A stretch of DNA of 64,000 nt. Source: an uncultured Alphaproteobacteria bacterium. Its GTDB lineage: Bacteria > Pseudomonadota > Alphaproteobacteria > Rs-D84. The translations under genes were made by a program, and so were the position numbers. This document shows, piece after piece, positions 1 to 64,000 of the stretch (positions are counted from its first letter, which is position 1; each line of letters opens with the position of its first letter). The stretch is taken from the NCBI GenBank assembly GCA_947175875.1, contig CAMWON010000002.1, forward strand, positions 80,357 to 144,356, written 5' to 3'. Below the pieces are notes generated by a model. That model did not search any database, was not told where the DNA came from, and saw only the letters and a program-made list of their open reading frames with translations.

Positions 1-881
1 GATTGCTCCGGTGTGCAGTAAATGTACTGTTCCACCTTGTTGAACTGATGAAAACGGACCAGGCCGCGCGTGTCGCGACCGGCGGCGCCGGCCTCTTTGC
101 GAAAGCACGGCGAGAAGCCCGCGTACTTAATCGGCAGTTCTTTTTCCGTTAATATTTCACCGCTGTGCAGCGAGTTCAAAATTATTTCCGCCGTTCCGGC
201 CAGGCATCGGTCGGTGCCGGTCAGCATGAATACGTCGTCGTTCATGACCGACATGTCCGCACCCATAAAGTGGCCCGCGTTGAATATTGTTTGCGGCTTG
301 GTAATGGACGGGCATTCGACAAAGCGAAAGCCTTTCTGAATCAGTTTTTGTATCACGTATGTTTCAATCGCCAGCTGTAATTCAGCCGCCTCGCCCATAA
401 GGGCGTATGTGCGCGTGCCGCAGATGCCTGCGATTTTTTCCGGCGCCCACCAGTTGTTCATGTCCAGCAAATCCCACTGGGCGCGCGGGGTAAAGTCAAA
501 CTTGCGCGGCGTGCCGACGCGGCGTACCTCTACGTTTTCCGTGTCGTCACGGCCGACGGGGGCGCCGGGCGCCGGAATCTGCGGAACGCGGTGCATTAAA
601 TCGGTAAGCAATGTCTCTTTTTCCGCCAGTTCGGCCAGCTCGGCCGCTATTTCCTCGCCTATCTTTTTAGAGGCGGCAATCAGCGGCGCCTTGTCGGCGG
701 CGGTGGGAATTTCGCGTGTAATTTTGTTCTTTTCCGCGGTTTTGGTCTGCGTCAATGTTTTTAATTCGCGCACGCGCGCGTCCAGCGCCAGGATTTCGTC
801 GGTATGATCCTCAAACCCCTTGACCCGGCATGCGTTTTTCACCATGTCCGGATTTTCGCGTATGAATCTTATATCCAGCAT
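1..881 (-). CDS. serS: Seryl-tRNA synthetase (partial; C-terminal part lies beyond the window edge)
   Basis: Reverse-complement translation from the ATG at 881..879 gives MLDIRFIRENPDMVKNACRVKGF..., then a coiled-coil N-arm and a class-II core (FRKEAGAAGRDTRGLVRFHQFNKVEQ). It stays open to position 1. It is absent from the ORF track because it runs off the window. Confidence 0.85.
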   Translation of the reverse strand, partial: MLDIRFIRENPDMVKNACRVKGFEDHTDEILALDARVRELKTLTQTKTAEKNKITREIPTAADKAPLIAASKKIGEEIAAELAELAEKETLLTDLMHRVPQIPAPGAPVGRDDTENVEVRRVGTPRKFDFTPRAQWDLLDMNNWWAPEKIAGICGTRTYALMGEAAELQLAIETYVIQKLIQKGFRFVECPSITKPQTIFNAGHFMGADMSVMNDDVFMLTGTDRCLAGTAEIILNSLHSGEILTEKELPIKYAGFSPCFRKEAGAAGRDTRGLVRFHQFNKVEQYIYCTPEQ

Positions 882-1012
882 TTTTATTCCTCTTTTGCAT
901 CGTATCATAGTATCAAGGGCGCGCGTTCGCAATTATAAAATGCATTTGCAGAGGGGCTTTTCGTATGTTATGCTTTGCCCGACAAAGACAAGAAACAGAA
1001 AGGAAATACATT

Positions 1013-1921
1013 ATGAACGAAATTGTCATGCATGACGTGATTATACTGGGCTCGGGGCCTGCGGGATTGACGGCGGCGCTGTATTGTGCGCGCGGCGGCA
1101 AGAAAACCCTGGTTCTGGGCGGTGATACGCTGGGCGGCCAGACGGCCGGTATTGCGAAACTGGAAAATTATCCCGGCTGGGCCGGCAGCGGCGCCGAACT
1201 GTCCGAATTTATGAAAAAACAGGCCGAGACTTTCGGGGCCGAGGTTGTGTTCACATCCGCCAAAACCATATCCGGTGACGCGGAAAGCGGTTTTAACGTT
1301 CTGTGCGACAACGGCATGCGTTATGCCGGGCGTACGGTTATCATCGCAACCGGGGCCAGCCCGCGTCGTCTGCAGATAGATGGGGCGCGTGAATTCATGG
1401 GCAAGGGCGTGTCGTACTGTGCGACGTGCGACGGATTCTTTTATCATGAAAAAGACGTCATTGTCATGGGCGGCGGAAACAGTGCGCTGAACGATGCGCT
1501 GTATCTGGCTGACATTGCGAAAAACGTAAAGATTGTGTACCGCAAGGGCGCATTTACCCGTGCCGAGGCCATTTTGCGCCAGCGCGTTGCAGAGCGTGAA
1601 AATATAGAATGTCTGTTCAATACGGACCTGGTAAAGATTGCCGCCGCGCCGGACGACCGTTTGGTTGTAACCACCACCGACGGGGGCGAAATTGTGACGG
1701 ACGGGCTGTTTGTCGCCATCGGGCATGAGGCGAACACCGATTACTTGACCGAAGACGTGGCGCGCGACAATATGGGACGCTTGGCGCCGGAAAGTCTGCC
1801 GGCCGGAATGTTTGTTGCGGGCGACGTTTATTCGGGGTTAAAGATGCAGATTGCGACCGCCGTCGGTACGGGGTGCAGTGCGGGTATGGACGCGATTGCG
1901 TATCTGAATTCACGCAGCTGA
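1013..1921 (+). CDS. trxB: Thioredoxin-disulfide reductase
   Basis: MNEIVMHDVIILGSGPAGLTAALY FAD motif; redox-active CATCDGFF; second NAD(P) motif VMGGGNSALNDALYL. RBS aggaaa 7 nt upstream of the ATG at 1013, chosen over the 965 ORF start. Confidence 0.9.
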   Translation: MNEIVMHDVIILGSGPAGLTAALYCARGGKKTLVLGGDTLGGQTAGIAKLENYPGWAGSGAELSEFMKKQAETFGAEVVFTSAKTISGDAESGFNVLCDNGMRYAGRTVIIATGASPRRLQIDGAREFMGKGVSYCATCDGFFYHEKDVIVMGGGNSALNDALYLADIAKNVKIVYRKGAFTRAEAILRQRVAERENIECLFNTDLVKIAAAPDDRLVVTTTDGGEIVTDGLFVAIGHEANTDYLTEDVARDNMGRLAPESLPAGMFVAGDVYSGLKMQIATAVGTGCSAGMDAIAYLNSRS

Positions 1922-1927
1922 TAAAAA

Positions 1928-1953
1928 TCCCCGCGGGTTGCGGGGATTTTTTT
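1928..1953. terminator. Bidirectional rho-independent terminator between convergent trxB and the J-domain gene
   Basis: GC hairpin tccccgcgggttgcgggga followed by a T-run on the plus strand and preceded by an A-run (a T-run on the minus strand). Confidence 0.6.
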
Positions 1954-2455
1954 ATTTCTTGCCGAAATATTTTTTCAGCGTTTCGTACGCCGCCGTTATT
2001 TTTGCAAACTCCGCGGCGGCGTTGTCTATGCCGCGGGCGGTGTCGGGGTGGTATTTTTTCGCCAGTGCGCGGTACTTCACACCCACGTCGCGCCAGGTGG
2101 CCGTCGGTGCCAGCGAAAGCGTTTTCAGTGCCGCCGTCATGGGCCCGGGCGTTTTTGACGGGGCCGGGCGGTGGTCAAATTCACTGCGCCCGTTGATAAA
2201 GTCGTTTATGAATTTTACGTAATCCGCCGCATCGGCGTTGGCGTCGTTTTTGTCACGCAACGGGGCGCCGAACGTCTGGCGCTCCCAGTCGTCCTCTATC
2301 TCGTCCGCGGTCATATTTGCGTAAAAGTTCCAGTTCTTGTTGTATTCCGCCGCGTGTTCCTGGCAAAAGAACCAGTATTCCTTTAAATCGCGGGATTTGG
2401 GCGCGCGGCATGTGCCCGCCTTAGTACATCCGGCGTGGTCGCATTTTTTTATCAT
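1952..2455 (-). CDS. J-domain (DnaJ-like) protein with an N-terminal Cys/His-rich zinc-finger-like segment
   Basis: C-terminal J-domain signature (KYRALAKKYHPDT). N-terminus CDHAGC...C...C..H. 167 aa. Confidence 0.65.
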   Translation of the reverse strand: MIKKCDHAGCTKAGTCRAPKSRDLKEYWFFCQEHAAEYNKNWNFYANMTADEIEDDWERQTFGAPLRDKNDANADAADYVKFINDFINGRSEFDHRPAPSKTPGPMTAALKTLSLAPTATWRDVGVKYRALAKKYHPDTARGIDNAAAEFAKITAAYETLKKYFGKK

Positions 2456-2457
2456 TT

Positions 2458-3321
2458 CTACCCCTCTGATTTTTGGTGCCCCAGCGGGTGACAGTTTCGC
2501 ACCGTGTCAACCAACCGGTCCGGCATTACGTGTGTATATATTTGCGTGGTCGATATATCCTCGTGCCCCAGCATTGTCTGAATCGCGCGCAGATTCGCGC
2601 CGCCCGCCAGCAGGTGCGACGCAAAAGAGTGGCGCAGGACATGCGGGCTGACGCGGTTCGGGTCGATGCCGGAGAGCACCGCGCATTTTTTCAAAATCTT
2701 AAAAAATCCGTCACGGGTTATATGGCCCGATTTTCCGTTTGACGGGAAAACGTACTTTGAATCCGCGTCGCCGCGCACCTGCAGCCATTTTGTTAATGCC
2801 GCCTCGGCCCCGGCGTGCATGGGAACGATGCGCTCTTTGGCGCCCTTGCCGTGAATTAACAGGCGCCCCGGCAAAACGGCCGTTGTCGGCAGCGTGCACA
2901 ATTCCGACACGCGCAGTCCGGATGCATACAGCAGCTCTATCATCGCGCGCAGACGCGTTGCGTTCCGCGTGTCGCCGGCGGACGATATAATTAAGTCTAT
3001 TTCCTGCATCGTGAGTAATTTCGGCAACAATTTTTCGCGCTTTGGCAGTTCCAGGCCGGCCGCCGGGTTTTTTGTTATTATTTTCTCCAGCATCAAAAAT
3101 TTATAGAACCCGCGCAGTGCGCTGGCGTGGCGCGCGATGGACGACGCCTTGTCCGGCAGTGCGGCCAGATATGCGGCCAGGTCGTCCGCAGTCGCCGCCA
3201 GCAGGCCGCCCGGCAATGCACCGTCCGCCGCGCGCAGGTCCGATGCGTACGAGTCCAGCGTATTTTTTGCCCGCCCGCGTTCCGCGGCCAGCGCCTCTAA
3301 AAACAAATCGATGTAATTCAT
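2458..3321 (-). CDS. xerD: Tyrosine site-specific recombinase, XerC/XerD family (XerD-like)
   Basis: AMIELLYASGLRVSEL, VLRHSFASHLL, LGHEDISTTQIYTHV and the catalytic R..HxxR..Y layout. Closest by eye to XerD (E. coli AMLEVLYATGLRVSEL / LGHSDLSTTQIYTHV). Confidence 0.7.
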   Translation of the reverse strand: MNYIDLFLEALAAERGRAKNTLDSYASDLRAADGALPGGLLAATADDLAAYLAALPDKASSIARHASALRGFYKFLMLEKIITKNPAAGLELPKREKLLPKLLTMQEIDLIISSAGDTRNATRLRAMIELLYASGLRVSELCTLPTTAVLPGRLLIHGKGAKERIVPMHAGAEAALTKWLQVRGDADSKYVFPSNGKSGHITRDGFFKILKKCAVLSGIDPNRVSPHVLRHSFASHLLAGGANLRAIQTMLGHEDISTTQIYTHVMPDRLVDTVRNCHPLGHQKSEG

Positions 3322-3455
3322 GGATACAGGACGATTTCCGTGACGTTTTGTGCCGGCGGGAACGATATTATCATAAGCGCAACCAACAGGATGACAATTC
3401 CCGCGATGATAATTCTGTTGCGTATTTTATTGTTTTTCTTTTTCTTTAACGGCAT
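3318..3455 (-). CDS. Small hydrophobic protein (45 aa) translationally coupled to xerD
   Basis: MPLKKKKNNKIRNRIIIAGIVILLVALMIISFPP...: one TM helix. Its TGA stop overlaps the xerD ATG (ATGA). GGGGA-like RBS about 9 nt upstream. It is below the ORF-track size cutoff from the internal Met. Confidence 0.3.
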   Translation of the reverse strand: MPLKKKKNNKIRNRIIIAGIVILLVALMIISFPPAQNVTEIVLYP

Positions 3456-3474
3456 TGTGCGTCCCCACGTTGTT

Positions 3475-4533
3475 TTATATTGTATCAAAGCTGGCGATGA
3501 ATGCGCCGGCGGCCGCAATGATAATCAGCGGCGGCGCCACAACCGCCAGCAACGGCGGCAATGCGCCGGTCGAGCCCAGCGCGCTGAACATGTTCAACAT
3601 AAAGTACAGCGCAAAGCAGGTAATTATGCCCATGCCGAATTTCACGCTGAACGAATAGTTGCGGCGCTGCTTGGTCTGGGAAAATGCCACGCCAAGCGAG
3701 GCCATCGCAATCATTGTCAACGGCAGAAACAGCAGCGTCCAGAACTGAATCAGATGACCGCGCACGGGCAGGCCGATGTCGTTCATTTTTTCAATAAAGC
3801 GCGGCAGCTGCCAGAATGAAATCTGGTCGGGCTGCATGTATCGGTCAAGAACGTTTTGCGGGTTTAACAGACTGGGGCTGTGCCAATCGGCGCGGCGCAT
3901 GCGCGCGGCGGCGTCCCAAATCTGGGCGTTTGCCGCGGAAAGCCCTTCGTCCGACAATGTGATGGTGTCGGCGATTACGCGCTCGGTTATTTTAAAGTTC
4001 GTGTTCTGGACGTACAGCACCGCGTTTTCAAACGACAGTACGCCCGGCGCCGCATGCATGTTTTGGGCCTTCATCGTGATAAAGCCCGCCGGCGACGATT
4101 CACGCAGCCATATTGCGTCGTCCACCAATTTTAGCTGGTCCGCGGAAATGTTCTTGGTGCTAAGCCGGACGGAATACGGATTTATGACCGTCGTTGCAAA
4201 CACGCCAATCAGTGCGGCGCCAATCAGCAGAGGGCGCGCCGCCTGGTACGGGGACAGGCCCGCACTGGACACAATGATGCTTTCGCTGGACTTGGTAAGA
4301 TTGTATGAGGCCAACAGTGTGCCCATGAACACCGCCATCGGCAAGAACAGCGGCACGTATTCGAGCAGGCGCAGCCATGCATCGGCCAGCGTTTCGGCCA
4401 CCGTCGGGTTGGCGGGCAGGCGTTCTACAAACGTGACGGCCAGAATTATCCCGCACACGACCAGCATTACCAGGCCGACGCCTGAAAAAAAGCGCCGCAT
4501 TAAAAATCGGTTTAAAATATTGAACTTAAACAT
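3475..4533 (-). CDS. LptF/LptG-family lipopolysaccharide export permease
   Basis: 352 aa with N-terminal TM helices, a large periplasmic loop and C-terminal TM helices. Typical YjgP/YjgQ architecture. Only one copy is present here, with no adjacent partner. Confidence 0.8.
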   Translation of the reverse strand: MFKFNILNRFLMRRFFSGVGLVMLVVCGIILAVTFVERLPANPTVAETLADAWLRLLEYVPLFLPMAVFMGTLLASYNLTKSSESIIVSSAGLSPYQAARPLLIGAALIGVFATTVINPYSVRLSTKNISADQLKLVDDAIWLRESSPAGFITMKAQNMHAAPGVLSFENAVLYVQNTNFKITERVIADTITLSDEGLSAANAQIWDAAARMRRADWHSPSLLNPQNVLDRYMQPDQISFWQLPRFIEKMNDIGLPVRGHLIQFWTLLFLPLTMIAMASLGVAFSQTKQRRNYSFSVKFGMGIITCFALYFMLNMFSALGSTGALPPLLAVVAPPLIIIAAAGAFIASFDTI

Positions 4534-4618
4534 TGCTTTTAAGTATATATCCTTGAAATGATAATTGCAAAATTAAAATGAAAGCTTATAATTGCCGGTA
4601 AAATACAGGAAAGATAAA

Positions 4619-5089
4619 ATGGAAAAGAAACCGATTTCACGCGCCGGGTTTGACGCGTTGCTTAAAGAATTAAAAGATTTAAAGGAAGTTCAGCGACCCG
4701 AGATTTTAAAAACGGTGCAGTGGGCGCGCTCTTTGGGCGATTTGTCCGAAAACGCGGACTACAGCGCGGCCAAGGAAAAGCAGCGCCAGATTGACAAGCG
4801 CATCCAGTTCATAGAGGGCGTTGTCGGAAACGCCAATGTTATTGATGTTGAAAGCCTGTCGGGCGACCGCGTCGTGTTCGGCGCCAAGGTTGTCGCCGAG
4901 GACGACGACGGCAACCGCATGCAGTGCCGAATTCTGTCGGATATAGAGGCCGACGGGCGTAGCGTGATTTCATGCACGTCGCCGGTTGGGCGCGCGCTGA
5001 TTGGGCGGTGCGTCGGCGACACGTGCGTGGTGCGCTTGCCGGGCGGTGAAAAGGAATACGAAATTTTGTCTGTCACATTCAAGGATTGA
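4619..5089 (+). CDS. greA: Transcription elongation factor GreA
   Basis: MEKKPISRAGFDALLKELKDLKEV...SENADYSAAKEKQ; C-terminal FKBP-like domain. RBS aggaaag upstream of the ATG at 4619. The 4592 ORF start is an upstream extension. Confidence 0.9.
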   Translation: MEKKPISRAGFDALLKELKDLKEVQRPEILKTVQWARSLGDLSENADYSAAKEKQRQIDKRIQFIEGVVGNANVIDVESLSGDRVVFGAKVVAEDDDGNRMQCRILSDIEADGRSVISCTSPVGRALIGRCVGDTCVVRLPGGEKEYEILSVTFKD

Positions 5090-5095
5090 TCCCGC

Positions 5096-6892
5096 ATGTC
5101 CGTACGCGTTTTGCCAGACTTTTTAATCAACCAGATTGCCGCAGGCGAGGTGGTTGAACGCCCCGCATCCGTGGTAAAGGAGCTGGTGGAAAATGCGCTG
5201 GACGCGGGTGCGGACCAGATTGTCGTCGATGTGGCGGACGGCGGCCGCACGCTGATATCGGTTGTGGACAACGGCGGCGGAATGAGTGCCGACGATTTAC
5301 GCATTGCGATTACGCGCCACGCAACGTCAAAGCTGCCTGATGACGATTTATTAAATATTAACTTTATGGGATTTCGCGGCGAGGCGCTGCCGTCAATTGC
5401 GTCCGTTGCGGACATGACAATCGACACGTATCGCGCCGGTGGCGAGAACGGCTGGCAGATTGACGCCACCACGGGCGAGGTTCGTCCCAGCGCCTGGGAC
5501 GCGGGAACGCGCGTTCGTGTGCGCAACCTGTTCGGCAAGACGCCGGCGCGTTTAAAGTTTCTGCGTGCGGACCGTGCGGAGATGGCCGGTGTTTTAGAGA
5601 TTATAAAACGCCTGGCGATGGCGCGTCCGGATGTCGGATTTGTGCTGAACGACAAATGGCATTTTACGAAAAATCAGGATTTGGAAGAGCGTATTGCGGC
5701 CGTCATGGGCGACGATGTGCGCGGGAATCTGCTGCGCGTCGATGCGGCGTCCGCGTCCGACGCGTCAATGCGCCTGACGGGGTTTATTTCCCGGCCGACG
5801 CTGCGGCGTGCGTCAAGCGTGGACCAGTATCTGTTTGTGAACGGCCGGCCGGTCAAGGACAAGGTTCTGGTCGGGGCGTTGCGCGCCGCGTATATGGACG
5901 TGATGCATGCGCGTGAATTTCCGTTGTGCGCGCTGTATCTGACGCTGAATCCGCGCAATGTGGACGTGAATGTTTCGCCCGCCAAGACAGAGGTACATTT
6001 CTTAGAGCCCGCGCACGTTCGAGCGTTCATAATAAAATCGTTACGCACCGCGCTGGCCGAGACGATGAGCGAGATTGCATCGCGCGCAAGCGCGCCGGCA
6101 TATTCGGCGCCGACACAGCAAAGTTTGTCGCCCCGCATGGATTTTCATTTGACGCCGTTTATATCTCCGGCGCCCACGGCGTCAATGCGCGTATGCGCGC
6201 CAGAGGTGCGCTCGGAAAATTTCGGACCGTTTGCGGGTGCGGTTTCGCGTACAGCGGCCCCGGCCGTGGCGACGCCCGCGGCATGTGCGGAAAAAGACGT
6301 GGCGGCGGATGCGGGTGTTTTTGACGAGATGCCGCTGGGGCGTGCAATCGGGCAATTTGGGAACAAATACATAATTGCGGCGCGCGGCGACGATTTTATC
6401 ATCGTGGACCAGCATGCGGCGCATGAACGCATAACGTATGAACGGCTGCGCATGCATGCGGTAAAGGTGCAGCCGTTGTTGACGCCGATTGTTGTGACGC
6501 TGCGCGCCGAAGACGTCGATGCGATAACGGGCGTTGCCGACGAATTGGCGGCGTGCGGCTTGACGCTGGACGCGTTTGGCGAGGATGCGGTCGCGATATC
6601 GGCCAAGCCCGCCGACTGGGACCTGAACTGGCGCGAGGTTTTGCACGCCGTCGCGGACGAGGTGCGCGCCAACGGCGCGTCGGCGCAGCTGCATGAAAGG
6701 CTGCATTTAAAGCTGGCGAACTTTGCGTGCCATCACAGCGTGCGCGCGGGCCAGCGCCTGGATATTGACAGCATGAACGCACTGTTGCGCGACATAGAAC
6801 GCACCCAGCGCGCAGGCCAGTGCAACCACGGCCGACCCGTGTACAAGATTATTCCGATGCATGAAATCGACGGCTGGTTTGAACGCGCCTGA
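5096..6892 (+). CDS. mutL: DNA mismatch repair protein MutL
   Basis: N-terminal GHKL ATPase motifs (VVKELVENALDAGA, DNGGGM) and C-terminal dimerisation domain. 598 aa. Confidence 0.9.
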   Translation: MSVRVLPDFLINQIAAGEVVERPASVVKELVENALDAGADQIVVDVADGGRTLISVVDNGGGMSADDLRIAITRHATSKLPDDDLLNINFMGFRGEALPSIASVADMTIDTYRAGGENGWQIDATTGEVRPSAWDAGTRVRVRNLFGKTPARLKFLRADRAEMAGVLEIIKRLAMARPDVGFVLNDKWHFTKNQDLEERIAAVMGDDVRGNLLRVDAASASDASMRLTGFISRPTLRRASSVDQYLFVNGRPVKDKVLVGALRAAYMDVMHAREFPLCALYLTLNPRNVDVNVSPAKTEVHFLEPAHVRAFIIKSLRTALAETMSEIASRASAPAYSAPTQQSLSPRMDFHLTPFISPAPTASMRVCAPEVRSENFGPFAGAVSRTAAPAVATPAACAEKDVAADAGVFDEMPLGRAIGQFGNKYIIAARGDDFIIVDQHAAHERITYERLRMHAVKVQPLLTPIVVTLRAEDVDAITGVADELAACGLTLDAFGEDAVAISAKPADWDLNWREVLHAVADEVRANGASAQLHERLHLKLANFACHHSVRAGQRLDIDSMNALLRDIERTQRAGQCNHGRPVYKIIPMHEIDGWFERA

Positions 6893-6964
6893 AAATCAAC
6901 TATTTCCTTTACATATGTAGCTTTTTTTTCTATTCTGAGCCTATAAAAGACAAGGAGAATTCAA

Positions 6965-7273
6965 ATGGAAGCTGTTGAAAATGTTGCCGTTGTTGCAGAC
7001 ACGGCGGCGTCCGCGCCCAAAAACGACATATGGGGTTTGTTAATTTACCTGTTGGTTGTATTTGGGATAATCTATCTGTTCATGGTTCGCCCCCAGCGCA
7101 AGCGCATGGCGGAATATAAAAAGATGCTGGACGCGATAAATGTCGGCAACCGCGTAATGGCGGCCGGCATTTACGGCACTGTAAAGAAAGTGGGCGAAAA
7201 AACACTGGAAATAGAAATTGCCAAAGGCGTCGTGGTAGAGGTTAACAAGAATGCCGTCGCCACGGTTGAATAA
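6965..7273 (+). CDS. yajC: Preprotein translocase subunit YajC
   Basis: 102 aa with a single TM (LLIYLLVVFGIIYLFMVRPQRKR) and the canonical position immediately upstream of secD-secF. Confidence 0.85.
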   Translation: MEAVENVAVVADTAASAPKNDIWGLLIYLLVVFGIIYLFMVRPQRKRMAEYKKMLDAINVGNRVMAAGIYGTVKKVGEKTLEIEIAKGVVVEVNKNAVATVE

Positions 7274-7300
7274 TGGGTTGTTGCACAAAGGGATAAGGTT

Positions 7301-8854
7301 ATGTTTAAAAAACTGGCAATAATATTCGTTGCGGTGTTCTGTGTTTTGCTGGCCGTGCCGACAATGGCGCCGAGCGCGGCGAAATATTTCCCGTCCTGGA
7401 TACGTCCGATTCCGCTGGGGTTGGATTTGAAGGGCGGGGCGCAGCTGTTGTTGGAGGTGGACACCGCCACCATGATGCGCGAAAAATCCGCACAGTTGTA
7501 CGAAGAAACGCGCAGCGTTCTGATTGACCGCGACAAGGGTGTCGTGCGTTTTTCAAACCTGCGCAACAACGACGGTGTCGTGTCGTTCGTCGTGCGTGAC
7601 GATGCGGACGTGTCGCGCGCAAAGGGGCGCTTGAAAAGTGCGCTGGGCGGGACGGTTGATATCTCGTCTTCGGGAAAGACGATAACTCTGTCGTATTCGG
7701 ACAAGCAAAAGGAAGAAATGGTTTCCGATGCATTGACGCGTAGTATTGAAATCGTGCGCCGTCGTATTGATGCGCTGGGGACAAAGGAACCCTCCATTCA
7801 GACACAGGGCGGGAAATATATCCTGATTCAGCTGCCCGGTGTCGATAATCCGGAACATATAAAGGAACTTATCGGTCAGACGGCCAAGATGACATTCCAT
7901 TTGGTTAATGAAAATGTCCCGGCCGAGCAGGTTGCGGCCGGCCGCGCGCCGGCGGGAACGGAATTCCTGCCGTATATGGACGCGCCGGAGCAAAAGGTTG
8001 CCGTATACAGCCGTGTAGAGGTGTCGGGTGAATCACTGAAAGATTCCCAGGCCGATTTCGACCAGAACAACATGCCGGTCGTATCCACGGTGTTTGATGC
8101 GACGGGTGCGCGCCGTTTTGCAAAATTGACGACGGAACACGTCGGCGAACGCTTTGCGATTGTATTGGACGGCAAGGTTTTGTCGGCGCCCGTTATCCGT
8201 GAACCGATTCCGGGCGGCCGCGGCCAGATATCCGGCGGATTCACCCTGCAGGGGGCAAAGGATTTGGCCGTACTGCTGCGCAGCGGCGCGTTGCCGGCAC
8301 CGTTGTCGGTTATCGAGGAACGCACGGTCGGCGCGGGCCTGGGGGCGGACACAATCGCCCAGGGTAAAATCGGCTCCGCGGTCGGCGTGCTGTTCGTGCT
8401 GATATTCATGATATTCTTTTACCGCGGATTCGGCGTTATCGCGGACATCGTTCTGCTGGTGAATCTGGCGATGATTATCGGCATATCGGCGCTGTTTGGG
8501 GCGACGCTGACGCTGCCGGGAATTGCGGGTATCGTGCTGACGCTGGGGATGGCGGTTGACGCTAACATTCTGCCGTTTGAAAGAATCCGCGACGAAGTGC
8601 GTGCGGGCGTGCCGTCGCTGCGTGCGGTTGACGTCGGATTCCATCGTTCCATGAAGACGGTACTGGACGGTAATTTGACCAATCTTATCTGCAGTCTTAT
8701 TTTGTTCCAGTTCGGCGCGGGCCCAATTCGCGGCTTTGCGGTGACGCTGTCAATCGGTGTTATCACGACGCTGTTCACGTGCCTGGCACTGTCAAAGGTT
8801 CTGATTGACTGGTACATGAACGGCAAGAACAAAAAAATCGGATTTATCAAATAA
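7301..8854 (+). CDS. secD: Protein translocase subunit SecD
   Basis: 517 aa; N-terminal TM, large periplasmic domain (GLDLKGGAQLLLEVD) and C-terminal 5-TM block. Adjacent to secF. Confidence 0.9.
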   Translation: MFKKLAIIFVAVFCVLLAVPTMAPSAAKYFPSWIRPIPLGLDLKGGAQLLLEVDTATMMREKSAQLYEETRSVLIDRDKGVVRFSNLRNNDGVVSFVVRDDADVSRAKGRLKSALGGTVDISSSGKTITLSYSDKQKEEMVSDALTRSIEIVRRRIDALGTKEPSIQTQGGKYILIQLPGVDNPEHIKELIGQTAKMTFHLVNENVPAEQVAAGRAPAGTEFLPYMDAPEQKVAVYSRVEVSGESLKDSQADFDQNNMPVVSTVFDATGARRFAKLTTEHVGERFAIVLDGKVLSAPVIREPIPGGRGQISGGFTLQGAKDLAVLLRSGALPAPLSVIEERTVGAGLGADTIAQGKIGSAVGVLFVLIFMIFFYRGFGVIADIVLLVNLAMIIGISALFGATLTLPGIAGIVLTLGMAVDANILPFERIRDEVRAGVPSLRAVDVGFHRSMKTVLDGNLTNLICSLILFQFGAGPIRGFAVTLSIGVITTLFTCLALSKVLIDWYMNGKNKKIGFIK

Positions 8855-8876
8855 GGTTGCAAAAAAGGATAATGTT

Positions 8877-9740
8877 ATGAAACTGCACTTTATGAAATAT
8901 CGCAAATTGTCGTACTGGGTTTCCGGTATCCTGGTTGCAATTTCCATTTTGTCGCTGGCGACGCGCGGATTGAATTACGGCATTGACTTTGCCGGCGGCA
9001 TATCGATGGAGGTGACACCGGTCGCCGCGGATTATACAATCGACAAGATGCGCAGCGACCTGTCCGCGTTCAGCCCGGAGCTGCAGTCTGTTGACGGCGG
9101 GTCGATACTGTTGCGCGTGGGCCTGCCAAAGGGCGCGACCGACGCCCAGCAGAATGCGCGCGTGCGTGAAATCAAAGACATTCTGGGCAACAAGGTTCAA
9201 TATTCCCAGGTTCAGATTGTCGGACCAAAAATCGGCGGCGAGCTGGTTCGCGGCGGAATCCTGGCGATTCTGGTGTCGTTTGTATTGATGAGCGTTTATA
9301 TCTGGATTCGTTATCGCGGCGGATATGCGGTCGGCTCGTTCGTGTCGCTGGTGCTGGACTTTGTGCTGATGTTCGGATTCTTTTCCGTTGCGGGTCTGGA
9401 ATTTAACCAGACGTCCATCGCCGTTATCTTGATGGGTATCGGATATTCAATCAACGACAAGGTTGTGAACTATGACCGTATTGATGAAAATATCAAAAAG
9501 TACCACAAGATGCCGATGACGGATTTGATTGACCTGTCGATAAATGAAATGATGCATCGTACGGTTATGACCAGTCTGTCCACCATTTTGGCAATGGTCG
9601 GGCTGTACTTCTTTGGCGGATTGATGCTGAAAGATTTCGCCGTTGCGATGACGTTCGCAATCGTTATGGGAACGCTGACCAGTATCTATATTTCCAACGT
9701 GATTTTGTATCACTTTAACCTGCGCGAGACAAAGTATTAA
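8877..9740 (+). CDS. secF: Protein translocase subunit SecF
   Basis: 287 aa, GIDFAGGISMEV and a 6-TM topology. Directly downstream of secD. Confidence 0.9.
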   Translation: MKLHFMKYRKLSYWVSGILVAISILSLATRGLNYGIDFAGGISMEVTPVAADYTIDKMRSDLSAFSPELQSVDGGSILLRVGLPKGATDAQQNARVREIKDILGNKVQYSQVQIVGPKIGGELVRGGILAILVSFVLMSVYIWIRYRGGYAVGSFVSLVLDFVLMFGFFSVAGLEFNQTSIAVILMGIGYSINDKVVNYDRIDENIKKYHKMPMTDLIDLSINEMMHRTVMTSLSTILAMVGLYFFGGLMLKDFAVAMTFAIVMGTLTSIYISNVILYHFNLRETKY

Positions 9741-9775
9741 ACACTGCGCTGTGGGCACCGATGGGGGGAATGGGC

Positions 9776-11281
9776 ATGAGATTGATAAAGTTATTCTTAT
9801 TGATATGCATCATTGCGGCGGTGCCCGCGCACGCGGACAGTCTGTTCTTTGAAGACGAGCCTGTTCAGCAGGGACTGCGTGTCGCCGATGTGTCGGCGAC
9901 ATTTGCCGATATTTACCAGAAACTGGACGGTGTGAAATGGGGCGGGAAAAGCCTGAACGTCGCGATTGAAAGCATCGAGCGCCTGAATAAAAACGCGCAT
10001 ATCGCCGCCACGGACAACCGTGTCGTTTTGGTGTGGGGCGACGATATAATCGCAAATTATCCGCGCCCGGCGGCCGGTGACTGGAACGGATTCGGCGAAA
10101 TTACGACGGCGCTGGTGTTAAAGATGCGCGAACGCGACCCGGACCTGCGCCGCCAGACGGTAAGCGAGCTGTATGAAACGGTTGTCGGCGCGCTGATGGA
10201 GGGCGTCGATGAAAACGGACGCTATGTCTATTCGCGCGCGGCCGAGATTGCGGAAGACGGCCGCCTGCTGACCAGCGCGGGATTGATCGGCCAGCGGGAC
10301 GAGCGCGGCAATTTTCGTGTGACGGGCGTGTACAAGGCGTCTTCGGCCGATGCGGCCAGCGTGCGCGCGGGGGATTTGATTTCAGAGATTAACGGCCGTG
10401 CGGTGCGCGACATGACCGACGCCGATTTAGAGGCCGTGATTTCCGGTTTTAATTCGGGAACCGCAAAGATAACGTTGTTGACGCCGGGCGGCACGCGCCG
10501 CGTCGTGCTGCGCCGTGCGACGGTTGTTCTGGCCGATGCCGATGTCGTTCATCGCAGCGGGGCCGGTGCGGACGGCGGAATATTGGAAATTGTCGTACAC
10601 CGCGTATCCGACGGCGCGGTTGCAATTGTGAACGAGGCGCTGGCAAAATATCCGGATGTTTCGGGAATTGTTTTGGATTTGCGTGCGGCGACCGGCGACG
10701 ATGAACGCGCGGCGGCCAAACTGGCCGGGTTGTTCACGGGGGCGGCCCCGGTTATGAGAATTGTTGAAACCGCCCGCGACGAGGTGGAGGTTATTCCCGG
10801 CGGTGCGGCGGTGACACAGGCGCCCGTTGTCGTTCTGATATCGGACCAGACGCGCGGCACGGCCGAGGCGATTGCCGGGGCCTTTTATGAAAATTCACGC
10901 GGCGTTTTGGTTGGAACGCCGACGCGTGGTGCGGCGCGAATTGCGACGGTTATTGATTTGGCGGACGGCGGCGCGCTGGAGCTGCTGAACAAGTCCATAA
11001 AGACGGGGGCAGGGCGTGCAATTGACGGACGCGGTGTTTTCCCGATTGTCTGTCTGTCCAATATTCGCAGTGCCGCGCAGCAAAACGCGTTTTTCTTAAA
11101 TGTATTAAACGGTGATTTTAAAGCGTCCGACTTTAATACCAAGACCGATGTTCCGGTCGAGGATATCAGACGCGGCTGTCCGGTAATTACCAGCGGCGTG
11201 GACGAGGATTCTTTGGCGGCGGCCGTTGCGGTAAAGATTTTGACGGACGGTAAGGTGTACAATCGTCTGATGGATAAATAA
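9776..11281 (+). CDS. S41-family C-terminal processing peptidase homolog with a PDZ domain; catalytic residues appear substituted
   Basis: Signal peptide MRLIKLFLLICIIAAVPAHA (GGGGA RBS upstream of the 9776 Met). PDZ-like SVRAGDLISEINGRAV. S41 core VVVLISDQTRGTAEAIAGAFYENSRGVLVGTPTRGAARIA aligns with the canonical RGSASASE...GTRTFGKG block, but the nucleophile Ser and the general-base Lys positions are T/A and A. Confidence 0.65.
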   Translation: MRLIKLFLLICIIAAVPAHADSLFFEDEPVQQGLRVADVSATFADIYQKLDGVKWGGKSLNVAIESIERLNKNAHIAATDNRVVLVWGDDIIANYPRPAAGDWNGFGEITTALVLKMRERDPDLRRQTVSELYETVVGALMEGVDENGRYVYSRAAEIAEDGRLLTSAGLIGQRDERGNFRVTGVYKASSADAASVRAGDLISEINGRAVRDMTDADLEAVISGFNSGTAKITLLTPGGTRRVVLRRATVVLADADVVHRSGAGADGGILEIVVHRVSDGAVAIVNEALAKYPDVSGIVLDLRAATGDDERAAAKLAGLFTGAAPVMRIVETARDEVEVIPGGAAVTQAPVVVLISDQTRGTAEAIAGAFYENSRGVLVGTPTRGAARIATVIDLADGGALELLNKSIKTGAGRAIDGRGVFPIVCLSNIRSAAQQNAFFLNVLNGDFKASDFNTKTDVPVEDIRRGCPVITSGVDEDSLAAAVAVKILTDGKVYNRLMDK

Positions 11282-11299
11282 CTTTAATACGGGGCGGAT

Positions 11300-11983
11300 A
11301 TGTTTTTGACAACAGACAATAAAATGAAATGGCGATTGCTGGGGGCGGGCGCGGCGGTAACGGCGGCGCTGGTGCTGGCGGGTGTGTTTTGGTTTGATGC
11401 GCCTGTTCTGTTGATGATGCGCGAATTGGATTGCCGGTTCTGGCGTATTTTAAGCGCCGTTTTTGACGATAAGGTGTGGGCGGTGGCCTTTGTCGCCGCG
11501 GTACTGGGGTTTTATATTAAAAAATCACTGATATCAAAGCCTAAAATCAGAAATGATAGAAATCAGTTAAGCGTAAAGGCTTTTGTGGTCGATTTTTGGC
11601 AAAAAACAAGACACAGCAACGTGTTTTTGATATTTTGCTCCATCTTTGCGGCGGGGCTGGCGGTGCAGGTTTTAAAGGTGGTTATCGGCCGCGCCCGTCC
11701 GATACTGTTTGAGGCGCTGGAGTTCACGGGATTTTATCCGCCGTCCTTTGACTGGGTATTTAATTCCATGCCGTCGGGGCATACTGCGATTTCGTTTGCG
11801 GCACTGGTAATGATTGGAATGCTGGCGCCGCGTATAAAGCCGCTGACATGGACGCTGGCCGTATTTGTCGGGGTGGCGCGCGTATGTGTCGGCGCGCATT
11901 GGCCGACGGACGTTATTTTTGGCGCTTTTATCGGAATGGTGTCGGCCGATTTGGTGAAATGGTGGCTGATGCGTATCAAATAA
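11300..11983 (+). CDS. PAP2-family (type 2 phosphatidic acid phosphatase-like) membrane phosphatase
   Basis: Multi-TM protein with PAP2 motifs ...SGHT... and GAHWPTDV (SGH and H..D boxes). Confidence 0.75.
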   Translation: MFLTTDNKMKWRLLGAGAAVTAALVLAGVFWFDAPVLLMMRELDCRFWRILSAVFDDKVWAVAFVAAVLGFYIKKSLISKPKIRNDRNQLSVKAFVVDFWQKTRHSNVFLIFCSIFAAGLAVQVLKVVIGRARPILFEALEFTGFYPPSFDWVFNSMPSGHTAISFAALVMIGMLAPRIKPLTWTLAVFVGVARVCVGAHWPTDVIFGAFIGMVSADLVKWWLMRIK

Positions 11984-12025
11984 TGCGGCGATTTATTCTT
12001 AAATTGCACGCTTTTTTGTGATACA

Positions 12026-14284
12026 ATGCGTCTTATGGATACTCAATCAAAATTTTTGCCGGACAGTGTTGCCGGCGCACTTAAAAGTCTGGTGTTTCGC
12101 GGTGCGGGCGCGGTGCTGATGGTTGTCGGTATTTGGTTAACGGCGGCGCTGATTTTTCATGATCCGTATCTGGATGGATTTGCCGCGGCCGGAACACTGG
12201 GGCGCCAGGGGATTATGGGCAATATTGTCGGGGCGGTGCGTTATTTAATCGGCTTTGTGCCGGCGATGTTTGTTTTTTTATGCATGGCGCGGCGCGGGCT
12301 GGTCATGCTGGCGGGATGGCGTGACGACAATGCGCCCGAATATAATTTTATGCGCGGATTTATTGCGGTGGCCGCCGGTGCCGCCGGTTTCGGCATGATT
12401 ATGCCGGGGGCGACGTTCGGGGGCTTGGCCGGTGCGGTGGCCGCGGCGGATATGACGGCGCTGGTTGGCGGATTTGCCGCGTTGGTCGGAATGGCACTGG
12501 TCGGCGTGTTTTTTGTTTTGGGCGGCGTGGTATTGCATGTGAAATGGGCGCATGTTCGCGCGTTGCTTTCGTTTGTGTGGCGTGCGGTACGCTGGGTTCT
12601 GTCGGTGTTCCATTTGACGCGTCCGGTTGTCGCGGTGGCATCGGATGATGTGGCACCGGATGAGGAGGCGGAGCCGGAAGAGGATGAAGAAGAGGCGGCC
12701 GCGCCCGCCGCGGCGGCGGCACGCCGACCGCGCACCCGGGCGATAAAGCGTCGTGCGGTGGCGCCGCGCGATGCCGCGGGGCCGGCGGAATATGAATTGC
12801 CGCCGCCGGAATTATTAGAGGCGTCAAATTTCAGCAAGACCGGTGTGACCGCGGAATTAAAGCGCGTGGCGGTGTCGCTGGAGGATCATTTTGAAGAATT
12901 CGGCGTATATGGCAAGGTTGTCGGTATCAAGCCCGGGCCGATTGTGACGCTGTTTGAATTTGAACCGGACACCGGCGTGCGTATCGCAAAGATTACGGAA
13001 ACCGTAAAGGACATGACGCGCGCGATGGCGACGGAAAGCATGCGTATTGCGCATATTCCGGGCACGCCATATCTGGGCGTGGAAATGGTGAATTTAAACC
13101 GCCAGACGGTGCGTTATCGCGAGATTATCGCGGATTCCGCGTTTGTTGAATCCAAGTACAAGATTCCGTTGGCGCTGGGTGTGAATATCGGCGGCAAGCC
13201 CATGTATTACGACTTGGCGAAAATGCCGCACATGCTGGTTGCGGGGCGTACGGGTTCCGGTAAGTCCGTGTTTATTCAGTCTTTGATTACGTCCATTGTT
13301 TATCACTTTACGCCCGACAAGTGCAAGTTGATGATTATTGACCCAAAGGGTGTTGACTTTGGATTCTGGGACGATGTTCCGCATCTGATTACGCCGATTG
13401 TAAAGCTGGACCCCGGGGCGGCCGTGAATGCATTGAAATGGGCCGTCCGCGAGATGGAAGAGCGTTATAAACAGATGCAGGTTCTGGATGCGCGCAATGT
13501 CGAAAGCTATAACGAAATGGCGGCGAAAAAGCGCGCGTCGGGCGAAAAGATGACGCGCCAGGTCGCCGTCGGAACCGACGAGGAGACGGGCGAGCTGCTG
13601 TTCGAGACCCAGGAAATAGATTTGTCCGATTTGCCGTACATTGTCATTATCATAGACGAGGTTGCGGATTTGATGAGTCTGGCGCGCAAAGAGGTGGAGG
13701 CGTGCGTGCAGCGTATCGCGCAAAAGGCGCGTGCGGCCGGAATACACTTAATCATGGCGACCCAGCGTCCGGACGCGACAACGATTACGGGCGTTATCAA
13801 GGCCAATTTCCCGACGCGTGTTTCGTTCCAGGCGCGCAGCAATATTGACTCGCGTACGACATTGGGCGAGGGCGGGGCCGAGAACCTGCTGGCGATGGGC
13901 GACATGCTGTTCAGCGAGGCGGGACGCGTTCCCGTCCGCATACACGGCGCGTATATATCCGACGCCGAATTGAATGCGGTTGGCGATTTCCTGCGCGCGC
14001 AGGGTGCGCCGGAATACGCGGCCGGTGTTACCGACGGCGACGACGTCGCGGATACGGCCGCCGCGCCGGCATCGACGCCCGCGGCACAGACAAAGGGTGA
14101 AAAGGACGCAGACCTGTACACACAGGCAAAGGAAATTGTTCTGCGTGATAAAAAGCCGACTATTTCGTATCTGCAACGACGCCTGCAAATCGGGTACAAC
14201 AAGGCGGCGACGTTTATAGAGCGCATGGAGGAAGAGGGTGTTGTCAGTGCGCCTGACGCCAACAACAAACGTCATATTTTATAG
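12026..14284 (+). CDS. ftsK: DNA translocase FtsK
   Basis: N-terminal 4-TM domain, Glu/Ala/Pro-rich linker, RecA-like motor with Walker A (VAGRTGSGKSV) and C-terminal winged-helix gamma domain (ISYLQRRLQIGYNKAATFIERMEEEGVV). Confidence 0.9.
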   Translation: MRLMDTQSKFLPDSVAGALKSLVFRGAGAVLMVVGIWLTAALIFHDPYLDGFAAAGTLGRQGIMGNIVGAVRYLIGFVPAMFVFLCMARRGLVMLAGWRDDNAPEYNFMRGFIAVAAGAAGFGMIMPGATFGGLAGAVAAADMTALVGGFAALVGMALVGVFFVLGGVVLHVKWAHVRALLSFVWRAVRWVLSVFHLTRPVVAVASDDVAPDEEAEPEEDEEEAAAPAAAAARRPRTRAIKRRAVAPRDAAGPAEYELPPPELLEASNFSKTGVTAELKRVAVSLEDHFEEFGVYGKVVGIKPGPIVTLFEFEPDTGVRIAKITETVKDMTRAMATESMRIAHIPGTPYLGVEMVNLNRQTVRYREIIADSAFVESKYKIPLALGVNIGGKPMYYDLAKMPHMLVAGRTGSGKSVFIQSLITSIVYHFTPDKCKLMIIDPKGVDFGFWDDVPHLITPIVKLDPGAAVNALKWAVREMEERYKQMQVLDARNVESYNEMAAKKRASGEKMTRQVAVGTDEETGELLFETQEIDLSDLPYIVIIIDEVADLMSLARKEVEACVQRIAQKARAAGIHLIMATQRPDATTITGVIKANFPTRVSFQARSNIDSRTTLGEGGAENLLAMGDMLFSEAGRVPVRIHGAYISDAELNAVGDFLRAQGAPEYAAGVTDGDDVADTAAAPASTPAAQTKGEKDADLYTQAKEIVLRDKKPTISYLQRRLQIGYNKAATFIERMEEEGVVSAPDANNKRHIL

Positions 14285-14400
14285 TTTTTTCCAGTTTGTA
14301 ATTGAATCCGATAAAGCTTTGTGTAATAATTATCCTGTCGGCGAGGGTTTCGCCGATGGGGTGTCAGAACCTCTGCCATAGCGTCTGGATAAAATTTTAT

Positions 14401-14424
14401 GGCGCGCAATGCGCCCGTTTTTAT
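14401..14424 (+). terminator. Rho-independent terminator downstream of ftsK
   Basis: Hairpin ggcgc-gcaat-gcgcc followed by cgtttttata. Confidence 0.6.
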
Positions 14425-14425
14425 A

Positions 14426-14573
14426 TTCGGACGAAAAACAAACTCCTGAACCGCGGGTCAGGAGGGTTGCGAATATATTGAATAAGCACACAATTCTATG
14501 GATTGTTCTGAACCTCCTGACCACTCAAATTTTGGGTGGTTTTTCATTTCGAAAAACAACAGGAGAAGAACGA
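14426..14573 (+). promoter_or_regulatory. Structured 5' leader of Cys-rich paralog 1 with alternative pairings and a terminator-like hairpin + U-run immediately upstream of the RBS
   Basis: Hairpin ctcctga-accgcgg-tcaggag (about 14444-14464). A second cctcctga copy (about 14513-14520) can compete for the tcaggagg arm. Hairpin ccactc-aaattttg-ggtgg + ttttt (about 14521-14544) ends about 30 nt before the ATG. The same architecture sits upstream of paralogs 2 and 3. Confidence 0.4.
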
Positions 14574-15203
14574 ATGAAATTCAATATTTTAACATTTGGT
14601 TTTGCCATAATGTTGCTTGTGTCGTCGGCATATGCGGACGAGTTTATTCTGGGGCAGGATGATTATGGCGGAATGGACATCGCCATCGGGCAGCAATGCT
14701 CGTCAGGGGGCAAAATCCTTATAAAATGTGAATGTGCATCTCCAAATATAGGCGTAAGTGCCCTGTGTTCTACGAAGGAGTTTGTTCCGGATGGCGGGTG
14801 CAAGCTGGCGGGGGGCGAGCACATCAATGCCAATTATTATTGTGTTGATGCGGAATATGACACCGCGTGCATGTTATGTAAGTGCAATAATGGTCAAACG
14901 TCAACGGCGTGGGGCTCTGTCGGCAGTAATCGGGTGTCGCGTACAAAGTATACAACAACTGTAAGTGGATATCGCTGTAGTTCCGTGTCAAGTACCGAAT
15001 ACGGGTGTGCGGCGGGGTATTATCAATCCGGCGGCAGCGGTGCGACAATGACGTGCGCACGTTGTCCGTCGTCGGGTGGTGTTTATGGCACAAATAATAT
15101 CGGCACGACGGATATAACGACATGCTGCATTCCGGCAAATTCGTCAATGAAGGATTCGGGGGGCACATACACTTTTACGGGAGGGTGCTGTTATAAAAAA
15201 TAA
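14574..15203 (+). CDS. Secreted cysteine-rich protein, paralog 1 (conserved C-terminal Cys module, unknown family)
   Basis: RBS caggagaag; signal peptide MKFNILTFGFAIMLLVSSAYA; 20 Cys in the mature part. C-terminus GCAAGYYQSGGSGATMTCARCPSSGGVYGTNNIGTTDITTCCIPANSSMKDSGGTYTFTGGCCYKK is shared with the ORFs at 47833 and 48631. Confidence 0.6.
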   Translation: MKFNILTFGFAIMLLVSSAYADEFILGQDDYGGMDIAIGQQCSSGGKILIKCECASPNIGVSALCSTKEFVPDGGCKLAGGEHINANYYCVDAEYDTACMLCKCNNGQTSTAWGSVGSNRVSRTKYTTTVSGYRCSSVSSTEYGCAAGYYQSGGSGATMTCARCPSSGGVYGTNNIGTTDITTCCIPANSSMKDSGGTYTFTGGCCYKK

Positions 15204-15207
15204 AAAA

Positions 15208-15240
15208 ACATACCGGTGTTTGCCGGTATTTTTATGCTTT
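15208..15240 (+). terminator. Rho-independent terminator after Cys-rich paralog 1
   Basis: Hairpin ataccgg-tgtttg-ccggtat followed by ttttatgctttttt. Confidence 0.55.
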
Positions 15241-15291
15241 TTTATCGATTCGAATTATGGTATAATTTGTACCAAAAGGAGAACTTTTATT

Positions 15292-16539
15292 ATGAAAAAG
15301 CAGATGTCTTTGTTTGTTTGGGCGGCGGCTGTTTTCGGCATGTCGCCTGTGTGGGCCGCAACCAACAGCGGCATGCGTGCGGCGTCCAGTGCGGATCTGT
15401 CGGGCGGCCCGGCCGTGCGTGCGCGTGAAAATGTAAATTATGAAAAGTATCAGACGCGCAGCACGACAACCACGTATCAGTCGCGTGACGCGGGTGATCT
15501 GTATTACACCCAGCCCGCCAGCCGCAGCGCCCTGTACAAACAGTATGACAGCAACACGCGCAGCGGCACAGCGGCGACGACAACAACACGCAACGTTCGC
15601 ACGACGCGCGCGGAAACGGTGCGCAGCACGCTGAAACGCAAATATTACCTGGCGCATCCGTTCTTTCAGCCGCTGAAGGGTAAGTTCGGTTCGGTTACGG
15701 ATTTGTCTTATAACATGAATTCGTATGACATGGCGCTGACCCCGGCCGAGGGGATGACGATTTCCGACACCAAGGCAAAGTGGGACATGAAGGGTTTCTC
15801 TATCAAAGAAGACTTCAGCTATGGTATTACGGACCGTTTGGCGGTGTTGATAATGGGGCAGTATGATTCATACAAGTACAAGTTCGACTGGTCCACGGCG
15901 CCCGACGACAAGATGGACGACGATGGTCTGAATTTGTATGGTGCCGGTGTTCAGTGGCGCTTTGTCGACAATGAAAAATGGATTGGAACCCTGTCCGGTT
16001 ATTATCAGCACCAGAAAGACATTTCCAACAATTACGTTTTGGATTTAAAGGGCGGATACAAGGTTGCGCGTTCCACAATATATGCGCTGGCGCGCGGATG
16101 GTATGTTGACTTTGACGGCAATTCTTATGGAAACGGCATCGAGGGTACGACGGCCGAAGGAAACAAGGCGGCGATATTCATCGCGTATGACACCGATGCC
16201 GACAATGCGTTCTATATGGAGGGGGGGCTCGGCGTGTTCAGTGTTCTGGACGAAGACTGGACCCTGAATCTGGAAGCGGTGTTTGGCGACTATGACTGGC
16301 ACAACCAGGCGTCGATTAAGGGCGCAATCGGCTGGCAGCCGAACGACTGGGTTGCGTTGAACCTGTATGCCAAGACGGCGTTTTACGACAGTGCTGACGA
16401 CAAAAGCCTGGGCTACTGGTCGTATGGCGCGACGGGGCCGGACGGGGAGTTTATTAACGGATGGGTAAAGCATGGTGATGCAAAGCTGTCCGATTACAAG
16501 GAAACGACGGTCGGTCTGCAGGCTATATTCCAGTTCTAA
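15292..16539 (+). CDS. Outer-membrane beta-barrel protein (unknown family)
   Basis: Extended -10 tggtataat at about 15253; RBS aaaggagaa; signal peptide MKKQMSLFVWAAAVFGMSPVWA. Alternating amphipathic strands, Thr/Arg-rich N-terminal region and C-terminal ...LQAIFQF (terminal aromatic, OMP signature). Confidence 0.6.
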   Translation: MKKQMSLFVWAAAVFGMSPVWAATNSGMRAASSADLSGGPAVRARENVNYEKYQTRSTTTTYQSRDAGDLYYTQPASRSALYKQYDSNTRSGTAATTTTRNVRTTRAETVRSTLKRKYYLAHPFFQPLKGKFGSVTDLSYNMNSYDMALTPAEGMTISDTKAKWDMKGFSIKEDFSYGITDRLAVLIMGQYDSYKYKFDWSTAPDDKMDDDGLNLYGAGVQWRFVDNEKWIGTLSGYYQHQKDISNNYVLDLKGGYKVARSTIYALARGWYVDFDGNSYGNGIEGTTAEGNKAAIFIAYDTDADNAFYMEGGLGVFSVLDEDWTLNLEAVFGDYDWHNQASIKGAIGWQPNDWVALNLYAKTAFYDSADDKSLGYWSYGATGPDGEFINGWVKHGDAKLSDYKETTVGLQAIFQF

Positions 16540-16612
16540 TCAATATGGCGCGCACCCCGGAATTTTCTTCCGGGGTGCCTTTGCATAGAAAGAATTCAAG
16601 GAGAGATGCAAA

Positions 16613-17326
16613 ATGTTGTTTAAAAAGATTATGGCGGTGGTTTGTGCGGCGATGCTGGTCGTGCCGGCGGCGCGTGCGGCGGATTATGACACGTCCGACC
16701 CGTTGTACATGAACGGCAGAAGTGAAATTCTGTCAACGTCAAACATTGCATATTACGACAGTGTTCTGCGCATTGGCCAGGCGCTGTCCTATGGTTTTAC
16801 AGAGCGCTTTAACGCCGGCATCAGTTTGCATTACCAGAATGATTTTGACGGTGACGAGGACGGTTTCTCCAGCTTTGACTTAGGCGGAAAATATCGTCTG
16901 ATGACCGCGGCTGACAATAATGCCAATATCATATCGGACGTGCTGTTCGGGTTTAAGTTCGGCGGCTCGTCCCATGTGCGCACGCCGTGGTTTGCGGATT
17001 CGACGTATTATGCGGGACTGCGCTTTGGACGCGAGTATGCGACAATGACGCTGGCCGGGACGGTAAAGTCCAGCTGGATTTTCGACGACGACCGCGGAAT
17101 GTCGTACATAGACTTTATCCCGGAGGTATATTTTCGTCTGCGCGGCGCATGGCGGCTGGGGCTTGGGGCGGATATTCGCAAATCCACCAATACGGATTTC
17201 GACCAGGAATGGCTGAATGCAAAGCTGGTGCGGCAGTACGGACGCACGCAATATATCGGTCATATTGATTACGAGTTTGAGGATAGTGAAGTGCAGGTGG
17301 GGGCAAAGCTGAACATATTGTTTTAA
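16613..17326 (+). CDS. Outer-membrane beta-barrel protein (unknown family)
   Basis: RBS caaggagag; signal peptide MLFKKIMAVVCAAMLVVPAARA; beta-strand periodicity; C-terminal ...GAKLNILF. Confidence 0.55.
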   Translation: MLFKKIMAVVCAAMLVVPAARAADYDTSDPLYMNGRSEILSTSNIAYYDSVLRIGQALSYGFTERFNAGISLHYQNDFDGDEDGFSSFDLGGKYRLMTAADNNANIISDVLFGFKFGGSSHVRTPWFADSTYYAGLRFGREYATMTLAGTVKSSWIFDDDRGMSYIDFIPEVYFRLRGAWRLGLGADIRKSTNTDFDQEWLNAKLVRQYGRTQYIGHIDYEFEDSEVQVGAKLNILF

Positions 17327-17372
17327 TCTTGCGTGGTGCGCCGTATTTTAATCTTTTTTGGCGCGCCCGCTT

Positions 17373-17381
17373 GTGGTATAA
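17373..17381 (+). promoter_or_regulatory. Extended -10 promoter element TGGTATAAT; leaderless or very short-leader transcript for the large Cys-rich protein
   Basis: tggtataat ends 14 nt before the ATG at 17395, and no RBS is visible. The same TGGTATAAT element precedes the OMP at 15292 and the Ros/MucR gene (about 33589). Confidence 0.4.
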
Positions 17382-17394
17382 TCAATATATAATA

Positions 17395-19719
17395 ATGAAG
17401 AAAATCGTTACGTGGATTTTTGCTTTTGCTTTTACGGCGCCGGCCGCCATGGCCGATACGCCCGTTATTTCACGTGCCATTCCGTCATCGGCTGCATCCG
17501 TTGATAACAGTGCGACGCGCGATAATTCAACCGTGTCGTCCGCGCGTACGACCGTGCGTCGCGATACGGCTCAAAAATCAAGCGCCGGCACAACAGCCGC
17601 GTCATCCGAGAAAGGGGCGACGGCCGTCCGCGCAACTCGCACCACGGACACGGCCACGCGCGCCGTGACACCGTCGCGCGGTGCGGCGGCGCGCATCGCC
17701 GCGGGCGACACGGCGACATCGGCACGTGACAATTTGAATGCTGCGGTGAACACGGTCGGGCGCAATGCGCGCGTGACGGCGGCATCCGTCAACAGCGACC
17801 CGGCGGTGCGCCGTGCGGGGGTGACGCTGCGACCCAGCACGGCCGAGGTTGGGGGCCGCGCAAAAATCGCCGGGACAAATATTCAGACAGGCTCTAACAT
17901 CGGGGAATCTGTGCGCGCGCTGCAATCACGTGCGGCGTCGTCCACAACAACCACGACCCAGAGAGAGACAATAGCTGAGGCCAAAGAACGCCTGGAGCAG
18001 ACGGCCGATTTGAACAAATCATGCCAGGAGCAGTACAACGACTGTATGGACCAGTTCTGTGCGGTTATCGATTCCAATCAGAAACGTTGCAGCTGCAGTG
18101 CAAACTTATCCAGATACACCAAGGTTGAGACGGCGGTCAAAGACGCCAATACCCAGCTGAACGAGGTGGCGCAGCGTATCCGATATGTCGGATTGTCGGC
18201 GGACGAGATTCGGGCAATTATGTCCGCGACCGAGGCGGAAGAGGCCCTGTCCGGTGCACGCGACACGACCGAGACGCGCAACATGCTGGCCGATATAGAA
18301 GATTTGATAAAGAATCCGTCGTCGTCGACGTCGGTGGCCGGCAACGACAGTTTTTCGACGCTGGATTTGAATCTTGATTTTTCCGACACGTCCAATTTAT
18401 TTAGTCTGGACTTCTTAAACAACAATTCCAGCAGCATGTCAAACCTGCGCGGGACGGATTTGTATAACGCGGCGAAAAAGCGCTGCAATTCCATACTTAG
18501 CCAGTGTAAAGACGCCGGTGCCACGCAACAGCAGCTGACGGCGAATTACGATTTGGCGATTGACAAGGACTGTATCGCGTACGAGCAGGGGTTAACAAAA
18601 ATGAACGAGACTTTGGTCTCGAACGTGCGCAGTGCGAATCTGATGCTGCAAAAGGCGCGTCTGGCCGTGCTGCAGAATAAAAACCAGTATGATGCAAAGG
18701 GGTGCATTTCGGCACTGGACACATGCATGACGGATGAAATGGTTTGCGGTGAAAATTATGAAAAATGTCTGGACCCGACCAAAAGATACATCGATGAAAA
18801 CGGCAAGGTTGTAATCGGCCAGGATATTACGTTTATCCGCGACTTTATGAAGTCATATGACAATTCTGCAATAAATACTGAATTTTTGAGAAATGCGGCG
18901 GCGTCTAGCAAGGTGGTCGGCATCGAGGCATGCAAGAAGAATATAAGCGGAGAGTCAGGTGAGAACAGTGCGGCCAACGGCGACGGGTGGTGCGCGGTTA
19001 AATATCTGCTGCAAAAGATTGGAACCGGCGTCCGCTCGACAGAGGGGTTGTGTCGGCCCGTTCTGGACAAGTGCCAGCGTTATACGTACGACAGCAACAA
19101 CAATTATCAGCCGTACAACGACATCGTCTTAAATTACATCCAGCGCGCGATGGTAAACATAAAGTCCGGCCAGGAAAAGACAATTGCGGATTATGCGTCG
19201 AACTGTATGGTTGATGTCGCGACATGCTATAACCAGCAGGTGAGCCAGGTGAATGCATGGACGTCGTCGGCCAGTGTCGGCAGCATTCGCAACGTTATGC
19301 GCGGTGCATGCCGGAACGTCGTGCTGACGTGCGGATATGCGATATTTGATGATTGCTCTACCGCATGTGAATATTTTCAGGACGAAAATCGTAAGAACCA
19401 GTGTTTGGCGAACTGTCCGAAAACATCAGGTGGCGAGGGTGATATTATAGATGCGGTTTCCGAAATGTTCTATAACAGCATGCTGTGTCCGGATAATTCG
19501 ACATACAATAAAACGTCTAAATCAGCAGCAACCGAAGATAACAAGAAACGATATGTCAATGATTTGTGCACATGCAATACGGGCTATGAACCGTGGAGCA
19601 GTCAGTGCGTTTTAATATGTCCCGATAACTCTGACCGTAATTCGTATGGTTCGTGTGTGTGCGATGAAGGCTATACCATGAAAAACGGTGTCTGCATACA
19701 AAATGCCAAAAGCGAATAG
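17395..19719 (+). CDS. Large secreted cysteine-rich protein (775 aa from the Met at 17395), unknown function
   Basis: Signal peptide MKKIVTWIFAFAFTAPAAMA. About 180 aa of Ala/Thr/Arg/Ser-rich low-complexity region, then a predicted helical segment, then over 40 Cys including the EGF-like C-terminus CTCNTGYEPWSSQCVLICPDNSDRNSYGSCVCDEGYTMKNGVCIQN. No recognisable enzymatic motif. Confidence 0.65.
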   Translation: MKKIVTWIFAFAFTAPAAMADTPVISRAIPSSAASVDNSATRDNSTVSSARTTVRRDTAQKSSAGTTAASSEKGATAVRATRTTDTATRAVTPSRGAAARIAAGDTATSARDNLNAAVNTVGRNARVTAASVNSDPAVRRAGVTLRPSTAEVGGRAKIAGTNIQTGSNIGESVRALQSRAASSTTTTTQRETIAEAKERLEQTADLNKSCQEQYNDCMDQFCAVIDSNQKRCSCSANLSRYTKVETAVKDANTQLNEVAQRIRYVGLSADEIRAIMSATEAEEALSGARDTTETRNMLADIEDLIKNPSSSTSVAGNDSFSTLDLNLDFSDTSNLFSLDFLNNNSSSMSNLRGTDLYNAAKKRCNSILSQCKDAGATQQQLTANYDLAIDKDCIAYEQGLTKMNETLVSNVRSANLMLQKARLAVLQNKNQYDAKGCISALDTCMTDEMVCGENYEKCLDPTKRYIDENGKVVIGQDITFIRDFMKSYDNSAINTEFLRNAAASSKVVGIEACKKNISGESGENSAANGDGWCAVKYLLQKIGTGVRSTEGLCRPVLDKCQRYTYDSNNNYQPYNDIVLNYIQRAMVNIKSGQEKTIADYASNCMVDVATCYNQQVSQVNAWTSSASVGSIRNVMRGACRNVVLTCGYAIFDDCSTACEYFQDENRKNQCLANCPKTSGGEGDIIDAVSEMFYNSMLCPDNSTYNKTSKSAATEDNKKRYVNDLCTCNTGYEPWSSQCVLICPDNSDRNSYGSCVCDEGYTMKNGVCIQNAKSE

Positions 19720-19729
19720 GTGCCTAAAT

Positions 19730-19757
19730 AAAAAACGACCGAACGGTCGTTTTTTTA
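19730..19757. terminator. Bidirectional rho-independent terminator between the large Cys-rich gene and convergent dnaQ
   Basis: aaaaaacgaccg-aa-cggtcgttttttt: a perfect hairpin flanked by an A-run and a T-run. Confidence 0.6.
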
Positions 19758-20432
19758 TGCGGTGATTTTTGCAATAAATTCGTTGTGCGCGGCCAGCTCG
19801 TCCGGGTGGGCGGGGAATGAGCGGCGCGGAAAATCGCCGCCGATTTTCGGGTGCTTTAAAAACGCCGCATGCTGGTCCGCAATGATTTCGGATATGTCGG
19901 GGACGGGCGCCGTATTTTCCAATTCCAGATAAACCTTTGCCAGAATCTCAGAGTCGATTAACGCGCCGTGTGCATCGGCACGCGCCGTCAGCGATATGCC
20001 GTACCATTTTGCCAGCGCGTCCAATGTAAACAGTTTTGGACCAAAAACGCGGTTGCGCGCCAGAACCAGCGAGTCTATCTGGCGGCTGCGCGGAATCTGG
20101 GGCAGGCCGAGTTTGCCAAGCTCGTGATTTACAAACGGAAAGTCAAAGTCGATGCCGTTGTGCGCGACAATCGGCGCGTCGCCGATAAATTCCAGAAAGC
20201 GGGGCGCGACCTCTATCATTTTTGGCTTATCTTCCAGGAACGCGTTTGAAATCTTGTGGACCATGTATGTTTCCGGGGGAATAATCTTGCCTTCTGGATT
20301 TATGTATTCGTGAAATGTTTTGTCCGTAATTTGCCCGTCAATGATTTCAACCGCGCCGATTTCAATGCAGCGGTCGCCGCGCATGTATTCAAAACCGGTT
20401 GTTTCAATGTCAAAGCAAATAACGCGTTTCAT
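19755..20432 (-). CDS. dnaQ: DNA polymerase III epsilon subunit (3'-5' proofreading exonuclease, DEDDh)
   Basis: Exo I VICFDIETTG; Exo II VAHNGIDFDFPFV; Exo III HGALIDSEILAKVY. Confidence 0.85.
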   Translation of the reverse strand: MKRVICFDIETTGFEYMRGDRCIEIGAVEIIDGQITDKTFHEYINPEGKIIPPETYMVHKISNAFLEDKPKMIEVAPRFLEFIGDAPIVAHNGIDFDFPFVNHELGKLGLPQIPRSRQIDSLVLARNRVFGPKLFTLDALAKWYGISLTARADAHGALIDSEILAKVYLELENTAPVPDISEIIADQHAAFLKHPKIGGDFPRRSFPAHPDELAAHNEFIAKITA

Positions 20433-20490
20433 TTTTCCATTTCCCTTTGATAAGCAGACAACGGTGTATTATAATGAATGCGTGAATTTA

Positions 20491-22560
20491 ATGCTAGAAA
20501 ATCTTAACGAGGCCCAGCGCGCCGCGGTGGAAACGACCGAAGGGCCGCTGTTGGTGCTGTCGGGGGCGGGAACGGGCAAGACGCGCGTGCTGACGACGCG
20601 CATCGCGCATATTTTGCAAAGCCGCCTGGCCATGCCGTGGCAGGTGCTGGCCCTGACGTTTACGAACAAGGCTGCGAACGAGATGAAGGCGCGCATCGCC
20701 GCGTTTGCCGCGGACGGTGCGTTTGATGCGCGCGATTTGTGGTGCGGAACGTTTCATTCTGTGGCGCTGCGGATTCTGCGCGCGAATGCGGACGCGGCGG
20801 GCCTGCGCCGTGATTTTATCGTATATGGCGACGACGACCAAAAGGCCGTGATAAAAAATATTTTAGCCGCCCTGGGAATGTCAACCAAGACCCCGGCCGA
20901 TTATGTGGAGCAGTTTTCGTCGGTCAAGGACAGGGGGCTGCGCGCGCTGGAATATTCCGACAAGGTGTATGCGGCGTATAACGCGGAACTGGCGCGGTTG
21001 AACGCGGTGGACTTTGGCGACATAATATTAAAAGTGTTGCAGTTGTTTGATACGCACCCCGAAATCCTCTTGCGGTATCAGAACCAATTCAAATACATCT
21101 TGGTGGACGAGTTTCAGGATACCAACCACGCCCAGATGGAATTTCTGGAAATGCTGACCCGCGGGGCGGAGCGGCCGAACATATGTTGCGTCGGCGATGA
21201 CGACCAGTCCATATATTCATGGCGCGGGGCGGAAATAAAGCACATTTTAAATTTCGACAAAACGTTTGACGCCGCGCGCGTAATCCGGTTGGAGATAAAT
21301 TATCGCAGCACGCCGAATATTTTGGGCGCGGCAAATTCGCTGATACGCCATAACCGCGGAAGACTTGGCAAGGATTTGCGCAGTGCGGATGAAAATACCG
21401 TCGGCGAGCCGGTGTATGTCTTAACCGTCCCCAGCGACTGGGACGAGGCGCGTGTCGTCGCCGACGCTGTCCTGCGCGATGCGGCGGATTTCGGCAAGTT
21501 TGCGGTTTTGATTCGTGCGGGCTCGCTGTCGCGTTTGTTCGAGGAAGAGTTTGCGCGCCGCGGCATTCCGTATCGTTTGATTGGCGCGACCAAGTTTTAC
21601 GACCGTGCGGAAATCAGGGACGCGATTGCGTACATACGCTTGATGGCGTATCCGTTTGACGATATTTCATTTTTGCGCGTAATCGGTCGTCCGCGCCGCG
21701 GTTTTGGCGCGGCGGCGATTGAAAAACTGCGCGGGGCCGGGCCGGATTTGATGTCGGGGCTGATGAATGCGAAACTGTCGGCAAAGCAGAGGGCGGCCGC
21801 CGATGAATTTTTGTCCGCGTTTGATTTCGACTGGTCCGCGATGGCGCCGATGGACGCGGCCAAGACACTTTTGGAGCGCGCGGGCTATTTCAAAATGTGG
21901 CGCGAATCCAAAGACGCCGATGCGTCGGACCGTCTTGCAAATTTGCAGGAATTGATAACCAACGTTATTTCCAAATACGACACAATCGCCGAATTTTTAG
22001 AGCAGGCCGCCCTGATGATGACGGACGACGATGCGGACGCGGCGGATGCCGGTGGCGCGGTATCCATAATGACGATACACGCGGCCAAGGGGTTGGAATT
22101 TGACACCGTGTTTTTGCCGGCCTGGGAGGAGGGGATTTTTCCCAACGAAAAGACCGTGGACGAGGGGGCGCTGGAGGAAGAGCGCAGACTGGCCTATGTG
22201 GCGATAACGCGTGCGCGCGTGCGTGCGGTTATCTTGAACGCAATGTCGCGTCGGTTGTTTGGGGAGCAAAAGTATAATTCGCCCAGTCGCTTTATCACAG
22301 AGATGGACGGCCGGTATCTGGATTTTCAGGGCGGCTCGCCCCGCGGTGCGTATGCGCCGCCGCGCGGTATTGCGACATCTTATACACCGGCGCCGCGTGC
22401 GGCGCGCGCGACGCCGAAAAATTCCGTGGGACGATTGGTGTCGCATGCCGATATGGGGCGGGGCGTTGTTATCGAAGACGGTGGCGAGATATTGACCGTC
22501 GCGTTCAAAAGCCGCGGAATAAAAAAGGTCGCGCGCGGCTATCTGACATTTGAGTCTTAA
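20491..22560 (+). CDS. uvrD: UvrD/Rep-family ATP-dependent DNA helicase
   Basis: MLENLNEAQRAAV...GPLLVLSGAGTGKTRVLTTRIAHIL (Walker A/motif I); DEFQDTN (motif II); QNYRST-like NYRSTPNIL; VSIMTIHAAKGLEFDTVFL (motif V/VI). The 20320 ORF start would overlap the dnaQ start, so the ATG at 20491 is preferred. A tattataat -10 lies in the divergent promoter region. Confidence 0.8.
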   Translation: MLENLNEAQRAAVETTEGPLLVLSGAGTGKTRVLTTRIAHILQSRLAMPWQVLALTFTNKAANEMKARIAAFAADGAFDARDLWCGTFHSVALRILRANADAAGLRRDFIVYGDDDQKAVIKNILAALGMSTKTPADYVEQFSSVKDRGLRALEYSDKVYAAYNAELARLNAVDFGDIILKVLQLFDTHPEILLRYQNQFKYILVDEFQDTNHAQMEFLEMLTRGAERPNICCVGDDDQSIYSWRGAEIKHILNFDKTFDAARVIRLEINYRSTPNILGAANSLIRHNRGRLGKDLRSADENTVGEPVYVLTVPSDWDEARVVADAVLRDAADFGKFAVLIRAGSLSRLFEEEFARRGIPYRLIGATKFYDRAEIRDAIAYIRLMAYPFDDISFLRVIGRPRRGFGAAAIEKLRGAGPDLMSGLMNAKLSAKQRAAADEFLSAFDFDWSAMAPMDAAKTLLERAGYFKMWRESKDADASDRLANLQELITNVISKYDTIAEFLEQAALMMTDDDADAADAGGAVSIMTIHAAKGLEFDTVFLPAWEEGIFPNEKTVDEGALEEERRLAYVAITRARVRAVILNAMSRRLFGEQKYNSPSRFITEMDGRYLDFQGGSPRGAYAPPRGIATSYTPAPRAARATPKNSVGRLVSHADMGRGVVIEDGGEILTVAFKSRGIKKVARGYLTFES

Positions 22561-23873
22561 GACGATTTCTTGCTGTCTTTGTAAATTTTCCAATATTTTT
22601 TCGCCTGGGCCTGCATGTTCTTGGCCAGTTTCGTGACGTCTTTGCCGAACTGCTGGCCCAGCGAGTCGTCAACACTGCCGCCCAAGTCTTTTGCCAGCTG
22701 CAGCGCCTTGTCGGCCAGGTATGCGACCAGACATCCGATAATCAGCGTTATCATAAATCCATCGTTGTCGATTGACGGGACGCTGGACGCCAGGTTCGCG
22801 TCCACCACGCCGGACAGTATCGCCGCGCACACCGCGACAACAATCGACAGTGATACGAAATAAATTGCGGCGTTTATGAATCTGTTTATCTGCGTGGTCA
22901 AACTTTCCGTTTTGAACAACCCAAGGAATCCGTTGAATATTGTTCCGGCGATTCCCTTGTACGACGTCTTGCCGACTGTTTCCGCAATCGCCGTGAACGG
23001 CAGCATGAATATTGTCAAAAACAGGTCTGCAATCACGCCCAGCGCCATCAACGCAAACTTCCATATGTTTATCAAAAATATTACAATAAATACGGCGCCG
23101 ATTAGGAATGTGAACATGCTGTGTCCGATGCCGGCCAGCATCCATTTCCACCCGGCGGCGACGGCGGTGTAAAAGAATCCGGACAGTCGCGTCGGCACGC
23201 ACATTATGTCGGCGGCGGCCCGGGCGTCGATTATCGCGTCCGCGGCCATGTGCGTCGCGGCATAGTCACGTATGGCGCCGCATGTGTCGGGCAGTGATGC
23301 GCCGGCGGTTGTTGTCACCGCGTTCAAAATCAAATCCGACATATAGGTGCCCACGGTTATTATCGGGCCCGCGACCAGCATAAAAGTTTGGGCCGCACCG
23401 TATTGAATGACGAACACCCATATTGCGATTGTAAAGCCTTTCTTTACGATTCCCTCAATCGATTTTTTTACCTCCACGGCGCCGATAATCATCTGATACG
23501 CCTCGAACCCCATCCAGAACAGGAACGCAACCGCGATGAATATCGTTGCGAAACGCACCAACGAACTGTCCAGAATGCGCCCGATAAGCGTCATTGCGTT
23601 CATGAATGCAAGGCCGATTTTAGCCTCGACCGGGACATAGTCCGCAACCAGCTGATTTTGAAATTCGGATTGGAAAAAATTTATATCCTCGGCCAATTCG
23701 CCGGTAAAGGCCTCTTTGTTATGGTCGGTCGCCCACACGCCATAGTCGCCGATGTCGCCGGTTGCGCCCGGCACGTTGCCGGCCGCCATTGCGCCGGGCA
23801 TAAGCAGCAAGGCTCCGACGGCGCATATCATTATTTTTGAAAATATTTTTTTCAGCCTCGTCATGTATGTCAT
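22557..23873 (-). CDS. Polytopic inner-membrane protein, VirB6/TrbL-like paralog A (putative)
   Basis: Start taken at MTYMTRLKK, where ATGA overlaps the stop of paralog B. Signal/TM1, a soluble segment of about 70 aa, 6-7 further TM helices and a Lys-rich hydrophilic tail. Same architecture as the four upstream paralogs. Confidence 0.5.
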   Translation of the reverse strand: MTYMTRLKKIFSKIMICAVGALLLMPGAMAAGNVPGATGDIGDYGVWATDHNKEAFTGELAEDINFFQSEFQNQLVADYVPVEAKIGLAFMNAMTLIGRILDSSLVRFATIFIAVAFLFWMGFEAYQMIIGAVEVKKSIEGIVKKGFTIAIWVFVIQYGAAQTFMLVAGPIITVGTYMSDLILNAVTTTAGASLPDTCGAIRDYAATHMAADAIIDARAAADIMCVPTRLSGFFYTAVAAGWKWMLAGIGHSMFTFLIGAVFIVIFLINIWKFALMALGVIADLFLTIFMLPFTAIAETVGKTSYKGIAGTIFNGFLGLFKTESLTTQINRFINAAIYFVSLSIVVAVCAAILSGVVDANLASSVPSIDNDGFMITLIIGCLVAYLADKALQLAKDLGGSVDDSLGQQFGKDVTKLAKNMQAQAKKYWKIYKDSKKSS

Positions 23874-25309
23874 GCCTTTTTGCCAAACGCCTTGGACATG
23901 GCGCCGAATATCTGGGTCGGGGCAGACCATATCTTTTTGCCCAAATCCTTGGTCCATGCGCCAAAGTCAAACTGTTCCTTGCCCGGCGCGGACAGTATCT
24001 TGTCAACGCGCGGCGCCACGGCGTAATAGTACAGCAGGAACAGTCCAATCATTAACATCAGGAAATCCCATCCGTTTGACATAAAGTCGAATGCGCCGGG
24101 ATAGTGTCGCTCAACCTCTGCGCGGCGGGCGGTGAAACAGTTCTTGAACGCGTCCGCGTCCATTTCGCCGTCCGAGAGGGCGACGCGTTCGCAATCTGAG
24201 AACACGCGCATTACGGACAATGTTTGCGCGTCCGGATTTTCCGGTGCGACCCCCATCATCGGCGGCAGTATCGCGCTGTACCCGTCGGCGGGGCCGGGGA
24301 AGAATTCGTCGGCCGCGTACGAGACGGTCGCGTAAATGATAAGAATTTTTAATGTTATTGCGATAATTTGTATGGCGGTTTTAACCAGCATGTTTATCGC
24401 GTTGCCGGTTATGCCCCCGGCCAGCTTCCATGTTTTTTCAAATGCCGCCGCCGCCAGCAGGAACGGCAGGAATATTATTAAAAATACCAATTTGAATACA
24501 ACCGACAAAATCTGAAAGAACAGGTCGAACCCGATAATCAAAAACATTATCACCAGCGCCAGTCCCGCCAGCCATGTGAACAGGCCGCCGCCCATGCCCA
24601 GCCATGCGTAATTCATCAATGCAAATCCGCCCGCGGCGCCCGCCAGCATCACGCTGTTCAAATTTCCGATAACGCACATGAACGGCGCCATTACCGGGTT
24701 TAATATATCCGCCGAATCCGCCGCCGCGGTTTCCAGCGCGCGGCATTGCGAGCCCTGGGTTGTGCCGGTCGCCGCCATTGACAGTTCGGCGCCCACAAAC
24801 ATTACGGGCGTGATTGTTATGTTGGCGACTGTTTTTAACGCGGTTGTCCCGCCCATGCCCAGTGCGCCGATAAACACGCCGACGAACATTATGCGCGCGC
24901 CCTGGCGCCATACTTTGTCGAACCATGCCTGAAATTCTAGTTTCTTTTCAGACGTGTCCAAAGTGGACGTTTTCTGGGCGGCGGCATAGATATGCCGTAT
25001 CGCCTCTATAAACAGGAACAGCCCGAACCCCAGTGCCAGCAGTATCCACAGCGTTTCCACTATGGCGTTCCAGAACATTTCCGTTGCGCGGCTGATTACC
25101 GCAAACAGCTCCGTTATATACCCGCACATAAAGCAGCCCGATGCGCCGGCGATGTCGTCGGATGCACCGATTGCCGACATGAAATTATCCATGCTGGTGT
25201 ATGTTAAAGCCGCGCCGCCAATCGACGACGACAGGTACCAAATTCCGATACCCAGCGCAATGGCACCCATGATTAAGCGAATGGCAATCATTATTAATTT
25301 CGCCTTCAT
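23870..25309 (-). CDS. Polytopic inner-membrane protein, VirB6/TrbL-like paralog B (putative)
   Basis: 479 aa. The N-terminal CFMCGYITELFAVIS motif is shared with paralogs C and E (CWGCPVFDRLFQVIS, CWSCDMFGAVMATMS). Multiple TM helices and a Lys-rich tail. Start ATGA-overlaps the stop of paralog C. Confidence 0.5.
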   Translation of the reverse strand: MKAKLIMIAIRLIMGAIALGIGIWYLSSSIGGAALTYTSMDNFMSAIGASDDIAGASGCFMCGYITELFAVISRATEMFWNAIVETLWILLALGFGLFLFIEAIRHIYAAAQKTSTLDTSEKKLEFQAWFDKVWRQGARIMFVGVFIGALGMGGTTALKTVANITITPVMFVGAELSMAATGTTQGSQCRALETAAADSADILNPVMAPFMCVIGNLNSVMLAGAAGGFALMNYAWLGMGGGLFTWLAGLALVIMFLIIGFDLFFQILSVVFKLVFLIIFLPFLLAAAAFEKTWKLAGGITGNAINMLVKTAIQIIAITLKILIIYATVSYAADEFFPGPADGYSAILPPMMGVAPENPDAQTLSVMRVFSDCERVALSDGEMDADAFKNCFTARRAEVERHYPGAFDFMSNGWDFLMLMIGLFLLYYYAVAPRVDKILSAPGKEQFDFGAWTKDLGKKIWSAPTQIFGAMSKAFGKKA

Positions 25310-26505
25310 TTTCCACCCGCCTTGTCATCTTTTTTACCGCCGTTTATAATCGTCGCCCCGATTTTTTTCATGGTTTGGGCCGCCGCCGTGGTCAGTTTCA
25401 TCGCGTCGTCGGCCAGCTGTTCGCCCAGTTTGTTATCCGCCGATACGTTGAACGCGCCAAGCACCATGTTCGTGACCTGGGGAATCTGGGAATAGATATA
25501 ATTTAGTACATATACCAGCACAATCGCACTGCCCAGGGTTATCTGTGCCAGATTGTCCTGGTCAAGGTCGGCTTCAAACACGCTGCCGTTTGTAATCAGC
25601 GCCATCAAATCCGCCGTGGATGCACCGGGTGCGGAAAAGAATTTTGCGATTATCACCATTATCACCGTATATGTCAGTACCGCCGCCGCCAGACCAATTA
25701 TGGCGTTTATGACTTTTTTGAACTGGTCCGTTCCGACATTTTTGCCCAGGTTTGCCATCCATTGCGGCGCGTCGGCCCCTTTGAACGAGACCAGTGTTAA
25801 CGACAACGGAAAGAAAAATGCAAAGAAAGTCATTGCGATAATCACGTCCGCAAAGTAAAAGCAGAACCGTACGAACAGCTTGAAAAATCCATAGAACAGG
25901 TACAGTCCCACAAAGAACATTATTATATGTTTTATCAATGCGCCGATGCCCAGTAATGCATCCCAAGAAAATGCGTTATTCATTACAACGATGCCCAGTT
26001 TCATATAGGCCTGGAACTGGGTTATCGTGGTTTTCATAATCAGAATTATCGTATCGCGCAGGGCGGGGCGATAGAATCCGTCGTCGGACATCTGCATCGG
26101 CTGATAGGTCACTTTTTCATTAATCGTTTCCGTGTCCATGCGCAGCATGCTTTGCGTGTATATGGCCGTTATCTGGGCGACGGGCTCGAACGTTATCGTT
26201 GTTACAAAACGCGGCAGCCACACGCCCAGCGACAAAAACGCAAACGCCACCAAAGAGTTTATGAATACCGGCCGTATGGATTTTGCATAGAACGGGTCGC
26301 CGTCCGCACCGCCCTTGATGTTTTTCCAGACCGCGGACACCACAAAAAATGCGAACAGTACGCAGAACAGTATCATGCAGAACACGACGAACTTGTCATA
26401 TACCGCGGCGGCGGCCATTGATATCACCTGAAACAGACGGTCAAACACCGGGCAGCCCCAACACTGCACCGCGCCGTCTATGATAGGGTTCATTAGCTCG
26501 TTCAT
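25306..26505 (-). CDS. Polytopic inner-membrane protein, VirB6/TrbL-like paralog C (putative)
   Basis: Start at MNELMNPIIDGAVQCWGC, where ATGA overlaps the stop of paralog D. N-terminal amphipathic segment then a TM bundle, as in VirB6 (F..F..L...I then TM1). Gly/Lys-rich C-tail. Confidence 0.5.
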   Translation of the reverse strand: MNELMNPIIDGAVQCWGCPVFDRLFQVISMAAAAVYDKFVVFCMILFCVLFAFFVVSAVWKNIKGGADGDPFYAKSIRPVFINSLVAFAFLSLGVWLPRFVTTITFEPVAQITAIYTQSMLRMDTETINEKVTYQPMQMSDDGFYRPALRDTIILIMKTTITQFQAYMKLGIVVMNNAFSWDALLGIGALIKHIIMFFVGLYLFYGFFKLFVRFCFYFADVIIAMTFFAFFFPLSLTLVSFKGADAPQWMANLGKNVGTDQFKKVINAIIGLAAAVLTYTVIMVIIAKFFSAPGASTADLMALITNGSVFEADLDQDNLAQITLGSAIVLVYVLNYIYSQIPQVTNMVLGAFNVSADNKLGEQLADDAMKLTTAAAQTMKKIGATIINGGKKDDKAGGK

Positions 26506-27794
26506 TTCTTTTTCTTTATCCAGCCTGCGGCCCGACCGATTGACTTGCCCCAGTTTTTGGCGCCGCTCCATGTCTTTTTCGCGTCGCCTGTCACCTGGGT
26601 GTAGAGCTTGTCGCTGGCCGGGGAATACATTTTTAAGCGCTCGCGCGTTAGGTCAAATATGCGCAGCATTAAATAAAACGTCATTATCGCGGACAGCCAC
26701 AGTATCGAATGCTCGCCAAATCCCATGGCGTGGTTTGCCACCTGGGGGACGTTGGATGCGGCACTGCCGCCGGCGGCGACAACGAACACGGAACTGTTCC
26801 AGTTGAACAGGGCGCGCACAATCGCGACGTTTATCGTTAAAATAAACGCGCATGCAATCATTGTTATCACCAGGGACTGCAGCGCCTTGGTAATTCCGGA
26901 AAATGCCGGCCATATGTCGAACCATTTGTCCGGGTTCTTGGGCTTTACGACCCATGTCAAGACCTGGAACGGGTACAGAATCAGCGCCATTCCAAATTCA
27001 AATATCGCCTGAATAATCAGCAGCGCCATAAACAGATTACACCCGACAAACGCCGTCACAATCAATATGCCCGAGACCAGATTCATAAAGTCTTCGCCGC
27101 CGTGCGGTATTAGTGTTATCAGTCCGCGCAGCCCCCGGTGTATAAAATCAAATCCGCGCTTTATCATCTGGTTGTTCGTGTGGCTGATGTCGGCGATTGG
27201 CTGGGTTAAAAATTCACAGCTGCGCTCCGATATCCATTCCTTTTCCAGAATGTCCGGCGGGCATTCGACCGGCGCGGCGGCCGATGCCGCGATGCCGCCC
27301 GTGTTTATTCCGTCGGTGATTGCGCGCGTATAGATTGCACCGAATTCCAGAAACGGATTGACCAGCCATTCCGTCACATATACCGGTTTTATCTGCAATA
27401 AAACCACCGCCGCGATTATTGCGCGCAGGCCGGGCTTTAACATGTTCTGGGCGATGGTCATGCTGTCCGCCTTGCCGGATGCCATTTCGCCGCCGCCGGA
27501 AAATCCAAAGAACGCGACCCATTTTGCGGGGAAATACATTTTCACCAGATACAGGCCCATCGATATCCCCAGAAAGCCCCATATTAAAATGTATATGATG
27601 CCGTCGCCGTTTCCGACAAAGAATTCATATCCGCCCGTTGCGACCGCCATGAACGCGTCCAGCACCATCGGCACGAACGGCGCCAAATTAAAGCTGTCGA
27701 CGATGCCCCAGTCGGCATGCGCCGCGCACGGCGCCATAAGTGCGGCAAAAAACAGCGCGGCCGACAAAATTTTTTTTATTCTGGTCATATACAT
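26502..27794 (-). CDS. Polytopic inner-membrane protein, VirB6/TrbL-like paralog D (putative)
   Basis: 430 aa; signal peptide MYMTRIKKILSAALFFAALMAPCAAHA; periplasmic segment, TM bundle and KKKK tail. First gene of the four-gene minus-strand run. Confidence 0.5.
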   Translation of the reverse strand: MYMTRIKKILSAALFFAALMAPCAAHADWGIVDSFNLAPFVPMVLDAFMAVATGGYEFFVGNGDGIIYILIWGFLGISMGLYLVKMYFPAKWVAFFGFSGGGEMASGKADSMTIAQNMLKPGLRAIIAAVVLLQIKPVYVTEWLVNPFLEFGAIYTRAITDGINTGGIAASAAAPVECPPDILEKEWISERSCEFLTQPIADISHTNNQMIKRGFDFIHRGLRGLITLIPHGGEDFMNLVSGILIVTAFVGCNLFMALLIIQAIFEFGMALILYPFQVLTWVVKPKNPDKWFDIWPAFSGITKALQSLVITMIACAFILTINVAIVRALFNWNSSVFVVAAGGSAASNVPQVANHAMGFGEHSILWLSAIMTFYLMLRIFDLTRERLKMYSPASDKLYTQVTGDAKKTWSGAKNWGKSIGRAAGWIKKKK

Positions 27795-27817
27795 ATATAT
27801 TTATTGTTTTCAATTAT

Positions 27818-27841
27818 ATCACATTTGAGGGAAAATGTGAT
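27818..27841. promoter_or_regulatory. Perfect palindrome ATCACATTT-n6-AAATGTGAT in the 60-bp divergent intergenic region between paralogs D and E; candidate operator
   Basis: 9-bp arms with a 6-bp spacer, centred in an AT-rich divergent promoter region (27795-27854). Confidence 0.45.
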
Positions 27842-27854
27842 ATACTTAAAAGCG

Positions 27855-29150
27855 ATGGGGCGCCTAAAAAAATTTTGGATAGTGTTTTTGTCGTTTCTGC
27901 CGCTGTCGGCGGGGGCGGTGGCGCCGTTTGTCGTGGGCGGCATCGCCGGGGCGGTCGGAATTGCGGGCTTTTCAATATTTAGAAGTACGTCGCCCGTCAA
28001 CATGGCGGACGCGCTGTCGTTTTTTTCCAGCTGCTGGTCGTGCGACATGTTCGGCGCCGTTATGGCGACAATGTCGAATTTATTGCCAAAGGCGTACGAT
28101 GCGATTGCGGGCGTCGTGATACCGTTTGCGGCGGCGCTGTCGGCGATATGGTTCGCGTGGAAGATTTTTTCAGGATTTTTAAACGCCAAGATTGACGACC
28201 CGTGGTCCGTCACCGGTGCGTTCGGAACGCATCTGATAAAGCTGGCGGCGGTATGTGCATTGCTGATGGCGCCACTGCCGCGGCTGATAAGCGATATTGT
28301 TATTCAGCCGATATTTACTGTCGGCCTGTCGGTAAATCATATCGCGGCCGACATGGCGGGCGAGGGGAGGTTCAACGAATGCGTCGTCGCAACCGCACTG
28401 GCCGATCCGGTTGTGGTGGATGCGAACGCGGCGGCGGCGGGCGCGTTTTCGCCGTATCTGCGCCACAACCTGGCGTGCGAGGTTGGAAATGTACACCAGA
28501 TGACGGGCCTGGGCATGACGGTTGGATGGACCATGATGAACATGGCGTTTAATTCCAAGTACATGCACAAGATTATGTGGGGCGTGCCGATTTTCCCAAA
28601 TGTCCCGATTTTCTTTTGCGGTCTAATGATAATAGTGCTGTTCTTTTTCGCATTGCTGCCGATACCGATATATTTTCTGGAGATATTTATCACACTGGCG
28701 ATGGATTTGATAATGCTGCCGCTGATGCTGCTGGGGTGGCTGTTCAAGGGGTGGGCCATATTCCCCCAGGGCGGCCGCACGATTAAACAGATGATAGACG
28801 ACGTGATAAAGGGCACGGTCGGCATCGCGATGACGGGCGTGTTTTTGACGTTCTCGATAATGTTTTTGAACGCGGTGTTCGGAAACTGGGGCGGGGCGAC
28901 GCGGTTGGCGGTGGCGCTGGAGAAAAACGATTCGATGTTACTGATGGACGGCCTGTTGATGCGCAACGACAGTATTGTCACAATTATCCTTATGGGGATT
29001 TTCATTGCGATGTTCATGAACATGATTCCCGCGCTGGTCAAGACTTTGTTTAGCATATCGATATCCGACAAGTATTATGAAACAACGAAAAAGAACATAA
29101 ACATAGTATGGGGAAACATGAAAAAATGGTACGCCGCGTTAAAAAAATAA
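27855..29150 (+). CDS. Polytopic inner-membrane protein, VirB6/TrbL-like paralog E (putative), divergent from A-D
   Basis: 431 aa from MGRLKKFWIVFLSFLPLSAGAVA (signal). CWSC motif, then Trp-rich periplasmic loop, 6+ TM helices and a Lys-rich C-terminus. Confidence 0.5.
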   Translation: MGRLKKFWIVFLSFLPLSAGAVAPFVVGGIAGAVGIAGFSIFRSTSPVNMADALSFFSSCWSCDMFGAVMATMSNLLPKAYDAIAGVVIPFAAALSAIWFAWKIFSGFLNAKIDDPWSVTGAFGTHLIKLAAVCALLMAPLPRLISDIVIQPIFTVGLSVNHIAADMAGEGRFNECVVATALADPVVVDANAAAAGAFSPYLRHNLACEVGNVHQMTGLGMTVGWTMMNMAFNSKYMHKIMWGVPIFPNVPIFFCGLMIIVLFFFALLPIPIYFLEIFITLAMDLIMLPLMLLGWLFKGWAIFPQGGRTIKQMIDDVIKGTVGIAMTGVFLTFSIMFLNAVFGNWGGATRLAVALEKNDSMLLMDGLLMRNDSIVTIILMGIFIAMFMNMIPALVKTLFSISISDKYYETTKKNINIVWGNMKKWYAALKK

Positions 29151-29218
29151 AAAATCAAGTGCTTTATTTAACGTGGGGGCCTTTTTTGCATCTTCCGAAT
29201 CTGATATAATTCATAGCA

Positions 29219-29728
29219 ATGAAGAAGTTTCCGATTCTTTACTGGCCCCGCGGTACCAAGAACGATAACGAGTATCGTCTGGCGCGCAAGGTGATAAGCA
29301 ACGCGACCGGCGTCATGCCGACACTGGCGGGTGGTGAAATGGATTTGGCGTCCATATTTGCCGAAAACCCGGAGGCGAGTGTCTATTACCCCGTTTTCTG
29401 TGAAAGCACGGGCTGGTGGGGCGAACTGCTGGGGGGGACGGCCGTTGTCACGGACAAGGTTATTATTTCCCCGGAATGCCAGTTGATGGTAATTGAATCC
29501 GCGCACCACAGCCGTGCGCGCGGCACGACCCAGCTGCTGGCGGCGGAAATATATCCGGCCAGCGGCTTTTTCAAGAAGATGAATTCGGGGATTGCGACGG
29601 TTTCCGACATGCTGGCGACCGATACGGGTACGATACTGGCACTGTTTTCGGGCAAAAGCCCCGCGCCGTTTATAAATATTTTGGAATCAACCGGTAATTC
29701 ATATCTGGGCTGTATCGGGCGGTACTAA
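29219..29728 (+). CDS. Hypothetical protein (169 aa), no recognisable motif
   Basis: ORF with its own -10-like gatataatt upstream and a compact codon-usage-consistent frame. No signal peptide or TM. Confidence 0.45.
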   Translation: MKKFPILYWPRGTKNDNEYRLARKVISNATGVMPTLAGGEMDLASIFAENPEASVYYPVFCESTGWWGELLGGTAVVTDKVIISPECQLMVIESAHHSRARGTTQLLAAEIYPASGFFKKMNSGIATVSDMLATDTGTILALFSGKSPAPFINILESTGNSYLGCIGRY

Positions 29729-29739
29729 TGTATTATCGC

Positions 29740-29767
29740 TTGATTTCTGTAAAAATCCTTGTATAAT
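29740..29767 (+). promoter_or_regulatory. Sigma70-like promoter TTGATT-n16-TATAAT upstream of rpmE
   Basis: -35 ttgatt and -10 tataat separated by a 16-nt spacer, about 30 nt upstream of the rpmE ATG. Confidence 0.4.
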
Positions 29768-29798
29768 CTGCACGCTAAAAAATTAAAAGGGTATTGCT

Positions 29799-30011
29799 AT
29801 GAAAAAAGGTATTCATCCCGCGTATCATGAAATCAACGTCACGATGACGGACGGGAACACCGTGAAAATGTATTCTTCGGTTAAGAAAGATTTGATTCTG
29901 TCGACCGACAATTTGAACCATTCCGCCTGGACCGGCCAGCGTACGAACACCGGCGACAAGGGCCAGCGCGCAAGCCAGTTCAAAAGCAAGTTTGCAGGCT
30001 TTAATTTCTAA
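29799..30011 (+). CDS. rpmE: 50S ribosomal protein L31
   Basis: MKKGIHPAYHEINVTMTDGNTVKMYSS... is a near-canonical L31 N-terminus. 70 aa. Confidence 0.85.
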   Translation: MKKGIHPAYHEINVTMTDGNTVKMYSSVKKDLILSTDNLNHSAWTGQRTNTGDKGQRASQFKSKFAGFNF

Positions 30012-30041
30012 TCATTCATATAAGCGGGCGGGGGCGCAGTC

Positions 30042-30749
30042 ATGGATTTGCTGATAAAAGGTTCCATAGAATTAAACAAGATGTTCGCCGCGCTGCAGCG
30101 TACGGCGGACGGTCTGCGCCGTGATTTCGGCGAGGTGGAAAACCTGCAGCAGTCATTGCGCGGCGCCCGCGACTTTGTCGCAAAGGCGTCCGCCCGGATA
30201 GAGGAAAGCATTCTGCGCGATTTGCTGCTGGTCCGTCCTGCGGCGGGGCTGCTGACCCCGAACGTCAGCCGTGACGGCGACGGCCGCGATGAATTTGTTT
30301 TGGCGATTTCCGGTGCGTCGAACTTTGTTCGCGCAAATCCGCATTTTGCAATATCGCTGGCACTGCGTTCGAATGACGAAACGAAAATCGCGCTGGTATA
30401 TTCCCCGATTGAAGACAGATTATATTATGCCGAAGACGGCCGTGGCGCATACGTGTTTTCCGCGTTTCATTCCGCGCGCTTAAAGGTGTCGAATTTATCA
30501 GACCCGGCAGATTTGACAATCGCATACAATACGTCCGACATTCGTGCGCCGCGCTGTGCAAACCCGCGCCGTACTGGTTGCCCGGCATTGGATTTGGCAT
30601 GGGTTGCCGCGGGTAAGTTTGATGCGTTCGTATCCGATGCGTTGGATTGGGCCGAAATTGCGGCCGGCGATCTAATTGTGCGCGAGGCATCGGGCCATAT
30701 CGAAATGGGGGCGGACTTAATCGCCACCAACGGCAAGGTTGAGTTATAA
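30042..30749 (+). CDS. Inositol monophosphatase-family protein with a divergent metal-binding motif
   Basis: ...RIEESILRDLL (EE motif); FVLAISGASNFVRANPHFAISLAL aligns to the canonical IDPIDGTxNFxxGxPxFAVSIAL block but the Asp-Pro-Ile-Asp-Gly-Thr residues are replaced; WAEIAAG matches W(D/E)xAAG. Confidence 0.6.
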   Translation: MDLLIKGSIELNKMFAALQRTADGLRRDFGEVENLQQSLRGARDFVAKASARIEESILRDLLLVRPAAGLLTPNVSRDGDGRDEFVLAISGASNFVRANPHFAISLALRSNDETKIALVYSPIEDRLYYAEDGRGAYVFSAFHSARLKVSNLSDPADLTIAYNTSDIRAPRCANPRRTGCPALDLAWVAAGKFDAFVSDALDWAEIAAGDLIVREASGHIEMGADLIATNGKVEL

Positions 30750-30775
30750 GTCGCGTTTCGCATGGAATTTTAAGC

Positions 30776-30799
30776 CGCCTCGTAATGGGGCGGTTTTTA
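30776..30799 (+). terminator. Rho-independent terminator after the IMPase-family gene
   Basis: ccgcc-tcgtaatgg-ggcgg followed by ttttt. Coordinates approximate by 1-2 nt. Confidence 0.5.
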
Positions 30800-30827
30800 C
30801 TGGATTGCCGCGGTCGCTGCCGCTCCC

Positions 30828-30867
30828 TCGCAATGACAGTCGGACAAAACTCATTGTCATTGCGAGC
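30828..30867. repeat. 12-bp perfect inverted repeat CTCGCAATGACA-n16-TGTCATTGCGAG
   Basis: Seen directly: the arms are exact reverse complements. It lies between two terminator hairpins in a 570-bp intergenic region. Coordinates approximate by 1-2 nt. Confidence 0.5.
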
Positions 30868-30900
30868 CCCAACAGGGCGTGGCAATCCAGAAATAAAATC

Positions 30901-30921
30901 CCGCCATCGGCGGGATTTTTA
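30901..30921 (+). terminator. Terminator-like hairpin cccgcc-atc-ggcggg + attttt
   Basis: GC stem followed by a T-run. It could terminate a short transcript containing the upstream inverted repeat. Confidence 0.45.
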
Positions 30922-31019
30922 TCATGCAATTTTCATTACAGTGATTGTTAGAAGTCCGGTCGGGCGATGACGATATATTTAAGAAGACGCGATTCGTCGC
31001 CGCCCGTTATAATTAAATA

Positions 31020-31115
31020 AAGACCACCGGAAAATTCAGGTGGTCGGGGTGTTTAGAAAATCGACAAGTAGCGACCCCGTTGGCCTTCGGCGAACCTTAT
31101 AACCAACGGCACCCC
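31020..31115 (+). ncRNA. Candidate structured RNA element (nested GC-rich helices); identity and strand unknown
   Basis: Long-range 10-bp complement GGTCGGGGTG...CACCCCGACC enclosing CCGTTGG...CCAACGG, which encloses a gccTTCGggc-like hairpin. Adjacent hairpin accacc-ggaaaattca-ggtggt. No ORF with sensible composition. Coordinates approximate. Confidence 0.25.
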
Positions 31116-31287
31116 GACCATGTGTGTCAAGGCATAACGGTGCAAAAACGCAACCGCATACGGATTTCAGATAGATGCAATTTGCACCGTACTTGTCGGG
31201 CTTTCTAAAGGCCCCGAACCCAAATTCCCATTCAGGTTCATTTATTATTATACATTACATTCGGGTAAATCACAAGAATAGATTCAT

Positions 31288-31315
31288 TTGACAAACGGGG
31301 GCTTTGGTGTAAAAT
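31288..31315 (+). promoter_or_regulatory. Sigma70-like promoter TTGACA-n16-TAAAAT upstream of fabD
   Basis: Consensus -35 ttgaca and -10 taaaat. The predicted +1 lies only a few nt before the fabD ATG at 31325, which suggests a leaderless or near-leaderless message. Confidence 0.45.
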
Positions 31316-31324
31316 GTGCGCATT

Positions 31325-32299
31325 ATGAAGAAAGACAGAACCATTTTTGTATTCCCCGGCCAGGGCGCCCAGTATGTCGGCATGGGGCGTGAATTGTGCC
31401 GGGAATTTCCGGCGGCCCGCCTTACGTTCGAAGAAATCGGCGATATTACGTCGCGTCATATTTCCACAATTTGCTTTCGCGGCCCGGAAAGCGTTTTAAA
31501 CCGGCCGGTGAACACGTCGCTGGGGACGTTTGCGCATGCGGTGGCGATTTCCCGCGTGATAGAGGCGGAGATGGGAATGCCGCTGTACGATATCGGCGAC
31601 GCGATGGTGGGGCACTCGCTGGGGCAGTACAGTGCGCTGCACTGCGCGGGCAGTCTGTCGCTGCATGATGCGGCGAAACTGGTGTCGGCGCGTTCGCTGT
31701 ACATGTCCATGGGGCGCGGCGGTGTCGGCATGATTGCGATTATCGGATTGAACAAGCATCAGGTGGAAAATCTGTTGTTCTTGGCGGTGGGACGCGGATT
31801 TGCGGCGATTTCAAATCACAATGCCCGCGACCAGTTTATCATCAGCGGCGAGGATGACGCGCTGGACGCAATCCTGGCCGGTGCCACCGCCCAGGGCGCG
31901 CGCATCGCGCGCCGATTGAACATTGCCGTGCCGGCGCATTGCGCATTGATGGCGCCCGCCGCGATTAAGATGCGAAACCGCTTGGCGCGGGTAAAGGTTC
32001 TGGCACCGCGTACTGACTGGTTCTCGAACCAGACCGCCGATTTAATGTCGGCGCCCGCCGACGTAAAACAATCGTTAATCGACCAGATGACGAACGGCGT
32101 GCGCTGGTACGATATTATGGAAAAGTTCCCGGCGTATAATATCACCCGTTCGTACGAGTTGGGGCCGGGGGCGACGCTGACGCGTTTGATTACGCGTGCA
32201 AAAGTCGGGGTGCGCGCCATGCATACCGATTCGGCGGCAAATGTTCGCGCGGTTATAAATGCAATTGCCGCCGATATGGCGCACGATAATTCGCGTTAA
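31325..32299 (+). CDS. fabD: Malonyl CoA-acyl carrier protein transacylase
   Basis: FVFPGQGAQYVGMG at the N-terminus and the GHSLGQYSA active-site serine motif (GHSLG). Confidence 0.85.
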   Translation: MKKDRTIFVFPGQGAQYVGMGRELCREFPAARLTFEEIGDITSRHISTICFRGPESVLNRPVNTSLGTFAHAVAISRVIEAEMGMPLYDIGDAMVGHSLGQYSALHCAGSLSLHDAAKLVSARSLYMSMGRGGVGMIAIIGLNKHQVENLLFLAVGRGFAAISNHNARDQFIISGEDDALDAILAGATAQGARIARRLNIAVPAHCALMAPAAIKMRNRLARVKVLAPRTDWFSNQTADLMSAPADVKQSLIDQMTNGVRWYDIMEKFPAYNITRSYELGPGATLTRLITRAKVGVRAMHTDSAANVRAVINAIAADMAHDNSR

Positions 32300-33564
32300 T
32301 CTTTTTTACGAAAGCTGTCCCAATATTCGACGCGCTTTTTTATCTCGCGCTCGAACCCGCGTTCAATGGGTTTGTAAAATTTTTGACGCGGCATGGATTC
32401 GGGGAAACAGTTCTGGCCGCTGCAGCCTGACGCCGTGTCCGGGTCGTATACGTATCCCGCGCCGTATCCCATGTTTTTCATCATTTTTGTCGGCGCGTTT
32501 AAAATTGTTTTCGGCGGGGGCAGGCTGCCGTTCTCGCGTGCGGCGGCGTATGCGGCCTTTTGCGCCTTGTAATTGCCGACGCTTTTCGGCGCCGTGCCCA
32601 AATATATTACCAGTTCCGTTAATGCCAGGTCGCCCTCCGGACTGCCCATGCGTTCATATAACTGCCACGCGCTAAGCGCCAATTGCATCGCGTTCGGGTC
32701 GGCCAGACCGACATCCTCTATCGCGAAACGCGCCAGACGCCGGAACAGGTACATCGGATCCTGGCCCGATGTCATCATGCGCGCCGTCCAGTACAGCGCC
32801 GCATCCGTGTCCGATGCACGCAGTGATTTGTGCACCGCCGATATTAAATTATAATGCTCGTCCCCACTTTTGTCCGACATGGGCGCGCGCTTTTGCACGG
32901 CGTTGTCCAATTCGTCCGGCGTTAATTCCCCTTTGAATCCGGCGTTCGATAAATATTCGACCGTGTTTAACAAAAAGCGTGCGTCGCCGTCCGCCATTTC
33001 GGCCAGGTGCGCGCGCGCCGCCGTATCCAGCGGCAATTTTTTTCCCAAGTATTCTTCGGCCCGCGATATAAGGGTCAGCAAATCCTCGGTCCCCAGTGCC
33101 GTTAACACCCCGATATGACAGCGCGAGAGCAACGCGTTGTTTAAATTAAAACTGGGGTTTTCGGTCGTGGCGCCGATGAATACGACTGTGCCGTCCTCCA
33201 GATAGGGCAGCAATGTGTCCTGCTGCGTTTTGTTAAAGCGGTGAATTTCGTCGATAAACAGCAGCGTCCCGCGGCCGATGTCACGCGTCATGCGTGCGGC
33301 CTCCATCGCCTTTTTTATATCCGCCGTGCCGGAAAATACCGCCGACATCGGAACAAAATCCATATCGACCGATGCGGCCAATGCGCGCGCGATTGTGGTT
33401 TTGCCGCACCCGGGCGGCCCCCATAAAATCAAATTGGATAATTTACCCGCCGCGACCATGCGGCGAACGATGCCCGTATCGCCCAGCAACGCACGCTGGC
33501 CCAGGACGTCGTCAATCGTCGCAGGGCGCATTAAATCGGCAAGAGGGCGGGTATCTGTGGCCAT
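32296..33564 (-). CDS. rarA: Replication-associated recombination protein A (AAA+ ATPase RarA/MgsA)
   Basis: LILWGPPGCGKTTIARALA Walker A; LFIDEIHRFNKTQQD Walker B/sensor; C-terminal MgsA helical domain (YDPDTASG...). Confidence 0.85.
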   Translation of the reverse strand: MATDTRPLADLMRPATIDDVLGQRALLGDTGIVRRMVAAGKLSNLILWGPPGCGKTTIARALAASVDMDFVPMSAVFSGTADIKKAMEAARMTRDIGRGTLLFIDEIHRFNKTQQDTLLPYLEDGTVVFIGATTENPSFNLNNALLSRCHIGVLTALGTEDLLTLISRAEEYLGKKLPLDTAARAHLAEMADGDARFLLNTVEYLSNAGFKGELTPDELDNAVQKRAPMSDKSGDEHYNLISAVHKSLRASDTDAALYWTARMMTSGQDPMYLFRRLARFAIEDVGLADPNAMQLALSAWQLYERMGSPEGDLALTELVIYLGTAPKSVGNYKAQKAAYAAARENGSLPPPKTILNAPTKMMKNMGYGAGYVYDPDTASGCSGQNCFPESMPRQKFYKPIERGFEREIKKRVEYWDSFRKKD

Positions 33565-33634
33565 TTTATTTAAACTTTACTTTCGTTTTATGGTATAATG
33601 AATTTATTAAATAAACAAGGGATTATATAAAATT

Positions 33635-33994
33635 ATGAGTGACGGAAAGCATTCTGATATCGCGACGGCAATTCTGGCGGCGGCGATAATCGGCGCGCGG
33701 CCCGATACGGACGCGGATGCCGCCGTTCGCATCGCGCGCACTGCATTGACGGGCGGGGCGCAGTGCGTGGGGGCGGACAAAATTGCGGCATCTGTCCGCG
33801 GGGACAAGATTCAGTGTCTGGAGGACGGAACGTGGCACACAATGCTGCGCCGGTATATCGCGCGCAAATACAACATGACCCCGGCGCAGTATCGCGCGAA
33901 ATGGGGCCTGCCGGATGATTATCCGTTTGTGGCGCCGGATTATGCCGCGCGCCGTTCCGACATTGCAAAGAATTCCGGTTTGGGCCGAAAATAA
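33635..33994 (+). CDS. Ros/MucR-family transcriptional regulator (variant zinc-finger region)
   Basis: IQCLEDGTWHTMLRRYIARKYNMTPAQYRAKWGLPDDYPFVAPDYAARRSDIAKNSGLGRK matches the Ros/MucR C-terminal consensus (CLECG..FK.LKRHL...H.LTPEEYREKWGLP.DYPMVAP.Y...RS.LAK..GLG). The second zinc-ligand Cys is Asp here. tatggtataat -10 upstream. Confidence 0.75.
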   Translation: MSDGKHSDIATAILAAAIIGARPDTDADAAVRIARTALTGGAQCVGADKIAASVRGDKIQCLEDGTWHTMLRRYIARKYNMTPAQYRAKWGLPDDYPFVAPDYAARRSDIAKNSGLGRK

Positions 33995-34006
33995 AGGACG
34001 TTTGTT

Positions 34007-35890
34007 ATGGCTGAAAAATTTAGAAAGATTGTGAACGCGCCGCACAAGGCATTCGGACGCGCGCGCAAAAATATCGCAAAGATGACGCCGACAACTAAAA
34101 AGGGCAAGGCGGTGCGCGCCGCCGGCGTGGCGATGACGGGGATGTTTCAATTTCTGCTGTGGGCGCTGAAATACGCGGCGCTGGACAATCATGCGACGCG
34201 CGCGATGGAACGGGGCTTTGGAAACATGACCGTCGGCAAAAATAAGGACGGAAAAGATAAAAAGCTGTCCGCGTTTGCGAAAAAGTATCCGAATCTGTCG
34301 TCGCATATGCTGTATTACATGATGCTGGGGGCGGCGGCAATCGCCACGCCGCATGCGTATGACGCGTTGACCAACGAGGGGGAGGAAAACGACAAAATCG
34401 AAAGCATGGCGGAAATTCCGTTCGGCCAGCCGGGGACATACGGCGCATATCTGGACCGCATGCGTTCGATAACGCCGCTGTTGATTGCGGACCTGATTGC
34501 AAAAGAGGGCGTTCATATGGACGACCAGGGACGCCATACGCCGTACAAGGATTCCAACGGAATACCGACAATCGGATTCGGCTCTACCGTTCTAAAGGAC
34601 GGCAGCAAGGTCACAATGAAAACACCGCCCATTTCAACCGAGGAGGCGTACGAGCTGGCGCGGTGGCATCTGGAGCAGGGCGAGACTTATTTCGTTATGT
34701 ACTGTTATGACGTGGCGATGGAAAATGTGAACATCAACACCACCAACGAGGCGTTCGGAATGGCCTCTATCGTTTATAATGCGTACTCAAAGTTAATTGA
34801 AAATCCAAAGGACACGTCGCATCAAAAGCGCTTTGAAAAATTGCGCGAAATATATGACCAGTACGGCCTGGCGACGCCCGATTCGTTGATTGTTGATGCT
34901 TTCGCGCAGTATCCGGTAAAGGACATGCGCAGCTTTGGCGAAAAGTGGCTGGGCGGGGCGCCCGTGCAGACAACGGCGAACATGCTGGGGAACTTTCTGG
35001 CGGACGGACGCGGAATGTACTGGCGCCGCTGGCTGGAGGCGGGAATGCTGACCGGCGATATCACGCCAGAGATGATGCTGGATTGTCCGGCAAACGGAAT
35101 GTACGAATTTTTTAAGGTCATGAAAGAAAAGAAAAGCGCGTTCTTTATCGGCGACGGCGAAAACCGCCGCGTCAACAAGGAGACGTATGCAAGGTTTAAA
35201 GAATGGCTGGCCAACCCTGTGAACGAACGCGGCGAGCGCTTGGGCGAAAAGAATTTCCCGCGTGTTCGTAATCTGCTGCCGGCCGATGTGCGCGTCATGT
35301 GTGAAAGCGGGCACTGTAAATTGGGCGACGTTGAATTTATCGCCCAGTTCACCGCCACCCCCGCCCAGCAGGAGGCCGAGACCGCATCATATGTAATCGG
35401 ATATGACGAACAGTATCGCCAGGCGGTCGGCGCATTCCGCGCGGGCGATTATGACGGCGCACTGGCCCAGTATCTGAAAATGGCGGAGGAATATCCGAAC
35501 AACGCCTTGATTCACAACGACCTGGCGGCGACGTACAACCAGCTGGGGCGCTATGACGATGCGATTAAACATGCGCGCATCATCATAAACGAAATCGGCG
35601 ACAAGAGCCAGTACGGTGCCGCCCAGTACAACGCCGGATTCGCGTACGAACAAAAGGGCGATTTGCAAAAGGCGCTGGCGAATTATAAACTGGCGCTGGC
35701 CAACGGGAACAGACGCGTGCAAAAAGACATAACGCGCGTGTCACAGCAATTGAAGTCACAGCAGAAGGGGCGCGGTAAAAAATCGGCCAAGACCGCATAT
35801 GAGCGTGGTGCGAAAAAGCTTGGAAACAATGCACATAGCGCGGATTTTGATATGTTAAGTGCGACGCATGGCGGCCACGGTATGGCGTAG
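34007..35890 (+). CDS. Membrane-anchored T4-type lysozyme (GH24-like) domain protein with C-terminal TPR repeats
   Basis: One N-terminal TM (AVRAAGVAMTGMFQFLLWAL). KEGVHMDDQGRHTPYKDSNGIPTIGFGST matches the T4 lysozyme catalytic block E11-G...Y18-K-D20....T26-I-G-x-G. C-terminal TPR-like repeats (YPNNALIHNDLAATYNQLGRYDDAIKHARI; YNAGFAYEQKGDLQKALANYKLAL). Confidence 0.6.
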   Translation: MAEKFRKIVNAPHKAFGRARKNIAKMTPTTKKGKAVRAAGVAMTGMFQFLLWALKYAALDNHATRAMERGFGNMTVGKNKDGKDKKLSAFAKKYPNLSSHMLYYMMLGAAAIATPHAYDALTNEGEENDKIESMAEIPFGQPGTYGAYLDRMRSITPLLIADLIAKEGVHMDDQGRHTPYKDSNGIPTIGFGSTVLKDGSKVTMKTPPISTEEAYELARWHLEQGETYFVMYCYDVAMENVNINTTNEAFGMASIVYNAYSKLIENPKDTSHQKRFEKLREIYDQYGLATPDSLIVDAFAQYPVKDMRSFGEKWLGGAPVQTTANMLGNFLADGRGMYWRRWLEAGMLTGDITPEMMLDCPANGMYEFFKVMKEKKSAFFIGDGENRRVNKETYARFKEWLANPVNERGERLGEKNFPRVRNLLPADVRVMCESGHCKLGDVEFIAQFTATPAQQEAETASYVIGYDEQYRQAVGAFRAGDYDGALAQYLKMAEEYPNNALIHNDLAATYNQLGRYDDAIKHARIIINEIGDKSQYGAAQYNAGFAYEQKGDLQKALANYKLALANGNRRVQKDITRVSQQLKSQQKGRGKKSAKTAYERGAKKLGNNAHSADFDMLSATHGGHGMA

Positions 35891-35909
35891 CGGCGGGGGA
35901 TATGCAGAA

Positions 35910-37853
35910 ATGAAAGTGTATGTAAATTACGACGATGCGCGCTGGAGAAAATATAAAATAGATTTCCGGCACATTGCCGCCGCCGCGGGGCCGCGCCGCC
36001 CGGGGGCGGAGGTGTCGATAACATTGGTCGATGACGCGACGATACATCGGCTGAACAAAGAATACCGCGACATGGACAAGCCGACGAACGTTTTGTCGTT
36101 TGAACTGGGCGACGAGATGTTGTTGGGGGATATTTACATATCGCTGGACACGGTTGCGCGCGAGGCGGCGGCGGCCGGCATATCGGTTGCCGAACACACC
36201 GCGCATATGGTTGTGCACGGGATGCTGCACCTGCAGGGGTACGACCATATCCGTGATGACCAGGCCGCGGTCATGGAATCGTGCGAGGTGGAGATTCTTA
36301 AAAAATTGGGAATAAAAAATCCGTATGCGGACGAGGCGCCGTCGCGCGCGCGCGGCATGCGCGGATGGGTGCGCGCGCTGTGCCTGGCGCTGGCCGGGGC
36401 GGCGGCGTCATTCGGTTTTGCGCCGTTTCATCTGTGGCCGGTGACAATGCTGGCGATTGGGGCGGCATACTGGATTTTGACGTCCGCACCGCGCGCGGGC
36501 GTTGCACGGACGTTTCTGCGCGCCGCGCCGTTCGGTGCGGCATACGGCGTCGCCATGTTTTGGTGGGCGCTTAGCTCCATATACGTTGTGCCCGAACTGG
36601 CGCGTCAGTTTGCAATTTGGACCGTGCCGGGATTGCTGGGGCTGGGGCTGGCCGGTGCGCTGGTGTTTTCGATTCCGTTTGTCGCGGCGACGCGCGCGCG
36701 CGGCGCATCGCGCATATTTGTGTTTGCAGGCGTATGGACGGCGGTGCTGTGGGCGCGTGAATGGATGTTTACCGGATTTCCGTGGAATCCGATTGCGAAC
36801 ATCATGTTGCCCGTGTCGGTAATCGCAAATTCAATGGCGTTGTTCGGGGCGCTGGGGTTGACGTTTGTTCTTGTCGGAATCATTGCGGGCGCGGTTGAAA
36901 TTATGCGTGATAAAAAATGCGCTATGTGCTGGATTTCGTGGCTTGCGTTCATTTTGATGTTGTGCGGTGGCACTATGTACGGACGGCGTAATATTTATAA
37001 GTCGGATGCTATGCCGGATGCGCCAGGGCCACTGGTCCGCGTGGTGCAGCCGGCGACGTCCCAGGACCAAAAAATGTCTTATTCGCGCGCCGACGCCGTT
37101 GCGCGTGCAGAGCGTAATGTGCGAAATCTGTTGGCGCTGGGGGCGGGGGGCGACGGTGCGCGGCCGGATTTGATTGTTTATCCGGAAACGACGTATCCGT
37201 TTGTCATAACCGACGACGACATGCCTTTTTCAAAGATTTTGGATACAAACGTTATTTTGGGCGCGACGTCGTATCGTGACGGGCGGCTGTACAATTCCAT
37301 GATTGTGGCGGACAGGGCGGGGCGCGTCGTGCATGCATATGACAAGGCGCATCTGGTGCCGTTCGGCGAATACGGTCCGCTTGGGATAATGCCGTCGCCG
37401 GCCAATCTGGCCAGCGGCACGGGGCGGGTCGCGCTGGATATCGACGCGGGTGACGGACGCTTTGTTTTTGCGCCGGCGATATGTTATGAAATTATTTTCT
37501 CCGATTCGCTTATCCCGGCCGGCGTCACGCCGAACGCGATAATAAACATTACCAATGACACATGGTTTGGGCGCACGCCCGGCACGTACCAGCATCTGGA
37601 CATGGTGCGCCGATATGCAATCGAGTCCGGCGTGCCGGTTATCCGTGCGAATTATTCCGGAATCAGCGCGTTTGTGGCGCCAGACGGCCGTGTGACGTCA
37701 ATGCTGCCCGTGGGGCAGACGGGCGTTTTGGACGGACGCGTGAACGGGGCGCACATGACGGCGTATCGCGCACTTGGGCGCGACGCATGGATTTTGATAA
37801 TTTTGATTGTGGCGTCCGTCGGCGCGGCGGCGGGCGCGCGGCGTCGCGATTAA
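35910..37853 (+). CDS. Single in-frame ORF fusing a YbeY endoribonuclease domain with an apolipoprotein N-acyltransferase (Lnt) domain
   Basis: N-terminal MKVYVNYDD...HGMLHLQGYDH (YbeY H3xH5xH metal site). From about 36355, MRGWVRALCLALAGAAASFGFAPF... carries Lnt TM helices and the CN-hydrolase domain (E...K...C triad region ICYEIIF). No stop codon separates the two. The upstream extension to 35859 overlaps the preceding gene, so the ATG at 35910 is preferred. Confidence 0.6.
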   Translation: MKVYVNYDDARWRKYKIDFRHIAAAAGPRRPGAEVSITLVDDATIHRLNKEYRDMDKPTNVLSFELGDEMLLGDIYISLDTVAREAAAAGISVAEHTAHMVVHGMLHLQGYDHIRDDQAAVMESCEVEILKKLGIKNPYADEAPSRARGMRGWVRALCLALAGAAASFGFAPFHLWPVTMLAIGAAYWILTSAPRAGVARTFLRAAPFGAAYGVAMFWWALSSIYVVPELARQFAIWTVPGLLGLGLAGALVFSIPFVAATRARGASRIFVFAGVWTAVLWAREWMFTGFPWNPIANIMLPVSVIANSMALFGALGLTFVLVGIIAGAVEIMRDKKCAMCWISWLAFILMLCGGTMYGRRNIYKSDAMPDAPGPLVRVVQPATSQDQKMSYSRADAVARAERNVRNLLALGAGGDGARPDLIVYPETTYPFVITDDDMPFSKILDTNVILGATSYRDGRLYNSMIVADRAGRVVHAYDKAHLVPFGEYGPLGIMPSPANLASGTGRVALDIDAGDGRFVFAPAICYEIIFSDSLIPAGVTPNAIINITNDTWFGRTPGTYQHLDMVRRYAIESGVPVIRANYSGISAFVAPDGRVTSMLPVGQTGVLDGRVNGAHMTAYRALGRDAWILIILIVASVGAAAGARRRD

Positions 37854-38047
37854 ATTTTGTTTTGCAGAATCCACACGCGGATTGCCGACGACAGATTGCG
37901 CGTTCCGCGCGCCGAATCTATGTCGCCGATTATTGCGGCCACTGCGCGACCGCGCGTCCGTGCGATTTCACGCAGGGCCGTGATAAATTCAGGCTCTATT
38001 GAAACGCTGGTCTGGTGGCCGGATAAAGATACTGATAATTTTTTCAT
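37850..38047 (-). CDS. Small ribbon-helix-helix protein (RHH_4-like, alphaproteobacterial family)
   Basis: MKKLSVSLSGHQTSVSIEPEFITALREIARTRGRAVAAIIGDIDSARGTRNLSSAIRVWIL matches the SVxLxGHxTSVSLEPEFWxAL...NLSSALRVxxL pattern of RHH_4 proteins. Confidence 0.5.
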   Translation of the reverse strand: MKKLSVSLSGHQTSVSIEPEFITALREIARTRGRAVAAIIGDIDSARGTRNLSSAIRVWILQNKI

Positions 38048-38054
38048 TTTGTCC

Positions 38055-38489
38055 CTATAACTTGCCCGCCGCCAGACAGTCCGTCATGGCGCGGTACATG
38101 TCGTCGTATTTTCGCAGTATGCGCAGCGACAGATTGTCCAGCATATAGAAGGCGCCGAATGTGTCGAACGCAAAAAAGAACAAATCATTGCGTCCGAAAA
38201 TCGTTTTCCCGTACATTGATGCGATATGCGCCATGTCTCGGTTGACGTCAACGATTGACGGGACGGGATGCGTGGTGCCGCGCTGAATCTCGGCCGGGCC
38301 AAAAATGTATCCCGCGCCGTTTATGATTCCGCCGGTGACGGCGAACAGTTCCTGCAGGGCTATCGGCAGCATGGCCGCCCGCATCCCCTGCAACAACAGG
38401 TTTGTCGTCGCGATATCGCGTGCGGGGCGGGGGGCGGTTATTTCCATGCCGCGTGCGCGCAGTGTTGAAATAAATTCGTCGCGTGTCAT
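38055..38489 (-). CDS. Hypothetical protein (144 aa)
   Basis: ORF in an operon context 8 bp upstream of the RHH gene. No recognised motif. Confidence 0.45.
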   Translation of the reverse strand: MTRDEFISTLRARGMEITAPRPARDIATTNLLLQGMRAAMLPIALQELFAVTGGIINGAGYIFGPAEIQRGTTHPVPSIVDVNRDMAHIASMYGKTIFGRNDLFFFAFDTFGAFYMLDNLSLRILRKYDDMYRAMTDCLAAGKL

Positions 38490-38507
38490 TTTTGTGCCGC
38501 CTTTGGT

Positions 38508-39014
38508 TTATTCCATGCCCCGGCTTGTCGCAATCTGGGCCGCAATCTGGGACAGGCGGTCTTCTGTTGCGTTGCCGCCGTCGCCGCCGCCGCCGGTATG
38601 CGCGGGTATGTATATTTTTTTTGCAGGCGCGGGCAGCCATACGGTGTCATGGCCCGTCTGGCCGATAATGAATCTGTCAATGTTTTGCGAGTGCGGAAAT
38701 GTTGCGCACATGAACATGTTTTCAGGGGATATTTCGCCCCCCCACGCCATCGGCGTGCGCATGCGAATTGACATGTTTTTCGGAATTGCCGCGCCCGTTA
38801 CCAGGGCCATGAATTCATCCTGGCTTAAATTCATAAAGGCCAGTTCTTCGACAGAGTCCGTTAAACTTTGCATAAAGCGGTGGCGGGCGGTGCGATACCG
38901 CTGGAACCAGTCGGCGGGAACCTGATGCGGCACGGGACGCACCGCCACCAGCGGCATGTCATCCATGCCAAGGTCCATTATGATTTTTTCGGCCGATGCC
39001 TGGCTTAGCTGCAT
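38508..39014 (-). CDS. Hypothetical protein (168 aa)
   Basis: ORF whose start overlaps the stop of the upstream membrane-protein gene at 39014. Gly-rich C-terminal segment (HTGGGGDGGNATEDR). No recognised motif. Confidence 0.45.
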   Translation of the reverse strand: MQLSQASAEKIIMDLGMDDMPLVAVRPVPHQVPADWFQRYRTARHRFMQSLTDSVEELAFMNLSQDEFMALVTGAAIPKNMSIRMRTPMAWGGEISPENMFMCATFPHSQNIDRFIIGQTGHDTVWLPAPAKKIYIPAHTGGGGDGGNATEDRLSQIAAQIATSRGME

Positions 39015-39913
39015 TATGTTTTATCCATATAGTTTATGACGGTGTCGATATATTCCGAATACGCGTCAAAGTTTTCCCGGCCGTCCGCATCTTCGGGCGG
39101 GGTGTTTTTATGTGCCGCCATGTATTCGGCCAGTGCGTCTGTATCCGGGAATGTTAAAATATTGTTGTCGGATACCGCGCCGGCGGGTGCGATTATAAAT
39201 CCATAAATGTTTATCTGTATGTCGTCAAGGGTGTCGGAAAACACGGTGCCCAATCGTTCCATTGCCGCGGCCAAGGGTGCCTGGTCGATGCCGACGCCGC
39301 CCATCCACAGTGTTTCGGATGTGCCGATGGCAAATACCGCCGGCTTAAAGTTTCCGATTTGCGGACTGCGCTTTACGCTGTATCCGGCGCGGTCAAAGAT
39401 ATCGCGCAGGTCGTCAAAATTTAGCGTGTTTGCCGCGGGGCCGTGCGGCGGCGCCGGTGTCACGGTCGGTGTGGTGGTGGTTGCCGGTTGGAGCGATTGT
39501 GCCGCGGGCGGCGTGATGCGGGGCGGGCGCCGCATTTGTGACGCGGCCGGGCGCGGTGCGGCCGGTGCAATCGGTGTGTCCGCGGCGGGGGTCGGTTCGG
39601 GGGTGACGGTCGGCGTTGTCACGGCGGCGGTCTTGTTCCGGGCGCGCCCGATGCCGATGCGCCGGCGTAAAATTCCCTTTGGACGGATAAGTATGTAAAG
39701 AACGGCAATGGTAATTACGATTGCGCTGGTCAGCGATATATAGAATGCCGGGCGAATTGGTGTCTGGGATGCTTGCAGATATGCCAGATACTGCCAATGC
39801 TGGGCCGAGAAGATATTAAAACCAAACACGGTGCCCAGCCAGAAACTGGTCCCCAGAGTCGCCGCCAGCAGCCAAAGCAGGCAGATTAAAATACGTTCTA
39901 TTTTTTTGTTCAT
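39014..39913 (-). CDS. Membrane protein (2 N-terminal TM helices, Pro/Thr-rich linker, C-terminal globular domain), unknown function
   Basis: MNKKIERILICLLWLLAATLGTSFWLGTVF... then ~90 aa of TPTVTPEPTPAAD-type linker, then a conserved-looking 130-aa C-terminal domain. First gene of a four-gene minus-strand operon. Confidence 0.5.
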   Translation of the reverse strand: MNKKIERILICLLWLLAATLGTSFWLGTVFGFNIFSAQHWQYLAYLQASQTPIRPAFYISLTSAIVITIAVLYILIRPKGILRRRIGIGRARNKTAAVTTPTVTPEPTPAADTPIAPAAPRPAASQMRRPPRITPPAAQSLQPATTTTPTVTPAPPHGPAANTLNFDDLRDIFDRAGYSVKRSPQIGNFKPAVFAIGTSETLWMGGVGIDQAPLAAAMERLGTVFSDTLDDIQINIYGFIIAPAGAVSDNNILTFPDTDALAEYMAAHKNTPPEDADGRENFDAYSEYIDTVINYMDKT

Positions 39914-39923
39914 TTGTCTTTGA

Positions 39924-40643
39924 TTGTATCATATTTGTGGTAAAGTAAAAAGTATAATGATGGCAACGGACGCTTTTTTTGACGAGGTATCAGCGAATAT
40001 GGCCCTGTGGTGCGAGGGTGGTTTTGAGGCGGGCGAACTGGCGCGTGTGGCGTCTGCGGCGGCGGCCCAGACCATGCCCGTGATATCCGCGCTGCCGGCC
40101 GATGTGCCGATGCTGTGGACGTGGCTGGAAAAGACGACGGTCAGAATTTATTCCCGTTTTTATCTGCCGGCGCGCGGTGCGCGTGACGAAAAGGCGATGT
40201 CCGATTTAACCGCGCGGGTAAACGCCGCCTTTAAACAGGGGGCGCATGGGGCACAAATTTTTATGCGTGCGGCGGATTTGACCGATTTTGCAAATGAAAT
40301 AGGCGCGGTGCGCGACGATTTGTTCTTTAACCGTGAACTGGCTGTCGGCATTGATATCGCAGAGGTCGGACCGTTTGACTGGCCCGCGGTGTTCGATGCG
40401 GTGCGCCGCCTGCGGGCGGGGGCGCTGGTGTTGGTGCTGACGCGTGATAACGGCGACGCGTCTGATTTTGTCGGGCGGCTGTATGCGGCGGTCGGCGCGG
40501 CGGCGAATGCAAAGTGCGATTTGCACTTTGTTTTGGGAAACAGTCCCGTCCGTATAGAGCAGGCGCTGCGAATGGTTCGTGCGGTGCGGCCGGAAAAGGC
40601 CGGCGGGGTCCGCATTTTTCTGCATACCGGGGGCGAGGCATGA
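39924..40643 (+). CDS. Hypothetical protein (239 aa; start uncertain, alternative Met at 39957)
   Basis: ORF divergent from the four-gene operon with an Ala/Arg-rich soluble protein composition. A tataat overlaps the alternative start. Confidence 0.45.
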   Translation: MYHICGKVKSIMMATDAFFDEVSANMALWCEGGFEAGELARVASAAAAQTMPVISALPADVPMLWTWLEKTTVRIYSRFYLPARGARDEKAMSDLTARVNAAFKQGAHGAQIFMRAADLTDFANEIGAVRDDLFFNRELAVGIDIAEVGPFDWPAVFDAVRRLRAGALVLVLTRDNGDASDFVGRLYAAVGAAANAKCDLHFVLGNSPVRIEQALRMVRAVRPEKAGGVRIFLHTGGEA

Positions 40644-41191
40644 AAAAGATAATATCCGTAATCGTATGTTTGTTACCGACCGGCGCGCTGGCGATGGCCG
40701 ACACAAGTGCGCCCGTATATGGTCGTCCGACATTGTACGGCGAATATGAAATAAGCGCCGGTGACGCACGCCGTGCGGCCGCAATGTACGGCATGGTGCC
40801 GAAAAACGCGGCGGAAAAGATGCCGGTAAAACCGAAAAAGGTAATGCCAAAGAAATCTGTGAAAAAGAAAAAGGCGCGCAGTGCGGTCAAGGCGAAACAA
40901 ACCCTGAAAGAGGCGGCGGTCCAAAAGACCGAGCCGGAGGTTATTGTTGTGCCGCCACGCGCGGTTCCCGAAAAGGCGCCGGCGGAGGTGGTAAAGGAAC
41001 CGCTGCCGGAAAAGAAGGCGCCGATGCCGTCGGCAGAGGCGCTGGCGATTGCGGGGGCGGCGGCGACGCCCGACGCGCCGAGCATCGAATCGTTCTGCAC
41101 GCGCCGCGGTACGCTGCAAAAGGATGCGGGCGACAGCGGGTTGATATTGATGCCGGGCCGGCCCGACTTGATGAGCTGCAGCGACAGATAG
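40640..41191 (+). CDS. Secreted Lys/Pro/Ala-rich protein
   Basis: ATG overlaps the upstream stop (ATGA). Signal peptide MKKIISVIVCLLPTGALAMA; KKVMPKKSVKKKKARSAVKAK and PEKAPAEVVKEPLPEKKAP repeats; C-terminal Cys pair. Confidence 0.5.
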   Translation: MKKIISVIVCLLPTGALAMADTSAPVYGRPTLYGEYEISAGDARRAAAMYGMVPKNAAEKMPVKPKKVMPKKSVKKKKARSAVKAKQTLKEAAVQKTEPEVIVVPPRAVPEKAPAEVVKEPLPEKKAPMPSAEALAIAGAAATPDAPSIESFCTRRGTLQKDAGDSGLILMPGRPDLMSCSDR

Positions 41192-41818
41192 TTATTTGTT
41201 TTTTATGACAATGTATTTTGGCGCGGCGGTTTCGGCCATGTTTTTCGCCTGATATCGTGTTTTTATTATGTCGATTTCCGGCGTTTCAAACGCCAGATTT
41301 GATTCGGCCGCACGCCCGCATATCCAGTCGAAATATTCCCAGTGGTCCGTTCCGATAATTATTTCGCCGTTTGGCGCCAGGTGGCGTGCGAGAGTCTTGA
41401 TAAATTCCGTCTGCAACAGGCGGCGTTTTTCATGTCGCGCCTTTGGCCACGGGTCCGGGTGCAGAACCCATATTTGTTCAAATTTTGCATCGGTGTCGCG
41501 CAACAGATCGCGCACGTCGTCCGGGAATATGCGAATGTTTTTGTATTCCGGCAGAATTTCATTCGTTGTCGCATCGCATATCGCCCCCAGCAGGGCCGCA
41601 ACACCGTTTGCAAACGGTTCGGCGCCGACAATCGTCTTGTCCGGATGGCGCAGTGCCAGCGCGCGCACGTGTTCGCCCGCGCCGAATCCGATTTCCAGTA
41701 TTTGTGCGTCGCCCGCCGGCGCGATGCGCGGCAAAACGTTTTCCATCAGCCATTGTTTGCGCAGCGACAGCCTTTTGCCGTGACGGCGCCCGAAAGTTCT
41801 TATTTCTTGTTTTTCCAT
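41192..41818 (-). CDS. trmB: tRNA (guanine46-N7)-methyltransferase
   Basis: SAM-binding ILEIGFGAGEHVRALA and the TrmB core ...IWVLHPDPWPKARHEKRRL. Confidence 0.85.
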   Translation of the reverse strand: MEKQEIRTFGRRHGKRLSLRKQWLMENVLPRIAPAGDAQILEIGFGAGEHVRALALRHPDKTIVGAEPFANGVAALLGAICDATTNEILPEYKNIRIFPDDVRDLLRDTDAKFEQIWVLHPDPWPKARHEKRRLLQTEFIKTLARHLAPNGEIIIGTDHWEYFDWICGRAAESNLAFETPEIDIIKTRYQAKNMAETAAPKYIVIKNK

Positions 41819-41866
41819 GAAAGCTAGTATAAAATTCCAAAATCAAGAAAACAAGGTTATTTAGAC

Positions 41867-43444
41867 ATGAGACAAGGATTACCGGCCGATTTGATTGCCA
41901 AGATACTGGGTGCGGCCCCGAAATACACGATTGCGGAATTGGAAGAGATGTTTGGACCGCGCGATTTGCCGGACGGCGCGTTTGTCACGCGTTTCGCGCC
42001 CAGTCCCACGGGCTTTATGCATTTGGGCGGGCTGTATGGCGCGCTGATTGACTGTAAGCTGGCGACGCAGACCGGCGGGGTTTTTATGCTGCGTATCGAG
42101 GATACGGACACCAAGCGCGAGGTGGCCAGCGCCGTCGATATAATCGTGGAATCAATGCGCCGATTCGGCCTGCGGTACAATAACGATTCGAAATACGGCC
42201 CGTATTATCAGTCACAGCGCCGTGATATTTATCATTCCGTCGCGGCACATTTAATGGCGACGGGGCGTGCGTATCCGTGCTTTCTGGCGGCGGCGGATAT
42301 GGAAAAAATTCGTGAAAACCAAAAGGCGGCGGGTTTTGCAACCGGCATTTACGGTGAATTTGCGCGTGACCGCGATTTGACGGCCGCGGAGATAGAGGCG
42401 CGTCTGGCGGCCGGTGAAAAGCCGTCCGTGCGTCTGTATTCCGAGGGAAATCCGGAGCGTCGCATTTTCTGCAAAGACGTTGTTCGCGGCAGTATCGGAT
42501 TCCCAGAAAGCAACGAGGACATTGTCTTAATCAAATCGAACGACGGGTTGCCGACGTATCATTTCGCACATCTGTGCGACGACCACTTTATGCGCACGAC
42601 GCATGTGGTGCGCGGGGAAGAGTGGCTGCCGTCGTTCCCGCTGCATGTGGCGCTGTTCCGCATGATGGAATGGACGCCGCCGATGTACATTCACACGTCC
42701 ACAATCGACAAGATTGACGCCGAGACGGGTAAGCAGAGAAAATTATCCAAGCGCAAGGACCCGGAGGCGAACGTCGAGTTCTTTTTGCGCGACGGATGGC
42801 CGGTAGAGGCCGTGCTGGAATACCTGGGCAATATTGCGGCGTCCGGTTACGAGGAGGCCAAGTCCAAGGGCCAGGTAAAATCCATATGGGATTATGAAAT
42901 GCGCCCGAAAAAGATTCCGATGTCGGGTGCGCTGTTCGACATGAAAAAACTGGAATGGTGGGCGAAAGAGTTTATTGCGACACTGGCCGTGTCGGATTTG
43001 ACGTCGCGCGTTGCGGCGTGGGCGGCCGAATACGGCGACGCCCAGCACAAGGCCCAGACGGCGGATACGGATTATCTGGCGGCGGTTCTGGGGATAGAGC
43101 GCGACAATCCGAAACGCATCCGCAAGGATTTTATTACCTGGCGCCAGACGCTGGATACGGTTGCGTTTTTCTGGGACGATTTGTTCGTGCCGAATACAGA
43201 GTTTGAATACAACCGCGACGTGTTGCGTGAATTTTTGAATGTATACGACCCGGCCGACGACAAGGACGCATGGTGGGCAAAGATGGTCGCGATTGCCGAG
43301 ACGCTTGGGATTAAAAACGGCGATGTGGCGATGACGCTGCGCGTGGCGCTGTCGGGACGTACAAACACGCCCGATTTGTATTCAATAATAAATGTTATGG
43401 GACCGGCGCGCGTGCGCGGCAGAATAGAGGGGGCGCTTAAATGA
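41867..43444 (+). CDS. gltX: Glutamate--tRNA ligase
   Basis: RFAPSPTGFMHLGG (HIGH-class motif), catalytic core and a C-terminal anticodon-binding extension (525 aa). Confidence 0.8.
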   Translation: MRQGLPADLIAKILGAAPKYTIAELEEMFGPRDLPDGAFVTRFAPSPTGFMHLGGLYGALIDCKLATQTGGVFMLRIEDTDTKREVASAVDIIVESMRRFGLRYNNDSKYGPYYQSQRRDIYHSVAAHLMATGRAYPCFLAAADMEKIRENQKAAGFATGIYGEFARDRDLTAAEIEARLAAGEKPSVRLYSEGNPERRIFCKDVVRGSIGFPESNEDIVLIKSNDGLPTYHFAHLCDDHFMRTTHVVRGEEWLPSFPLHVALFRMMEWTPPMYIHTSTIDKIDAETGKQRKLSKRKDPEANVEFFLRDGWPVEAVLEYLGNIAASGYEEAKSKGQVKSIWDYEMRPKKIPMSGALFDMKKLEWWAKEFIATLAVSDLTSRVAAWAAEYGDAQHKAQTADTDYLAAVLGIERDNPKRIRKDFITWRQTLDTVAFFWDDLFVPNTEFEYNRDVLREFLNVYDPADDKDAWWAKMVAIAETLGIKNGDVAMTLRVALSGRTNTPDLYSIINVMGPARVRGRIEGALK

Positions 43445-44187
43445 CAAAGAACAAAAAAATTGTCCGCAAGAAATTAAAAGAGGTAAAAAGCGATTCGCAT
43501 GCGTCGCGCGTGTTGCGCGCGCTGCGTGCGACGGGACTGTTCCGTTGGGAACGGCCCAGCACCAAATCCGAAGAGGTTTTGAATATATTGACGCACGGCA
43601 TCGGCATCGGCCTGGCGATGGCGGGGCTGACGCTGCTGGTGGTGTTTGCGGTATTGGCGCACAATACGTGGGCGATTGTATCGTGCGCGATATTCGGATT
43701 AACCATGTTCACGCTGTATTTCGGTTCGACCATGTGCCACGCGATGATAGGGCAGAAATCGGAATGCTTTTTTGAGGTGTGGGACAGTGTTGCGATTTAT
43801 GCACTGATTGCCGGAACGTACACGCCGTTTTGTTTGGTGAATTTGCGCGGGGGATTGGGCTGGACTGTGTTCGGAATCCTGTGGGCGATAACGATATTCG
43901 GTGCGATAATGAAAATTGCGCGTCCAAAGCAGCAGCCGAAATGGATGGTTGCGCTGTATCTGGTCATGGGATGGACGCTGATATTTATTCTGCCGGCGAT
44001 GCTGCGTCATATCTCGGCGCGCGGAATGTGGTTTATTCTGGCGGGCGGGTTGTCGTACAGTCTGGGTGTGATATTCTATCTGTGGCGCAAGATGAAATAT
44101 TCGCACGCCGTATGGCATCTGTTCGTTATCGGCGGCAGTGTGTGCTTCTTTTTTGCCGTGCTGTTCGGATGCATAATAGATTTCTAA
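43441..44187 (+). CDS. Hemolysin III-family (PAQR/YqfA) channel protein
   Basis: 7-TM protein with conserved His motifs (…HGIGIG…, HAVWHLFVIGGS). Confidence 0.8.
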   Translation: MTKNKKIVRKKLKEVKSDSHASRVLRALRATGLFRWERPSTKSEEVLNILTHGIGIGLAMAGLTLLVVFAVLAHNTWAIVSCAIFGLTMFTLYFGSTMCHAMIGQKSECFFEVWDSVAIYALIAGTYTPFCLVNLRGGLGWTVFGILWAITIFGAIMKIARPKQQPKWMVALYLVMGWTLIFILPAMLRHISARGMWFILAGGLSYSLGVIFYLWRKMKYSHAVWHLFVIGGSVCFFFAVLFGCIIDF

Positions 44188-44196
44188 AACAAATAT

Positions 44197-44227
44197 GGGG
44201 GGCGCGGAAAAGCGCCCCTTGATTTTT
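44197..44227 (+). terminator. Rho-independent terminator after the hemolysin-III gene
   Basis: ggggcgcgg-aaaa-gcgcccc followed by ttgattttt. Confidence 0.55.
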
Positions 44228-44391
44228 ATGGAAAAAAGTATTAAAATTTTCATCGTTATGAAAAAAATCGTGTTCTTTACCATCACTACGACGACCCCTT
44301 TGGGGGTGTAATTTCTATTTGCGGATTTTTTCGCGCGCGATATAATCAAAACAACTTAAAATAAAACACATATCACCAGGGGTTATATATT

Positions 44392-46125
44392 ATGTCTTAT
44401 CCTATTGAAACAATTCGTCATTCGTTGGCGCATGTTATGGCGGCGGCTGTTAAGAAACTGTACGGCGACGTGAAGTTTGCCGGCGGTCCCGCGATTGAAA
44501 ACGGATTCTATTACGACTTTGATACGGAACACAGATTTTCCGAAGAAGATTTTGCAAAAATTGAAAAAGAAATGCGTGATTTAATCAAGTCGAACGGACG
44601 TTTCGAACAGCGCGATGTAGAGCTGGCCGAGGCGAAGGAAATATTTGCGGACCAGCCGTATAAGATGGAATGGCTGAACGAATACGACGCCGCGGGCGAG
44701 GCGTTGTCGATTTATACTTTCCGCGATTTTACCGATTTGTGCCGCGGGCCGCATGTGGAAAGCAGCAAGGACCTGCCGCGCGACGCGTTTAAAATCCGCA
44801 CGGTTGCCGGCGCATACTGGAAAGGTGACGCGAAAAACAAAATGTTGCAGCGCATTTATGTGGACGCGTTTGCGACAAAAGAAGACCTGGATGCGCATTT
44901 AAAAATGATGGAAGAGGCCGCCGCGCGCGACAACCGCAAGCTGGGGCGTGACATGGACCTGTTTCATTTTGAACCGGAATTTGCGCCGGGCGCCGTTTTC
45001 TGGCATGACAAAGGGTACAAGATTTATCGTCGCTTGATTGAATATATCCGCGCCCGTCAGGAAAAGGCCGGATACTTGGAAATATCGACCCCGTCCGTTA
45101 TGGACCGTTCTTTGTGGGAGCGCAGCGGCCACTGGGCGAAATATGGCGAGCATAACTATTCCGGCAAGACCCAGGACGGCAAGACATTCTGTGTAAAGCC
45201 GATGTCCTGTCCGGGCGGCATGCTGGTGTTCGGCCAGGGTATCAAGTCTTATAAAGATTTGCCGATGTATCTGGCGGAGTTTGGCAAGGTTAACCGTTAC
45301 GAGGCGGCGGGCGGCCTGGCGGGGCTGATGCGCGTTCGCGAATTTACCCAGGACGATGCGCATATTTTCTGCACAGAGGAGCAGTTTGAAACGGAAATCG
45401 TAAAAATACTGCGCTTTGTAAAAGATATTTACAGCAAGTTCGGGTTCGAGCGCGTATGGATGAAACTGGCGACACGCAAAGAGTCCGAATTTCGTATCGG
45501 GTCGGATGAAATCTGGGACAAGGCCGAGGGTGGTCTGCGCCATGCGCTGGACGCAAACGAGATAGAATACGAGGTTGCCGAGGGTGATGCCGCGTTTTAC
45601 GGGCCGAAAATCGACATTTATCTGAAGGATTCAATCGGTCGTACATGGCAGTGCGGCACGGTTCAGTTGGATATGAACCTGCCGGAGCGGTTTGATTTGT
45701 CGTACGTCGGCGAAGACGGCGAAAAGCATCGTCCGATTATGCTGCATCGTGCGTTGCTCGGGTCCATTGAGCGTTTTATGGGCGTTCTGCTGGAATCGAC
45801 GGGCGGGAATCTGCCGCTGTGGTTAAGCCCGGAACCGGTTGTCGTTACACCGATTTCTGAAAAACACAAAGAGTACGCAGAAGAGGTTGTTGGCGCCTTG
45901 CGCGGCGTGGGTGTTTATGCGCGCGCGGATTTGCGTGATGAAAAGGTCAATTACAAGATTCGCGAACTGTCGCTGGCGAAAACACCGATTATTGCGGTCG
46001 TTGGTGAAAAAGAGGCCGCGGACAAATCCGTGACCCTGCGACGTTTGGGCGAGGAAAAGCAGACCTCGATGCCGCTGGACGCGTTTGTTGCCGACATGGC
46101 AGCGGCGGTCAAGATGCCTCTGTAA
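44392..46125 (+). CDS. thrS: Threonine--tRNA ligase lacking the N-terminal TGS domain
   Basis: Begins at the editing domain (IRHSLAHVMAAAV ~ E. coli RHSCAHLLGHA at residue ~70). Editing-site LCRGPHVE, class-II motifs (FRDE-like, GLMRVREFTQDDAHIFC) and a C-terminal anticodon-binding domain. 577 aa versus ~640 typical. Confidence 0.85.
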   Translation: MSYPIETIRHSLAHVMAAAVKKLYGDVKFAGGPAIENGFYYDFDTEHRFSEEDFAKIEKEMRDLIKSNGRFEQRDVELAEAKEIFADQPYKMEWLNEYDAAGEALSIYTFRDFTDLCRGPHVESSKDLPRDAFKIRTVAGAYWKGDAKNKMLQRIYVDAFATKEDLDAHLKMMEEAAARDNRKLGRDMDLFHFEPEFAPGAVFWHDKGYKIYRRLIEYIRARQEKAGYLEISTPSVMDRSLWERSGHWAKYGEHNYSGKTQDGKTFCVKPMSCPGGMLVFGQGIKSYKDLPMYLAEFGKVNRYEAAGGLAGLMRVREFTQDDAHIFCTEEQFETEIVKILRFVKDIYSKFGFERVWMKLATRKESEFRIGSDEIWDKAEGGLRHALDANEIEYEVAEGDAAFYGPKIDIYLKDSIGRTWQCGTVQLDMNLPERFDLSYVGEDGEKHRPIMLHRALLGSIERFMGVLLESTGGNLPLWLSPEPVVVTPISEKHKEYAEEVVGALRGVGVYARADLRDEKVNYKIRELSLAKTPIIAVVGEKEAADKSVTLRRLGEEKQTSMPLDAFVADMAAAVKMPL

Positions 46126-46179
46126 TATTTCCGGGCGGGCGTTACGGGCCCGCCCGAATGCAAAGAAAAGGAGAAACAT

Positions 46180-46317
46180 ATGAAAAAAGTCATTTTGCTG
46201 ATGGTTGTTACGGCGCCGCTGTTGGCGGCATGCGCCAACAAGTGCGAGACGGAACCGATTGTCGCTGAAAATCATAAGTTGATTGTTCCGCCGAACTTTG
46301 GCCAGATGCCCAAATAA
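46180..46317 (+). CDS. Small lipoprotein (45 aa; lipobox LLAAC)
   Basis: RBS aaaggagaaa 6 nt upstream; MKKVILLMVVTAPLLAACANK... is a classic SPII signal with a +1 Cys. Below the ORF-track size cutoff. Confidence 0.4.
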   Translation: MKKVILLMVVTAPLLAACANKCETEPIVAENHKLIVPPNFGQMPK

Positions 46318-46421
46318 TCGGAAAAGATTCTGGGCGCCCGGAACCGCGTTGTATTCAGATATTCTTTGTTATGGGAATATTTTTATGATATAATAAGCGT
46401 AACTGTATGGGGGAAGTATTC

Positions 46422-47195
46422 ATGAATAATGACGACAATTTGGATTTATTGGATTTGGATGACGGCACGTCTGTGGACACACTGCCGGATGCCGCGCCGT
46501 TTGTCACGCCGCGCCCGAAAAAGCCTTGGCTGCTGCTGGGGGTGGGGGTGCTGGTCATCATACTGGCGACATATATAATTGTGCGCACAATCGGCGGCGA
46601 TTCGTCTTCTTCGATAGAGGTGGATTTGGACGCCCCCGCGGTTGTTGTTGATACACCCGTTGATACGATAGATGTGCCCCCGTTGCCAGTGGATATGCCG
46701 ACCCCGGTCGCGCCGGCCCCTGTTCAGGTTGCGCCCGCACCGGCGCCGACACCGGCCCCGGTGGCAAAACCTGCGCCGGCCCCTGAAAATGTTGGTGCGC
46801 CCGTTCGCGTGATAGAGGATAGAAAACCCGTGACGTTTAATCCGGACAAGCCGGCCCTGGCGGCAAAACCTGCGGCCAAGCCTGCGCCGAAACCCGCGGC
46901 AAAGAAACCGGCGGCAAAGCCCGCACCGAAAAAGCAGGTTGCGACGGCCAACGGTTCCTGGTATGTACAGTTCGGTTCATATAGTACGCGCGCGCTGGCG
47001 GAAAGCGCCGGTAAAAAACTGCGCGCCGGCCATGGCAGTCTGTTCAATGGCCGCCAGTTTGTTGTTCTGGCCGCGGTGATGAAAGACGGCAATACTCTGT
47101 ATCGTCTGCGCGTTCCGTTCGCAACGTCGGCGGATGCAAACAGTTTCTGTCGGAATGCGAAATCCGACGGTGTTGACTGCTATGTCGCAAAATAA
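46422..47195 (+). CDS. SPOR-domain (peptidoglycan-binding, division-associated) protein
   Basis: N-terminal acidic region, one TM, Pro/Ala/Lys-rich linker and a C-terminal SPOR fold (WYVQFGSYSTRALAE...YRLRVPFATSADANSFC). Start at MNNDDN. Confidence 0.7.
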   Translation: MNNDDNLDLLDLDDGTSVDTLPDAAPFVTPRPKKPWLLLGVGVLVIILATYIIVRTIGGDSSSSIEVDLDAPAVVVDTPVDTIDVPPLPVDMPTPVAPAPVQVAPAPAPTPAPVAKPAPAPENVGAPVRVIEDRKPVTFNPDKPALAAKPAAKPAPKPAAKKPAAKPAPKKQVATANGSWYVQFGSYSTRALAESAGKKLRAGHGSLFNGRQFVVLAAVMKDGNTLYRLRVPFATSADANSFCRNAKSDGVDCYVAK

Positions 47196-47207
47196 GGAGA
47201 TGGCGAA

Positions 47208-47501
47208 ATGAGACCCGGATTGTGGCAAATTGTATTGGTTATCGTTTTGATTTTCATTCTGTTCGGCAGCAGCAAGATTCCGGACATGATGAAAAATCTG
47301 GCGGGTGGAATAAACGTCTTTAAGAAAGAATTGAAAGACGACAAATCGCAAGAGGCGCCAAAGAAAGCGCAGGCGGTCAAAACGGTGGCAAAGAAGCCCG
47401 CGGCCGTAAAGAACGCGGCGAAAAAAGCCCCTGTTAAAAAGGCGCCCGTGAAAAAGGCGGCGGCTAAAAAGCCTGTGGCCAAAAAGACCGCAAAAAAATA
47501 A
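47208..47501 (+). CDS. tatA: Twin-arginine translocase subunit TatA/E-type
   Basis: MRPGLWQIVLVIVLIFILFGSSKIPDMMKNLAGGINVFKKEL has the TatA TM + amphipathic helix signature. Lys/Ala-rich tail. Confidence 0.8.
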   Translation: MRPGLWQIVLVIVLIFILFGSSKIPDMMKNLAGGINVFKKELKDDKSQEAPKKAQAVKTVAKKPAAVKNAAKKAPVKKAPVKKAAAKKPVAKKTAKK

Positions 47502-47520
47502 TCGATAACGCTGTTATTAA

Positions 47521-47555
47521 AAGTGCGACCGGTGTCGGTCGCACTTGTTTTTTTT
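47521..47555 (+). terminator. Rho-independent terminator after tatA
   Basis: aagtgcgaccg-gtgt-cggtcgcactt, a 12-bp stem, followed by gtttttttt. Confidence 0.65.
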
Positions 47556-47709
47556 ATCCGCTTAAATTATACTGAACGTGAATTCAACAGGGATGTTGGT
47601 TCTGGGACTTGAAAATCCCATAAGCAAACGGCGCAATGCGTCGTAATCCGACATGAAAATGCGGCGTGTTTTACGTTGCATGTTTTGTACCCGGCTGTTG
47701 GCCGGGGAT

Positions 47710-47812
47710 CTGTGATTATAAGGGCGCGAACGCGCCCGAAGGTCACAGGGTCATTTTTGCTTATGATTTTTCAAATCCCCGGCCGCCATTTCTTTGGCGG
47801 TATTTCTTTTTA
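47710..47812 (+). promoter_or_regulatory. Structured 5' leader of Cys-rich paralog 2 with two terminator-like hairpins, the second ending about 30 nt before the ATG
   Basis: ctgtga-[ggcgcgaacgcgcc]-tcacag with tcattttt (about 47710-47758), then ccgcc-atttctttg-gcgg + tatttcttttt aacc (about 47783-47815), then RBS aaaaaggagcgggtag ATG. Confidence 0.35.
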
Positions 47813-47832
47813 ACCGAAAAAGGAGCGGGTAG

Positions 47833-48603
47833 ATGAAAAGAAAGCATAAAACGTGTTTTGTCGCAATCGGAATAATAATTGGCCTGGGGGGCGTGGGGCG
47901 CGCGGCAACCCCAACAGTCGAAACGTGCGCAGAAGCTTTTGCAACCGAAGCGCCGGAATGCATATCGTGGGATTTTTTTACTTCCGGTATGGGGAATGGG
48001 GGGGAAATGTATATTTGTTCATGCGCAGAATGCGAGTCCGGGTATCATAATGACGGTTCAAGTAAATATAAATATTATAAAAATGATTATTTTTATATGT
48101 CTAATTCTTGTAATAAAGCAACAGAAACAGGTGGTGGCGGGGGTGGCACAACAACCAAAACGTGCAGCAAGGGTTCATTGTGCACAATGTGCAAGGGGCC
48201 GAATGTGACCATAAACGGTCAAATATATTGCGGCCTGTGGGCCGATACCAACGGGGTTAAAACCTGTTCGGCATCATCTGTTGGGGCGAATGTCGCATAT
48301 ACCATGTCGCCGTGTTGCGATTCTGATGGCAAAGCGGTTGGAGGCGCGACGGGTTGTTACGTTATATCATGCAAGACGGGGATGGTTGCGTCCGATGCGA
48401 AAACGTCATGTGTTTGTGATGTCGGATACTATGGAACAACGACCACGGGTTGTACGCGGTGTCCTGCGTCCGGCGGTACGTACGGGCTGACCAGCGGCAA
48501 GGGCAGTACGCAAATTACCGATTGTTATTTTCCGGCCGGTCTATTGATTAAAGACACCACCGGTACGTATCAATATACCCAGGATTGTTATTATTCTAAT
48601 TAA
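47833..48603 (+). CDS. Secreted cysteine-rich protein, paralog 2 (conserved C-terminal Cys module)
   Basis: Signal peptide MKRKHKTCFVAIGIIIGLGGVGRAA; Gly-run GGGGGGTTT. C-terminus CVCDVGYYGTTTTGCTRCPASGGTYGLTSGKGSTQITDCYFPAGLLIKDTTGTYQYTQDCYYSN aligns with paralogs 1 and 3. Confidence 0.6.
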   Translation: MKRKHKTCFVAIGIIIGLGGVGRAATPTVETCAEAFATEAPECISWDFFTSGMGNGGEMYICSCAECESGYHNDGSSKYKYYKNDYFYMSNSCNKATETGGGGGGTTTKTCSKGSLCTMCKGPNVTINGQIYCGLWADTNGVKTCSASSVGANVAYTMSPCCDSDGKAVGGATGCYVISCKTGMVASDAKTSCVCDVGYYGTTTTGCTRCPASGGTYGLTSGKGSTQITDCYFPAGLLIKDTTGTYQYTQDCYYSN

Positions 48604-48604
48604 A

Positions 48605-48633
48605 ACAAACCCGCCGTTTGGCGGGTGTTTTTA
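48605..48633. terminator. Bidirectional terminator between convergent Cys-rich paralogs 2 and 3
   Basis: aaacaaa cccgcc-gtttg-gcggg tgttttt: the hairpin core cccgccgtttggcggg flanked by A-run and T-run. Confidence 0.6.
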
Positions 48634-49299
48634 CTTTGTGTAGCAGCATTCTTTATTGAATGTCCCCGAGCCAGTTGAATCAGAAAAAGATGTGCCGGCT
48701 GGTATGCAGCATGTCGTTATATCTGTTGTGCCGATTGCATTTGTGCCCCGTGTGCTGCCTGATCCCGGACATAGTGTGCATACAGTGGATGCGCCACTGC
48801 CGCCGGACTTGTAATAACCGGCTGCGCAGCCGTATTCTGTTGTTGCCGGGCGTTCTTGCGAGCAGTAATAATAATTGCGCGAATCACTGCCGTTAAACGA
48901 TGCGACTTGTCTGTGTACAACATAACCGGAATATGTCGACCATTTACTGTACATGGGTTCAGATTGTTGTATGCCGCATGCGCTGCATGCGGATTCGCCC
49001 CCGGAATAACAGAAATATTTTGCGCCGTTTGCATCTGTACCGATAAGGCAGTCGCTAAGGTTGCTGTTATAGTCATCAGTTGTTGGCGGGCAGGTTGAAA
49101 AGTGAGTCGTATTACTGCATTCAATATGTTTGCAATCACATTTTCCGAGTATGTAATCGCCGGGGCCGCTGCTGCCTTCATAGCAGTATGAACCTATTGT
49201 TGATGCTGTGGTCGCAATCAGCCGATATGTGGCTGCATCGGTTACATTTGGTGTGGCAATTGACAGGCATATTGCCGGTATAAAAAGTTTCTTTATCAT
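48631..49299 (-). CDS. Secreted cysteine-rich protein, paralog 3 (conserved C-terminal Cys module)
   Basis: Start at MIKKLFIPAICLSIATPNVTDA (signal). C-terminus YGCAAGYYKSGGSGASTVCTLCPGSGSTRGTNAIGTTDITTCCIPAGTSFSDSTGSGTFNKECCYTK. Confidence 0.6.
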   Translation of the reverse strand: MIKKLFIPAICLSIATPNVTDAATYRLIATTASTIGSYCYEGSSGPGDYILGKCDCKHIECSNTTHFSTCPPTTDDYNSNLSDCLIGTDANGAKYFCYSGGESACSACGIQQSEPMYSKWSTYSGYVVHRQVASFNGSDSRNYYYCSQERPATTEYGCAAGYYKSGGSGASTVCTLCPGSGSTRGTNAIGTTDITTCCIPAGTSFSDSTGSGTFNKECCYTK

Positions 49300-49324
49300 T
49301 TCTGATCCCCCGTTTTCCTTGGTT

Positions 49325-49355
49325 AAAAAGAAAACCACTAAATAAATTCAAGTGG
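49325..49355 (-). promoter_or_regulatory. Terminator-like hairpin + U-run immediately upstream of the RBS of Cys-rich paralog 3 (leader attenuator candidate)
   Basis: Minus-strand reading: ccact-tgaatttattt-agtgg ttttcttttt aacc aaggaaaacggggga...ATG. It shares the tttctttttaacc tail with the paralog 2 leader. Confidence 0.35.
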
Positions 49356-49631
49356 TTGGAGGTTCGAAACAATTATAGAGAATTGCGGGCTTATTTATAT
49401 ATATCACCCCCCTCCAACCGCGGGGTTGGGGGAATAGCACCACGTATCAAATGAAAGTGCCGTGCGAACGTAGGTTGCCCGGCAGCGTCAATTTGTCAGT
49501 GGTGTTTTTTTCTTGTCTTGATGCAAGACACTCTATAACGGGTTTCGACGCCCCGCCGCAGGAATATCCCGCGGCGTTTTTATGTTGGCATAATGTATGC
49601 GGGCTGTAAAGAAAAATGTGCAAAAAAATAC

Positions 49632-49660
49632 CCCGCCGTTTGGCGGGTGGTTTTAATTCT
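49632..49660 (-). terminator. Rho-independent terminator downstream of dksA (minus strand)
   Basis: Same hairpin core cccgccgtttggcggg as at 48610, with a T-run on the minus strand (the plus strand reads caaaaaaata before it). Confidence 0.55.
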
Positions 49661-50114
49661 TGCGGCTTTCGTATTCTTCCTGTTCCTCAACCGTCATGGT
49701 CGCCAGGGGGCGTGCCAGCATACGGGACAGGCCGATTTCTTCGCCCGACACGACGCTGTATCCGAACGTGCCGTTTTCCAGGCGGTCCAGCGCGGCGTTT
49801 ATTTTGCGCAACAGGTTGTTATCGCGGCCCGCCATGCGCAGGTTCATTGTGATTTCCTGTTCAAATGTGGCGTTGTCCGAATCGTCGCCGACACCGGCGC
49901 TTTCCGCTTTTTCTGCCATGCGAACCGCACTTAGCACGCTGTCGCTGTCCTGGACCAGTTCTTCTTTCTGGGCCGACAACAGCTGATAAAAATATGCCAG
50001 CTGGTTTTCACACATATACGGTTCCGATTTTTTCGGAACGTACTTTGGCGGCAGTTCTATTGTTTTATAATTTTTTGCAGCCACTTTTAGGCTCCTTTTA
50101 ATTCCATAATCCAA
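49653..50114 (-). CDS. dksA: RNA polymerase-binding transcription factor DksA (C4 zinc-finger cysteines absent)
   Basis: PKKSEPYMCENQLAYFYQLL ~ E. coli EPYQEKPGEEYMNEAQLAHFRRIL; coiled-coil with acidic tip (DSD); C-terminal TFGYSVVSGEEIGLSRMLARPLATMTVEEQ aligns with TFGYCE.CG..I...RL.ARP.A..C..C, with all four Cys replaced. Confidence 0.75.
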   Translation of the reverse strand: MDYGIKRSLKVAAKNYKTIELPPKYVPKKSEPYMCENQLAYFYQLLSAQKEELVQDSDSVLSAVRMAEKAESAGVGDDSDNATFEQEITMNLRMAGRDNNLLRKINAALDRLENGTFGYSVVSGEEIGLSRMLARPLATMTVEEQEEYESRKN

Positions 50115-50407
50115 TCTGTTAACGTTTCCGGGTCCATTACGCCGGTGCGCGCCTCAACCAATTCGCCGTTTTTAAACGCCATGATTGACGGAATGCTGCG
50201 GATGCCGTATTTGGCCGGTGTGCGGCGGTTTGATTCGTCTATTTCAAATTTTACAAAATTTACGTCCGGAATCTGGTTTGACACCTGTTCAAAAATCGGG
50301 CCAAACATGCGGCACGGACCGCACCAAGACGCCCAAAAATCCACCAGGGTGATACCGCTCGCTACCAATTCTGAAAAATTCGCGTCGTTTGCGTGATTCA
50401 AAGCCAT
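50087..50407 (-). CDS. trxA: Thioredoxin
   Basis: MALNHANDANFSELVASGITLVDFWASWCGPCRMFGPIFEQV...: WCGPC active site, 107 aa, RBS ggaggagaaa. The remaining upstream part of the 50087..50728 ORF is non-coding read-through. Confidence 0.85.
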   Translation of the reverse strand: MALNHANDANFSELVASGITLVDFWASWCGPCRMFGPIFEQVSNQIPDVNFVKFEIDESNRRTPAKYGIRSIPSIMAFKNGELVEARTGVMDPETLTDWIMELKGA

Positions 50408-50480
50408 CTTTTTCTCCTTCCTTGTTGATATTTTAAGCGAGTGTATTATAATCGAGATAAAAAGCAAGAGAAATCGGAAA

Positions 50481-51572
50481 ATGAATAAAATCATATACTT
50501 AGATGCCGCCGCGTCCGCATTGAAAACGGAGGCGGTAATAGAGGCAGAGGTTGATTTTTTACGCAATAAATACGCCAATGCCGGGCGCGGCATATGCGCG
50601 CGCGCGGCGGCGGTGGATGATATGGTCTCGGCCGCGCGCGCGGCGGTGGCGGAATTTATGGGCGCGAGGGCGGCGCAAATTGTGTTTACCGCCGGTGCGA
50701 CCGACGGGCTGAACCGCGTGGCACGCATGGCCGGGGCGGGGCGCGGTGTTCGCGTTGCAGTGTCCGATTTGGACCATCACAGCGCACGCATGCCGATGGC
50801 TGCGTCGGGGGCGGATATCGTGACCATTGGTCTGGATGAAAATCATGATTATGATTTGGGCTGTGTTCCCGAATGCGACATTATCGTCATAACCGCCATG
50901 TCGAATGTTTTTGGACGGCCCCAGAATGTGGCGGCGGTGGTTGCGGCGGCGCGGGAAAAAAATCCGAACGTAATCGCGGTGGTTGACGCGGCCCAGTATG
51001 CGGCGCACATGCGAATGGATGCGGCCGCGTGGGATGCGGACTTTGTTTGTTTTTCAGGGCATAAAATCGGTGCCGACACGGGGCTGGGGATTATGTATGT
51101 AAAGGAGCCGCTGCGATGGGCGCCCGACAAATTTGGCGGTGGGATGGTAAATAAAATAACCGACGCCGAATGGATTTTCAACGATGCGCCGGAACGGTTT
51201 GAGGCGGGAACACTGCCGCTGACCCAGATTGCGGGATTGCGCCCGGCGCTGGATTCGTGGCGGCCGGATGCGGGCGCCGGGGTTATGCGGGCGCTGTATG
51301 ATGCGCTGGCGAAAAATCCGCGGATAAAAATTTATACCACGCCCGGGGCGTCGGTGCTGACTTTTTCGGTGGACGGAATGCATGCGCTGGATTTCGGGGC
51401 GCTGTGCGGGGCGCGGGGGCTGTGCCTGCGCGTGGGGAACATGTGCGCGACGTGGGCGATGCGTTTAATCAATGCACCGGCGGGCGGTGTGGCGCGGCTG
51501 TCGGCCGGGGCCTGGAACACGGCGGACGATGCGGCGCGCGCGGCGGATATAATAAACGGGATTGTGAAATAA
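50481..51572 (+). CDS. sufS: Cysteine desulfurase (class V aminotransferase; short SufS/NifS-like)
   Basis: PLP-lysine motif FSGHKIGADTGLGIMY; candidate persulfide Cys in RVGNMCATWAM. 363 aa, shorter than typical SufS. Confidence 0.65.
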   Translation: MNKIIYLDAAASALKTEAVIEAEVDFLRNKYANAGRGICARAAAVDDMVSAARAAVAEFMGARAAQIVFTAGATDGLNRVARMAGAGRGVRVAVSDLDHHSARMPMAASGADIVTIGLDENHDYDLGCVPECDIIVITAMSNVFGRPQNVAAVVAAAREKNPNVIAVVDAAQYAAHMRMDAAAWDADFVCFSGHKIGADTGLGIMYVKEPLRWAPDKFGGGMVNKITDAEWIFNDAPERFEAGTLPLTQIAGLRPALDSWRPDAGAGVMRALYDALAKNPRIKIYTTPGASVLTFSVDGMHALDFGALCGARGLCLRVGNMCATWAMRLINAPAGGVARLSAGAWNTADDAARAADIINGIVK

Positions 51573-51573
51573 C

Positions 51574-51885
51574 ATGACGGACAGGCAGGCGATAATAGAC
51601 GCATTAAAGACGGTTTATGACCCGGAAATTCCGGTCAACATTTGGGATTTGGGTCTGGTATATGACATATCTATAAAAGACGATGGCGTCGTTATAACAA
51701 TGACTTTTACCAGTCCGACGTGCCCGATGATGGAGGAATTACTGGAGATGGTGCGCACATCCGTCCAGGCGGTTGCCGGCGCCACGCCGGTGCGCGTGGA
51801 TTTGGTGTGGGATCCGCCCTGGAATTTGTCGCGCATGTCCGAGACGGCGCGTCTGGAACTGGATTTGACAGAGCAGGGGTGGTGA
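51574..51885 (+). CDS. sufT: Fe-S cluster assembly protein SufT (DUF59/MIP18 family)
   Basis: ALKTVYDPEIPVNIWDLGLVYDI...TSPTCPMMEELLEMV: DUF59 signature with conserved Cys. Confidence 0.7.
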   Translation: MTDRQAIIDALKTVYDPEIPVNIWDLGLVYDISIKDDGVVITMTFTSPTCPMMEELLEMVRTSVQAVAGATPVRVDLVWDPPWNLSRMSETARLELDLTEQGW

Positions 51886-51888
51886 CAC

Positions 51889-52251
51889 ATGACATATGCG
51901 GAAATGAAAGGGCTGTTGGATATGACGCCGGATGCGGCGGACAAGCTGGAGCTGGTTATGGATTTTGGCGCGCATATGCCGCCGCCGCCGGACGCGGCCG
52001 TTTGCCACGACATTGCCGGGTGCGCGTCATGGGCGGCGATATGCCGCGACGGTCGGCGGTTTTACGGTGCGGCCGATTCGGCGCTGGTGCGCGGAATTGT
52101 GGCGATTCTGACATCGATGGTTGACGGGAAAACGCCGGACCAGATTCGTGAAATGAACCTGCGGGAAGAATTTGCGTCACTGCACCTGCAATTGGGGACG
52201 GGCAGACTGGGCGGCGTTAATTCTATGATTAGTTTTTTGGAAAATTTGTGA
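51889..52251 (+). CDS. sufE: SufE-like sulfur acceptor protein
   Basis: KLELVMDFGAHMPPPPDAAVCHDIAGCASWAAI matches SufE ...LP...K....V.GC.S.VW with the conserved Cys. Confidence 0.65.
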   Translation: MTYAEMKGLLDMTPDAADKLELVMDFGAHMPPPPDAAVCHDIAGCASWAAICRDGRRFYGAADSALVRGIVAILTSMVDGKTPDQIREMNLREEFASLHLQLGTGRLGGVNSMISFLENL

Positions 52252-52295
52252 TAAAGTATATGGGAATATCTACCATATAACAGGACGGGGCGCGT

Positions 52296-52592
52296 ATGAC
52301 GGAAGACGAGAAAATGTTTCATATCGGCATGTGGGCGTTTGGCTCGGTCTTGGCGCTGACGATTGTGTTGCAGGTATGCTATCGCACACAAAACAAGGCC
52401 CGTGACCGCGTGCGCCGGGAAATTGTTGCGACCCAGCAGAAAACGGCCCAGATGGCGGCGAATTTTGCGTCATATGTCCGGCCCGAGATTCTGCGCAATG
52501 TTGTTGTTAGCATATATCCCAAGTCCGAGGTGATTAGTTTTCACAAATCCGTCGGGATAGAGGAATTACCGCGAAAGGCATCAGATGTTTGA
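52296..52592 (+). CDS. Small bitopic membrane protein, FtsL-like by position upstream of ftsI
   Basis: 98 aa with one TM (MFHIGMWAFGSVLALTIVLQVCY) followed by a helical region. 8-bp overlap with ftsI. No sequence-level identification. Confidence 0.4.
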   Translation: MTEDEKMFHIGMWAFGSVLALTIVLQVCYRTQNKARDRVRREIVATQQKTAQMAANFASYVRPEILRNVVVSIYPKSEVISFHKSVGIEELPRKASDV

Positions 52593-54213
52593 GGTTGGAC
52601 GCGACATTTTTAAACACGGGTTTCGCGGCGGGACATCGAATGTCGCCGGCCGGGGCCGGTTGCGCTTTATTCATTTTCTATTTATTTTGGCGTTCGCGCT
52701 GTTTATTGCGCGCACGCTGCAATTGGGGATTCAAGGGACGGACCGTTCGCGCCGCGGTCCGGCAGACGGTGCATGGACGGTAAGCCGCGCCGACATTGTC
52801 GATCGGCACGGTGACATATTGGCAAAGAACATTATGTCGGGCCACATAACGCTGCGCCCCGGCCAGGTGCGCGACCATGACGCGGTGGCGGCGCTGATTC
52901 ATGAAATGCTGCCGTATGAATATTCGTTGGCCGATGCGTTAAAGCTGGTAAATTCGTCGCGCCGATTCGTTTATGTAAAAAAATATGCATCTGATACGGC
53001 CCGCGACAAGGTGCGGCGTGCAAAACTTGTCGGACTGGAGGTGGAGGATATTCAAACGCGCCGTTATCCGAAGCGCCGGCTGTTTTCACATGTTGTCGGG
53101 TATGTAAATGTCGACGGGCGCGGCATGGACGGGGCGGAGCGCATATTCGACGAATACCTGCGCGAAAATTCGGACCCGCTGCGTCTGTCGCTGGATTCGC
53201 GCGTGCAAAGCGTGTTTTACGACCAGCTGTCCGCGGCAATTGGCAAGTATCAGGCCAAAGGGGCGATGGGCCTGCTTATGAATTCGCGTACCGGCGAAAT
53301 GGTGGCGATGGTGTCTTTGCCGGACTTTGACCCGGAAAACCGCGGCGCCGACCCGGTCGGAAACCGCACGTTCATGCCGATGCGCGGTGTGTTTGAAATG
53401 GGTTCCATATTCAAGATTTTCAATACGGCGATGGCGCTGGAGAACAATGTTACAAAAGAATACTATGTCGCGGAGCCGTTCAAGATATACGACAAAAACG
53501 GCCGTCTGGCGTGCAAGCCGATTGACGACGTGCGCAGCTTTAAGCCGCCGCGGCCATATCTGGGGATAGAGGAGATAATGGTTCATTCCTGTAACCGCGG
53601 CAGTGCGCAGATTGCGTTGGACCTGCCGGACGGTACGCAAAAGGAATTTTTCCAGAGACTGCATATGGACCGGGCGCTGGATTTGGAATTCGGACGCACG
53701 GAAAGAACGCTGATGCCGTTGAAATGGGGGCCGGTGGAAAAGGCGACGGTGTCGTTCGGACACGGTATATCGGTCACGCCGATGCATCTGTTGCTGGCGG
53801 TCAATGCGATGACAAACGGCGGGATATACATATATCCGACGATACAGAAAAGAACAGTCGGCGCCGTTCGGGGCGAGCGTGTTCTGGCCGCGGAAAAATC
53901 CGCAAAACTGCGTGAGTTAATGCTGCGCGTGTCAGAGGAGACCAGCGGTAAACAGGCGCGCGTTGCGGGCATTCAAATCGGTGGTAAAACCGCAACCGCG
54001 GAAAAGCGCGTGAACGGAAAGATTGACCATAAAAAGAACTTGACCGCGTTTGTGGGAATATTCCCGGCCGCGGCGCCGCAGTACACGATATTGGTCGTTT
54101 TGGACGAACCGAAAGGGATTGCGGAAACGTTCGGCCTGCGCACGGCCGCGTGGAACGCGGTTCCGACCACGGGAAAGATTCTTGACAGCATACTGCCGTT
54201 GCTATTTGAATAA
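52585..54213 (+). CDS. ftsI: Peptidoglycan D,D-transpeptidase FtsI (PBP3-type class B PBP)
   Basis: N-terminal TM; dimerisation domain; transpeptidase motifs GSIFK (SxxK), HSCN (SxN) and GGKTATAE (KTG-like). Confidence 0.85.
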   Translation: MFEVGRDIFKHGFRGGTSNVAGRGRLRFIHFLFILAFALFIARTLQLGIQGTDRSRRGPADGAWTVSRADIVDRHGDILAKNIMSGHITLRPGQVRDHDAVAALIHEMLPYEYSLADALKLVNSSRRFVYVKKYASDTARDKVRRAKLVGLEVEDIQTRRYPKRRLFSHVVGYVNVDGRGMDGAERIFDEYLRENSDPLRLSLDSRVQSVFYDQLSAAIGKYQAKGAMGLLMNSRTGEMVAMVSLPDFDPENRGADPVGNRTFMPMRGVFEMGSIFKIFNTAMALENNVTKEYYVAEPFKIYDKNGRLACKPIDDVRSFKPPRPYLGIEEIMVHSCNRGSAQIALDLPDGTQKEFFQRLHMDRALDLEFGRTERTLMPLKWGPVEKATVSFGHGISVTPMHLLLAVNAMTNGGIYIYPTIQKRTVGAVRGERVLAAEKSAKLRELMLRVSEETSGKQARVAGIQIGGKTATAEKRVNGKIDHKKNLTAFVGIFPAAAPQYTILVVLDEPKGIAETFGLRTAAWNAVPTTGKILDSILPLLFE

Positions 54214-54254
54214 TTTTCGATTATAATACAGCTGATAATAAGAAAGAGTAGAAG

Positions 54255-56009
54255 TTGAGAAAGATAGTGGAAAAATCCATGCTTGGGCGGGCATGGGTGT
54301 CAGCATACGCAGAGCAGGACGAAGTTTTTGTTAGCCCCGATGATTTAATCGGAAAAATATTGCGATGCCGCGGCATAGCGGATGCGGCCGCACAGGAAAA
54401 ATTTTTAAACCCCTCAATCAAGGAATATATGCCGGACCCGTCGGTTTTGCGCGACATGGACGCCGCCGCGCGCACGATTGCCGACTGTGTCGTCGCCGGG
54501 GATAAAATCGCGATATATGGTGATTATGACGTTGACGGTGTGACATCGACGGCCATATTCGTAAAGTATCTGCGCGCGATAGGGTGTGACGTGATGTGGC
54601 ATCTGCCCACGCGCGAGGGCGAGGGGTACGGCCTGAATACGGCGGCCGTGGATGAAATTGCGGCCGCGGGCGCCCGGTTGCTGATAACCGTGGATTGCGG
54701 CATCAGTGGCGCGGCAGAGGTTGCGCGCGCCAAATCGCACGGCATGCGCGTTGTCGTGACGGACCATCATTCCCCTGACAGCGAACTGCCCGCGGCGGAC
54801 GCGGTTGTTAATCCCAAGCGCGCGGACGATACGGCCGGAATGCAGTATCTGGCGGGCGTGGGGGTGGCGTTTCTGACCCTGGTCGCGTTGAACCGCGAAT
54901 TGAAAAAGAGCGCGCCGGCGCCGATGCAGGAAAAGATAGCCGCGGTCAATCTGTTGAATTATTTGGATTTTGTGGCGCTGGGCACGATATGCGACACGAT
55001 GCCGTTGGTTGGGCTGAATCGCGCGTTTGTGGCGACGGGGTTAAAGGTTTTGGGCCTGCGCCAGAATCTGGGCCTGCGCGTGCTGATGGATGTTGCGGGT
55101 ATTAAAAAGCCCTCTGTTTATGCGGCCGGATTTGCGTTGGGACCGCGCTTGAATGCGGCGGGACGTCTGGATTCCGCGGCGCCTGCGCTGGAACTGCTGC
55201 TGACGGACAATACGCTGATTGCGTATGATTTGGCGGGCCGGCTGCATAAAATGAACCAGGACAGAATCGATATTCAAAACGCGATAATGTTGCGGGCGAA
55301 TGAAATGGCGGCGGCCGCGGCGCCGGGAAACTGCAGTCTGTTTGTGTGCGGTGAAAACTGGCACGGCGGGGTGATGGGGATTATTGCGGGCCGGCTGAAG
55401 GACAAATACAATTTGCCCGCATGCGTCGCGACAAAGTCGGACGGTGTTATAAACGGTTCGGGGCGCAGCGTTGCGGGCGTCGATCTGGGGCGGATTATTC
55501 ATGAGGCGCTGGCGGCGGGAATTGCAAAAGAGGGCGGCGGCCATGCGGCGGCGGCCGGATTCACACTGGAGGCGGACAAAGAGGATGCGTTTAGAGAATT
55601 CCTGGAACGCTCGGCCCGCGCCCAGCTGGACGGGCAGCCGCCCGCGTGCGAGGTTATGGTTGACGCGGAGCTGGATGCGGGCGGTGCGAACATGCGGCTG
55701 GTAAATTTAATGGGCGCGCTGGAACCGTTCGGCCAGGGAAATCCGGAACCGACGCTGGTCCTGCGCGGGGGGCGACTGAAAAGCGCGGTTGTAATGGGCG
55801 GCGGCGCGCATCTGCGCGGAACGCTTGCGACCAGTGCGGGAACAACACTGGCATTTGTCGGATTTAATCTGGTCGGTACGCCGGTCGGTGATTTTTTGCT
55901 GGACGATGCGAATACAAACACTACAATAACCGTACTTGGGCGACTGAAAGAAAACGAATACAACGGCCGTGTTAGCGCGCAGTTCTTTTTGGAAGATATC
56001 GCGGTTTAA
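54255..56009 (+). CDS. recJ: Single-stranded-DNA-specific exonuclease RecJ
   Basis: DHH motifs (IAIYGDYDVDGVTS, VVTDHHSP); DHHA1 GGGHAAAAGF; C-terminal OB domain. Confidence 0.85.
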   Translation: MRKIVEKSMLGRAWVSAYAEQDEVFVSPDDLIGKILRCRGIADAAAQEKFLNPSIKEYMPDPSVLRDMDAAARTIADCVVAGDKIAIYGDYDVDGVTSTAIFVKYLRAIGCDVMWHLPTREGEGYGLNTAAVDEIAAAGARLLITVDCGISGAAEVARAKSHGMRVVVTDHHSPDSELPAADAVVNPKRADDTAGMQYLAGVGVAFLTLVALNRELKKSAPAPMQEKIAAVNLLNYLDFVALGTICDTMPLVGLNRAFVATGLKVLGLRQNLGLRVLMDVAGIKKPSVYAAGFALGPRLNAAGRLDSAAPALELLLTDNTLIAYDLAGRLHKMNQDRIDIQNAIMLRANEMAAAAAPGNCSLFVCGENWHGGVMGIIAGRLKDKYNLPACVATKSDGVINGSGRSVAGVDLGRIIHEALAAGIAKEGGGHAAAAGFTLEADKEDAFREFLERSARAQLDGQPPACEVMVDAELDAGGANMRLVNLMGALEPFGQGNPEPTLVLRGGRLKSAVVMGGGAHLRGTLATSAGTTLAFVGFNLVGTPVGDFLLDDANTNTTITVLGRLKENEYNGRVSAQFFLEDIAV

Positions 56010-56013
56010 TAAG

Positions 56014-56964
56014 ATGAATGAAAAAGCACAGATTTTTATAGAAAAGATAAAGGCGGCGAAATCGGTCGCGATTATCGGGCACAAAAATCCCGACGGCGAC
56101 GCACTGGGCAGTGCGCTGGCGCTGGCGCGGCTGATTGAGCTGAACTTTGGAATATCGCCGGTGTGCACATATGACGGAAATATTCCCGAAACTTTGTCCG
56201 ACGTGCCGTTGCGCCCGCGCATGCGGTATTTCGGGCATCTGAATGTGACGGCGCCGTTTGATGTTGTGATTCTGGTCGATTACGGCACCGCGCGTCATTT
56301 GGAATTCGCCACGTCGATTATACAAAGCGCCGGATTTTTGATAGAGATAGACCATCATAAAAACGATGCGCCGATTGCGTCGTTGTGCATCGACGACGAG
56401 GCGGCGGACGCCACCGCGGTAATTATTTACGAGATGATGCGCGCGATGGGATGGAAATATGATTTGGACATATTGAATCTGCTGGCGCTGGGGATTGTGA
56501 CGGACACGGGATATTTTAAGTTTACGCGCAACGGGCGCGTGATGCGGATAATGGCGGAAATGATTGACGCCGGCGTGCGCATACGCAGTGTTTACGACAT
56601 GTTGAACAACCAGCCCAAGAAAGCGATACTGGTGGAAACGCGTGCGGCGGCGGGTGCGGAATTTTTCTATCGCGACCGTTTGGCGGTGGCGACGATTCCC
56701 AACCGCGATTACCGCAATATGGACGGGCGCGGTGAAAACGTGCTGGACATATTGGCGCGCATAAAGGGCGTGGAATACATTGCGCTGTTGAAACAGCAAA
56801 AGGAAAATCAGATAGGCGTGTCGCTGCGCGGGCGCACAAAACCGGTGAATCATATTGCAGAGGCGCTGGGCGGCGGCGGTCATATGTTTGCGGCGGGCGC
56901 GGTGCTGCGTGATTCGCTGGAAAATGTTCATGACAGGGTTGTCGAATTGTTCAGGGGGGCATGA
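56014..56964 (+). CDS. nrnA: DHH/DHHA1 phosphoesterase NrnA-like (oligoribonuclease / pAp phosphatase)
   Basis: VAIIGHKNPDGDALGSALAL, IEIDHHKND and GGGGHMFAAGAV. Start at MNEKAQIF (56014). Confidence 0.7.
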   Translation: MNEKAQIFIEKIKAAKSVAIIGHKNPDGDALGSALALARLIELNFGISPVCTYDGNIPETLSDVPLRPRMRYFGHLNVTAPFDVVILVDYGTARHLEFATSIIQSAGFLIEIDHHKNDAPIASLCIDDEAADATAVIIYEMMRAMGWKYDLDILNLLALGIVTDTGYFKFTRNGRVMRIMAEMIDAGVRIRSVYDMLNNQPKKAILVETRAAAGAEFFYRDRLAVATIPNRDYRNMDGRGENVLDILARIKGVEYIALLKQQKENQIGVSLRGRTKPVNHIAEALGGGGHMFAAGAVLRDSLENVHDRVVELFRGA

Positions 56965-57581
56965 AAATGTTTAGAAAAATTTTTGTTTTTGCGGTGTGCA
57001 TGGTTTGCGGCGCGGCATACGGCGCGCCGGACAGGGCGCTGGTTCAGCGTGCGGAAAAATATCTTAATTCCGTGACAGGATTGTCGGGCGACTTTGTTCA
57101 GACGGCCGCCGGTCACCGTGCAAAAGGGACGTTTTCAATGCTGCGCCCGGGGCGCGTTCGCCTGGACTATGACAGCATGCCCGTTCAGATGATTGCCGAC
57201 GGCAAGGACTTGTATTTTTTTGACAAGTCGCTGGACCAGATTACGACGGTGCCGCTGACCAGTACGCCGGCCGGCATTTTGGTGCGCAAGAACATAGACC
57301 TGCAGAATGCGGACATTGTTGTGACGGAAACCGCCCAGGGCAAGGATACTTTTTCTTTAAAGATGAACATGCGCGGCCAGGAAGGGCTGGGGCATATGAC
57401 GGTTGTGTTTGATAACAGCCCGGTTGCCTTAAATTCATGGACGGTTGTCGATGCGACCGGCGCCAAGACAGAGGTTGCGTTTCAAAATATGAAGCCCAAG
57501 ACCAATTTCGGCAAGGATTATTTTCAGATTCAGCGCCACAAGACGGTCGGCACCGGCGGCGGTGACGCGTTTTACGATTAA
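56961..57581 (+). CDS. lolA: Outer-membrane lipoprotein carrier protein LolA
   Basis: Signal peptide MKMFRKIFVFAVCMVCGAAYG; LolA-like LSGDFVQT...GTFSMLRPGRVRLDY; ATGA overlap with nrnA. Confidence 0.7.
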   Translation: MKMFRKIFVFAVCMVCGAAYGAPDRALVQRAEKYLNSVTGLSGDFVQTAAGHRAKGTFSMLRPGRVRLDYDSMPVQMIADGKDLYFFDKSLDQITTVPLTSTPAGILVRKNIDLQNADIVVTETAQGKDTFSLKMNMRGQEGLGHMTVVFDNSPVALNSWTVVDATGAKTEVAFQNMKPKTNFGKDYFQIQRHKTVGTGGGDAFYD

Positions 57582-57590
57582 GGGCGTGCG

Positions 57591-57887
57591 ATGTTCGGGA
57601 TAAGCTGGGCCGAATTAACAGTAATTTTATTGGTGGCCGTTGTGGTTATTCCGGCACGCAGCTGGCCGGATGTGGCGCGTGCGCTGGCGCGCGCGGTTAA
57701 AATGATTCGCGCGGTCATATGGAAAATAACGGACGCGTCGGAACAGATAAAAGACCGCCTGGACTTGGAGGCGCCGATTGACGACATCATCGGCGATACG
57801 GCGCGCGACGTGCTGAATGAATTTTCCGTGCCGATAAAGAAAAAAGCGCAGAAGAAAAATACGGTGGCGGGGAAACGCAAAAAATGA
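57591..57887 (+). CDS. tatB: Twin-arginine translocase subunit TatB
   Basis: MFGISWAELTVILLVAVVVIPARSWPDVARALARAVKMIRAV ~ TatB [40 protein letters not shown]. Directly upstream of tatC. Confidence 0.65.
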   Translation: MFGISWAELTVILLVAVVVIPARSWPDVARALARAVKMIRAVIWKITDASEQIKDRLDLEAPIDDIIGDTARDVLNEFSVPIKKKAQKKNTVAGKRKK

Positions 57888-58588
57888 AAATGACACTGGT
57901 TCAACATTTTGCTGAGCTGCGTCGGCGCATTTTGTGGGTTGCGTTGATTTTTGTCGCCGGGTTCGCGCTGGGCTGGTTTTGCGCGCCCGCGCTGCAGGCT
58001 TTTTTATCACAGCCATTGATGGCCGTGTGGCCGAACGGAACCATGCTGTACACGGGGTTGGCGGACGGACTGATGATACAGTTTTCGCTGGCGACGGGCG
58101 TGGCGCTGATGATGGCGGCGCCGGCGGCGCTGTGGCATTTGTGGGCGTTTGTGGCGCCGGGACTGCGGGCGAATGAAAAAAAAATTATTTGGCCGATAAT
58201 GGTCCTGTCGCCGGTTTTGTTTTTGGCGGGCGCCGCGTTTGCTTTTTATATCCTGTTTCCGGTTGCGTTTAAATTCTTTGTCGATTTGAACCTGGCGGCG
58301 CCGGTCCCCAGTGTGCTGATGCCGGCGGCGCGGGAATATCTGGTGTTTGCAATCGGGTTGTTAAAGGTGTTCGGCATTGCGTTTCAGCTGCCGCTGGTGC
58401 TGGTGCTGCTTAACCGTGTCGGGGTGCTGCGCCGCAGTGTGGCCGTGCGCATGCGGCGATATGCCATTGTCATCATTGTTGCCGCCGCCGCGGTTTTAAC
58501 ACCGCCCGATATCGTGTCCCAGGTCGTTTTGGCCGTTCCAATGTGGGCGTTGTTTGAAATAAGTCTTATGTTTATGCGCCGCGACTGA
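57884..58588 (+). CDS. tatC: Twin-arginine translocase subunit TatC
   Basis: LVQHFAELRRRILWVALIFVAGF... with a 6-TM TatC topology. Confidence 0.85.
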   Translation: MKMTLVQHFAELRRRILWVALIFVAGFALGWFCAPALQAFLSQPLMAVWPNGTMLYTGLADGLMIQFSLATGVALMMAAPAALWHLWAFVAPGLRANEKKIIWPIMVLSPVLFLAGAAFAFYILFPVAFKFFVDLNLAAPVPSVLMPAAREYLVFAIGLLKVFGIAFQLPLVLVLLNRVGVLRRSVAVRMRRYAIVIIVAAAAVLTPPDIVSQVVLAVPMWALFEISLMFMRRD

Positions 58589-58629
58589 TTAGATTTTGTT
58601 TACAGCCATTTTTATGATATAATTTTTCT

Positions 58630-60108
58630 GTGAAAAAAATCTGTGGATTTTTTATGATAAGCGCATGCGTCGCATTGGTCGCCGCATGTGATTTACAGCC
58701 CAAAATTATGTCGTTGCCGGATTCGGTGGGCGACTTTATTTCAGACCGATACCCCGCATTGTTGGCCGACCCTGAAACGCAGCCTGAAATTTATAATTCG
58801 GCCGCATCGGACTATGGTGTTTATGCGTCGCCTGAACTGTACGGTTCCGTGGAAAGCGACGATTACATCATGTATGCCGACATAAACGACTATATGTTCC
58901 CGGCCCAGGCCGCCGATGCGCCCGCCGCAACCGCGGCGCCGGAAGAAGCGCGGATTGTAGCCCGGTATTCCGCACCGGACGATGAACCGGCGGCCGCGGC
59001 GGATTCGACGCCGGATGAATATCTGGTTGTGCCGATGTATGGCGGCGCCCGTGATTCGCATCAGATAAAGGTTGTGGCCGGCGATACTTTGTACAACATC
59101 GCGCGGCGTTATGGCGCCACGGTTGAAGAGGTCGCCAAAATGAACAACATGTCGGCGCCGTATTCGTTGCGTGTGGGACAGACCCTGCGTGTGCCGGGCA
59201 ACGGTGATATCGTGGCGTCCGCGGCATCGGTTGACGCGGCCGCACGTCAGCCGTCGGCGCCCGCGTCAAAAACGGAAACGCCCGCGCCCGCCCGCAGTGC
59301 GACACCGCCGACGCCGGCGCGCGTTCAGTTGCAGACGGTGACGGTCGGGGCGGGGGATACATTGTATTCCATTTCGCGCAAGTATTCCGTTCCGGTTAAC
59401 GACCTGGCGGTTATGAACGATTTGGTGGCGCCGTTCCGTTTGACGGTGGGACAGAAACTGCGTGTGCCGAATCTGCAGGCGGCGGCCGCGGCCAAGACTC
59501 CGGCGGCGCCCGCAATCGCATCGTCGGCATCGGCCGAATACGGTACGCCCAAAAAGGCGGATTCTGCCCGCAACGCGACACCGGCAAAATCCGACGCGGC
59601 GGCAAAAACTAATCTGAAAAAGGAGCCGCAAAAGCAGACGCCGGCGCAGTCGCAAAAGACCGCCGCCGCGCCAAAGGCAAAGATATCGTCCGACCCGAAA
59701 CAGAAATTGCCGGTGATTGCGGCGCGCTCGTCTTCGAAATTCTCGTGGCCGGTTCGCGGCAAGATTTTGTCCGCATTCGGCACAAAGCCCAATGGTTTGG
59801 TTAACGACGGAATCAATATCGCAGCGGCGCGCGGCACCACGGTCAAGGCGGCGGAAAACGGCGTCGTCGCATATGCCGGGAACGAGGTTAAGGGTATGGG
59901 CAACCTTATAATAATTCAGCACTCCGGCGGTTGGATGACGGTTTATGCGCATCTGGATTCAATGGCGCTGCGTCGCGGCGCACGCGTAAATGTCGGCCAG
60001 AAAATCGGCACCGTCGGCGCCAGCGGCAAGGTTGACCGCCCCCAGTTGCACTTTGAAATCCGCAAGGGGACCAAGGCATACAATCCGTCGCAGTATTTGA
60101 AGAAATAA
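58630..60108 (+). CDS. Lipoprotein with two LysM domains and a C-terminal M23 peptidase domain (NlpD-like)
   Basis: Lipobox VALVAAC; LysM HQIKVVAGDTLYNIARRYGATVEEVAKMNNM and QTVTVGAGDTLYSISRKYSVPVNDLAVMNDL; M23 GINIAAARGTTVKAAENGVVAYAG...HLHFEI. Confidence 0.75.
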   Translation: MKKICGFFMISACVALVAACDLQPKIMSLPDSVGDFISDRYPALLADPETQPEIYNSAASDYGVYASPELYGSVESDDYIMYADINDYMFPAQAADAPAATAAPEEARIVARYSAPDDEPAAAADSTPDEYLVVPMYGGARDSHQIKVVAGDTLYNIARRYGATVEEVAKMNNMSAPYSLRVGQTLRVPGNGDIVASAASVDAAARQPSAPASKTETPAPARSATPPTPARVQLQTVTVGAGDTLYSISRKYSVPVNDLAVMNDLVAPFRLTVGQKLRVPNLQAAAAAKTPAAPAIASSASAEYGTPKKADSARNATPAKSDAAAKTNLKKEPQKQTPAQSQKTAAAPKAKISSDPKQKLPVIAARSSSKFSWPVRGKILSAFGTKPNGLVNDGINIAAARGTTVKAAENGVVAYAGNEVKGMGNLIIIQHSGGWMTVYAHLDSMALRRGARVNVGQKIGTVGASGKVDRPQLHFEIRKGTKAYNPSQYLKK

Positions 60109-60109
60109 A

Positions 60110-60139
60110 AATCGCCGTTCTGCGGCGATTTTTATTTTG
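60110..60139 (+). terminator. Rho-independent terminator after the NlpD-like gene
   Basis: aaatcgccg-ttct-gcggcgattt followed by ttattttgg. Confidence 0.6.
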
Positions 60140-60149
60140 GTGATAACTG

Positions 60150-60203
60150 CAAAACAAAAACCGTCGCAAGGACGGTTTATATTTTGGTGGGCGCGCAGGG
60201 ACT
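60150..60203 (-). repeat. 54-bp direct-repeat copy (53/54 identical) of the tRNA-Lys 3' end (19 nt incl. CCA) plus its downstream terminator; second copy at 60328-60381
   Basis: caaaacaaaaaccgtcGcaaggacggtttatattttggtgggcgcgcagggact versus ...gtcAcaagg... at 60328-60381. The 124 bp in between retain tRNA-like fragments (tgcgtag D-arm-like, a gggaattacagtccc T-arm-like hairpin). Confidence 0.6.
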
Positions 60204-60362
60204 GTAATTCCCACCGCAGTTGCGGCGGGCCCCTTTCCGCTCGTAAGGTTTGAACTGCGCAATGGCTTGTTCAAACCAACTACGCAGACGAACCCAATGC
60301 AGGGTTCTCGTCCGGCTTGCCATAGACCAAAACAAAAACCGTCACAAGGACGGTTTATATTT

Positions 60363-60438
60363 TGGTGGGCGCGCAGGGACTCGAACCCTGGACCCACTGA
60401 TTAAGAGTCAGTTGCTCTACCAACTGAGCTACGCACCC
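60363..60438 (-). tRNA. tRNA-Lys (anticodon CTT), CCA encoded
   Basis: Reverse complement GGGTGCGTAGCTCAGTTGGTAGAGCAACTGACTCTTAATCAGTGGGTCCAGGGTTCGAGTCCCTGCGCGCCCACCA: 7-bp acceptor, D-arm GCTCAGTTGGTAGAGC, anticodon loop CTCTTAA, T-arm GGGTTCGAGTCCC. Near-identical to E. coli tRNA-Lys. Confidence 0.85.
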
Positions 60439-60654
60439 GATGGGTCATTCATTCCGAATACTCGCGAATTATATATCTTTTTATCTTATTTGCAAGAAAT
60501 TATTATTTCTTTTTATTTTGTGCCTTTTCCGCGCCCAAAGGCGCGCCGGGCACGGGAATCCTTACCTATGCAAAGTTTTAAAATGCTTTGCTAGAATTAT
60601 AGCGTTGACATGAAAAACACAAAGAACACAACCACAACTAAAAAAGGAGAAAAA

Positions 60655-61257
60655 ATGAAAAAAATAGTTATCTCGACATTGGCGGTGCTGATTGCATGCC
60701 CGGCATTTGCGGGGCCGAATCAGAACAGCAGCTGGCAATTGTTCGGGCTGGACCCGTATATCGGCTTGCGCGGCGGTATGGGCTATACAAATGTTAACGT
60801 AAAGCACAACGGCCACAAAAAGTCCATCCAGGATCATGAGTTCCAGGGCCGTGCAGCGTTGGGTTTGGAAGTTTGTGACACTGTCCGCAGCGAAATCGAA
60901 TGGTCCATATTCAGCAAGGTAAAGGATACCAAGCATTACGGCGACCAGAAGGTTAAGGTTGAAACCAAGATGCAGACATTGCTGTGGAATTCTTATATGG
61001 AATTCGGCTCCTATGAAATTGTTCGCCCGTTCATCGGTGCCGGTGTCGGTGCCGCGTTCACAAAGCTGGACAAGCATGTTGAAGGCTTTGGCAGCTCAAA
61101 TGACGACAAGACACGCGTCGCGGCCATGGGTACGTTGGGTGTATCGTTCGACTGGCAGCGCTTGGCCGTTGATTTGGCCGCGCGCTATACCTATGTTGAC
61201 ATCGCGTCCGGCCTGCATAACTTTGGCGGCGATCTGGGTATTCGCTTTATGTTCTAA
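60655..61257 (+). CDS. Small outer-membrane beta-barrel protein (OmpA-like/OmpW/surface-antigen type, 8-10 strands)
   Basis: RBS aaaaaggagaaaaa; signal MKKIVISTLAVLIACPAFAGP; alternating aromatic/hydrophobic strands; C-terminal DLGIRFMF. Confidence 0.6.
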   Translation: MKKIVISTLAVLIACPAFAGPNQNSSWQLFGLDPYIGLRGGMGYTNVNVKHNGHKKSIQDHEFQGRAALGLEVCDTVRSEIEWSIFSKVKDTKHYGDQKVKVETKMQTLLWNSYMEFGSYEIVRPFIGAGVGAAFTKLDKHVEGFGSSNDDKTRVAAMGTLGVSFDWQRLAVDLAARYTYVDIASGLHNFGGDLGIRFMF

Positions 61258-61309
61258 CGACGGTCTTGCCGCGGGGCCCCGCGGCAGGGTTGTCGGTGTT
61301 TCCAAAACA

Positions 61310-64000: not shown

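Follow-up and report, generated by a model that had tools for sequence, protein, structure and literature searches.

The attenuators of the trp, his, leu and phe type, placed just upstream of a gene, share a four-element logic comprising an anti-antiterminator (1:2), an antiterminator (2:3) and an intrinsic terminator (3:4). In purine/pbuE-type ON riboswitches, the 3' strand of the helix closing a junction doubles as the 5' arm of the terminator, and three-way-junction ON riboswitches combine conserved loops and junction nucleotides with covarying stems. Competition between an antiterminator and a terminator within a long leader also characterizes ANTAR, RAT/LicT-BglG, PyrR and T-box leaders; ANTAR targets carry a signature of two tandem hairpins with hexaloops bearing A at position 1 and G at position 4. 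The nearest Rfam family to the element described below is sRNA-Xcc1 (RF02221), an 88-nt sRNA of Xanthomonas campestris that resides in integron cassettes and prophages of Gamma- and Betaproteobacteria. Its description in the literature is that of an sRNA acting in trans rather than of an attenuator (PMC2996969), and it has been reported upstream of symE (bioRxiv 10.1101/2025.06.18.660453) and of an ORF6N-domain gene (bioRxiv 10.1101/2020.03.17.996009).

Here, we analyzed a 64-kb stretch of DNA from an uncultured alphaproteobacterium (the window), in which three genes encode Cys-rich proteins with a C-terminal GYY..C..CP module, found in no other ORF of the window. An earlier note on this DNA had reported a terminator-like hairpin and U-run before the ribosome-binding site of all three paralogs and had taken this arrangement to suggest conditional read-through. 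The sequence bears out the first observation, with a hairpin and U-run 27–33 nt upstream of each ATG, and comparative evidence supports the second. A leader is indeed present where the note had delimited about 150 nt, but the element is longer, roughly 240 nt being typical (range about 175–270 nt), and in addition to the three paralog leaders (copies 1–3) the window holds a fourth, gene-less copy (copy 4) that had been overlooked (Table 1). The tail said to be common to two of the leaders, TTTCTTTTTAACC, occurs in copies 2 and 3.

From 5' to 3', the leader comprises a sigma-70 promoter, hairpins H1 and H2, a variable hairpin H3, segments 1, 2 and 3, the terminator, the Shine-Dalgarno sequence (SD) and the ATG. 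About 39 distinct relatives were found in uncultured gut Alphaproteobacteria (metagenome-assembled genomes [MAGs] and metagenomes), and all 11 loci selected via the protein, eight from gut alphaproteobacterial MAGs and the three window paralogs, carry the leader. The genes 3' of it almost always encode signal-peptide proteins. A literature search found no prior description of this motif of gut Alphaproteobacteria, and it looks like a previously undescribed family of regulatory RNAs that act as an on/off switch. Its most likely function, and on sequence grounds a probable one, is conditional transcription attenuation. It would add a new, well-supported regulatory RNA family to uncultured gut bacteria with almost no known regulation. 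The Cys-rich proteins had no match in Pfam, NCBIfam or PDB sequences; multi-copy, secreted and apparently leader-controlled, they are candidate host- or community-facing surface factors.

Table 1. Positions of leader features in the window (descending coordinates run in the direction of transcription on the minus strand).
Copy	Feature	Position	Strand	Sequence or remark
1	Promoter	14302–14330	+	-35 TTGAAT 14302–14307, 17-nt spacer, extended -10 TGTGTAATAAT, -10 AATAAT 14325–14330
1	5' domain	14337–14373	+	H1 GTCGGCG 14337–14343 : CGCCGAT 14351–14357; H2 GGGGTGTCAGAACCTC 14358–14373
1	H3	14382–14433	+	Variable-length hairpin, closing pairs CGTC/GACG
1	Segment 1 (anti-antiterminator strand)	14443–14449	+	CTCCTGA
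1	Segment 2	14456–14465	+	GGTCAGGAGG; partner is segment 1 or segment 3
1	P3 and P4 region	14466–14506	+	
1	P3	14466–14470 : 14486–14489	+	GTTGC : GCAC, conserved loop GAATATATTGAATAA
1	P4	14490–14495 : 14501–14506	+	ACAATT : GATTGT
1	Segment 3 (antiterminator 3' strand)	14513–14522	+	CCTCCTGACC; final 4 nt, GACC, begin the terminator stem
1	Terminator hairpin and U-run	14519–14549	+	GACCACTCAA 14519–14528 : TTGGGTGGTT 14532–14541; T-run to 14544
1	SD and Cys-rich CDS	14560–15203	+	CAGGAG 14560–14565, ATG 14574, stop at 15203
2	Promoter, H1 and H2	47545–47620	+	TTGTTT 47545–47550, 17 nt, TATACT 47568–47573; H1 47580–47602; H2 47603–47620
2	3' domain	47680–47811	+	Segment 1 CCCGGC 47690–47695; segment 2 GGCCGGGGAT 47700–47709
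2	P3	47710–47748	+	
2	P4	47749–47768	+	
2	Segment 3	47775–47784	+	ATCCCCGGCC
2	Terminator	47781–47802	+	GGCCGCC 47781–47787 : GGCGGTA 47796–47802, then U-run TTTCTTTTT 47803–47811
2	SD and Cys-rich CDS	47822–48603	+	SD GGAG, ATG 47833
3	Promoter, H1 and H2	49540–49610	-	TTTACA 49610–49605, 17 nt, CAACAT 49587–49582; H1 49575–49555; H2 49554–49540
3	3' domain	49325–49440	-	Segment 1 CCCCCAACC 49432–49424; segment 2 GGTTGGAGG 49419–49411
3	P4	49386–49369	-	
3	Segment 3	49362–49354	-	CCTCCAACC
3	Terminator	49357–49333	-	AACCACT 49357–49351 : AGTGGTT 49339–49333, then U-run TTCTTTTT 49332–49325
3	SD and Cys-rich CDS	48631–49311	-	GGGGGAT 49311–49305, ATG 49299, stop 48631–48633
4	Whole element	31011–31275	-	Promoter TTGTGA/TATAAT, H1, H2, segments 1–3, terminator
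4	Segment 1	31132–31126	-	CCTTGAC
4	Segment 2	31118–31110	-	GTCGGGGTG
4	Segment 3	31051–31043	-	CACCCCGAC
4	Terminator	31045–31022	-	

Mutually exclusive folds are conserved among the leaders

Covariance models were built from relatives, with copies 1 and 3 in the seed of R1, copies 2 and 4 included in that of R2, and copies 1, 3 and 4 included in that of R3, which represents the 5' domain. The hairpins of the paralogs are not chance occurrences: with R1, copies 1 and 3 as seed members scored 109 bits (E 8e-24) and 91.6 bits (E 1e-19), and copy 2, which lay outside this seed and alone among the three is independent, scored 35.5 bits (E 3e-6). R1 also independently found copy 4, again outside the seed (31014–31141, minus strand; 37.2 bits), together with second copies at loci L015 (66 bits) and L006 (30 bits) and a copy at L007 (34 bits). 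The reverse strand of copy 1 reached 21 bits compared to 109 for the forward strand. In viral contigs, the leader pattern had 21 hits, of which the covariance model upheld none, a result that doubles as a negative control. Seed members of R2, copies 2 and 4 scored 57 and 46 bits with that model. With R3, copies 1, 3 and 4, all in its seed, scored 63, 54 and 24 bits, respectively; copy 2 gave only 12.5 bits (E 0.1), and its 5' domain is therefore divergent. An ORF search found no CDS downstream of copy 4 before the next terminator at 30891–30920, and the element at locus L019 is likewise without a downstream CDS; both fit an independent sRNA as well as a leader.

In alignments fitted to the models, and hence biased towards the imposed structures, the antiterminator fold (2:3 helix, P3 and P4) was 92.9% paired compared to 82.6% in shuffles, with double changes at 17 of 24 pairs; none of 500 shuffles reached the same pairing, and slid controls gave 29–56%. 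Within this fold, the 2:3 helix was 93% paired with compensatory changes at seven of its ten pairs, P3 showed such changes at all four pairs, and P4 was 98% paired, although most metagenome members had been collected by a pattern fixing P4 and the CCTCC core, so that conservation there is partly ascertainment. The terminator fold (1:2 helix and terminator) was 95.5% paired (82.8% in shuffles), with 90.8% pairing and compensatory changes at five of seven pairs in the 1:2 helix, and 97% pairing in 39 sequences and changes at six of seven pairs in the terminator helix. H1 was 93.5% paired with compensatory changes at 7/7 pairs, and H2, 87% paired, was mostly invariant (alignment A7).

The 1:2, 2:3 and 3:4 pairings are mutually exclusive, as in leader-peptide attenuators, and segment 3 and the terminator stem share 2–4 nt in all sequences examined. 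The competing pairings that the earlier note had spotted in paralog 1 are real and covary, with segment 2 pairing with either segment 1 or segment 3 and a 4-nt overlap between the latter and the terminator. Segment 1 of copy 4 and of the elements at L016 and L080 contains G·U pairs; the 1:2 pairing of copy 4 uses two of them, which points to strand-specific pairing at the RNA level. Computing the alternative folds, as had been proposed, placed the two close in predicted energy: in a blocking analysis, they lay on average 2.4 kcal/mol apart when the RNA was full-length, and the junction was favored by 3.8 kcal/mol before the 3' arm of the terminator exists. The leader combines a conserved structure backed by covariation with an expression platform that cannot form alongside it, as in riboswitches generally.

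Relatives vary in the distance from H2 to segment 1 (17–114 nt), and some contain an additional hairpin within the P3 loop. Folded RNAs typically show such optional hairpins of variable length, here in the P3 loop or as H3, set between flanks that are conserved. In copy 1, the distal hairpin of H3 (14401–14415), followed by CGTTTTTATA, is terminator-like in its own right.

The sigma-70 promoter lies at a fixed distance 5' of H1, its -10 element ending about 6 nt before the hairpin (6 nt in copy 1, like most relatives), and 32 of 35 leaders had a promoter score of at least 8/12 compared to 29% of shuffles. The earlier note had named two outcomes that would speak against conditional read-through, a transcription start 3' of the hairpins and hairpins that merely end upstream genes. 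The predicted promoter lies 5' of the whole structure, and the interval from hairpin to ATG, 26–39 nt including the SD in most leaders, yielded no promoter-like site; the upstream genes have terminators of their own, situated 5' of the leader promoter, both in the window (47521–47546 and 49632–49647) and at L001, L003, L004 and L008. A TATAAT in the P4 loop of copy-3-type leaders was considered as an internal promoter and rejected, as other types do not have it and a transcript starting there would keep the terminator yet lose segment 2.

The hairpins themselves have the makings of intrinsic terminators (a G+C-rich stem of at least 5 bp and a U-rich tract), with stems of 7–10 bp, a mean predicted energy of -10.5 kcal/mol and at least six T in the 8 nt after the helix in 36/39 sequences (L062, L126 and L026 have poor U-runs). 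A consensus terminator scan picks up two of the three paralog hairpins, those of copies 1 and 2; that of copy 3 is absent solely because its 11-nt loop exceeds the scanner limit of 8. From these signals, we infer termination, read-through and the transcription start site.

A putative attenuator compared with known leader switches

We suggest that the hairpin and U-run constitute the terminator of a cis-acting transcription attenuator within a structured 5' leader. Transcription would start at H1. The G-rich, SD-like segment 2 could pair with segment 1 in a local hairpin that would be the first to form during transcription, or alternatively with segment 3 in a 9–10 bp helix closing a three-way junction with the conserved P3 and P4. 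Because the terminator stem begins with the final 4 nt of segment 3, formation of the junction would dismantle the terminator, and RNA polymerase would read into the gene; with the 1:2 hairpin formed, the terminator would stay intact and transcription would end about 30 nt upstream of the start codon. The arrangement would thus be one of anti-antiterminator (1:2), antiterminator (2:3) and terminator. With the switch off, segment 3 would have its CCUCC unpaired, and this might also pair with the SD of read-through transcripts. An effector, whether small molecule, protein or RNA, may set the balance by stabilizing the junction or by blocking segment 1; we presume switching, and an effector of one kind or another, from sequence and comparative data.

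This logic and the position just upstream of a gene are those of the trp, his, leu and phe attenuators, but the leader antiterminator is an ornate three-way junction with conserved sequence, whereas that of the trp-type attenuators is a simple helix. A leader peptide was considered and rejected, since the ATG-GGG-TGT present in H2 is missing from copy-3-type leaders and, elsewhere, frames, lengths and stops differ. Rfam leader models gave only sub-threshold chance matches elsewhere.

The double use of one strand in closing helix and terminator recalls the purine/pbuE-type riboswitches, and in its conserved loops and junction nucleotides and its covarying stems the leader resembles three-way-junction ON riboswitches in general; unlike these, it has in segment 1 a further competitor on the upstream side, and its 5' domain is large. 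No Rfam riboswitch model matched in scans of the window, the leaders and the loci, and the gene context of the leaders offered no ligand candidate. The leader would be an orphan riboswitch candidate if a ligand exists. The Cys-rich protein family gives no metabolic clue to the effector.

The presence of several leader copies per genome is compatible with a regulon, as with protein-dependent antitermination; no cognate regulator gene was identified. Rfam searches gave no T-box match, whether the gathering threshold or an E-value limit of 10 was applied, and no PyrR match. The P4 loops of 4–7 nt starting with CU, and a P3 with either a loop of about 15 nt or an internal loop plus hairpin, do not fit an ANTAR target. 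In some members, GAUUGUUACU resembles the start of RAT; as GAUUGUUACU is the 3' strand of P4, we regard the likeness as a coincidence. RNA thermometer families (ROSE/fourU) gave no Rfam match, and the SD of the leader lies outside any local hairpin, yet can pair with segment 3.

Relationship to sRNA-Xcc1

The Rfam scan that the earlier note had recommended brought no family to threshold, but pointed to a relative that the note had not mentioned. At the gathering threshold, the whole window yielded one tRNA only, and E-value-based scans of the four leaders and eight loci returned, apart from noise, a sub-threshold match to sRNA-Xcc1 (32.1 bits for copy 2 and 32 for L007, against a gathering threshold of 53). 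Copies 1, 3 and 4 had no RF02221 match at all, and positive controls (L210, L211, L202 and L204) scored 65–84 bits. In the reciprocal search of four bona fide sRNA-Xcc1 loci, R1 matched L210 alone (18.5 bits, E 0.028), in the same register. The 5' domain model R3 had no match in bona fide sRNA-Xcc1 loci, and we therefore do not claim homology for their upstream hairpins, which by eye resemble those of the leader. A BLAST search of plasmids with the sRNA-Xcc1 consensus found no match.

The cmscan and cmsearch alignments recover the three-way junction of sRNA-Xcc1 in the same register, and the core junction architecture follows the same order in both RNAs. Common to them are a G/C-rich closing helix of 9–10 bp, a P3 that has an A/U-rich internal loop (5' AAUA, 3' GAAUA) and may carry a distal hairpin, a neighboring P4 of 6 bp with CU at the start of its loop, and a 6-nt U-rich joining strand followed by a hairpin. 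Both are multi-copy and lie just upstream of genes; at L202 and L204, sRNA-Xcc1 is found 30–60 nt upstream of ORFs that are presumably KilA-N/Bro-N-like. The leader adds the segment 1 hairpin, a U-run terminator overlapping the closing helix and an H1/H2 domain detectable by covariance model, and it occurs on chromosomes of gut Alphaproteobacteria, before secreted Cys-rich genes, rather than in the cassettes and prophages that harbor sRNA-Xcc1.

It is conceivable, although we lean against it, that the junction is the sensor of a new class of riboswitch or other RNA switch, of which sRNA-Xcc1 has a diverged version. In that case, the sRNA-Xcc1-type elements upstream of symE and other prophage or integron-cassette genes would be cis switches, not trans sRNAs, and a common cellular signal would govern secreted Cys-rich proteins in gut Alphaproteobacteria and the toxin or phage genes of other Proteobacteria. 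Judging by the structural link, what is widely annotated as an "sRNA" may form the core of a leader acting in cis, which would alter the interpretation of sRNA-Xcc1 in Xanthomonas, Xylella, integron cassettes and prophages.

The same kinship would also accommodate an element that is mainly an independent sRNA gene, a distant relative of sRNA-Xcc1 with its own promoter and terminator and a trans or other role; its siting by Cys-rich genes would then reflect co-inheritance, and expression of these genes unregulated leak-through. The lack of a downstream CDS at copy 4 (31011–31275) and L019 speaks for such a gene, as does the mapping of the 88-nt RNA of the nearest Rfam family by RACE and Northern blot. 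A hairpin with U-run and A-rich stretches are, moreover, typical features of sRNAs. We nevertheless consider this reading unlikely. At all 11 loci selected via the protein, and in almost every other member, a gene begins 26–39 nt past the hairpin, a gap that leaves no room for a separate gene promoter; a simple sRNA needs no two mutually exclusive, covarying folds, and bona fide sRNA-Xcc1 copies, too, lie 30–60 nt upstream of ORFs.

Translational, structural and repeat-based explanations

Pairing between segment 3 and the SD raises the question whether control is mainly translational, with the CCUCC of segment 3 as anti-SD, segment 2 as anti-anti-SD, termination incidental and the hairpin merely juxtaposing segment 3 and SD. 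When the copy 1 leader is folded at minimum energy, its CUCCUG and the SD CAGGAG pair with each other across the hairpin, and a reading of the SD regions shows the extended SD CAGGAG in most CUCCUGA-type leaders. The complementarity of segment 3 to its own SD (-9.2 kcal/mol) exceeds that to mismatched SDs (-8.3 kcal/mol; p about 0.0004 by permutation), but every SD is partly complementary to CCUCC anyway, and the permutation test ignores relatedness. Masking of the SD would also require neither the U-run seen in 36/39 sequences nor the conserved 4-nt overlap of segment 3 and terminator, and we find a mainly translational device quite unlikely. As a second layer of control, compatible with attenuation, SD masking is possible.

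We give still less credence to a constitutive, structural 5' UTR without switching, in which H1 would act as an mRNA stabilizer or the leader as a put/EAR-like processive antiterminator; this we regard as very improbable. H1 does lie at the predicted +1, a 5'-terminal hairpin is a known mRNA stabilizer, for instance in the ompA 5' UTR, and put/EAR elements have highly conserved nucleotides, as does the junction of the leader. But both pairings of segment 2 are kept by compensatory changes and the two folds are nearly isoenergetic, and a terminator inside a purely stabilizing UTR would be counter-productive.

That ordinary terminators of upstream genes, or DNA repeats (REP/MITE-like elements, recombination sites), lie before the paralogs by chance is hardly credible and already disfavored: four element copies in 64 kb and an identical 18-nt terminator hairpin on both sides of the copy 3 cassette might suggest it, but the upstream genes end at separate terminators before the leader promoter, the G·U-dependent, strand-specific covariation favors RNA pairing, segments 1–3 differ in sequence between copies of the same genome, which speaks against homogenized repeats, and the orientation of the leader relative to the downstream gene is constant.

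The hairpins and the leader that contains them

Direct reading of the sequence bore out the three hairpin and U-run sites proposed in the earlier note, with stems, T-runs and ATGs in place, and located the competing segments it had described in copy 1 (copies 1–3 being the leaders of three Cys-rich secreted-protein genes). Its reference to all three paralogs is accurate as well, as the window has just three Cys-rich ORFs with the C-terminal GYY..C..CP module (E-Y-G-C-A-A-G-Y-Y ... C-x2-C-P ... I-T-x-C ... C-Y-Y). The encoded proteins share 34–42% mutual identity, have no match in Pfam, NCBIfam or PDB sequences, and are an uncharacterised protein family.

The hairpins belong to a much larger conserved element. 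The upstream regions of the three paralogs can be aligned across about 250 nt and are far better folded than shuffled sequence (z-scores −4.1, −6.8 and −6.8). A protein-alignment search (one genome per species) yielded eight loci, each in a MAG assigned to gut-type Alphaproteobacteria or to Rickettsiales, and the same upstream element was present in 8/8 of them. Searching metagenomes with a DNA pattern drawn from the best-conserved part of the element brought up 120 loci, about 37 of which have the leader; on viral contigs, the same pattern gave 21 matches, none confirmed by covariance model, a useful negative control.

From 5′ to 3′, the consensus leader comprises a sigma-70 promoter (cTTGnnn, 17 nt, TAnAAT), hairpin H1 (7–8 bp, loop GGGUGUUCC), hairpin H2 (GGGGUGUnnnnACCC), AAGCGUC followed by a variable hairpin H3 closed by CGUC/GACG, an A-rich linker, segments 1 and 2, P3 (a covarying stem with a conserved A/U-rich loop, GAAUAUAUUGAAUAAG), P4 (ACAAUU/GAUUGU), a 6-nt joiner with AA at its end, segment 3, and the hairpin with its U-run; in most leaders 26–39 nt including the SD then precede the ATG. 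The distance from H2 to segment 1 ranges from 17 to 114 nt, and in several members an inserted 3–8 bp hairpin interrupts the P3 loop.

Positions of leader elements, associated coding sequences and sRNA-Xcc1 sites (window coordinates unless a viral contig is named)
Feature	Position	Strand	Details
Copy 1 stem GACCACTCAA/TTGGGTGGTT	14519–14541	+	T-run to 14544; ATG 14574
Copy 1 competing segments CTCCTGA, TCAGGAG, CCTCCTGA	14443, 14458, 14513	+	sequence
Copy 2 stem GGCCGCC/GGCGGTA	47781–47802	+	then TTTCTTTTT; ATG 47833
Copy 3 stem AACCACT/AGTGGTT	49357–49333	−	then TTCTTTTT; ATG 49299
Copy 4, complete leader	31011–31275	−	own promoter, H1, H2, segments 1–3, terminator
Cys-rich secreted CDS	14574–15203	+	common C-terminal module
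Cys-rich secreted CDS	47833–48603	+	common C-terminal module
Cys-rich secreted CDS	48631–49299	−	common C-terminal module
sRNA-Xcc1 region, contig L202	3400–3534		ORF 30–60 nt after
sRNA-Xcc1 region, contig L204	10740–10873		ORF 30–60 nt after
sRNA-Xcc1 region, contig L210	1160–1291		ORF 30–60 nt after

Competing pairings and covariation

Segments 1 and 3 are each complementary to segment 2, and all three vary together (segments 1, 2 and 3 being CUCCUGA, UCAGGAGG and CCUCCUGA in copy 1; CCCGGC, GCCGGGGAU and AUCCCCGGC in copy 2; CCAACC, GGUUGGAGG and CCUCCAACC in copy 3; CCUUGAC, GUCGGGGUG and CACCCCGAC in copy 4, a leader without a gene). In copy 4 and two relatives (L016 and L080), segment 1 differs from segment 3, yet pairs with segment 2 via G·U pairs, which points to pairing in the sense-strand RNA; the scores of R1, a covariance model of the leader family, on copy 1 (109 bits on the forward vs 21 on the reverse strand) are in line with this. 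The last 2–4 nt of segment 3 (GACC, AACC or GGCC) open the 5′ arm of the terminator in every sequence, pairing there with GGUU, and the 2:3 helix (the antiterminator) and the terminator are therefore mutually exclusive. Formation of the 1:2 hairpin, the anti-antiterminator, would leave segment 3 free to form the terminator.

Both alternative folds covary. The structure with 2:3, P3, P4 and the upper terminator had 92.9% of cells paired (alignment A5, 38 distinct sequences; shuffles, 82.6%), that with 1:2, P3, P4 and the full terminator 95.5% (A6, 39 distinct sequences; shuffles, 82.8%), each with double changes at 17 of 24 pairs, counts to be read in light of A5 and A6 having been fitted to the models. 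For each fold, 0/500 shuffles reached the observed pairing, a test inflated by related sequences, and slid controls of the 2:3 structure were 29–56% paired. Within the A6 structure, the 1:2 helix was 90.8% paired (5/7 pairs compensatory) and the terminator helix 97.1% (6/7). In alignment A7 (35 sequences), H1 was 93.5% paired with double changes at 7/7 pairs, and the mostly invariant H2 87% with double changes at 1/4. The metagenome pattern fixed the P4 and CCUCC positions, so that their invariance is no evidence, but it left free the positions that covary in segments 1–3, P3, the terminator and H1. Judged by sequence comparison, the leader is a previously undescribed, covariation-supported RNA family. 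Its composite architecture and biological context are likewise new, while the proposed mechanism belongs to a classical type and the junction is similar to that of sRNA-Xcc1.

Probable attenuation and possible further control

State energies were estimated by blocking either segment 1 or the core of segment 3 and refolding the RNA. In full-length RNA, the two states differed by a mean of just 2.4 kcal/mol (sd 3.4); before the terminator 3′ arm is made, the junction was ahead by a mean of 3.8 kcal/mol. These modelled energies would fit a poised switch that makes its 1:2 hairpin first. At least 6 T occur in the 8 nt past the GGUGG arm in 36/39 members. Promoter position is conserved: in most leaders the best −10 ends 6 nt short of H1 and stands 17 nt from the −35, and 32/35 leaders reach a promoter score of at least 8/12, vs 29% of shuffles. 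The stretch between hairpin and ATG has no promoter-like site, and the genes upstream end in separate terminators that precede the leader promoter. The earlier proposal of conditional read-through thus holds up on exclusive folds, covariation, U-run and promoter position, and we consider the leader most likely to be a conditional transcription attenuator, with transcription start, termination and switching inferred from these features. Upstream of copy 2, a gene for a TatA-like protein (47208–47501, +; assigned by reading its N-terminal sequence; the C-terminal tail is long and rich in Lys, Ala and Pro) has a terminator T-run that overlaps the −35 of the copy 2 promoter.

A GC hairpin with U-run is kept at the H3 place in copy-1-type relatives and might provide an additional attenuation point ahead of the main one in copy 1, where the distal H3 hairpin GGCGCGCAATGCGCC followed by CGTTTTTATA (14401–14425, +) is terminator-like too.

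The attenuator may be a riboswitch, or may be controlled by a protein or RNA factor. Rfam gave no T-box, PyrR, riboswitch or thermometer match, either above the gathering threshold or in scans admitting E values up to 10, and the 29 downstream ORFs examined gave no hint of a ligand. By eye, all of these but L126 have a signal-peptide-like start (23/29 passed a crude heuristic), 19/29 have at least 5% Cys, and most share a C-terminal GYY..C..CP..IT.CY module; a few leaders precede other secreted proteins, for example GYTFxGW-repeat proteins (L045, L062, L096) and the Cys-poor L070. The window's sole Rfam gathering-threshold match is a tRNA gene (60366–60438, −).

On transcripts that escape termination, segment 3 might also act as an anti-SD, adding a second control layer. 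When the copy 1 leader is folded to minimum energy, CUCCUG of segment 3 is paired to CAGGAG, the SD, and the hairpin lies enclosed between them. Across 28 leaders, segment 3 paired at −9.2 kcal/mol with its own SD region vs −8.3 with the SD regions of other leaders (permutation p about 0.0004, uncorrected for relatedness); this evidence for a dual role is suggestive only, because CCUCC partly fits any SD.

A leader peptide was rejected, as the ATG-GGG-TGT of H2 is missing from copy-3-type leaders and frames and stops vary. ANTAR targets are defined by a hexaloop pattern, from which the leader loops depart, and by this criterion an ANTAR-type target was rejected as well.

Probable relation to sRNA-Xcc1 and additional copies

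sRNA-Xcc1 (RF02221) was the sole recurrent Rfam signal for the leaders. Copy 2 (47700–47792) scored 32.1 bits (E from 3e-4 to 4e-3, by search space) vs a gathering score of 53, so that membership by Rfam's criterion was rejected; its orthologue L007 scored 32 bits, and bona fide sRNA-Xcc1 from viral contigs (L210, L211, L202, L204) 65–84 bits. Conversely, R1 matched the L210 copy at 18.5 bits (E 0.028) in the same register. The Rfam consensus follows the leader plan: within a closing helix lie P3, whose internal loop has AAUA and GAAUA strands and which bears a distal hairpin, P4, whose loop reads CU.., and a U-rich joiner of 6 nt; a further hairpin comes after the helix. The leader differs in having segment 1, the overlapping U-run terminator and the H1/H2 domain. 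From these comparisons, the leader and sRNA-Xcc1 are probably distantly related, or at the least share one structural plan.

Upstream of bona fide sRNA-Xcc1, a GGGUCUCAAAAGCCC-type hairpin, AAGCGG and a GC hairpin with U-run resemble H2 and H3 by eye; we claim no homology, because R3, the model of the H1/H2 domain, detects no 5′ domain there. The Rfam model may represent just the 3′ domain of a leader that extends further upstream. In L210, base pairing is possible between a strand upstream, CGGCCAUUG, and the closing helix on its 5′ side. The ORFs after sRNA-Xcc1 in L202 and L204 are presumably KilA-N/Bro-N-like.

In X. campestris, RACE and Northern blot mapping gave sRNA-Xcc1 a length of 88 nt (PMC2996969), and Xylella fastidiosa has seven copies (PMC12189769). 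Genes downstream of it are symE in integron cassettes (bioRxiv 10.1101/2025.06.18.660453) and, in APSE phages, a gene with an ORF6N domain (bioRxiv 10.1101/2020.03.17.996009).

R1, built from a seed of 33 sequences with copy 2 left out, found copy 2 at 35.5 bits and an additional copy, copy 4, at 31014–31141 (−; 37.2 bits). R3 scored copy 4 at 24 bits, though copy 4 sits in its seed. There is no protein-coding ORF between copy 4 and the next terminator (30891–30920), the interval holding about 90 nt more hairpin-forming sequence, and copy 4 may act as an RNA in its own right or be what remains of a gene since lost. Second copies were found in L015 and L006 by R1, followed by Cys-rich secreted ORFs, and in L045 by R2, a further family model, followed by a lipoprotein-like ORF.

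An identical 18-nt terminator hairpin, CCCGCCGTTTGGCGGGTG, occurs at 48610–48627 and 49632–49649, 1022 bp apart, flanking the copy 3 cassette (leader and gene) on both sides; the pair may be a trace of cassette insertion or duplication beside a dksA-like gene. Among the chance matches of a pattern scan, viral contigs L165, L166, L169, L172, L173, L178, L191 and L221 share a GC-rich element, conserved and about 90 nt long (GGCCGGGGGAGCC...GGTGCGAG...CGCGGTTCGGGGCG...CCCCGGCCACCC).

Follow-up and report, generated by a model that had tools for sequence, protein, structure and literature searches.

The palindrome between the divergently transcribed genes D and E is most probably a pair of back-to-back sigma-70-type extended -10 promoters, predicted from the sequence, one for each of the diverging genes, rather than a separate operator. 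As judged from its preservation across genomes, the palindrome is under selection, and it is a genuine, conserved cis-regulatory element. The patterns of conservation described below appear neither to require nor to support an operator bound by a dimeric regulator. The D-E palindrome is ordinary in kind, and it comes from an uncharacterised lineage. Throughout the text, the window refers to the whole 64,000-nucleotide stretch of DNA that was analysed.

The palindrome and its genomic setting

The initial annotation described a perfect 9-6-9 palindrome, ATCACATTT-GAGGGA-AAATGTGAT, placed between the divergent paralogs D and E in a 60-bp AT-rich gap. This palindrome is real and is located at 27818-27841, and the gap that contains it (27795-27854) has a G+C content of 23%; the G+C fraction of the window is 0.48-0.62 per 1 kb, with a mean of ~0.54. 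Its extent had been understated, as the perfect arms are 12 rather than 9 nt long, giving a 12-6-12 palindrome of the form TATATCACATTT-GAGGGA-AAATGTGATATA at 27815-27844. When imperfect pairing is allowed, the arms extend to 24 nt (27803-27826 and 27833-27856) with 83% complementarity, and this is the longest inverted repeat of the window. The genes and the parts of the palindrome are as follows.

22557-23957, minus strand: paralog A, in the same orientation as D
23870-25309, minus strand: paralog B, in the same orientation as D
25306-26571, minus strand: paralog C, in the same orientation as D
26502-27794, minus strand: gene D, a membrane-protein paralog of 430 aa, with its ATG at 27794 and an alternative start at 27788
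27815-27826: left arm of the palindrome, TATATCACATTT, with a single C/T position and otherwise invariant in the pattern-selected Enterousia-type orthologous sites
27827-27832: spacer, GAGGGA, of which bases 1-5 differ between species and base 6 is A throughout the close clade
27833-27844: right arm of the palindrome, AAATGTGATATA
27855-29150, plus strand: gene E, a membrane-protein paralog of 431 aa, with its ATG 8 nt past the -10 hexamer

A palindrome of this kind is unlikely to have arisen by chance, because a perfect arm of at least 12 nt appeared in only 7 of 20,000 dinucleotide shuffles of the D-E gap, and because the 9-6-9 pattern, allowing up to 3 mismatches, was expected 0.06 times in the window and was observed once. 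The palindrome is single-copy within the window, even at 3 mismatches.

On the minus strand, D, C, B, and A are co-oriented and overlap or abut one another, and they therefore presumably form one transcription unit, an operon that would be driven by the minus-strand promoter. The order of genes around D and E is conserved across orthologous loci. No Shine-Dalgarno sequence is found before the ATG of gene E.

Two predicted promoters within the palindrome

A consensus promoter scan of 27500-28100 returned exactly two sites, both of them inside the palindrome and one on each strand. At both sites a TG lies one base ahead of the -10 hexamer. These two predicted promoters are listed here together with a neighbouring promoter that served for comparison.

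27823 to 27813, minus strand: predicted extended -10 promoter for D, TGTGATATAAT, which matches TRTGnTATAAT at 11 of 11 positions
27836-27846, plus strand: predicted extended -10 promoter for E, TGTGATATACT, near-consensus to TRTGnTATAAT
29200-29210, plus strand: comparison promoter, TCTGATATAAT, with the ATG of the next gene at 29219, 9 nt past the -10 hexamer

The -10 hexamers read TATAAT on the minus strand (27818 to 27813) and TATACT on the plus strand (27841-27846), so that both strands carry a hexamer near TATAAT with A2 and T6 in place. The TG upstream of the hexamer is preceded by T-R on both strands, giving TGTGa, with R being G or A in orthologs. Each site lies upstream of a gene and is directed towards it, and the same motif is reused at other genes.

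Under this arrangement gene E would be transcribed from the right arm plus two bases, and gene D from the left arm plus two bases, probably along with the three co-oriented paralogs behind it. Placing two copies of the same 11-nt motif so that they face outwards is by itself enough to make 9 of the 12 palindromic positions complementary, and the remaining palindromic AAA/TTT lies in the A/T-rich spacer. Transcription is predicted to start near 27806 on the minus strand and at 27853-27855 on the plus strand, that is, ~47 bp apart. The gene E mRNA would then be leaderless or carry a leader of 1-2 nt, and a leaderless transcript is probable because the ATG lies 6-10 nt past the -10 hexamer in most orthologs and is not preceded by a Shine-Dalgarno sequence. 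The same 6-10-nt distance fits a promoter at this exact place. For gene D, a short leader of ~12 nt that also lacks a Shine-Dalgarno sequence is predicted.

The motif itself is not peculiar to the D-E gap. Perfect TGnTATAAT (TGNTATAAT) occurs 7 times in the window, compared with 1.41 expected, and all seven sites are intergenic and aimed at a gene start 9-36 nt away; TRTG is present at six of them. The longer TRTGNTATAAT, with at most one mismatch, occurs 15 times in the window compared with 5.3 expected. Because all seven perfect sites are intergenic and gene-directed, TRTGnTATAAT looks like the general promoter motif of this genome. The -35 regions at the motif sites of the window are merely T-rich.

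The D and E sites resemble extended -10 (TGn/TRTGn) sigma-70-type promoters in their TATAAT-like hexamer, in the TG one base upstream, and in the T-R two bases further. They also share with that class the want of a good -35, the gene-facing position, and the recurrence of the motif in the genome. The TRTGn motif is reportedly that of Voskuil and Chambliss in 2002, and the extended -10 is said to be the subject of Mitchell et al. in 2003. TRTGn was defined in Gram-positive bacteria, and unlike those reference promoters the D and E sites are predicted ones in an uncultured alphaproteobacterium.

The hexamers of the two promoters are 22 bp apart, and each -35 position falls on the TRTGn segment (ATCACA) of the partner. 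Two RNA polymerases could not bind together at this spacing, and we infer that the D and E arms would compete for polymerase. Warman, Grainger and coworkers have described bidirectional promoters in E. coli whose opposed -10 elements overlap or have bases in common, with divergent starts at distances of 18 bp (also 10 or 23 bp) (PMC12825309). Like these promoters, the D-E gap has pseudo-symmetrical DNA for divergent transcription at which binding of polymerase in one direction should preclude binding in the other. It differs from them in that its hexamers are 22 bp apart and its predicted starts ~47 bp apart, and in that each extended -10 overlaps the -35 position of the partner, whereas in the E. 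coli class it is the -10 of the partner that is overlapped.

It is rather unlikely, though conceivable, that selection has shaped the strictly spaced, symmetric pair as a device: each extended -10 would occupy the -35 position of its partner, and each binding of polymerase would commit to one direction. If so, the device would set the ratio in which the D-C-B-A and E arms are expressed, or would make them fire in mutually exclusive bursts, and control could be added by a further factor that recognises the invariant inner TTT-N5-AAAA. We also considered whether ATCACA is a true -35 element. It matches at only 4 of 6 positions and is missing the TTG, and other promoters of the window have T-rich -35 regions; its assignment as a -35 element is speculative.

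Conservation in Candidatus Enterousia and the alternative readings

Enterousia has been assigned to the reduced-genome order Rs-D84 (PMC12306168). The E homologs are encoded in metagenome-assembled genomes of ~0.9 Mb obtained from gut and rumen. In more than 40 species of Candidatus Enterousia (order Rs-D84), the palindrome is kept at the D-E gap. Across seven loci with 68-94% identity in E, the block TTCAATTATATCA(C/T)ATTT-N5-A-AAATGTGATATA(C/G)TT is invariant; the five bases of the spacer and the D leader differ freely from locus to locus. One genome per species was scanned for exact matches to the pattern ATCAYATTT-N6-AAATRTGAT, and at least 119 loci were found. Every one of the Enterousia-type matches listed (more than 40 further sites) lies at the orthologous D-E gap, and the matches in other phyla are unrelated, representing chance or hairpins. 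The E-side hexamer of the pattern-selected Enterousia-type sites reads TATA[C/G/A]T, and A2 and T6 do not vary even though they fall outside the search pattern.

A second set of loci was found through protein E and carries no palindrome bias. It comprises 80 loci with 52-87% identity, which yield 73 unique upstream regions. The plus-strand motif is present in 70 of these regions and both motifs are present in 60, with the D-side motif conserved as ATTATAnCAYA in 60 of the 73. Variation on the E side is limited to R, n, and hexamer position 5. The spacing of the hexamers in orthologs is mostly 22 bp, with 26 bp in one clade and 21, 23, or 25 bp at a few loci. A perfect inverted repeat of at least 12 nt is found in only 15 of the 73 regions. 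Distant orthologs have unrelated, non-palindromic sequences in place of the inner 12 nt (tttataataatt, attcgataaaaa), and the long inverted repeats that do survive there are the promoter motif itself (AATTATATCACA-13-TGTGATATAATT and TAATTATAACATA-12-TATGTTATAATTA).

Covariation between the arms was followed in 47 sites, a set in which hexamer A2 and T6 are fixed by the selection regex. The R/Y pair of the arms is Watson-Crick in 21, C.A in 25, and T.G in 1, and the n pair is Watson-Crick in 27, T.G in 19, and otherwise in 1. Changes at the variable positions affect one arm alone; dyad symmetry is not being maintained, and no RNA stem either.

These data bear on the proposal of the initial annotation that the palindrome is an operator co-regulating both arms of the array. 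What stands of this proposal is a control region shared by D and E that is under selection in more than 40 species and unique in the window, but a dimeric trans-acting regulator is not called for. We consider it unlikely that the dyad is an operator at which a repressor or activator dimer would control both promoters together. A perfect dyad does overlap the two predicted -10 elements and has been kept in those more than 40 species, yet it decays in distant orthologs (15 of 73) while both promoter motifs persist (60 of 73), and the symmetry that a dimer would read is broken by C.A at one pair (25 of 47) and by T.G at another (19 of 47). The generic promoter motif accounts for the strongly conserved bases, the inner TTT/AAAA of the close clade aside; that segment is invariant in the clade beyond what the core promoter consensus explains, which would suit an operator. 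However, the neighbouring comparison promoter at 29200-29210 is non-palindromic and is as conserved as the palindrome in ~30 genomes, TG-adjacent spacer bases included, and the invariant inner TTT/AAAA is therefore not exceptional for the lineage. The strong preference for a 22-bp spacing is just as compatible with a bound protein, imperfect symmetry extends just downstream of both -10 elements (T-G/A-AAAA), and the sequence of a repressor site overlapping both -10 elements would resemble this one closely.

An operator of this type would be expected to recur as a regulon or to lie near a cognate regulator gene, and a search for further copies had been suggested. No second site was found in the window at up to 3 mismatches, or in Enterousia-type genomes among the matches listed. 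The initial annotation would have given up the operator if the palindrome proved both unique and unconserved; it is unique in the window, but it is conserved in more than 40 species. The remark that no regulator gene is adjacent to the palindrome holds within ~5 kb, and the lack of an adjacent candidate also weighs against an operator. The window yielded a single DNA-binding regulator, Ros/MucR (33635-33994); GreA and DksA are also present there. To our knowledge, Ros/MucR does not recognise long perfect dyads.

Divergent promoters that share a palindromic operator include bioA/bioBFCD with bioO-BirA and tetA/tetR. Like these systems, the D-E gap is short, lies between divergent genes, and holds a dyad that overlaps both promoters. 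Unlike them, the D-E dyad comes without a cognate regulator, further sites, or kept symmetry, and it reduces to promoter motifs.

Among the matches listed, the sole double match came from bin BRZ_KL__bin36, in which contigs 17 and 16 (L027 and L088) both carry the D-E locus and are 83% identical over more than 5 kb. As this identity runs over their whole length, we take the bin to be a mixture of two related organisms and the double match not to be a second site. Four other loci (L036 46-69, L060 7948-7971, L104 6141-6164, and L124 5199-5222), two of them labelled Pelagibacteraceae, carry the same ATCACATTT-N6-AAATGTGAT palindrome with conserved flanks and represent an unrelated conserved hairpin or dyad of another lineage.

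An origin of the symmetry in the history of the genes was also weighed. That the palindrome is nothing but a neutral relic of the inverted duplication behind D and E, with a symmetry that is historical and not functional, is very unlikely. D and E are divergent paralogs whose N-terminal coding DNA still shares TAAAAAAATTTTG, and imperfect symmetry reaches out to 24 nt per arm, but the two proteins are only ~20% identical and neutral DNA of such age would be randomised. Neutral sites are saturated here, as can be seen from the variable spacer and the D leader, and symmetry is therefore retained only where each promoter is selected. Inverted duplication may account for the origin of the symmetry, but not for its retention.

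It is highly improbable that the palindrome functions as an RNA hairpin in a transcript, whether as a 5'-UTR structure, an attenuator, or a terminator. While the window sequence folds well on either strand, with -12 to -18 kcal/mol and a z of about -6, it is flanked by divergent genes and precedes both predicted transcription starts. Many orthologs have the C.A mismatch in the middle of the stem, and the fold of L088 reaches only -6.3 kcal/mol (z -2). Compensatory changes are absent, and no Rfam family was matched, the sole match being a spurious microRNA far under threshold.

The least probable of the readings is a core site for a tyrosine recombinase (dif-like or lox-like) or a CRP/FNR-type site. 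Core sites of the dif or lox kind have 11-13-bp arms around a 6-8-bp centre, which the 12-6-12 geometry fits, and the window encodes a XerC/D-like recombinase (2458-3321) and FtsK (12026-14284). The centre is variable, though, with 5 of the central 6 nt differing among species, and the palindrome does not resemble the proteobacterial dif consensus. The orientation of the flanking genes is constant among the loci examined. Nor is there a GC-skew switch; cumulative GC skew rises through the whole window, which places the terminus and its dif site outside it. As for CRP, the arms equal its consensus half-sites. These are arranged as TGTGA-N6-TCACA in a CRP site, but in the palindrome the half-sites are everted (TCACA-N12-TGTGA), and a CRP/FNR protein was not seen in the window.

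Further candidates were set aside. The loop holds a Shine-Dalgarno-like GAGGGA and an ATG-TGA mini-ORF, but the sequence of this spacer differs between species (GGTGCA, GATGCA, and others) and is situated ahead of the predicted start. Neither a DnaA box nor a CtrA box was matched when the palindrome was compared by eye with the consensus sequences.

A promoter model for the lineage and further features of the window

The candidate "operator and regulon" can be removed from the list. In its place, the pair of predicted promoters at the D-E gap and the recurrence of their motif provide a usable promoter model for Candidatus Enterousia, an uncultured reduced-genome gut lineage of Rs-D84, consisting of TRTGnTATAAT, a weak T-rich -35, and frequent leaderless starts. 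Such a model can improve start-codon and operon calls in Enterousia genomes. We found no description of Enterousia promoters, and the word "promoter" is absent from PMC12306168. The fixed back-to-back geometry, conserved over much of the lineage, is also a natural case in which to study polymerase competition between divergent promoters.

Leaderless or very short leaders appear to be frequent in the window, with the end of the -10 hexamer 7-12 nt ahead of the ATG and no Shine-Dalgarno sequence. Sites of this kind are found at 12017-12037, 29200-29221, 39913-39933, 17372-17397, 46384-46409, and 60589-60612, and examples include ftsK (with a likely true start at 12035), the gene at 29219, and the minus-strand gene that ends at 39913. 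A different layout from that of the D-E gap is seen at 33565-33634, between a minus-strand MgsA/RarA-like gene and the plus-strand Ros/MucR gene. There, two -10-like elements face each other (33591-33599 on the plus strand and 33630-33622 on the minus strand), and overlapping transcripts are predicted. Directly after the stop of E, at 29148-29192, the sequence AAAAAATAAAAAATCAAGTGCTTTATTTAAC...CCCCCTTTTTTG is almost invariant in ~30 genomes and forms no convincing hairpin.

The five paralogs of the array (22557-29150), in tandem and divergent arrangement, share 18-24% pairwise identity, D and E being ~20% identical. None belongs to a Pfam or NCBIfam family, and a sequence-profile search of the PDB gave no credible match. 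The AlphaFold model of E has low confidence (pLDDT 60), and its best PDB match is TrwI/VirB6 from the R388 type IV secretion stalk, a weak one (Foldseek E 0.04, TM 0.31/0.45). The paralog set is thus possibly VirB6-like, a likeness that is unproven and serves as a lead only. A set of five paralogs brings to mind the multiple VirB6 copies of Rickettsiales.

Elsewhere in the window, four consecutive plus-strand ORFs at 14409-19719 (264, 439, 237, and 796 aa) matched nothing in Pfam or NCBIfam, and two of them have perfect TGGTATAAT promoters upstream, at 15258 and 17374. Finally, a single ORF at 35859-37853 combines a YbeY endoribonuclease domain with apolipoprotein N-acyltransferase (Lnt) domains, representing a fused gene or, alternatively, an in-frame read-through of two genes.

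Follow-up and report, generated by a model that had tools for sequence, protein, structure and literature searches.

The analysed window, a 64,000-nt stretch of a contig from an uncultured alphaproteobacterium, contains a 575-nt gap between the stop codon of an IMPase-family gene (30749) and the ATG of fabD (31325). A sequence-only reading of this DNA had described the gap as conspicuous (~570 bp) and free of real ORFs; this is correct, and no conserved ORF was found between the two genes. Relatives whose FabD is 70-94% identical have the same gene order, L31-IMPase-gap-fabD-rarA. The helices of the gap are real and non-random, far from chance: fold stability reaches z = -7.9/-6.1 for 30765-30930 and z = -4.4/-4.2 for 31015-31235, and in both cases none of 200 shuffles is as stable. 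The exact 12-bp inverted repeat with a 16-nt spacer is present (30827-30838/30855-30866), as is the further terminator-like hairpin at 30895-30919 (11 bp, 3-nt loop). The nested long-range helix, reported as the 10-bp pair GGTCGGGGTG/CACCCCGACC, corresponds to the 11-bp helix TGGTCGGGGTG/CACCCCGACCA (31041-31051/31110-31120), inside which CCGTTGG/CCAACGG lies at 31077-31083/31103-31109. The 12-bp repeat is preceded by a single terminator hairpin (about 30774-30797), where two had been described. Three pairings had been overlooked: two long-range helices, 31044-31070/31190-31217 and 31137-46/31181-90, and the outer arms CTGGATTGCC/GGCAATCCAG (30800-09/30881-90). Moreover, the helices had been read together as candidate small RNA(s); they are genuine, but they belong to two unrelated elements, 30800-30890 (element A) and 31241-30895 (element B). 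Conservation and covariation in related genomes, on which that reading had staked itself, are found for 30895-31260 and fail for 30750-30893, which is missing from close relatives. Element A and the features that flank the two elements are as follows.

30774-30797, plus strand: terminator hairpin AAGCCGCC-loop-GGCGGTTTTT of the IMPase/suhB-like gene, from sequence, fold, alignment and strain comparison
30800-30890, no strand: unit A, inverted doublet of a REP-like palindromic unit GTCATTGC...GCAATC, with the outer and inner (12-bp) arms given above, from structure, strain comparison and IMG/VR
30803-30837: left unit of A, GATTGC...GCAATGAC
30856-30887: right unit of A, GTCATTGC...GCAATC
30895-30919, both strands: T2, bidirectional intrinsic terminator AAAATCCCGCC-ATC-GGCGGGATTTT, with double changes in 4 pairs
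31288-31315, plus strand: promoter-like site of fabD, TTGACA-16-TAAAAT, 9 nt before ATG 31325

Unit A is variable among strains. L001, L002 and L035 lack exactly 30750-30893, a 144-nt segment that includes the terminator at 30774-30797, and L036 has two tandem copies, differing in sequence, at the unit A site, so that the site holds zero, one or two copies among strains with identical IMPase protein. Six Logan contigs terminate within the unit. The pattern TCGCAATGAC-N8-38-GTCATTGCGA occurs at 46 sites in 39 IMG/VR contigs, and 33 of these sites carry both GATTGC/GCAATC flanks, each expected by chance in ~1% of cases. Single REP-like units number 194 in 330 kb of IMG/VR loci (39 unrelated contigs), 72 of them in doublets, and ~20 of the repeat-bearing contigs belong to a single group of fragments from tailed phages (portal, capsid, adaptor). 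A terminal inverted repeat, CTGGATTGC/GCAATCCAG, is present, as in MITEs. No target-site duplication was identified among the compared loci, none of which is a true empty site retaining the first terminator, and literature string searches for the repeat returned nothing or primer coincidences only.

REP, BIME and REPIN elements are RAYT-associated palindromic repeats with a GTAG-type head, and Rickettsia RPE and Neisseria Correia elements are other intergenic palindromic repeats. Unit A resembles them in being a short imperfect palindrome, conserved at its base and variable and covarying at its top, which is repeated, often as an inverted doublet folding into one long hairpin, and in being intergenic, located beside terminators and strain-variable. 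By contrast with REP/REPIN, its head is GTCA in place of GTAG; a search near the repeat in the IMG/VR loci turned up no RAYT or other transposase but tailed-phage genes; and the family is spread over unrelated phage and environmental contigs and not present in many copies in one genome, unit A being the sole doublet in the window, where fuzzy matches are at shuffle level (11 versus 7.1).

The first half of the gap had been proposed to contain an sRNA unit of ~120 nt, and the very stable fold (z = -7.9) followed by a terminator hairpin is what a small RNA gene at 30800-30921 would look like. Such a gene is nevertheless very improbable. Its body, 30800-30890, is missing from the closest relatives and from one strain with identical IMPase, is doubled in another, and is a member of a repeat family widespread in unrelated phage and environmental contigs. 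Furthermore, no promoter-like site was found for it, and its presumed end, the hairpin at 30895-30919, is part of the conserved flank outside the insertion, a pre-existing bidirectional terminator common to the IMPase gene and the minus-strand RNA. T2 is the 3' end of the predicted long form of that RNA and the IMPase terminator in relatives without the insertion. Unit A is best read as a passive, recent insertion between two convergent terminators, in a transcriptionally dead zone. The analysis defines GTCATTGC...GCAATC as a repeat found frequently in contigs of environmental and phage origin. Metagenome assemblies break at it, and it probably gives rise to spurious ORF calls.

Element B extends from T2 towards fabD and comprises, besides T2, the following features, all on the minus strand.

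31247-31275: promoter-like site TTGTGA-17-TATAAT, by consensus match, back to back with the fabD promoter-like site
31216-31239: P0, 5' hairpin GAACCUGAAU-GGGA-AUUUGGGUUC, 100% paired
31046-31215: four-way junction core P1-P4, from the alignment and covariance models R1 and R2
31215-31191 with 31069-46: P1
31190-81 with 31146-37: P2
31134-26 with 31118-10: P3, G.U rich
31109-03 with 31083-77: P4, with conserved internal loop UUAUAAGG/CCGAA
31041-31120: I6, alternative (antiterminator) helix of UGGUCGGGGUG (31120-10) with CACCCCGACCA (31051-41)
31012-31045: T1, GACCACC-loop-GGUGGUC (31045-31039 with 31028-31022) and U tract UUUAUUU (31021-31012)
30920-31011: 3' domain with hairpin P5 (31006-30995 with 30972-30961), with double changes in 4 pairs

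L001, L002, L036, L078-82, L084 and L087 share the conserved 430-nt module in full. The comparative alignment called for in the earlier reading was made with eight orthologues and reveals the compensatory changes: 96.3% of cells are paired and 19 pairs are double-changed, which none of 500 shuffles reaches (slid controls, 38-51% paired), and with a paralogue added the values are 97.4% and 21 of 48 pairs, again with 0 of 500 shuffles and with slid controls over both sets at 36-51%, although with ~6-7 independent lineages in the alignment these shuffle statistics overstate the significance. The strand is the minus strand. In the eight orthologues, G.U cells number 74 on the minus and 8 on the plus strand, and this bias holds also in the helices that were first found as strand-neutral DNA inverted repeats. 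In P0, the 3' side is invariant and the 5' side varies by transitions only, yielding 15 G.U cells on the minus strand and none on the plus strand; the T1 helix is 100% paired, with G.U on the minus strand only. Consistently, RNAalifold gives -107.2 kcal/mol (covariation term -5.05) for the minus strand and -81.0 (-1.22) for the plus strand. Orthologues display the minus-strand promoter-like site as TTGT(G/A)N followed by TA(T/C)AAT or CATAAT. Of the candidate sRNA(s) proposed for the gap, what stands is a conserved, covarying structured RNA in its second half, placed on the minus strand and running from ~31241 to 31012 or 30895.

The location directly upstream of fabD could suggest a plus-strand 5' leader or riboswitch of that gene, and the inverted repeats are indeed foldable on either strand (z = -4.4). 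This reading is hardly credible, however, since variable positions turn into A.C or C.A mismatches on the plus strand, where the consensus fold is also less stable by 26 kcal/mol, and the paralogues described below are unrelated to fabD. Moreover, the conserved fabD promoter-like site is located 3' of the structured region, 9 nt from the ATG, which places that region outside the fabD mRNA. In L083 and L088, the module is absent as a unit and the terminator abuts the fabD promoter, of which TTGACAAA is kept, so that these fabD orthologues have the promoter without the structure; absence as a unit fits an independent gene, not a fabD leader.

The minus-strand segment 31241-30895 is accordingly best considered as a candidate autonomous RNA gene, divergent from fabD and presumably transcribed from its own promoter-like site. 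Its predicted order is P0, a four-way-junction sensor domain closed by a ~25-bp P1, and the intrinsic terminator T1. Three segments take part in the alternative pairings: segment 2 (GGUCGGGGUG) is able to pair either with segment 1, forming P3, or with segment 3 (CACCCCGACC), forming I6, and segment 3 has CCCC in common with P1 and GACC in common with the T1 5' arm. I6 cannot coexist with P3, nor with the GGGG/CCCC end of P1 or the base of T1. The 10-bp helix of the earlier reading is thus real and covarying, but it is an alternative conformer and not part of the ground-state fold. In 11 of 15 family members, I6 has 10/10 Watson-Crick pairs and in the rest 8-9/10, in four sequence versions, and it covaries together with both rival partners. 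The three segments change in concert, CCCGAC/GGUCGGGG/CCCCGACC being replaced by CCCGGC/GGCCGGGG/CCCCGGCC, with a further version CCAACC/GGUUGGAGG/CCUCCAACC. T1 is conserved in all 15 members, always with a U-rich tail 3' of the hairpin, and its 5' arm has 4 nt in common with segment 3 in 14 of them; in L092_c2b, where the arm is CCGCCAG, the overlap is 2 nt. In copy 1, as we term the fabD-adjacent RNA, the T1 loop is 10 nt long, above the loop limit of the terminator scan. In each of the six members folded, the minimum-free-energy structure is the junction with T1, 10-17 kcal/mol below the best I6-containing fold. The features of an attenuator are therefore found together: a covarying structured domain, an intrinsic terminator directly 3' of it, and a covarying alternative helix that excludes the terminator.

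These pairings suggest a simple switch. With P1 and P3 formed, as in the computed ground state, T1 would form and transcription would stop at ~31012, giving an RNA of ~230 nt. If P1 were prevented, I6 would form, T1 could not, and transcription would go on. In the paralogues, read-through would enter genes for secreted Cys-rich proteins. In copy 1, it would enter only a ~115-nt non-coding domain (P5) up to T2, giving an RNA of ~345 nt. From the sequence we infer the promoter, termination at T1 with read-through, and the sensing of an effector, metabolite or protein, by the junction. Overall, we consider it probable that the gap combines an inserted repeat, A, with a minus-strand attenuator RNA, B, that carries a terminator/antiterminator switch.

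The same architecture recurs in the window. Covariance model R1 identified copy 2 at 47603-47781 on the plus strand (E ~1e-17, 61.7 bits), and a diverged copy 3 was matched weakly.

47545-47832, plus strand: copy 2, full span, from R1 and the terminator scan
47545-73, plus strand: putative promoter of copy 2, TTGTTT-17-TATACT, below the threshold of the promoter scan
about 47580-47602, plus strand: P0 of copy 2, followed by its four-way junction (47603-47781)
47690-95 with 47701-06, plus strand: P3 of copy 2; I6 is formed by 47700-09 with 47775-84
47782-47801, plus strand: T1 and U tract of copy 2, terminator-like by the scan
47820-25, plus strand: SD AAGGAG of copy 2, preceding ATG 47833 of a 256-aa secreted Cys-rich protein
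49300-49585, minus strand: copy 3, diverged, with a weak model match (18.1 bits) at 49554-49358
minus strand: P1 of copy 3, UCGAAAC.../GUUAUAGAG..., and the pairing GGUUGGAGG (49419-11) with CCUCCAACC (49362-54)
49357-51 with 49339-33, minus strand: T1 of copy 3, AACCACU/AGUGGUU, and U tract
minus strand: purine-rich SD-like GGGGGA of copy 3, 7 nt before ATG 49299 of a paralogous secreted Cys-rich protein

Furthermore, model R2 revealed orthologous leaders in L091, L092 (two), L093 and L094, all upstream of secreted Cys-rich ORFs and with T1 and an SD. The GGGA loop of P0 is present also in copy 2, L091 and L092. A same-strand downstream gene follows copies 2 and 3, the leaders of L091, L092 (two), L093 and L094, and the related platform of L089/L090; copy 1 has none. 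No conserved ORF is found in the 3' domain of copy 1, and no other copy of this domain was detected in any fetched sequence. On these sequence grounds, the copies form a riboswitch-like attenuator family without an Rfam entry, of which the fabD-adjacent copy is an ORF-less orphan.

The Rfam scan suggested for the gap returned no family match at threshold, and in E-value mode 30650-31450 gave terminator-driven noise only. Rfam 15 covariance models at the gathering threshold, those for 6S, tmRNA, RNase P, SRP, suhB/mmgR and known riboswitches among them, detected only tRNA-Lys in the whole window, as did the tRNA/tmRNA scan, in which ARAGORN found no tmRNA; among 4227 Rfam families the attenuator RNA had no sequence or structure match at threshold in scans of the window and both loci. 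A gap-profile nhmmer search over 28 Enterousia-like fabD loci, where another gene lies upstream and the gap measures 80-190 nt, gave no match. In a metagenome scan, the pattern GGTGGTCGGGGTG-N50-80-CACCCCGACCAT had 0 matches; a second scan with a copy-2 motif had one, L094. In phage and plasmid collections, BLAST with the RNA as query hit nothing but the generic terminator. Housekeeping RNAs (6S, SRP, RNase P, two-piece tmRNA) were rejected, with no Rfam or ARAGORN match and, to our knowledge, none of their signature motifs present. A small protein was likewise rejected, as the ORF from the invariant AUG has 8, 8, 34, 21, 68, 94, 58 and 12 codons in the eight orthologues, and so was leader-peptide attenuation, a conserved short ORF near segment 1 being absent.

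Terminator/antiterminator control is known from riboswitches and leaders such as the purine, SAM-I and Mn2+ yybP-ykoY elements and from trp-type 1:2/2:3/3:4 attenuators. The family described here likewise combines a structured, predicted sensor domain with a switching helix, P1, that closes it. P3, I6 and T1 form a chain in which the three helices exclude one another, the terminator precedes an SD and ORF in copies 2 and 3 as well as in their orthologues, and several copies per genome lie before related genes. It differs in having no match to any Rfam family at threshold and no conserved leader peptide, and in that copy 1 has no downstream ORF.

The best Rfam match is RF02221 (sRNA-Xcc1), an 88-nt RNA of Xanthomonas integron cassettes. 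It scores 28-32 bits on every copy-2-type leader, below the gathering threshold of 53 bits, with 32.1 bits on copy 2 and 28.4-31.7 bits on the L092 and L094 leaders, related sequences whose matches are not independent; on copy 1 there is no match at E <= 10. The likeness lies in the I6-closed conformer, a GGyCGGGG/CCCCGrCC helix around an AUA-internal-loop hairpin and a second small hairpin; in copy 2, this closing helix around two hairpins corresponds to I6, P4 and the small hairpin, an alternative conformer only and not the minimum-free-energy fold. The attenuator RNA, however, has twice the length, includes P0, P1, P2, P3 and a terminator, and lacks an integron or toxin context. sRNA-Xcc1 is found upstream of genes too, namely, symE (bioRxiv 10.1101/2025.06.18.660453) and an ORF6N gene in APSE (10.1101/2020.03.17.996009). 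More tentatively, the attenuator family might be a distant relative of sRNA-Xcc1. If so, the 'trans-acting sRNA' would be recast as what a cis-acting leader yields on termination or in its ON state.

For copy 1, which has no downstream ORF, cis-regulation cannot be the whole story. The gene could encode a trans-acting, possibly Hfq-type, sRNA with the junction as scaffold, I6 as incidental or inherited from a leader ancestor, and CU-rich 3' motifs as mRNA seeds. It has its own promoter-like site, two conserved Rho-independent terminators and no ORF, is divergent from fabD like many regulator/target pairs, and carries conserved CU-rich motifs, GCGUCUUC in the P5 loop and single-stranded CUUCUAACAAUCAC 3' of P5. 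We regard this as unlikely, because at no fewer than 5 other sites this architecture acts as a 5' leader, and I6, P3 and T1 covary as a set, which a scaffold would not need. Furthermore, the 3' domain is poorly conserved in sequence, and a crude RNAduplex screen against the 56 translation-initiation regions of the window gave uninformatively long duplexes and no meaningful target.

The module is dispensable, being lost in L083 and L088, cut down to a T1 remnant in L085 and replaced in L089 and L090, where a related platform precedes a 73-aa ORF, and it could be a slowly decaying relic. In its full form, that reading takes copy 1 as a leader that lost its downstream gene and is now neutral and on its way out, and the 3' domain does change roughly as fast as third codon positions of fabD. 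We regard this reading as unlikely, somewhat more so than a trans-acting sRNA: across lineages, P0 is 88-100% and the junction 61-78% identical, compared with 52-55% for the third codon positions of fabD, the hexamers of the promoter-like site are retained, and compensatory changes keep all helices, P5 and T2 included, whereas a relic would gather helix-breaking changes. The sequence identity of the 3' domain, close to that of fabD third codon positions, implies that constraint there is mainly structural.

Under the preferred reading of element B as an attenuator RNA, the orphan copy would be a regulated non-coding RNA or a decoy for the effector. SreA/SreB of Listeria and the B12-riboswitch-controlled Rli55/EutX are non-coding RNAs derived from or controlled by riboswitches with known aptamers (SAM, B12). 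Copy 1 is similar in that a predicted sensor with a terminator would gate, or constitute, a non-coding RNA; it differs in that any ligand or trans function is putative. More tentatively, the four-way junction might be the aptamer of a new riboswitch class for a metabolite or ion, switching off a small regulon of secreted Cys-rich proteins; the fabD-adjacent copy might then be a free-standing riboswitch gating its non-coding 3' domain, as a riboswitch-controlled sRNA or a decoy for a ligand or factor.

If correct, the attenuator reading would add to Rfam a new structured cis-regulatory RNA family with a clear switch logic, which, because P3, I6 and T1 change together, is directly testable with reporters. 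The family would reside in poorly known uncultured gut Alphaproteobacteria near Candidatus Enterousia and be linked to a set of uncharacterised secreted Cys-rich proteins. Its ORF-less, separately transcribed leader copy would bear on how riboswitch-like leaders become stand-alone RNAs.

The 575-nt gap between the IMPase/suhB-like gene and fabD has no conserved ORF, and Rfam and ARAGORN scans of it, including the Rfam scan proposed in the sequence-only reading, gave no match at threshold; the only such match in the window is a tRNA-Lys (CUU; 60363-60438, minus strand). The stability of its predicted folds relative to shuffled sequence is far above chance in both halves (z = -7.9 and -4.4 for the first and second, respectively).

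Genes and helices of the IMPase-fabD gap
30042-30749, plus strand, IMPase/suhB-like gene
30827-38/30855-66, exact 12-bp inverted repeat
30895-30919, 11-bp hairpin
31041-51/31110-20, helix TGGTCGGGGTG/CACCCCGACCA enclosing CCGTTGG/CCAACGG
31325, plus strand, ATG of fabD

The three helices listed here had been described from the sequence alone and are all present. Of two terminator hairpins placed before the 12-bp repeat, one was found (about 30774-30797) and the second is absent. The outer arms CTGGATTGCC/GGCAATCCAG of the palindromic repeat (element A, 30800-30890) are additional to that description, and the long-range helices 31044-70/31190-31217 and 31137-46/31181-90 had been missed. The observation is largely confirmed and its interpretation as small RNA(s) partly supported: the first supposed sRNA unit is an inserted repeat, whereas the second structure belongs to a genuine family of RNAs.

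Comparison loci were gathered through exact-protein and homologue look-ups. FabD relatives place the lineage among uncultured gut Alphaproteobacteria near Candidatus Enterousia, and the order L31-IMPase-[gap]-fabD-rarA is kept in loci with 70-94% FabD identity. Positions 30750-30893 are exactly missing from the two closest species (L001 and L002) and from strain L035, whose IMPase protein is identical to that of the window; in all three the 30895-30919 hairpin directly abuts the IMPase stop codon. Strain L036, also with an identical IMPase protein, carries two tandem copies of element A differing in internal sequence. The pattern TCGCAATGAC-N8-38-GTCATTGCGA occurs at 46 sites on 39 IMG/VR contigs, 33 of them flanked by GATTGC and GCAATC. 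The basic unit, GTCATTGC-GAG-small variable hairpin-GCAATC, is found 194 times in the 330 kb of these contigs, with 72 units in inverted doublets, and the loop of the window's left unit (GAGGGAGCGGCAGCGACCGCG) is almost the same as in units from unrelated contigs. Because element A is missing or duplicated among strains and recurs in IMG/VR contigs, it is identified as a strain-variable REP/REPIN-like repeat insertion, located between two convergent terminators, and an sRNA was rejected. Neither a transposase nor a target-site duplication was found for it, and a literature search gave no published description of the repeat. The likeness to REP/REPIN elements, whose defining trait is association with a RAYT, is one of form; a high copy number was not seen, element A being the only doublet in the 64-kb window.

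On the IMG/VR contigs (L039-L077) the density of GTCATTGC...GCAATC units is about 1 per 1.7 kb. Some 20 of these 39 contigs derive from a single group of small tailed phages (SPP1-type portal, capsid, SU10-type adaptor) and are fragments in which a unit lies just upstream of the portal gene, and some (L052, L077) carry tandem half-sites TCGCAATGACA spaced by about 22 nt. Six Logan contigs end within element A; in six short-read assemblies of identical-IMPase strains (30042-30749, L030-L038) the break falls within the repeat or at its border. This small element is a practical case of metagenome assembly fragmentation.

The rest of the gap, 30895-31324 (430 nt), is conserved in L001, L002, L036, L078-82, L084 and L087 and contains element B.

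Predicted features of element B and its flanks
31288-31315, plus strand, fabD promoter-like site TTGACA-16-TAAAAT, ending 9 nt before the ATG
31275-31247, minus strand, conserved promoter-like site TTGTGA-17-TATAAT
31239-31216, minus strand, P0, GGGA loop
31215-31191 with 31069-31046, minus strand, P1, closing helix
31190-81 with 31146-37, minus strand, P2
31134-26 with 31118-10, minus strand, P3, G.U rich
31109-03 with 31083-77, minus strand, P4, internal loop UUAUAAGG/CCGAA
31045-39 with 31028-22, minus strand, terminator T1, then U tract to 31012
31006-30995 with 30972-61, minus strand, P5, 3' domain
30919-30895, minus strand, T2, bidirectional terminator

RNAalifold gave -107.2 kcal/mol (covariation term -5.05) for the minus strand and -81.0 kcal/mol (-1.22) for the plus strand. 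Predicted helices contain 74 G.U cells on the minus strand versus 8 on the plus, a bias that persists in helices originally detected as strand-neutral DNA repeats; the minus-strand G.U positions would be A.C mismatches on the plus strand. Since, in addition, the two promoter-like sites stand back to back, the predicted element B RNA is assigned to the minus strand, outside the fabD mRNA. In the alignment of eight orthologues the paired fraction is 96.3% of cells and 19 pairs carry double changes, which none of 500 shuffles reached (slid controls, 38-51% paired). A coding region was rejected because the ORF opened by an invariant AUG is anywhere between 8 and 94 codons long. As for fabD, 31288-31327 has no Shine-Dalgarno sequence and the spacing from TTGACA-16-TAAAAT to the ATG is the same in all orthologues, L083 and L088 included; fabD appears to be leaderless.

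Segment 2 (GGUCGGGGUG in copy 1, the fabD-adjacent element B) can pair with segment 1, forming P3, or with segment 3 (CACCCCGACC), forming I6. The latter is the helix described in the sequence-only reading, whose nested structure belongs to the RNA family and was taken on the wrong strand and in the alternative conformation. The CCCC of segment 3 is also part of P1, and its last four bases are also part of the T1 5' arm. Ten of ten I6 pairs are Watson-Crick in 11 of 15 members and 8-9 in the other four; I6 occurs in four sequence versions, and from one to another there are matching changes in segment 1 and in the T1 arm. Segments 1/2/3 are CCCGAC/GGUCGGGG/CCCCGACC in L091 and L092, CCCGGC/GGCCGGGG/CCCCGGCC in window copy 2 and CCAACC/GGUUGGAGG/CCUCCAACC in copy 3; L090 has the segment 2/3 pair of copy 3, its segment-1 partner being recognised by eye only. 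For each of the six members that were folded, the minimum-free-energy structure is the junction plus T1, and the best I6-containing fold lies 10-17 kcal/mol above it. The 5' strand of P1 can also form a local hairpin, GGGNC...GNCCC, which shows covariation between copies 1 and 2 and would suit a P1-open state. As predicted from these pairings, the P3/I6/T1 arrangement follows transcription attenuator or riboswitch logic: the default or effector-bound state would terminate, and prevention of P1 would let I6 form and permit read-through.

A covariance model of the four-way junction (R1) matched copy 2 at 47603-47781 (plus strand, 61.7 bits, E about 1e-17), and R2, the R1 set plus copy 2, weakly matched copy 3 at 49554-49358 (minus strand, 18.1 bits).

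Paralogous leaders and their genes
47520-47573, terminator GTGCGACC...GGTCGCACTTGTTTTTTT (also L091 about 2175-2232; L092 about 1410-1470 and 2195-2240)
47545-47832, plus strand, copy 2 leader, hairpin + U tract, SD AAGGAG
47833-48603, plus strand, copy 2 gene, Cys-rich signal-peptide protein
48631-49299, minus strand, copy 3 gene, Cys-rich signal-peptide protein
49300-49585, minus strand, copy 3 leader, terminator hairpin + U tract, SD-like GGGGGA

Copy 2 adjoins the TatA gene's terminator on its 5' side and runs through P0 (GGGA loop), the junction, a hairpin and U tract scored terminator-like by scan, the SD and an ATG that opens a 256-aa secreted Cys-rich protein. Downstream of copy 3 lies the gene for a paralogous protein with a 65-aa C-terminal domain in common (E = 6e-9; C..GYY...C..CP.SG.T.G...G.T.IT.C..PAG...D.TG). 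The genes are convergent; both products are rich in Cys, Gly and Thr, and neither has a Pfam match. Orthologous leaders occur in L091, L092 (two copies), L093 and L094, each before an orthologous or related Cys-rich ORF; smaller relatives of 120-126 aa are found in L092 and L094. With the paralogue added, the paired fraction is 97.4% of cells, and double changes affect 21 of the 48 pairs. Since L091 and L092 hold only the first gene, the second is identified by comparison as a lineage-specific inverted duplication. The GTGCGACC...GGTCGCACTTGTTTTTTT terminator accompanies every copy-2-type leader, and because its T tract provides a putative -35 (TTGTTT), an overlapping terminator and promoter seem to be part of the duplicated module.

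The element B family is a real RNA family unlisted in Rfam, nearest in kind to terminator/antiterminator riboswitches and leaders. By score the nearest Rfam family is sRNA-Xcc1 (RF02221), which matches copy-2-type members only, over their I6-closed conformer, at 28-32 bits versus a threshold of 53. sRNA-Xcc1 lies upstream of symE in Xanthomonas cassettes (10.1101/2025.06.18.660453) and of an ORF6N gene in APSE (10.1101/2020.03.17.996009), a gene-upstream position like that of the element B paralogues. The resemblance is a lead, below the score for membership.

At the fabD locus, L083 and L088 lack the entire module, with the fabD promoter directly after the IMPase terminator, and in L085 it has shrunk to a T1 remnant (942-1294, fused to the fabD promoter, the rest being other palindromic repeats of GTTCACCTC... 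and GGATCCCGCGGTCAAGCCGCGGGA types). In L089 (25-246) and L090 (128-349), from a relative with 79% identity, it is replaced on the minus strand by a simpler switch (CCUCCAA/GGUUGGAGG/CCUCCAACC, T1, SD) followed by a non-secreted ORF of 73 aa that has no Pfam match. Their platform sequence is closer to copy 3 than to copy 1, a hint that family members have exchanged sequence.

Copy 1 has no ORF behind T1, only a domain of ~115 nt with hairpin P5, which is maintained via compensatory changes while the domain's sequence evolves at about the rate of fabD third codon positions. The main rival reading, a decaying relic, is favoured by the repeated loss of element B in relatives, but across lineages in which fabD third positions are only 52-55% identical P0 retains 88-100% identity, the helices are intact and the promoter hexamers are conserved. 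Copy 1 is best read as an orphan leader of this family. Its product would be an RNA of about 230 nt on termination and of about 345 nt on read-through, and may serve either as a non-coding RNA under regulation or as a decoy for the effector of the family.
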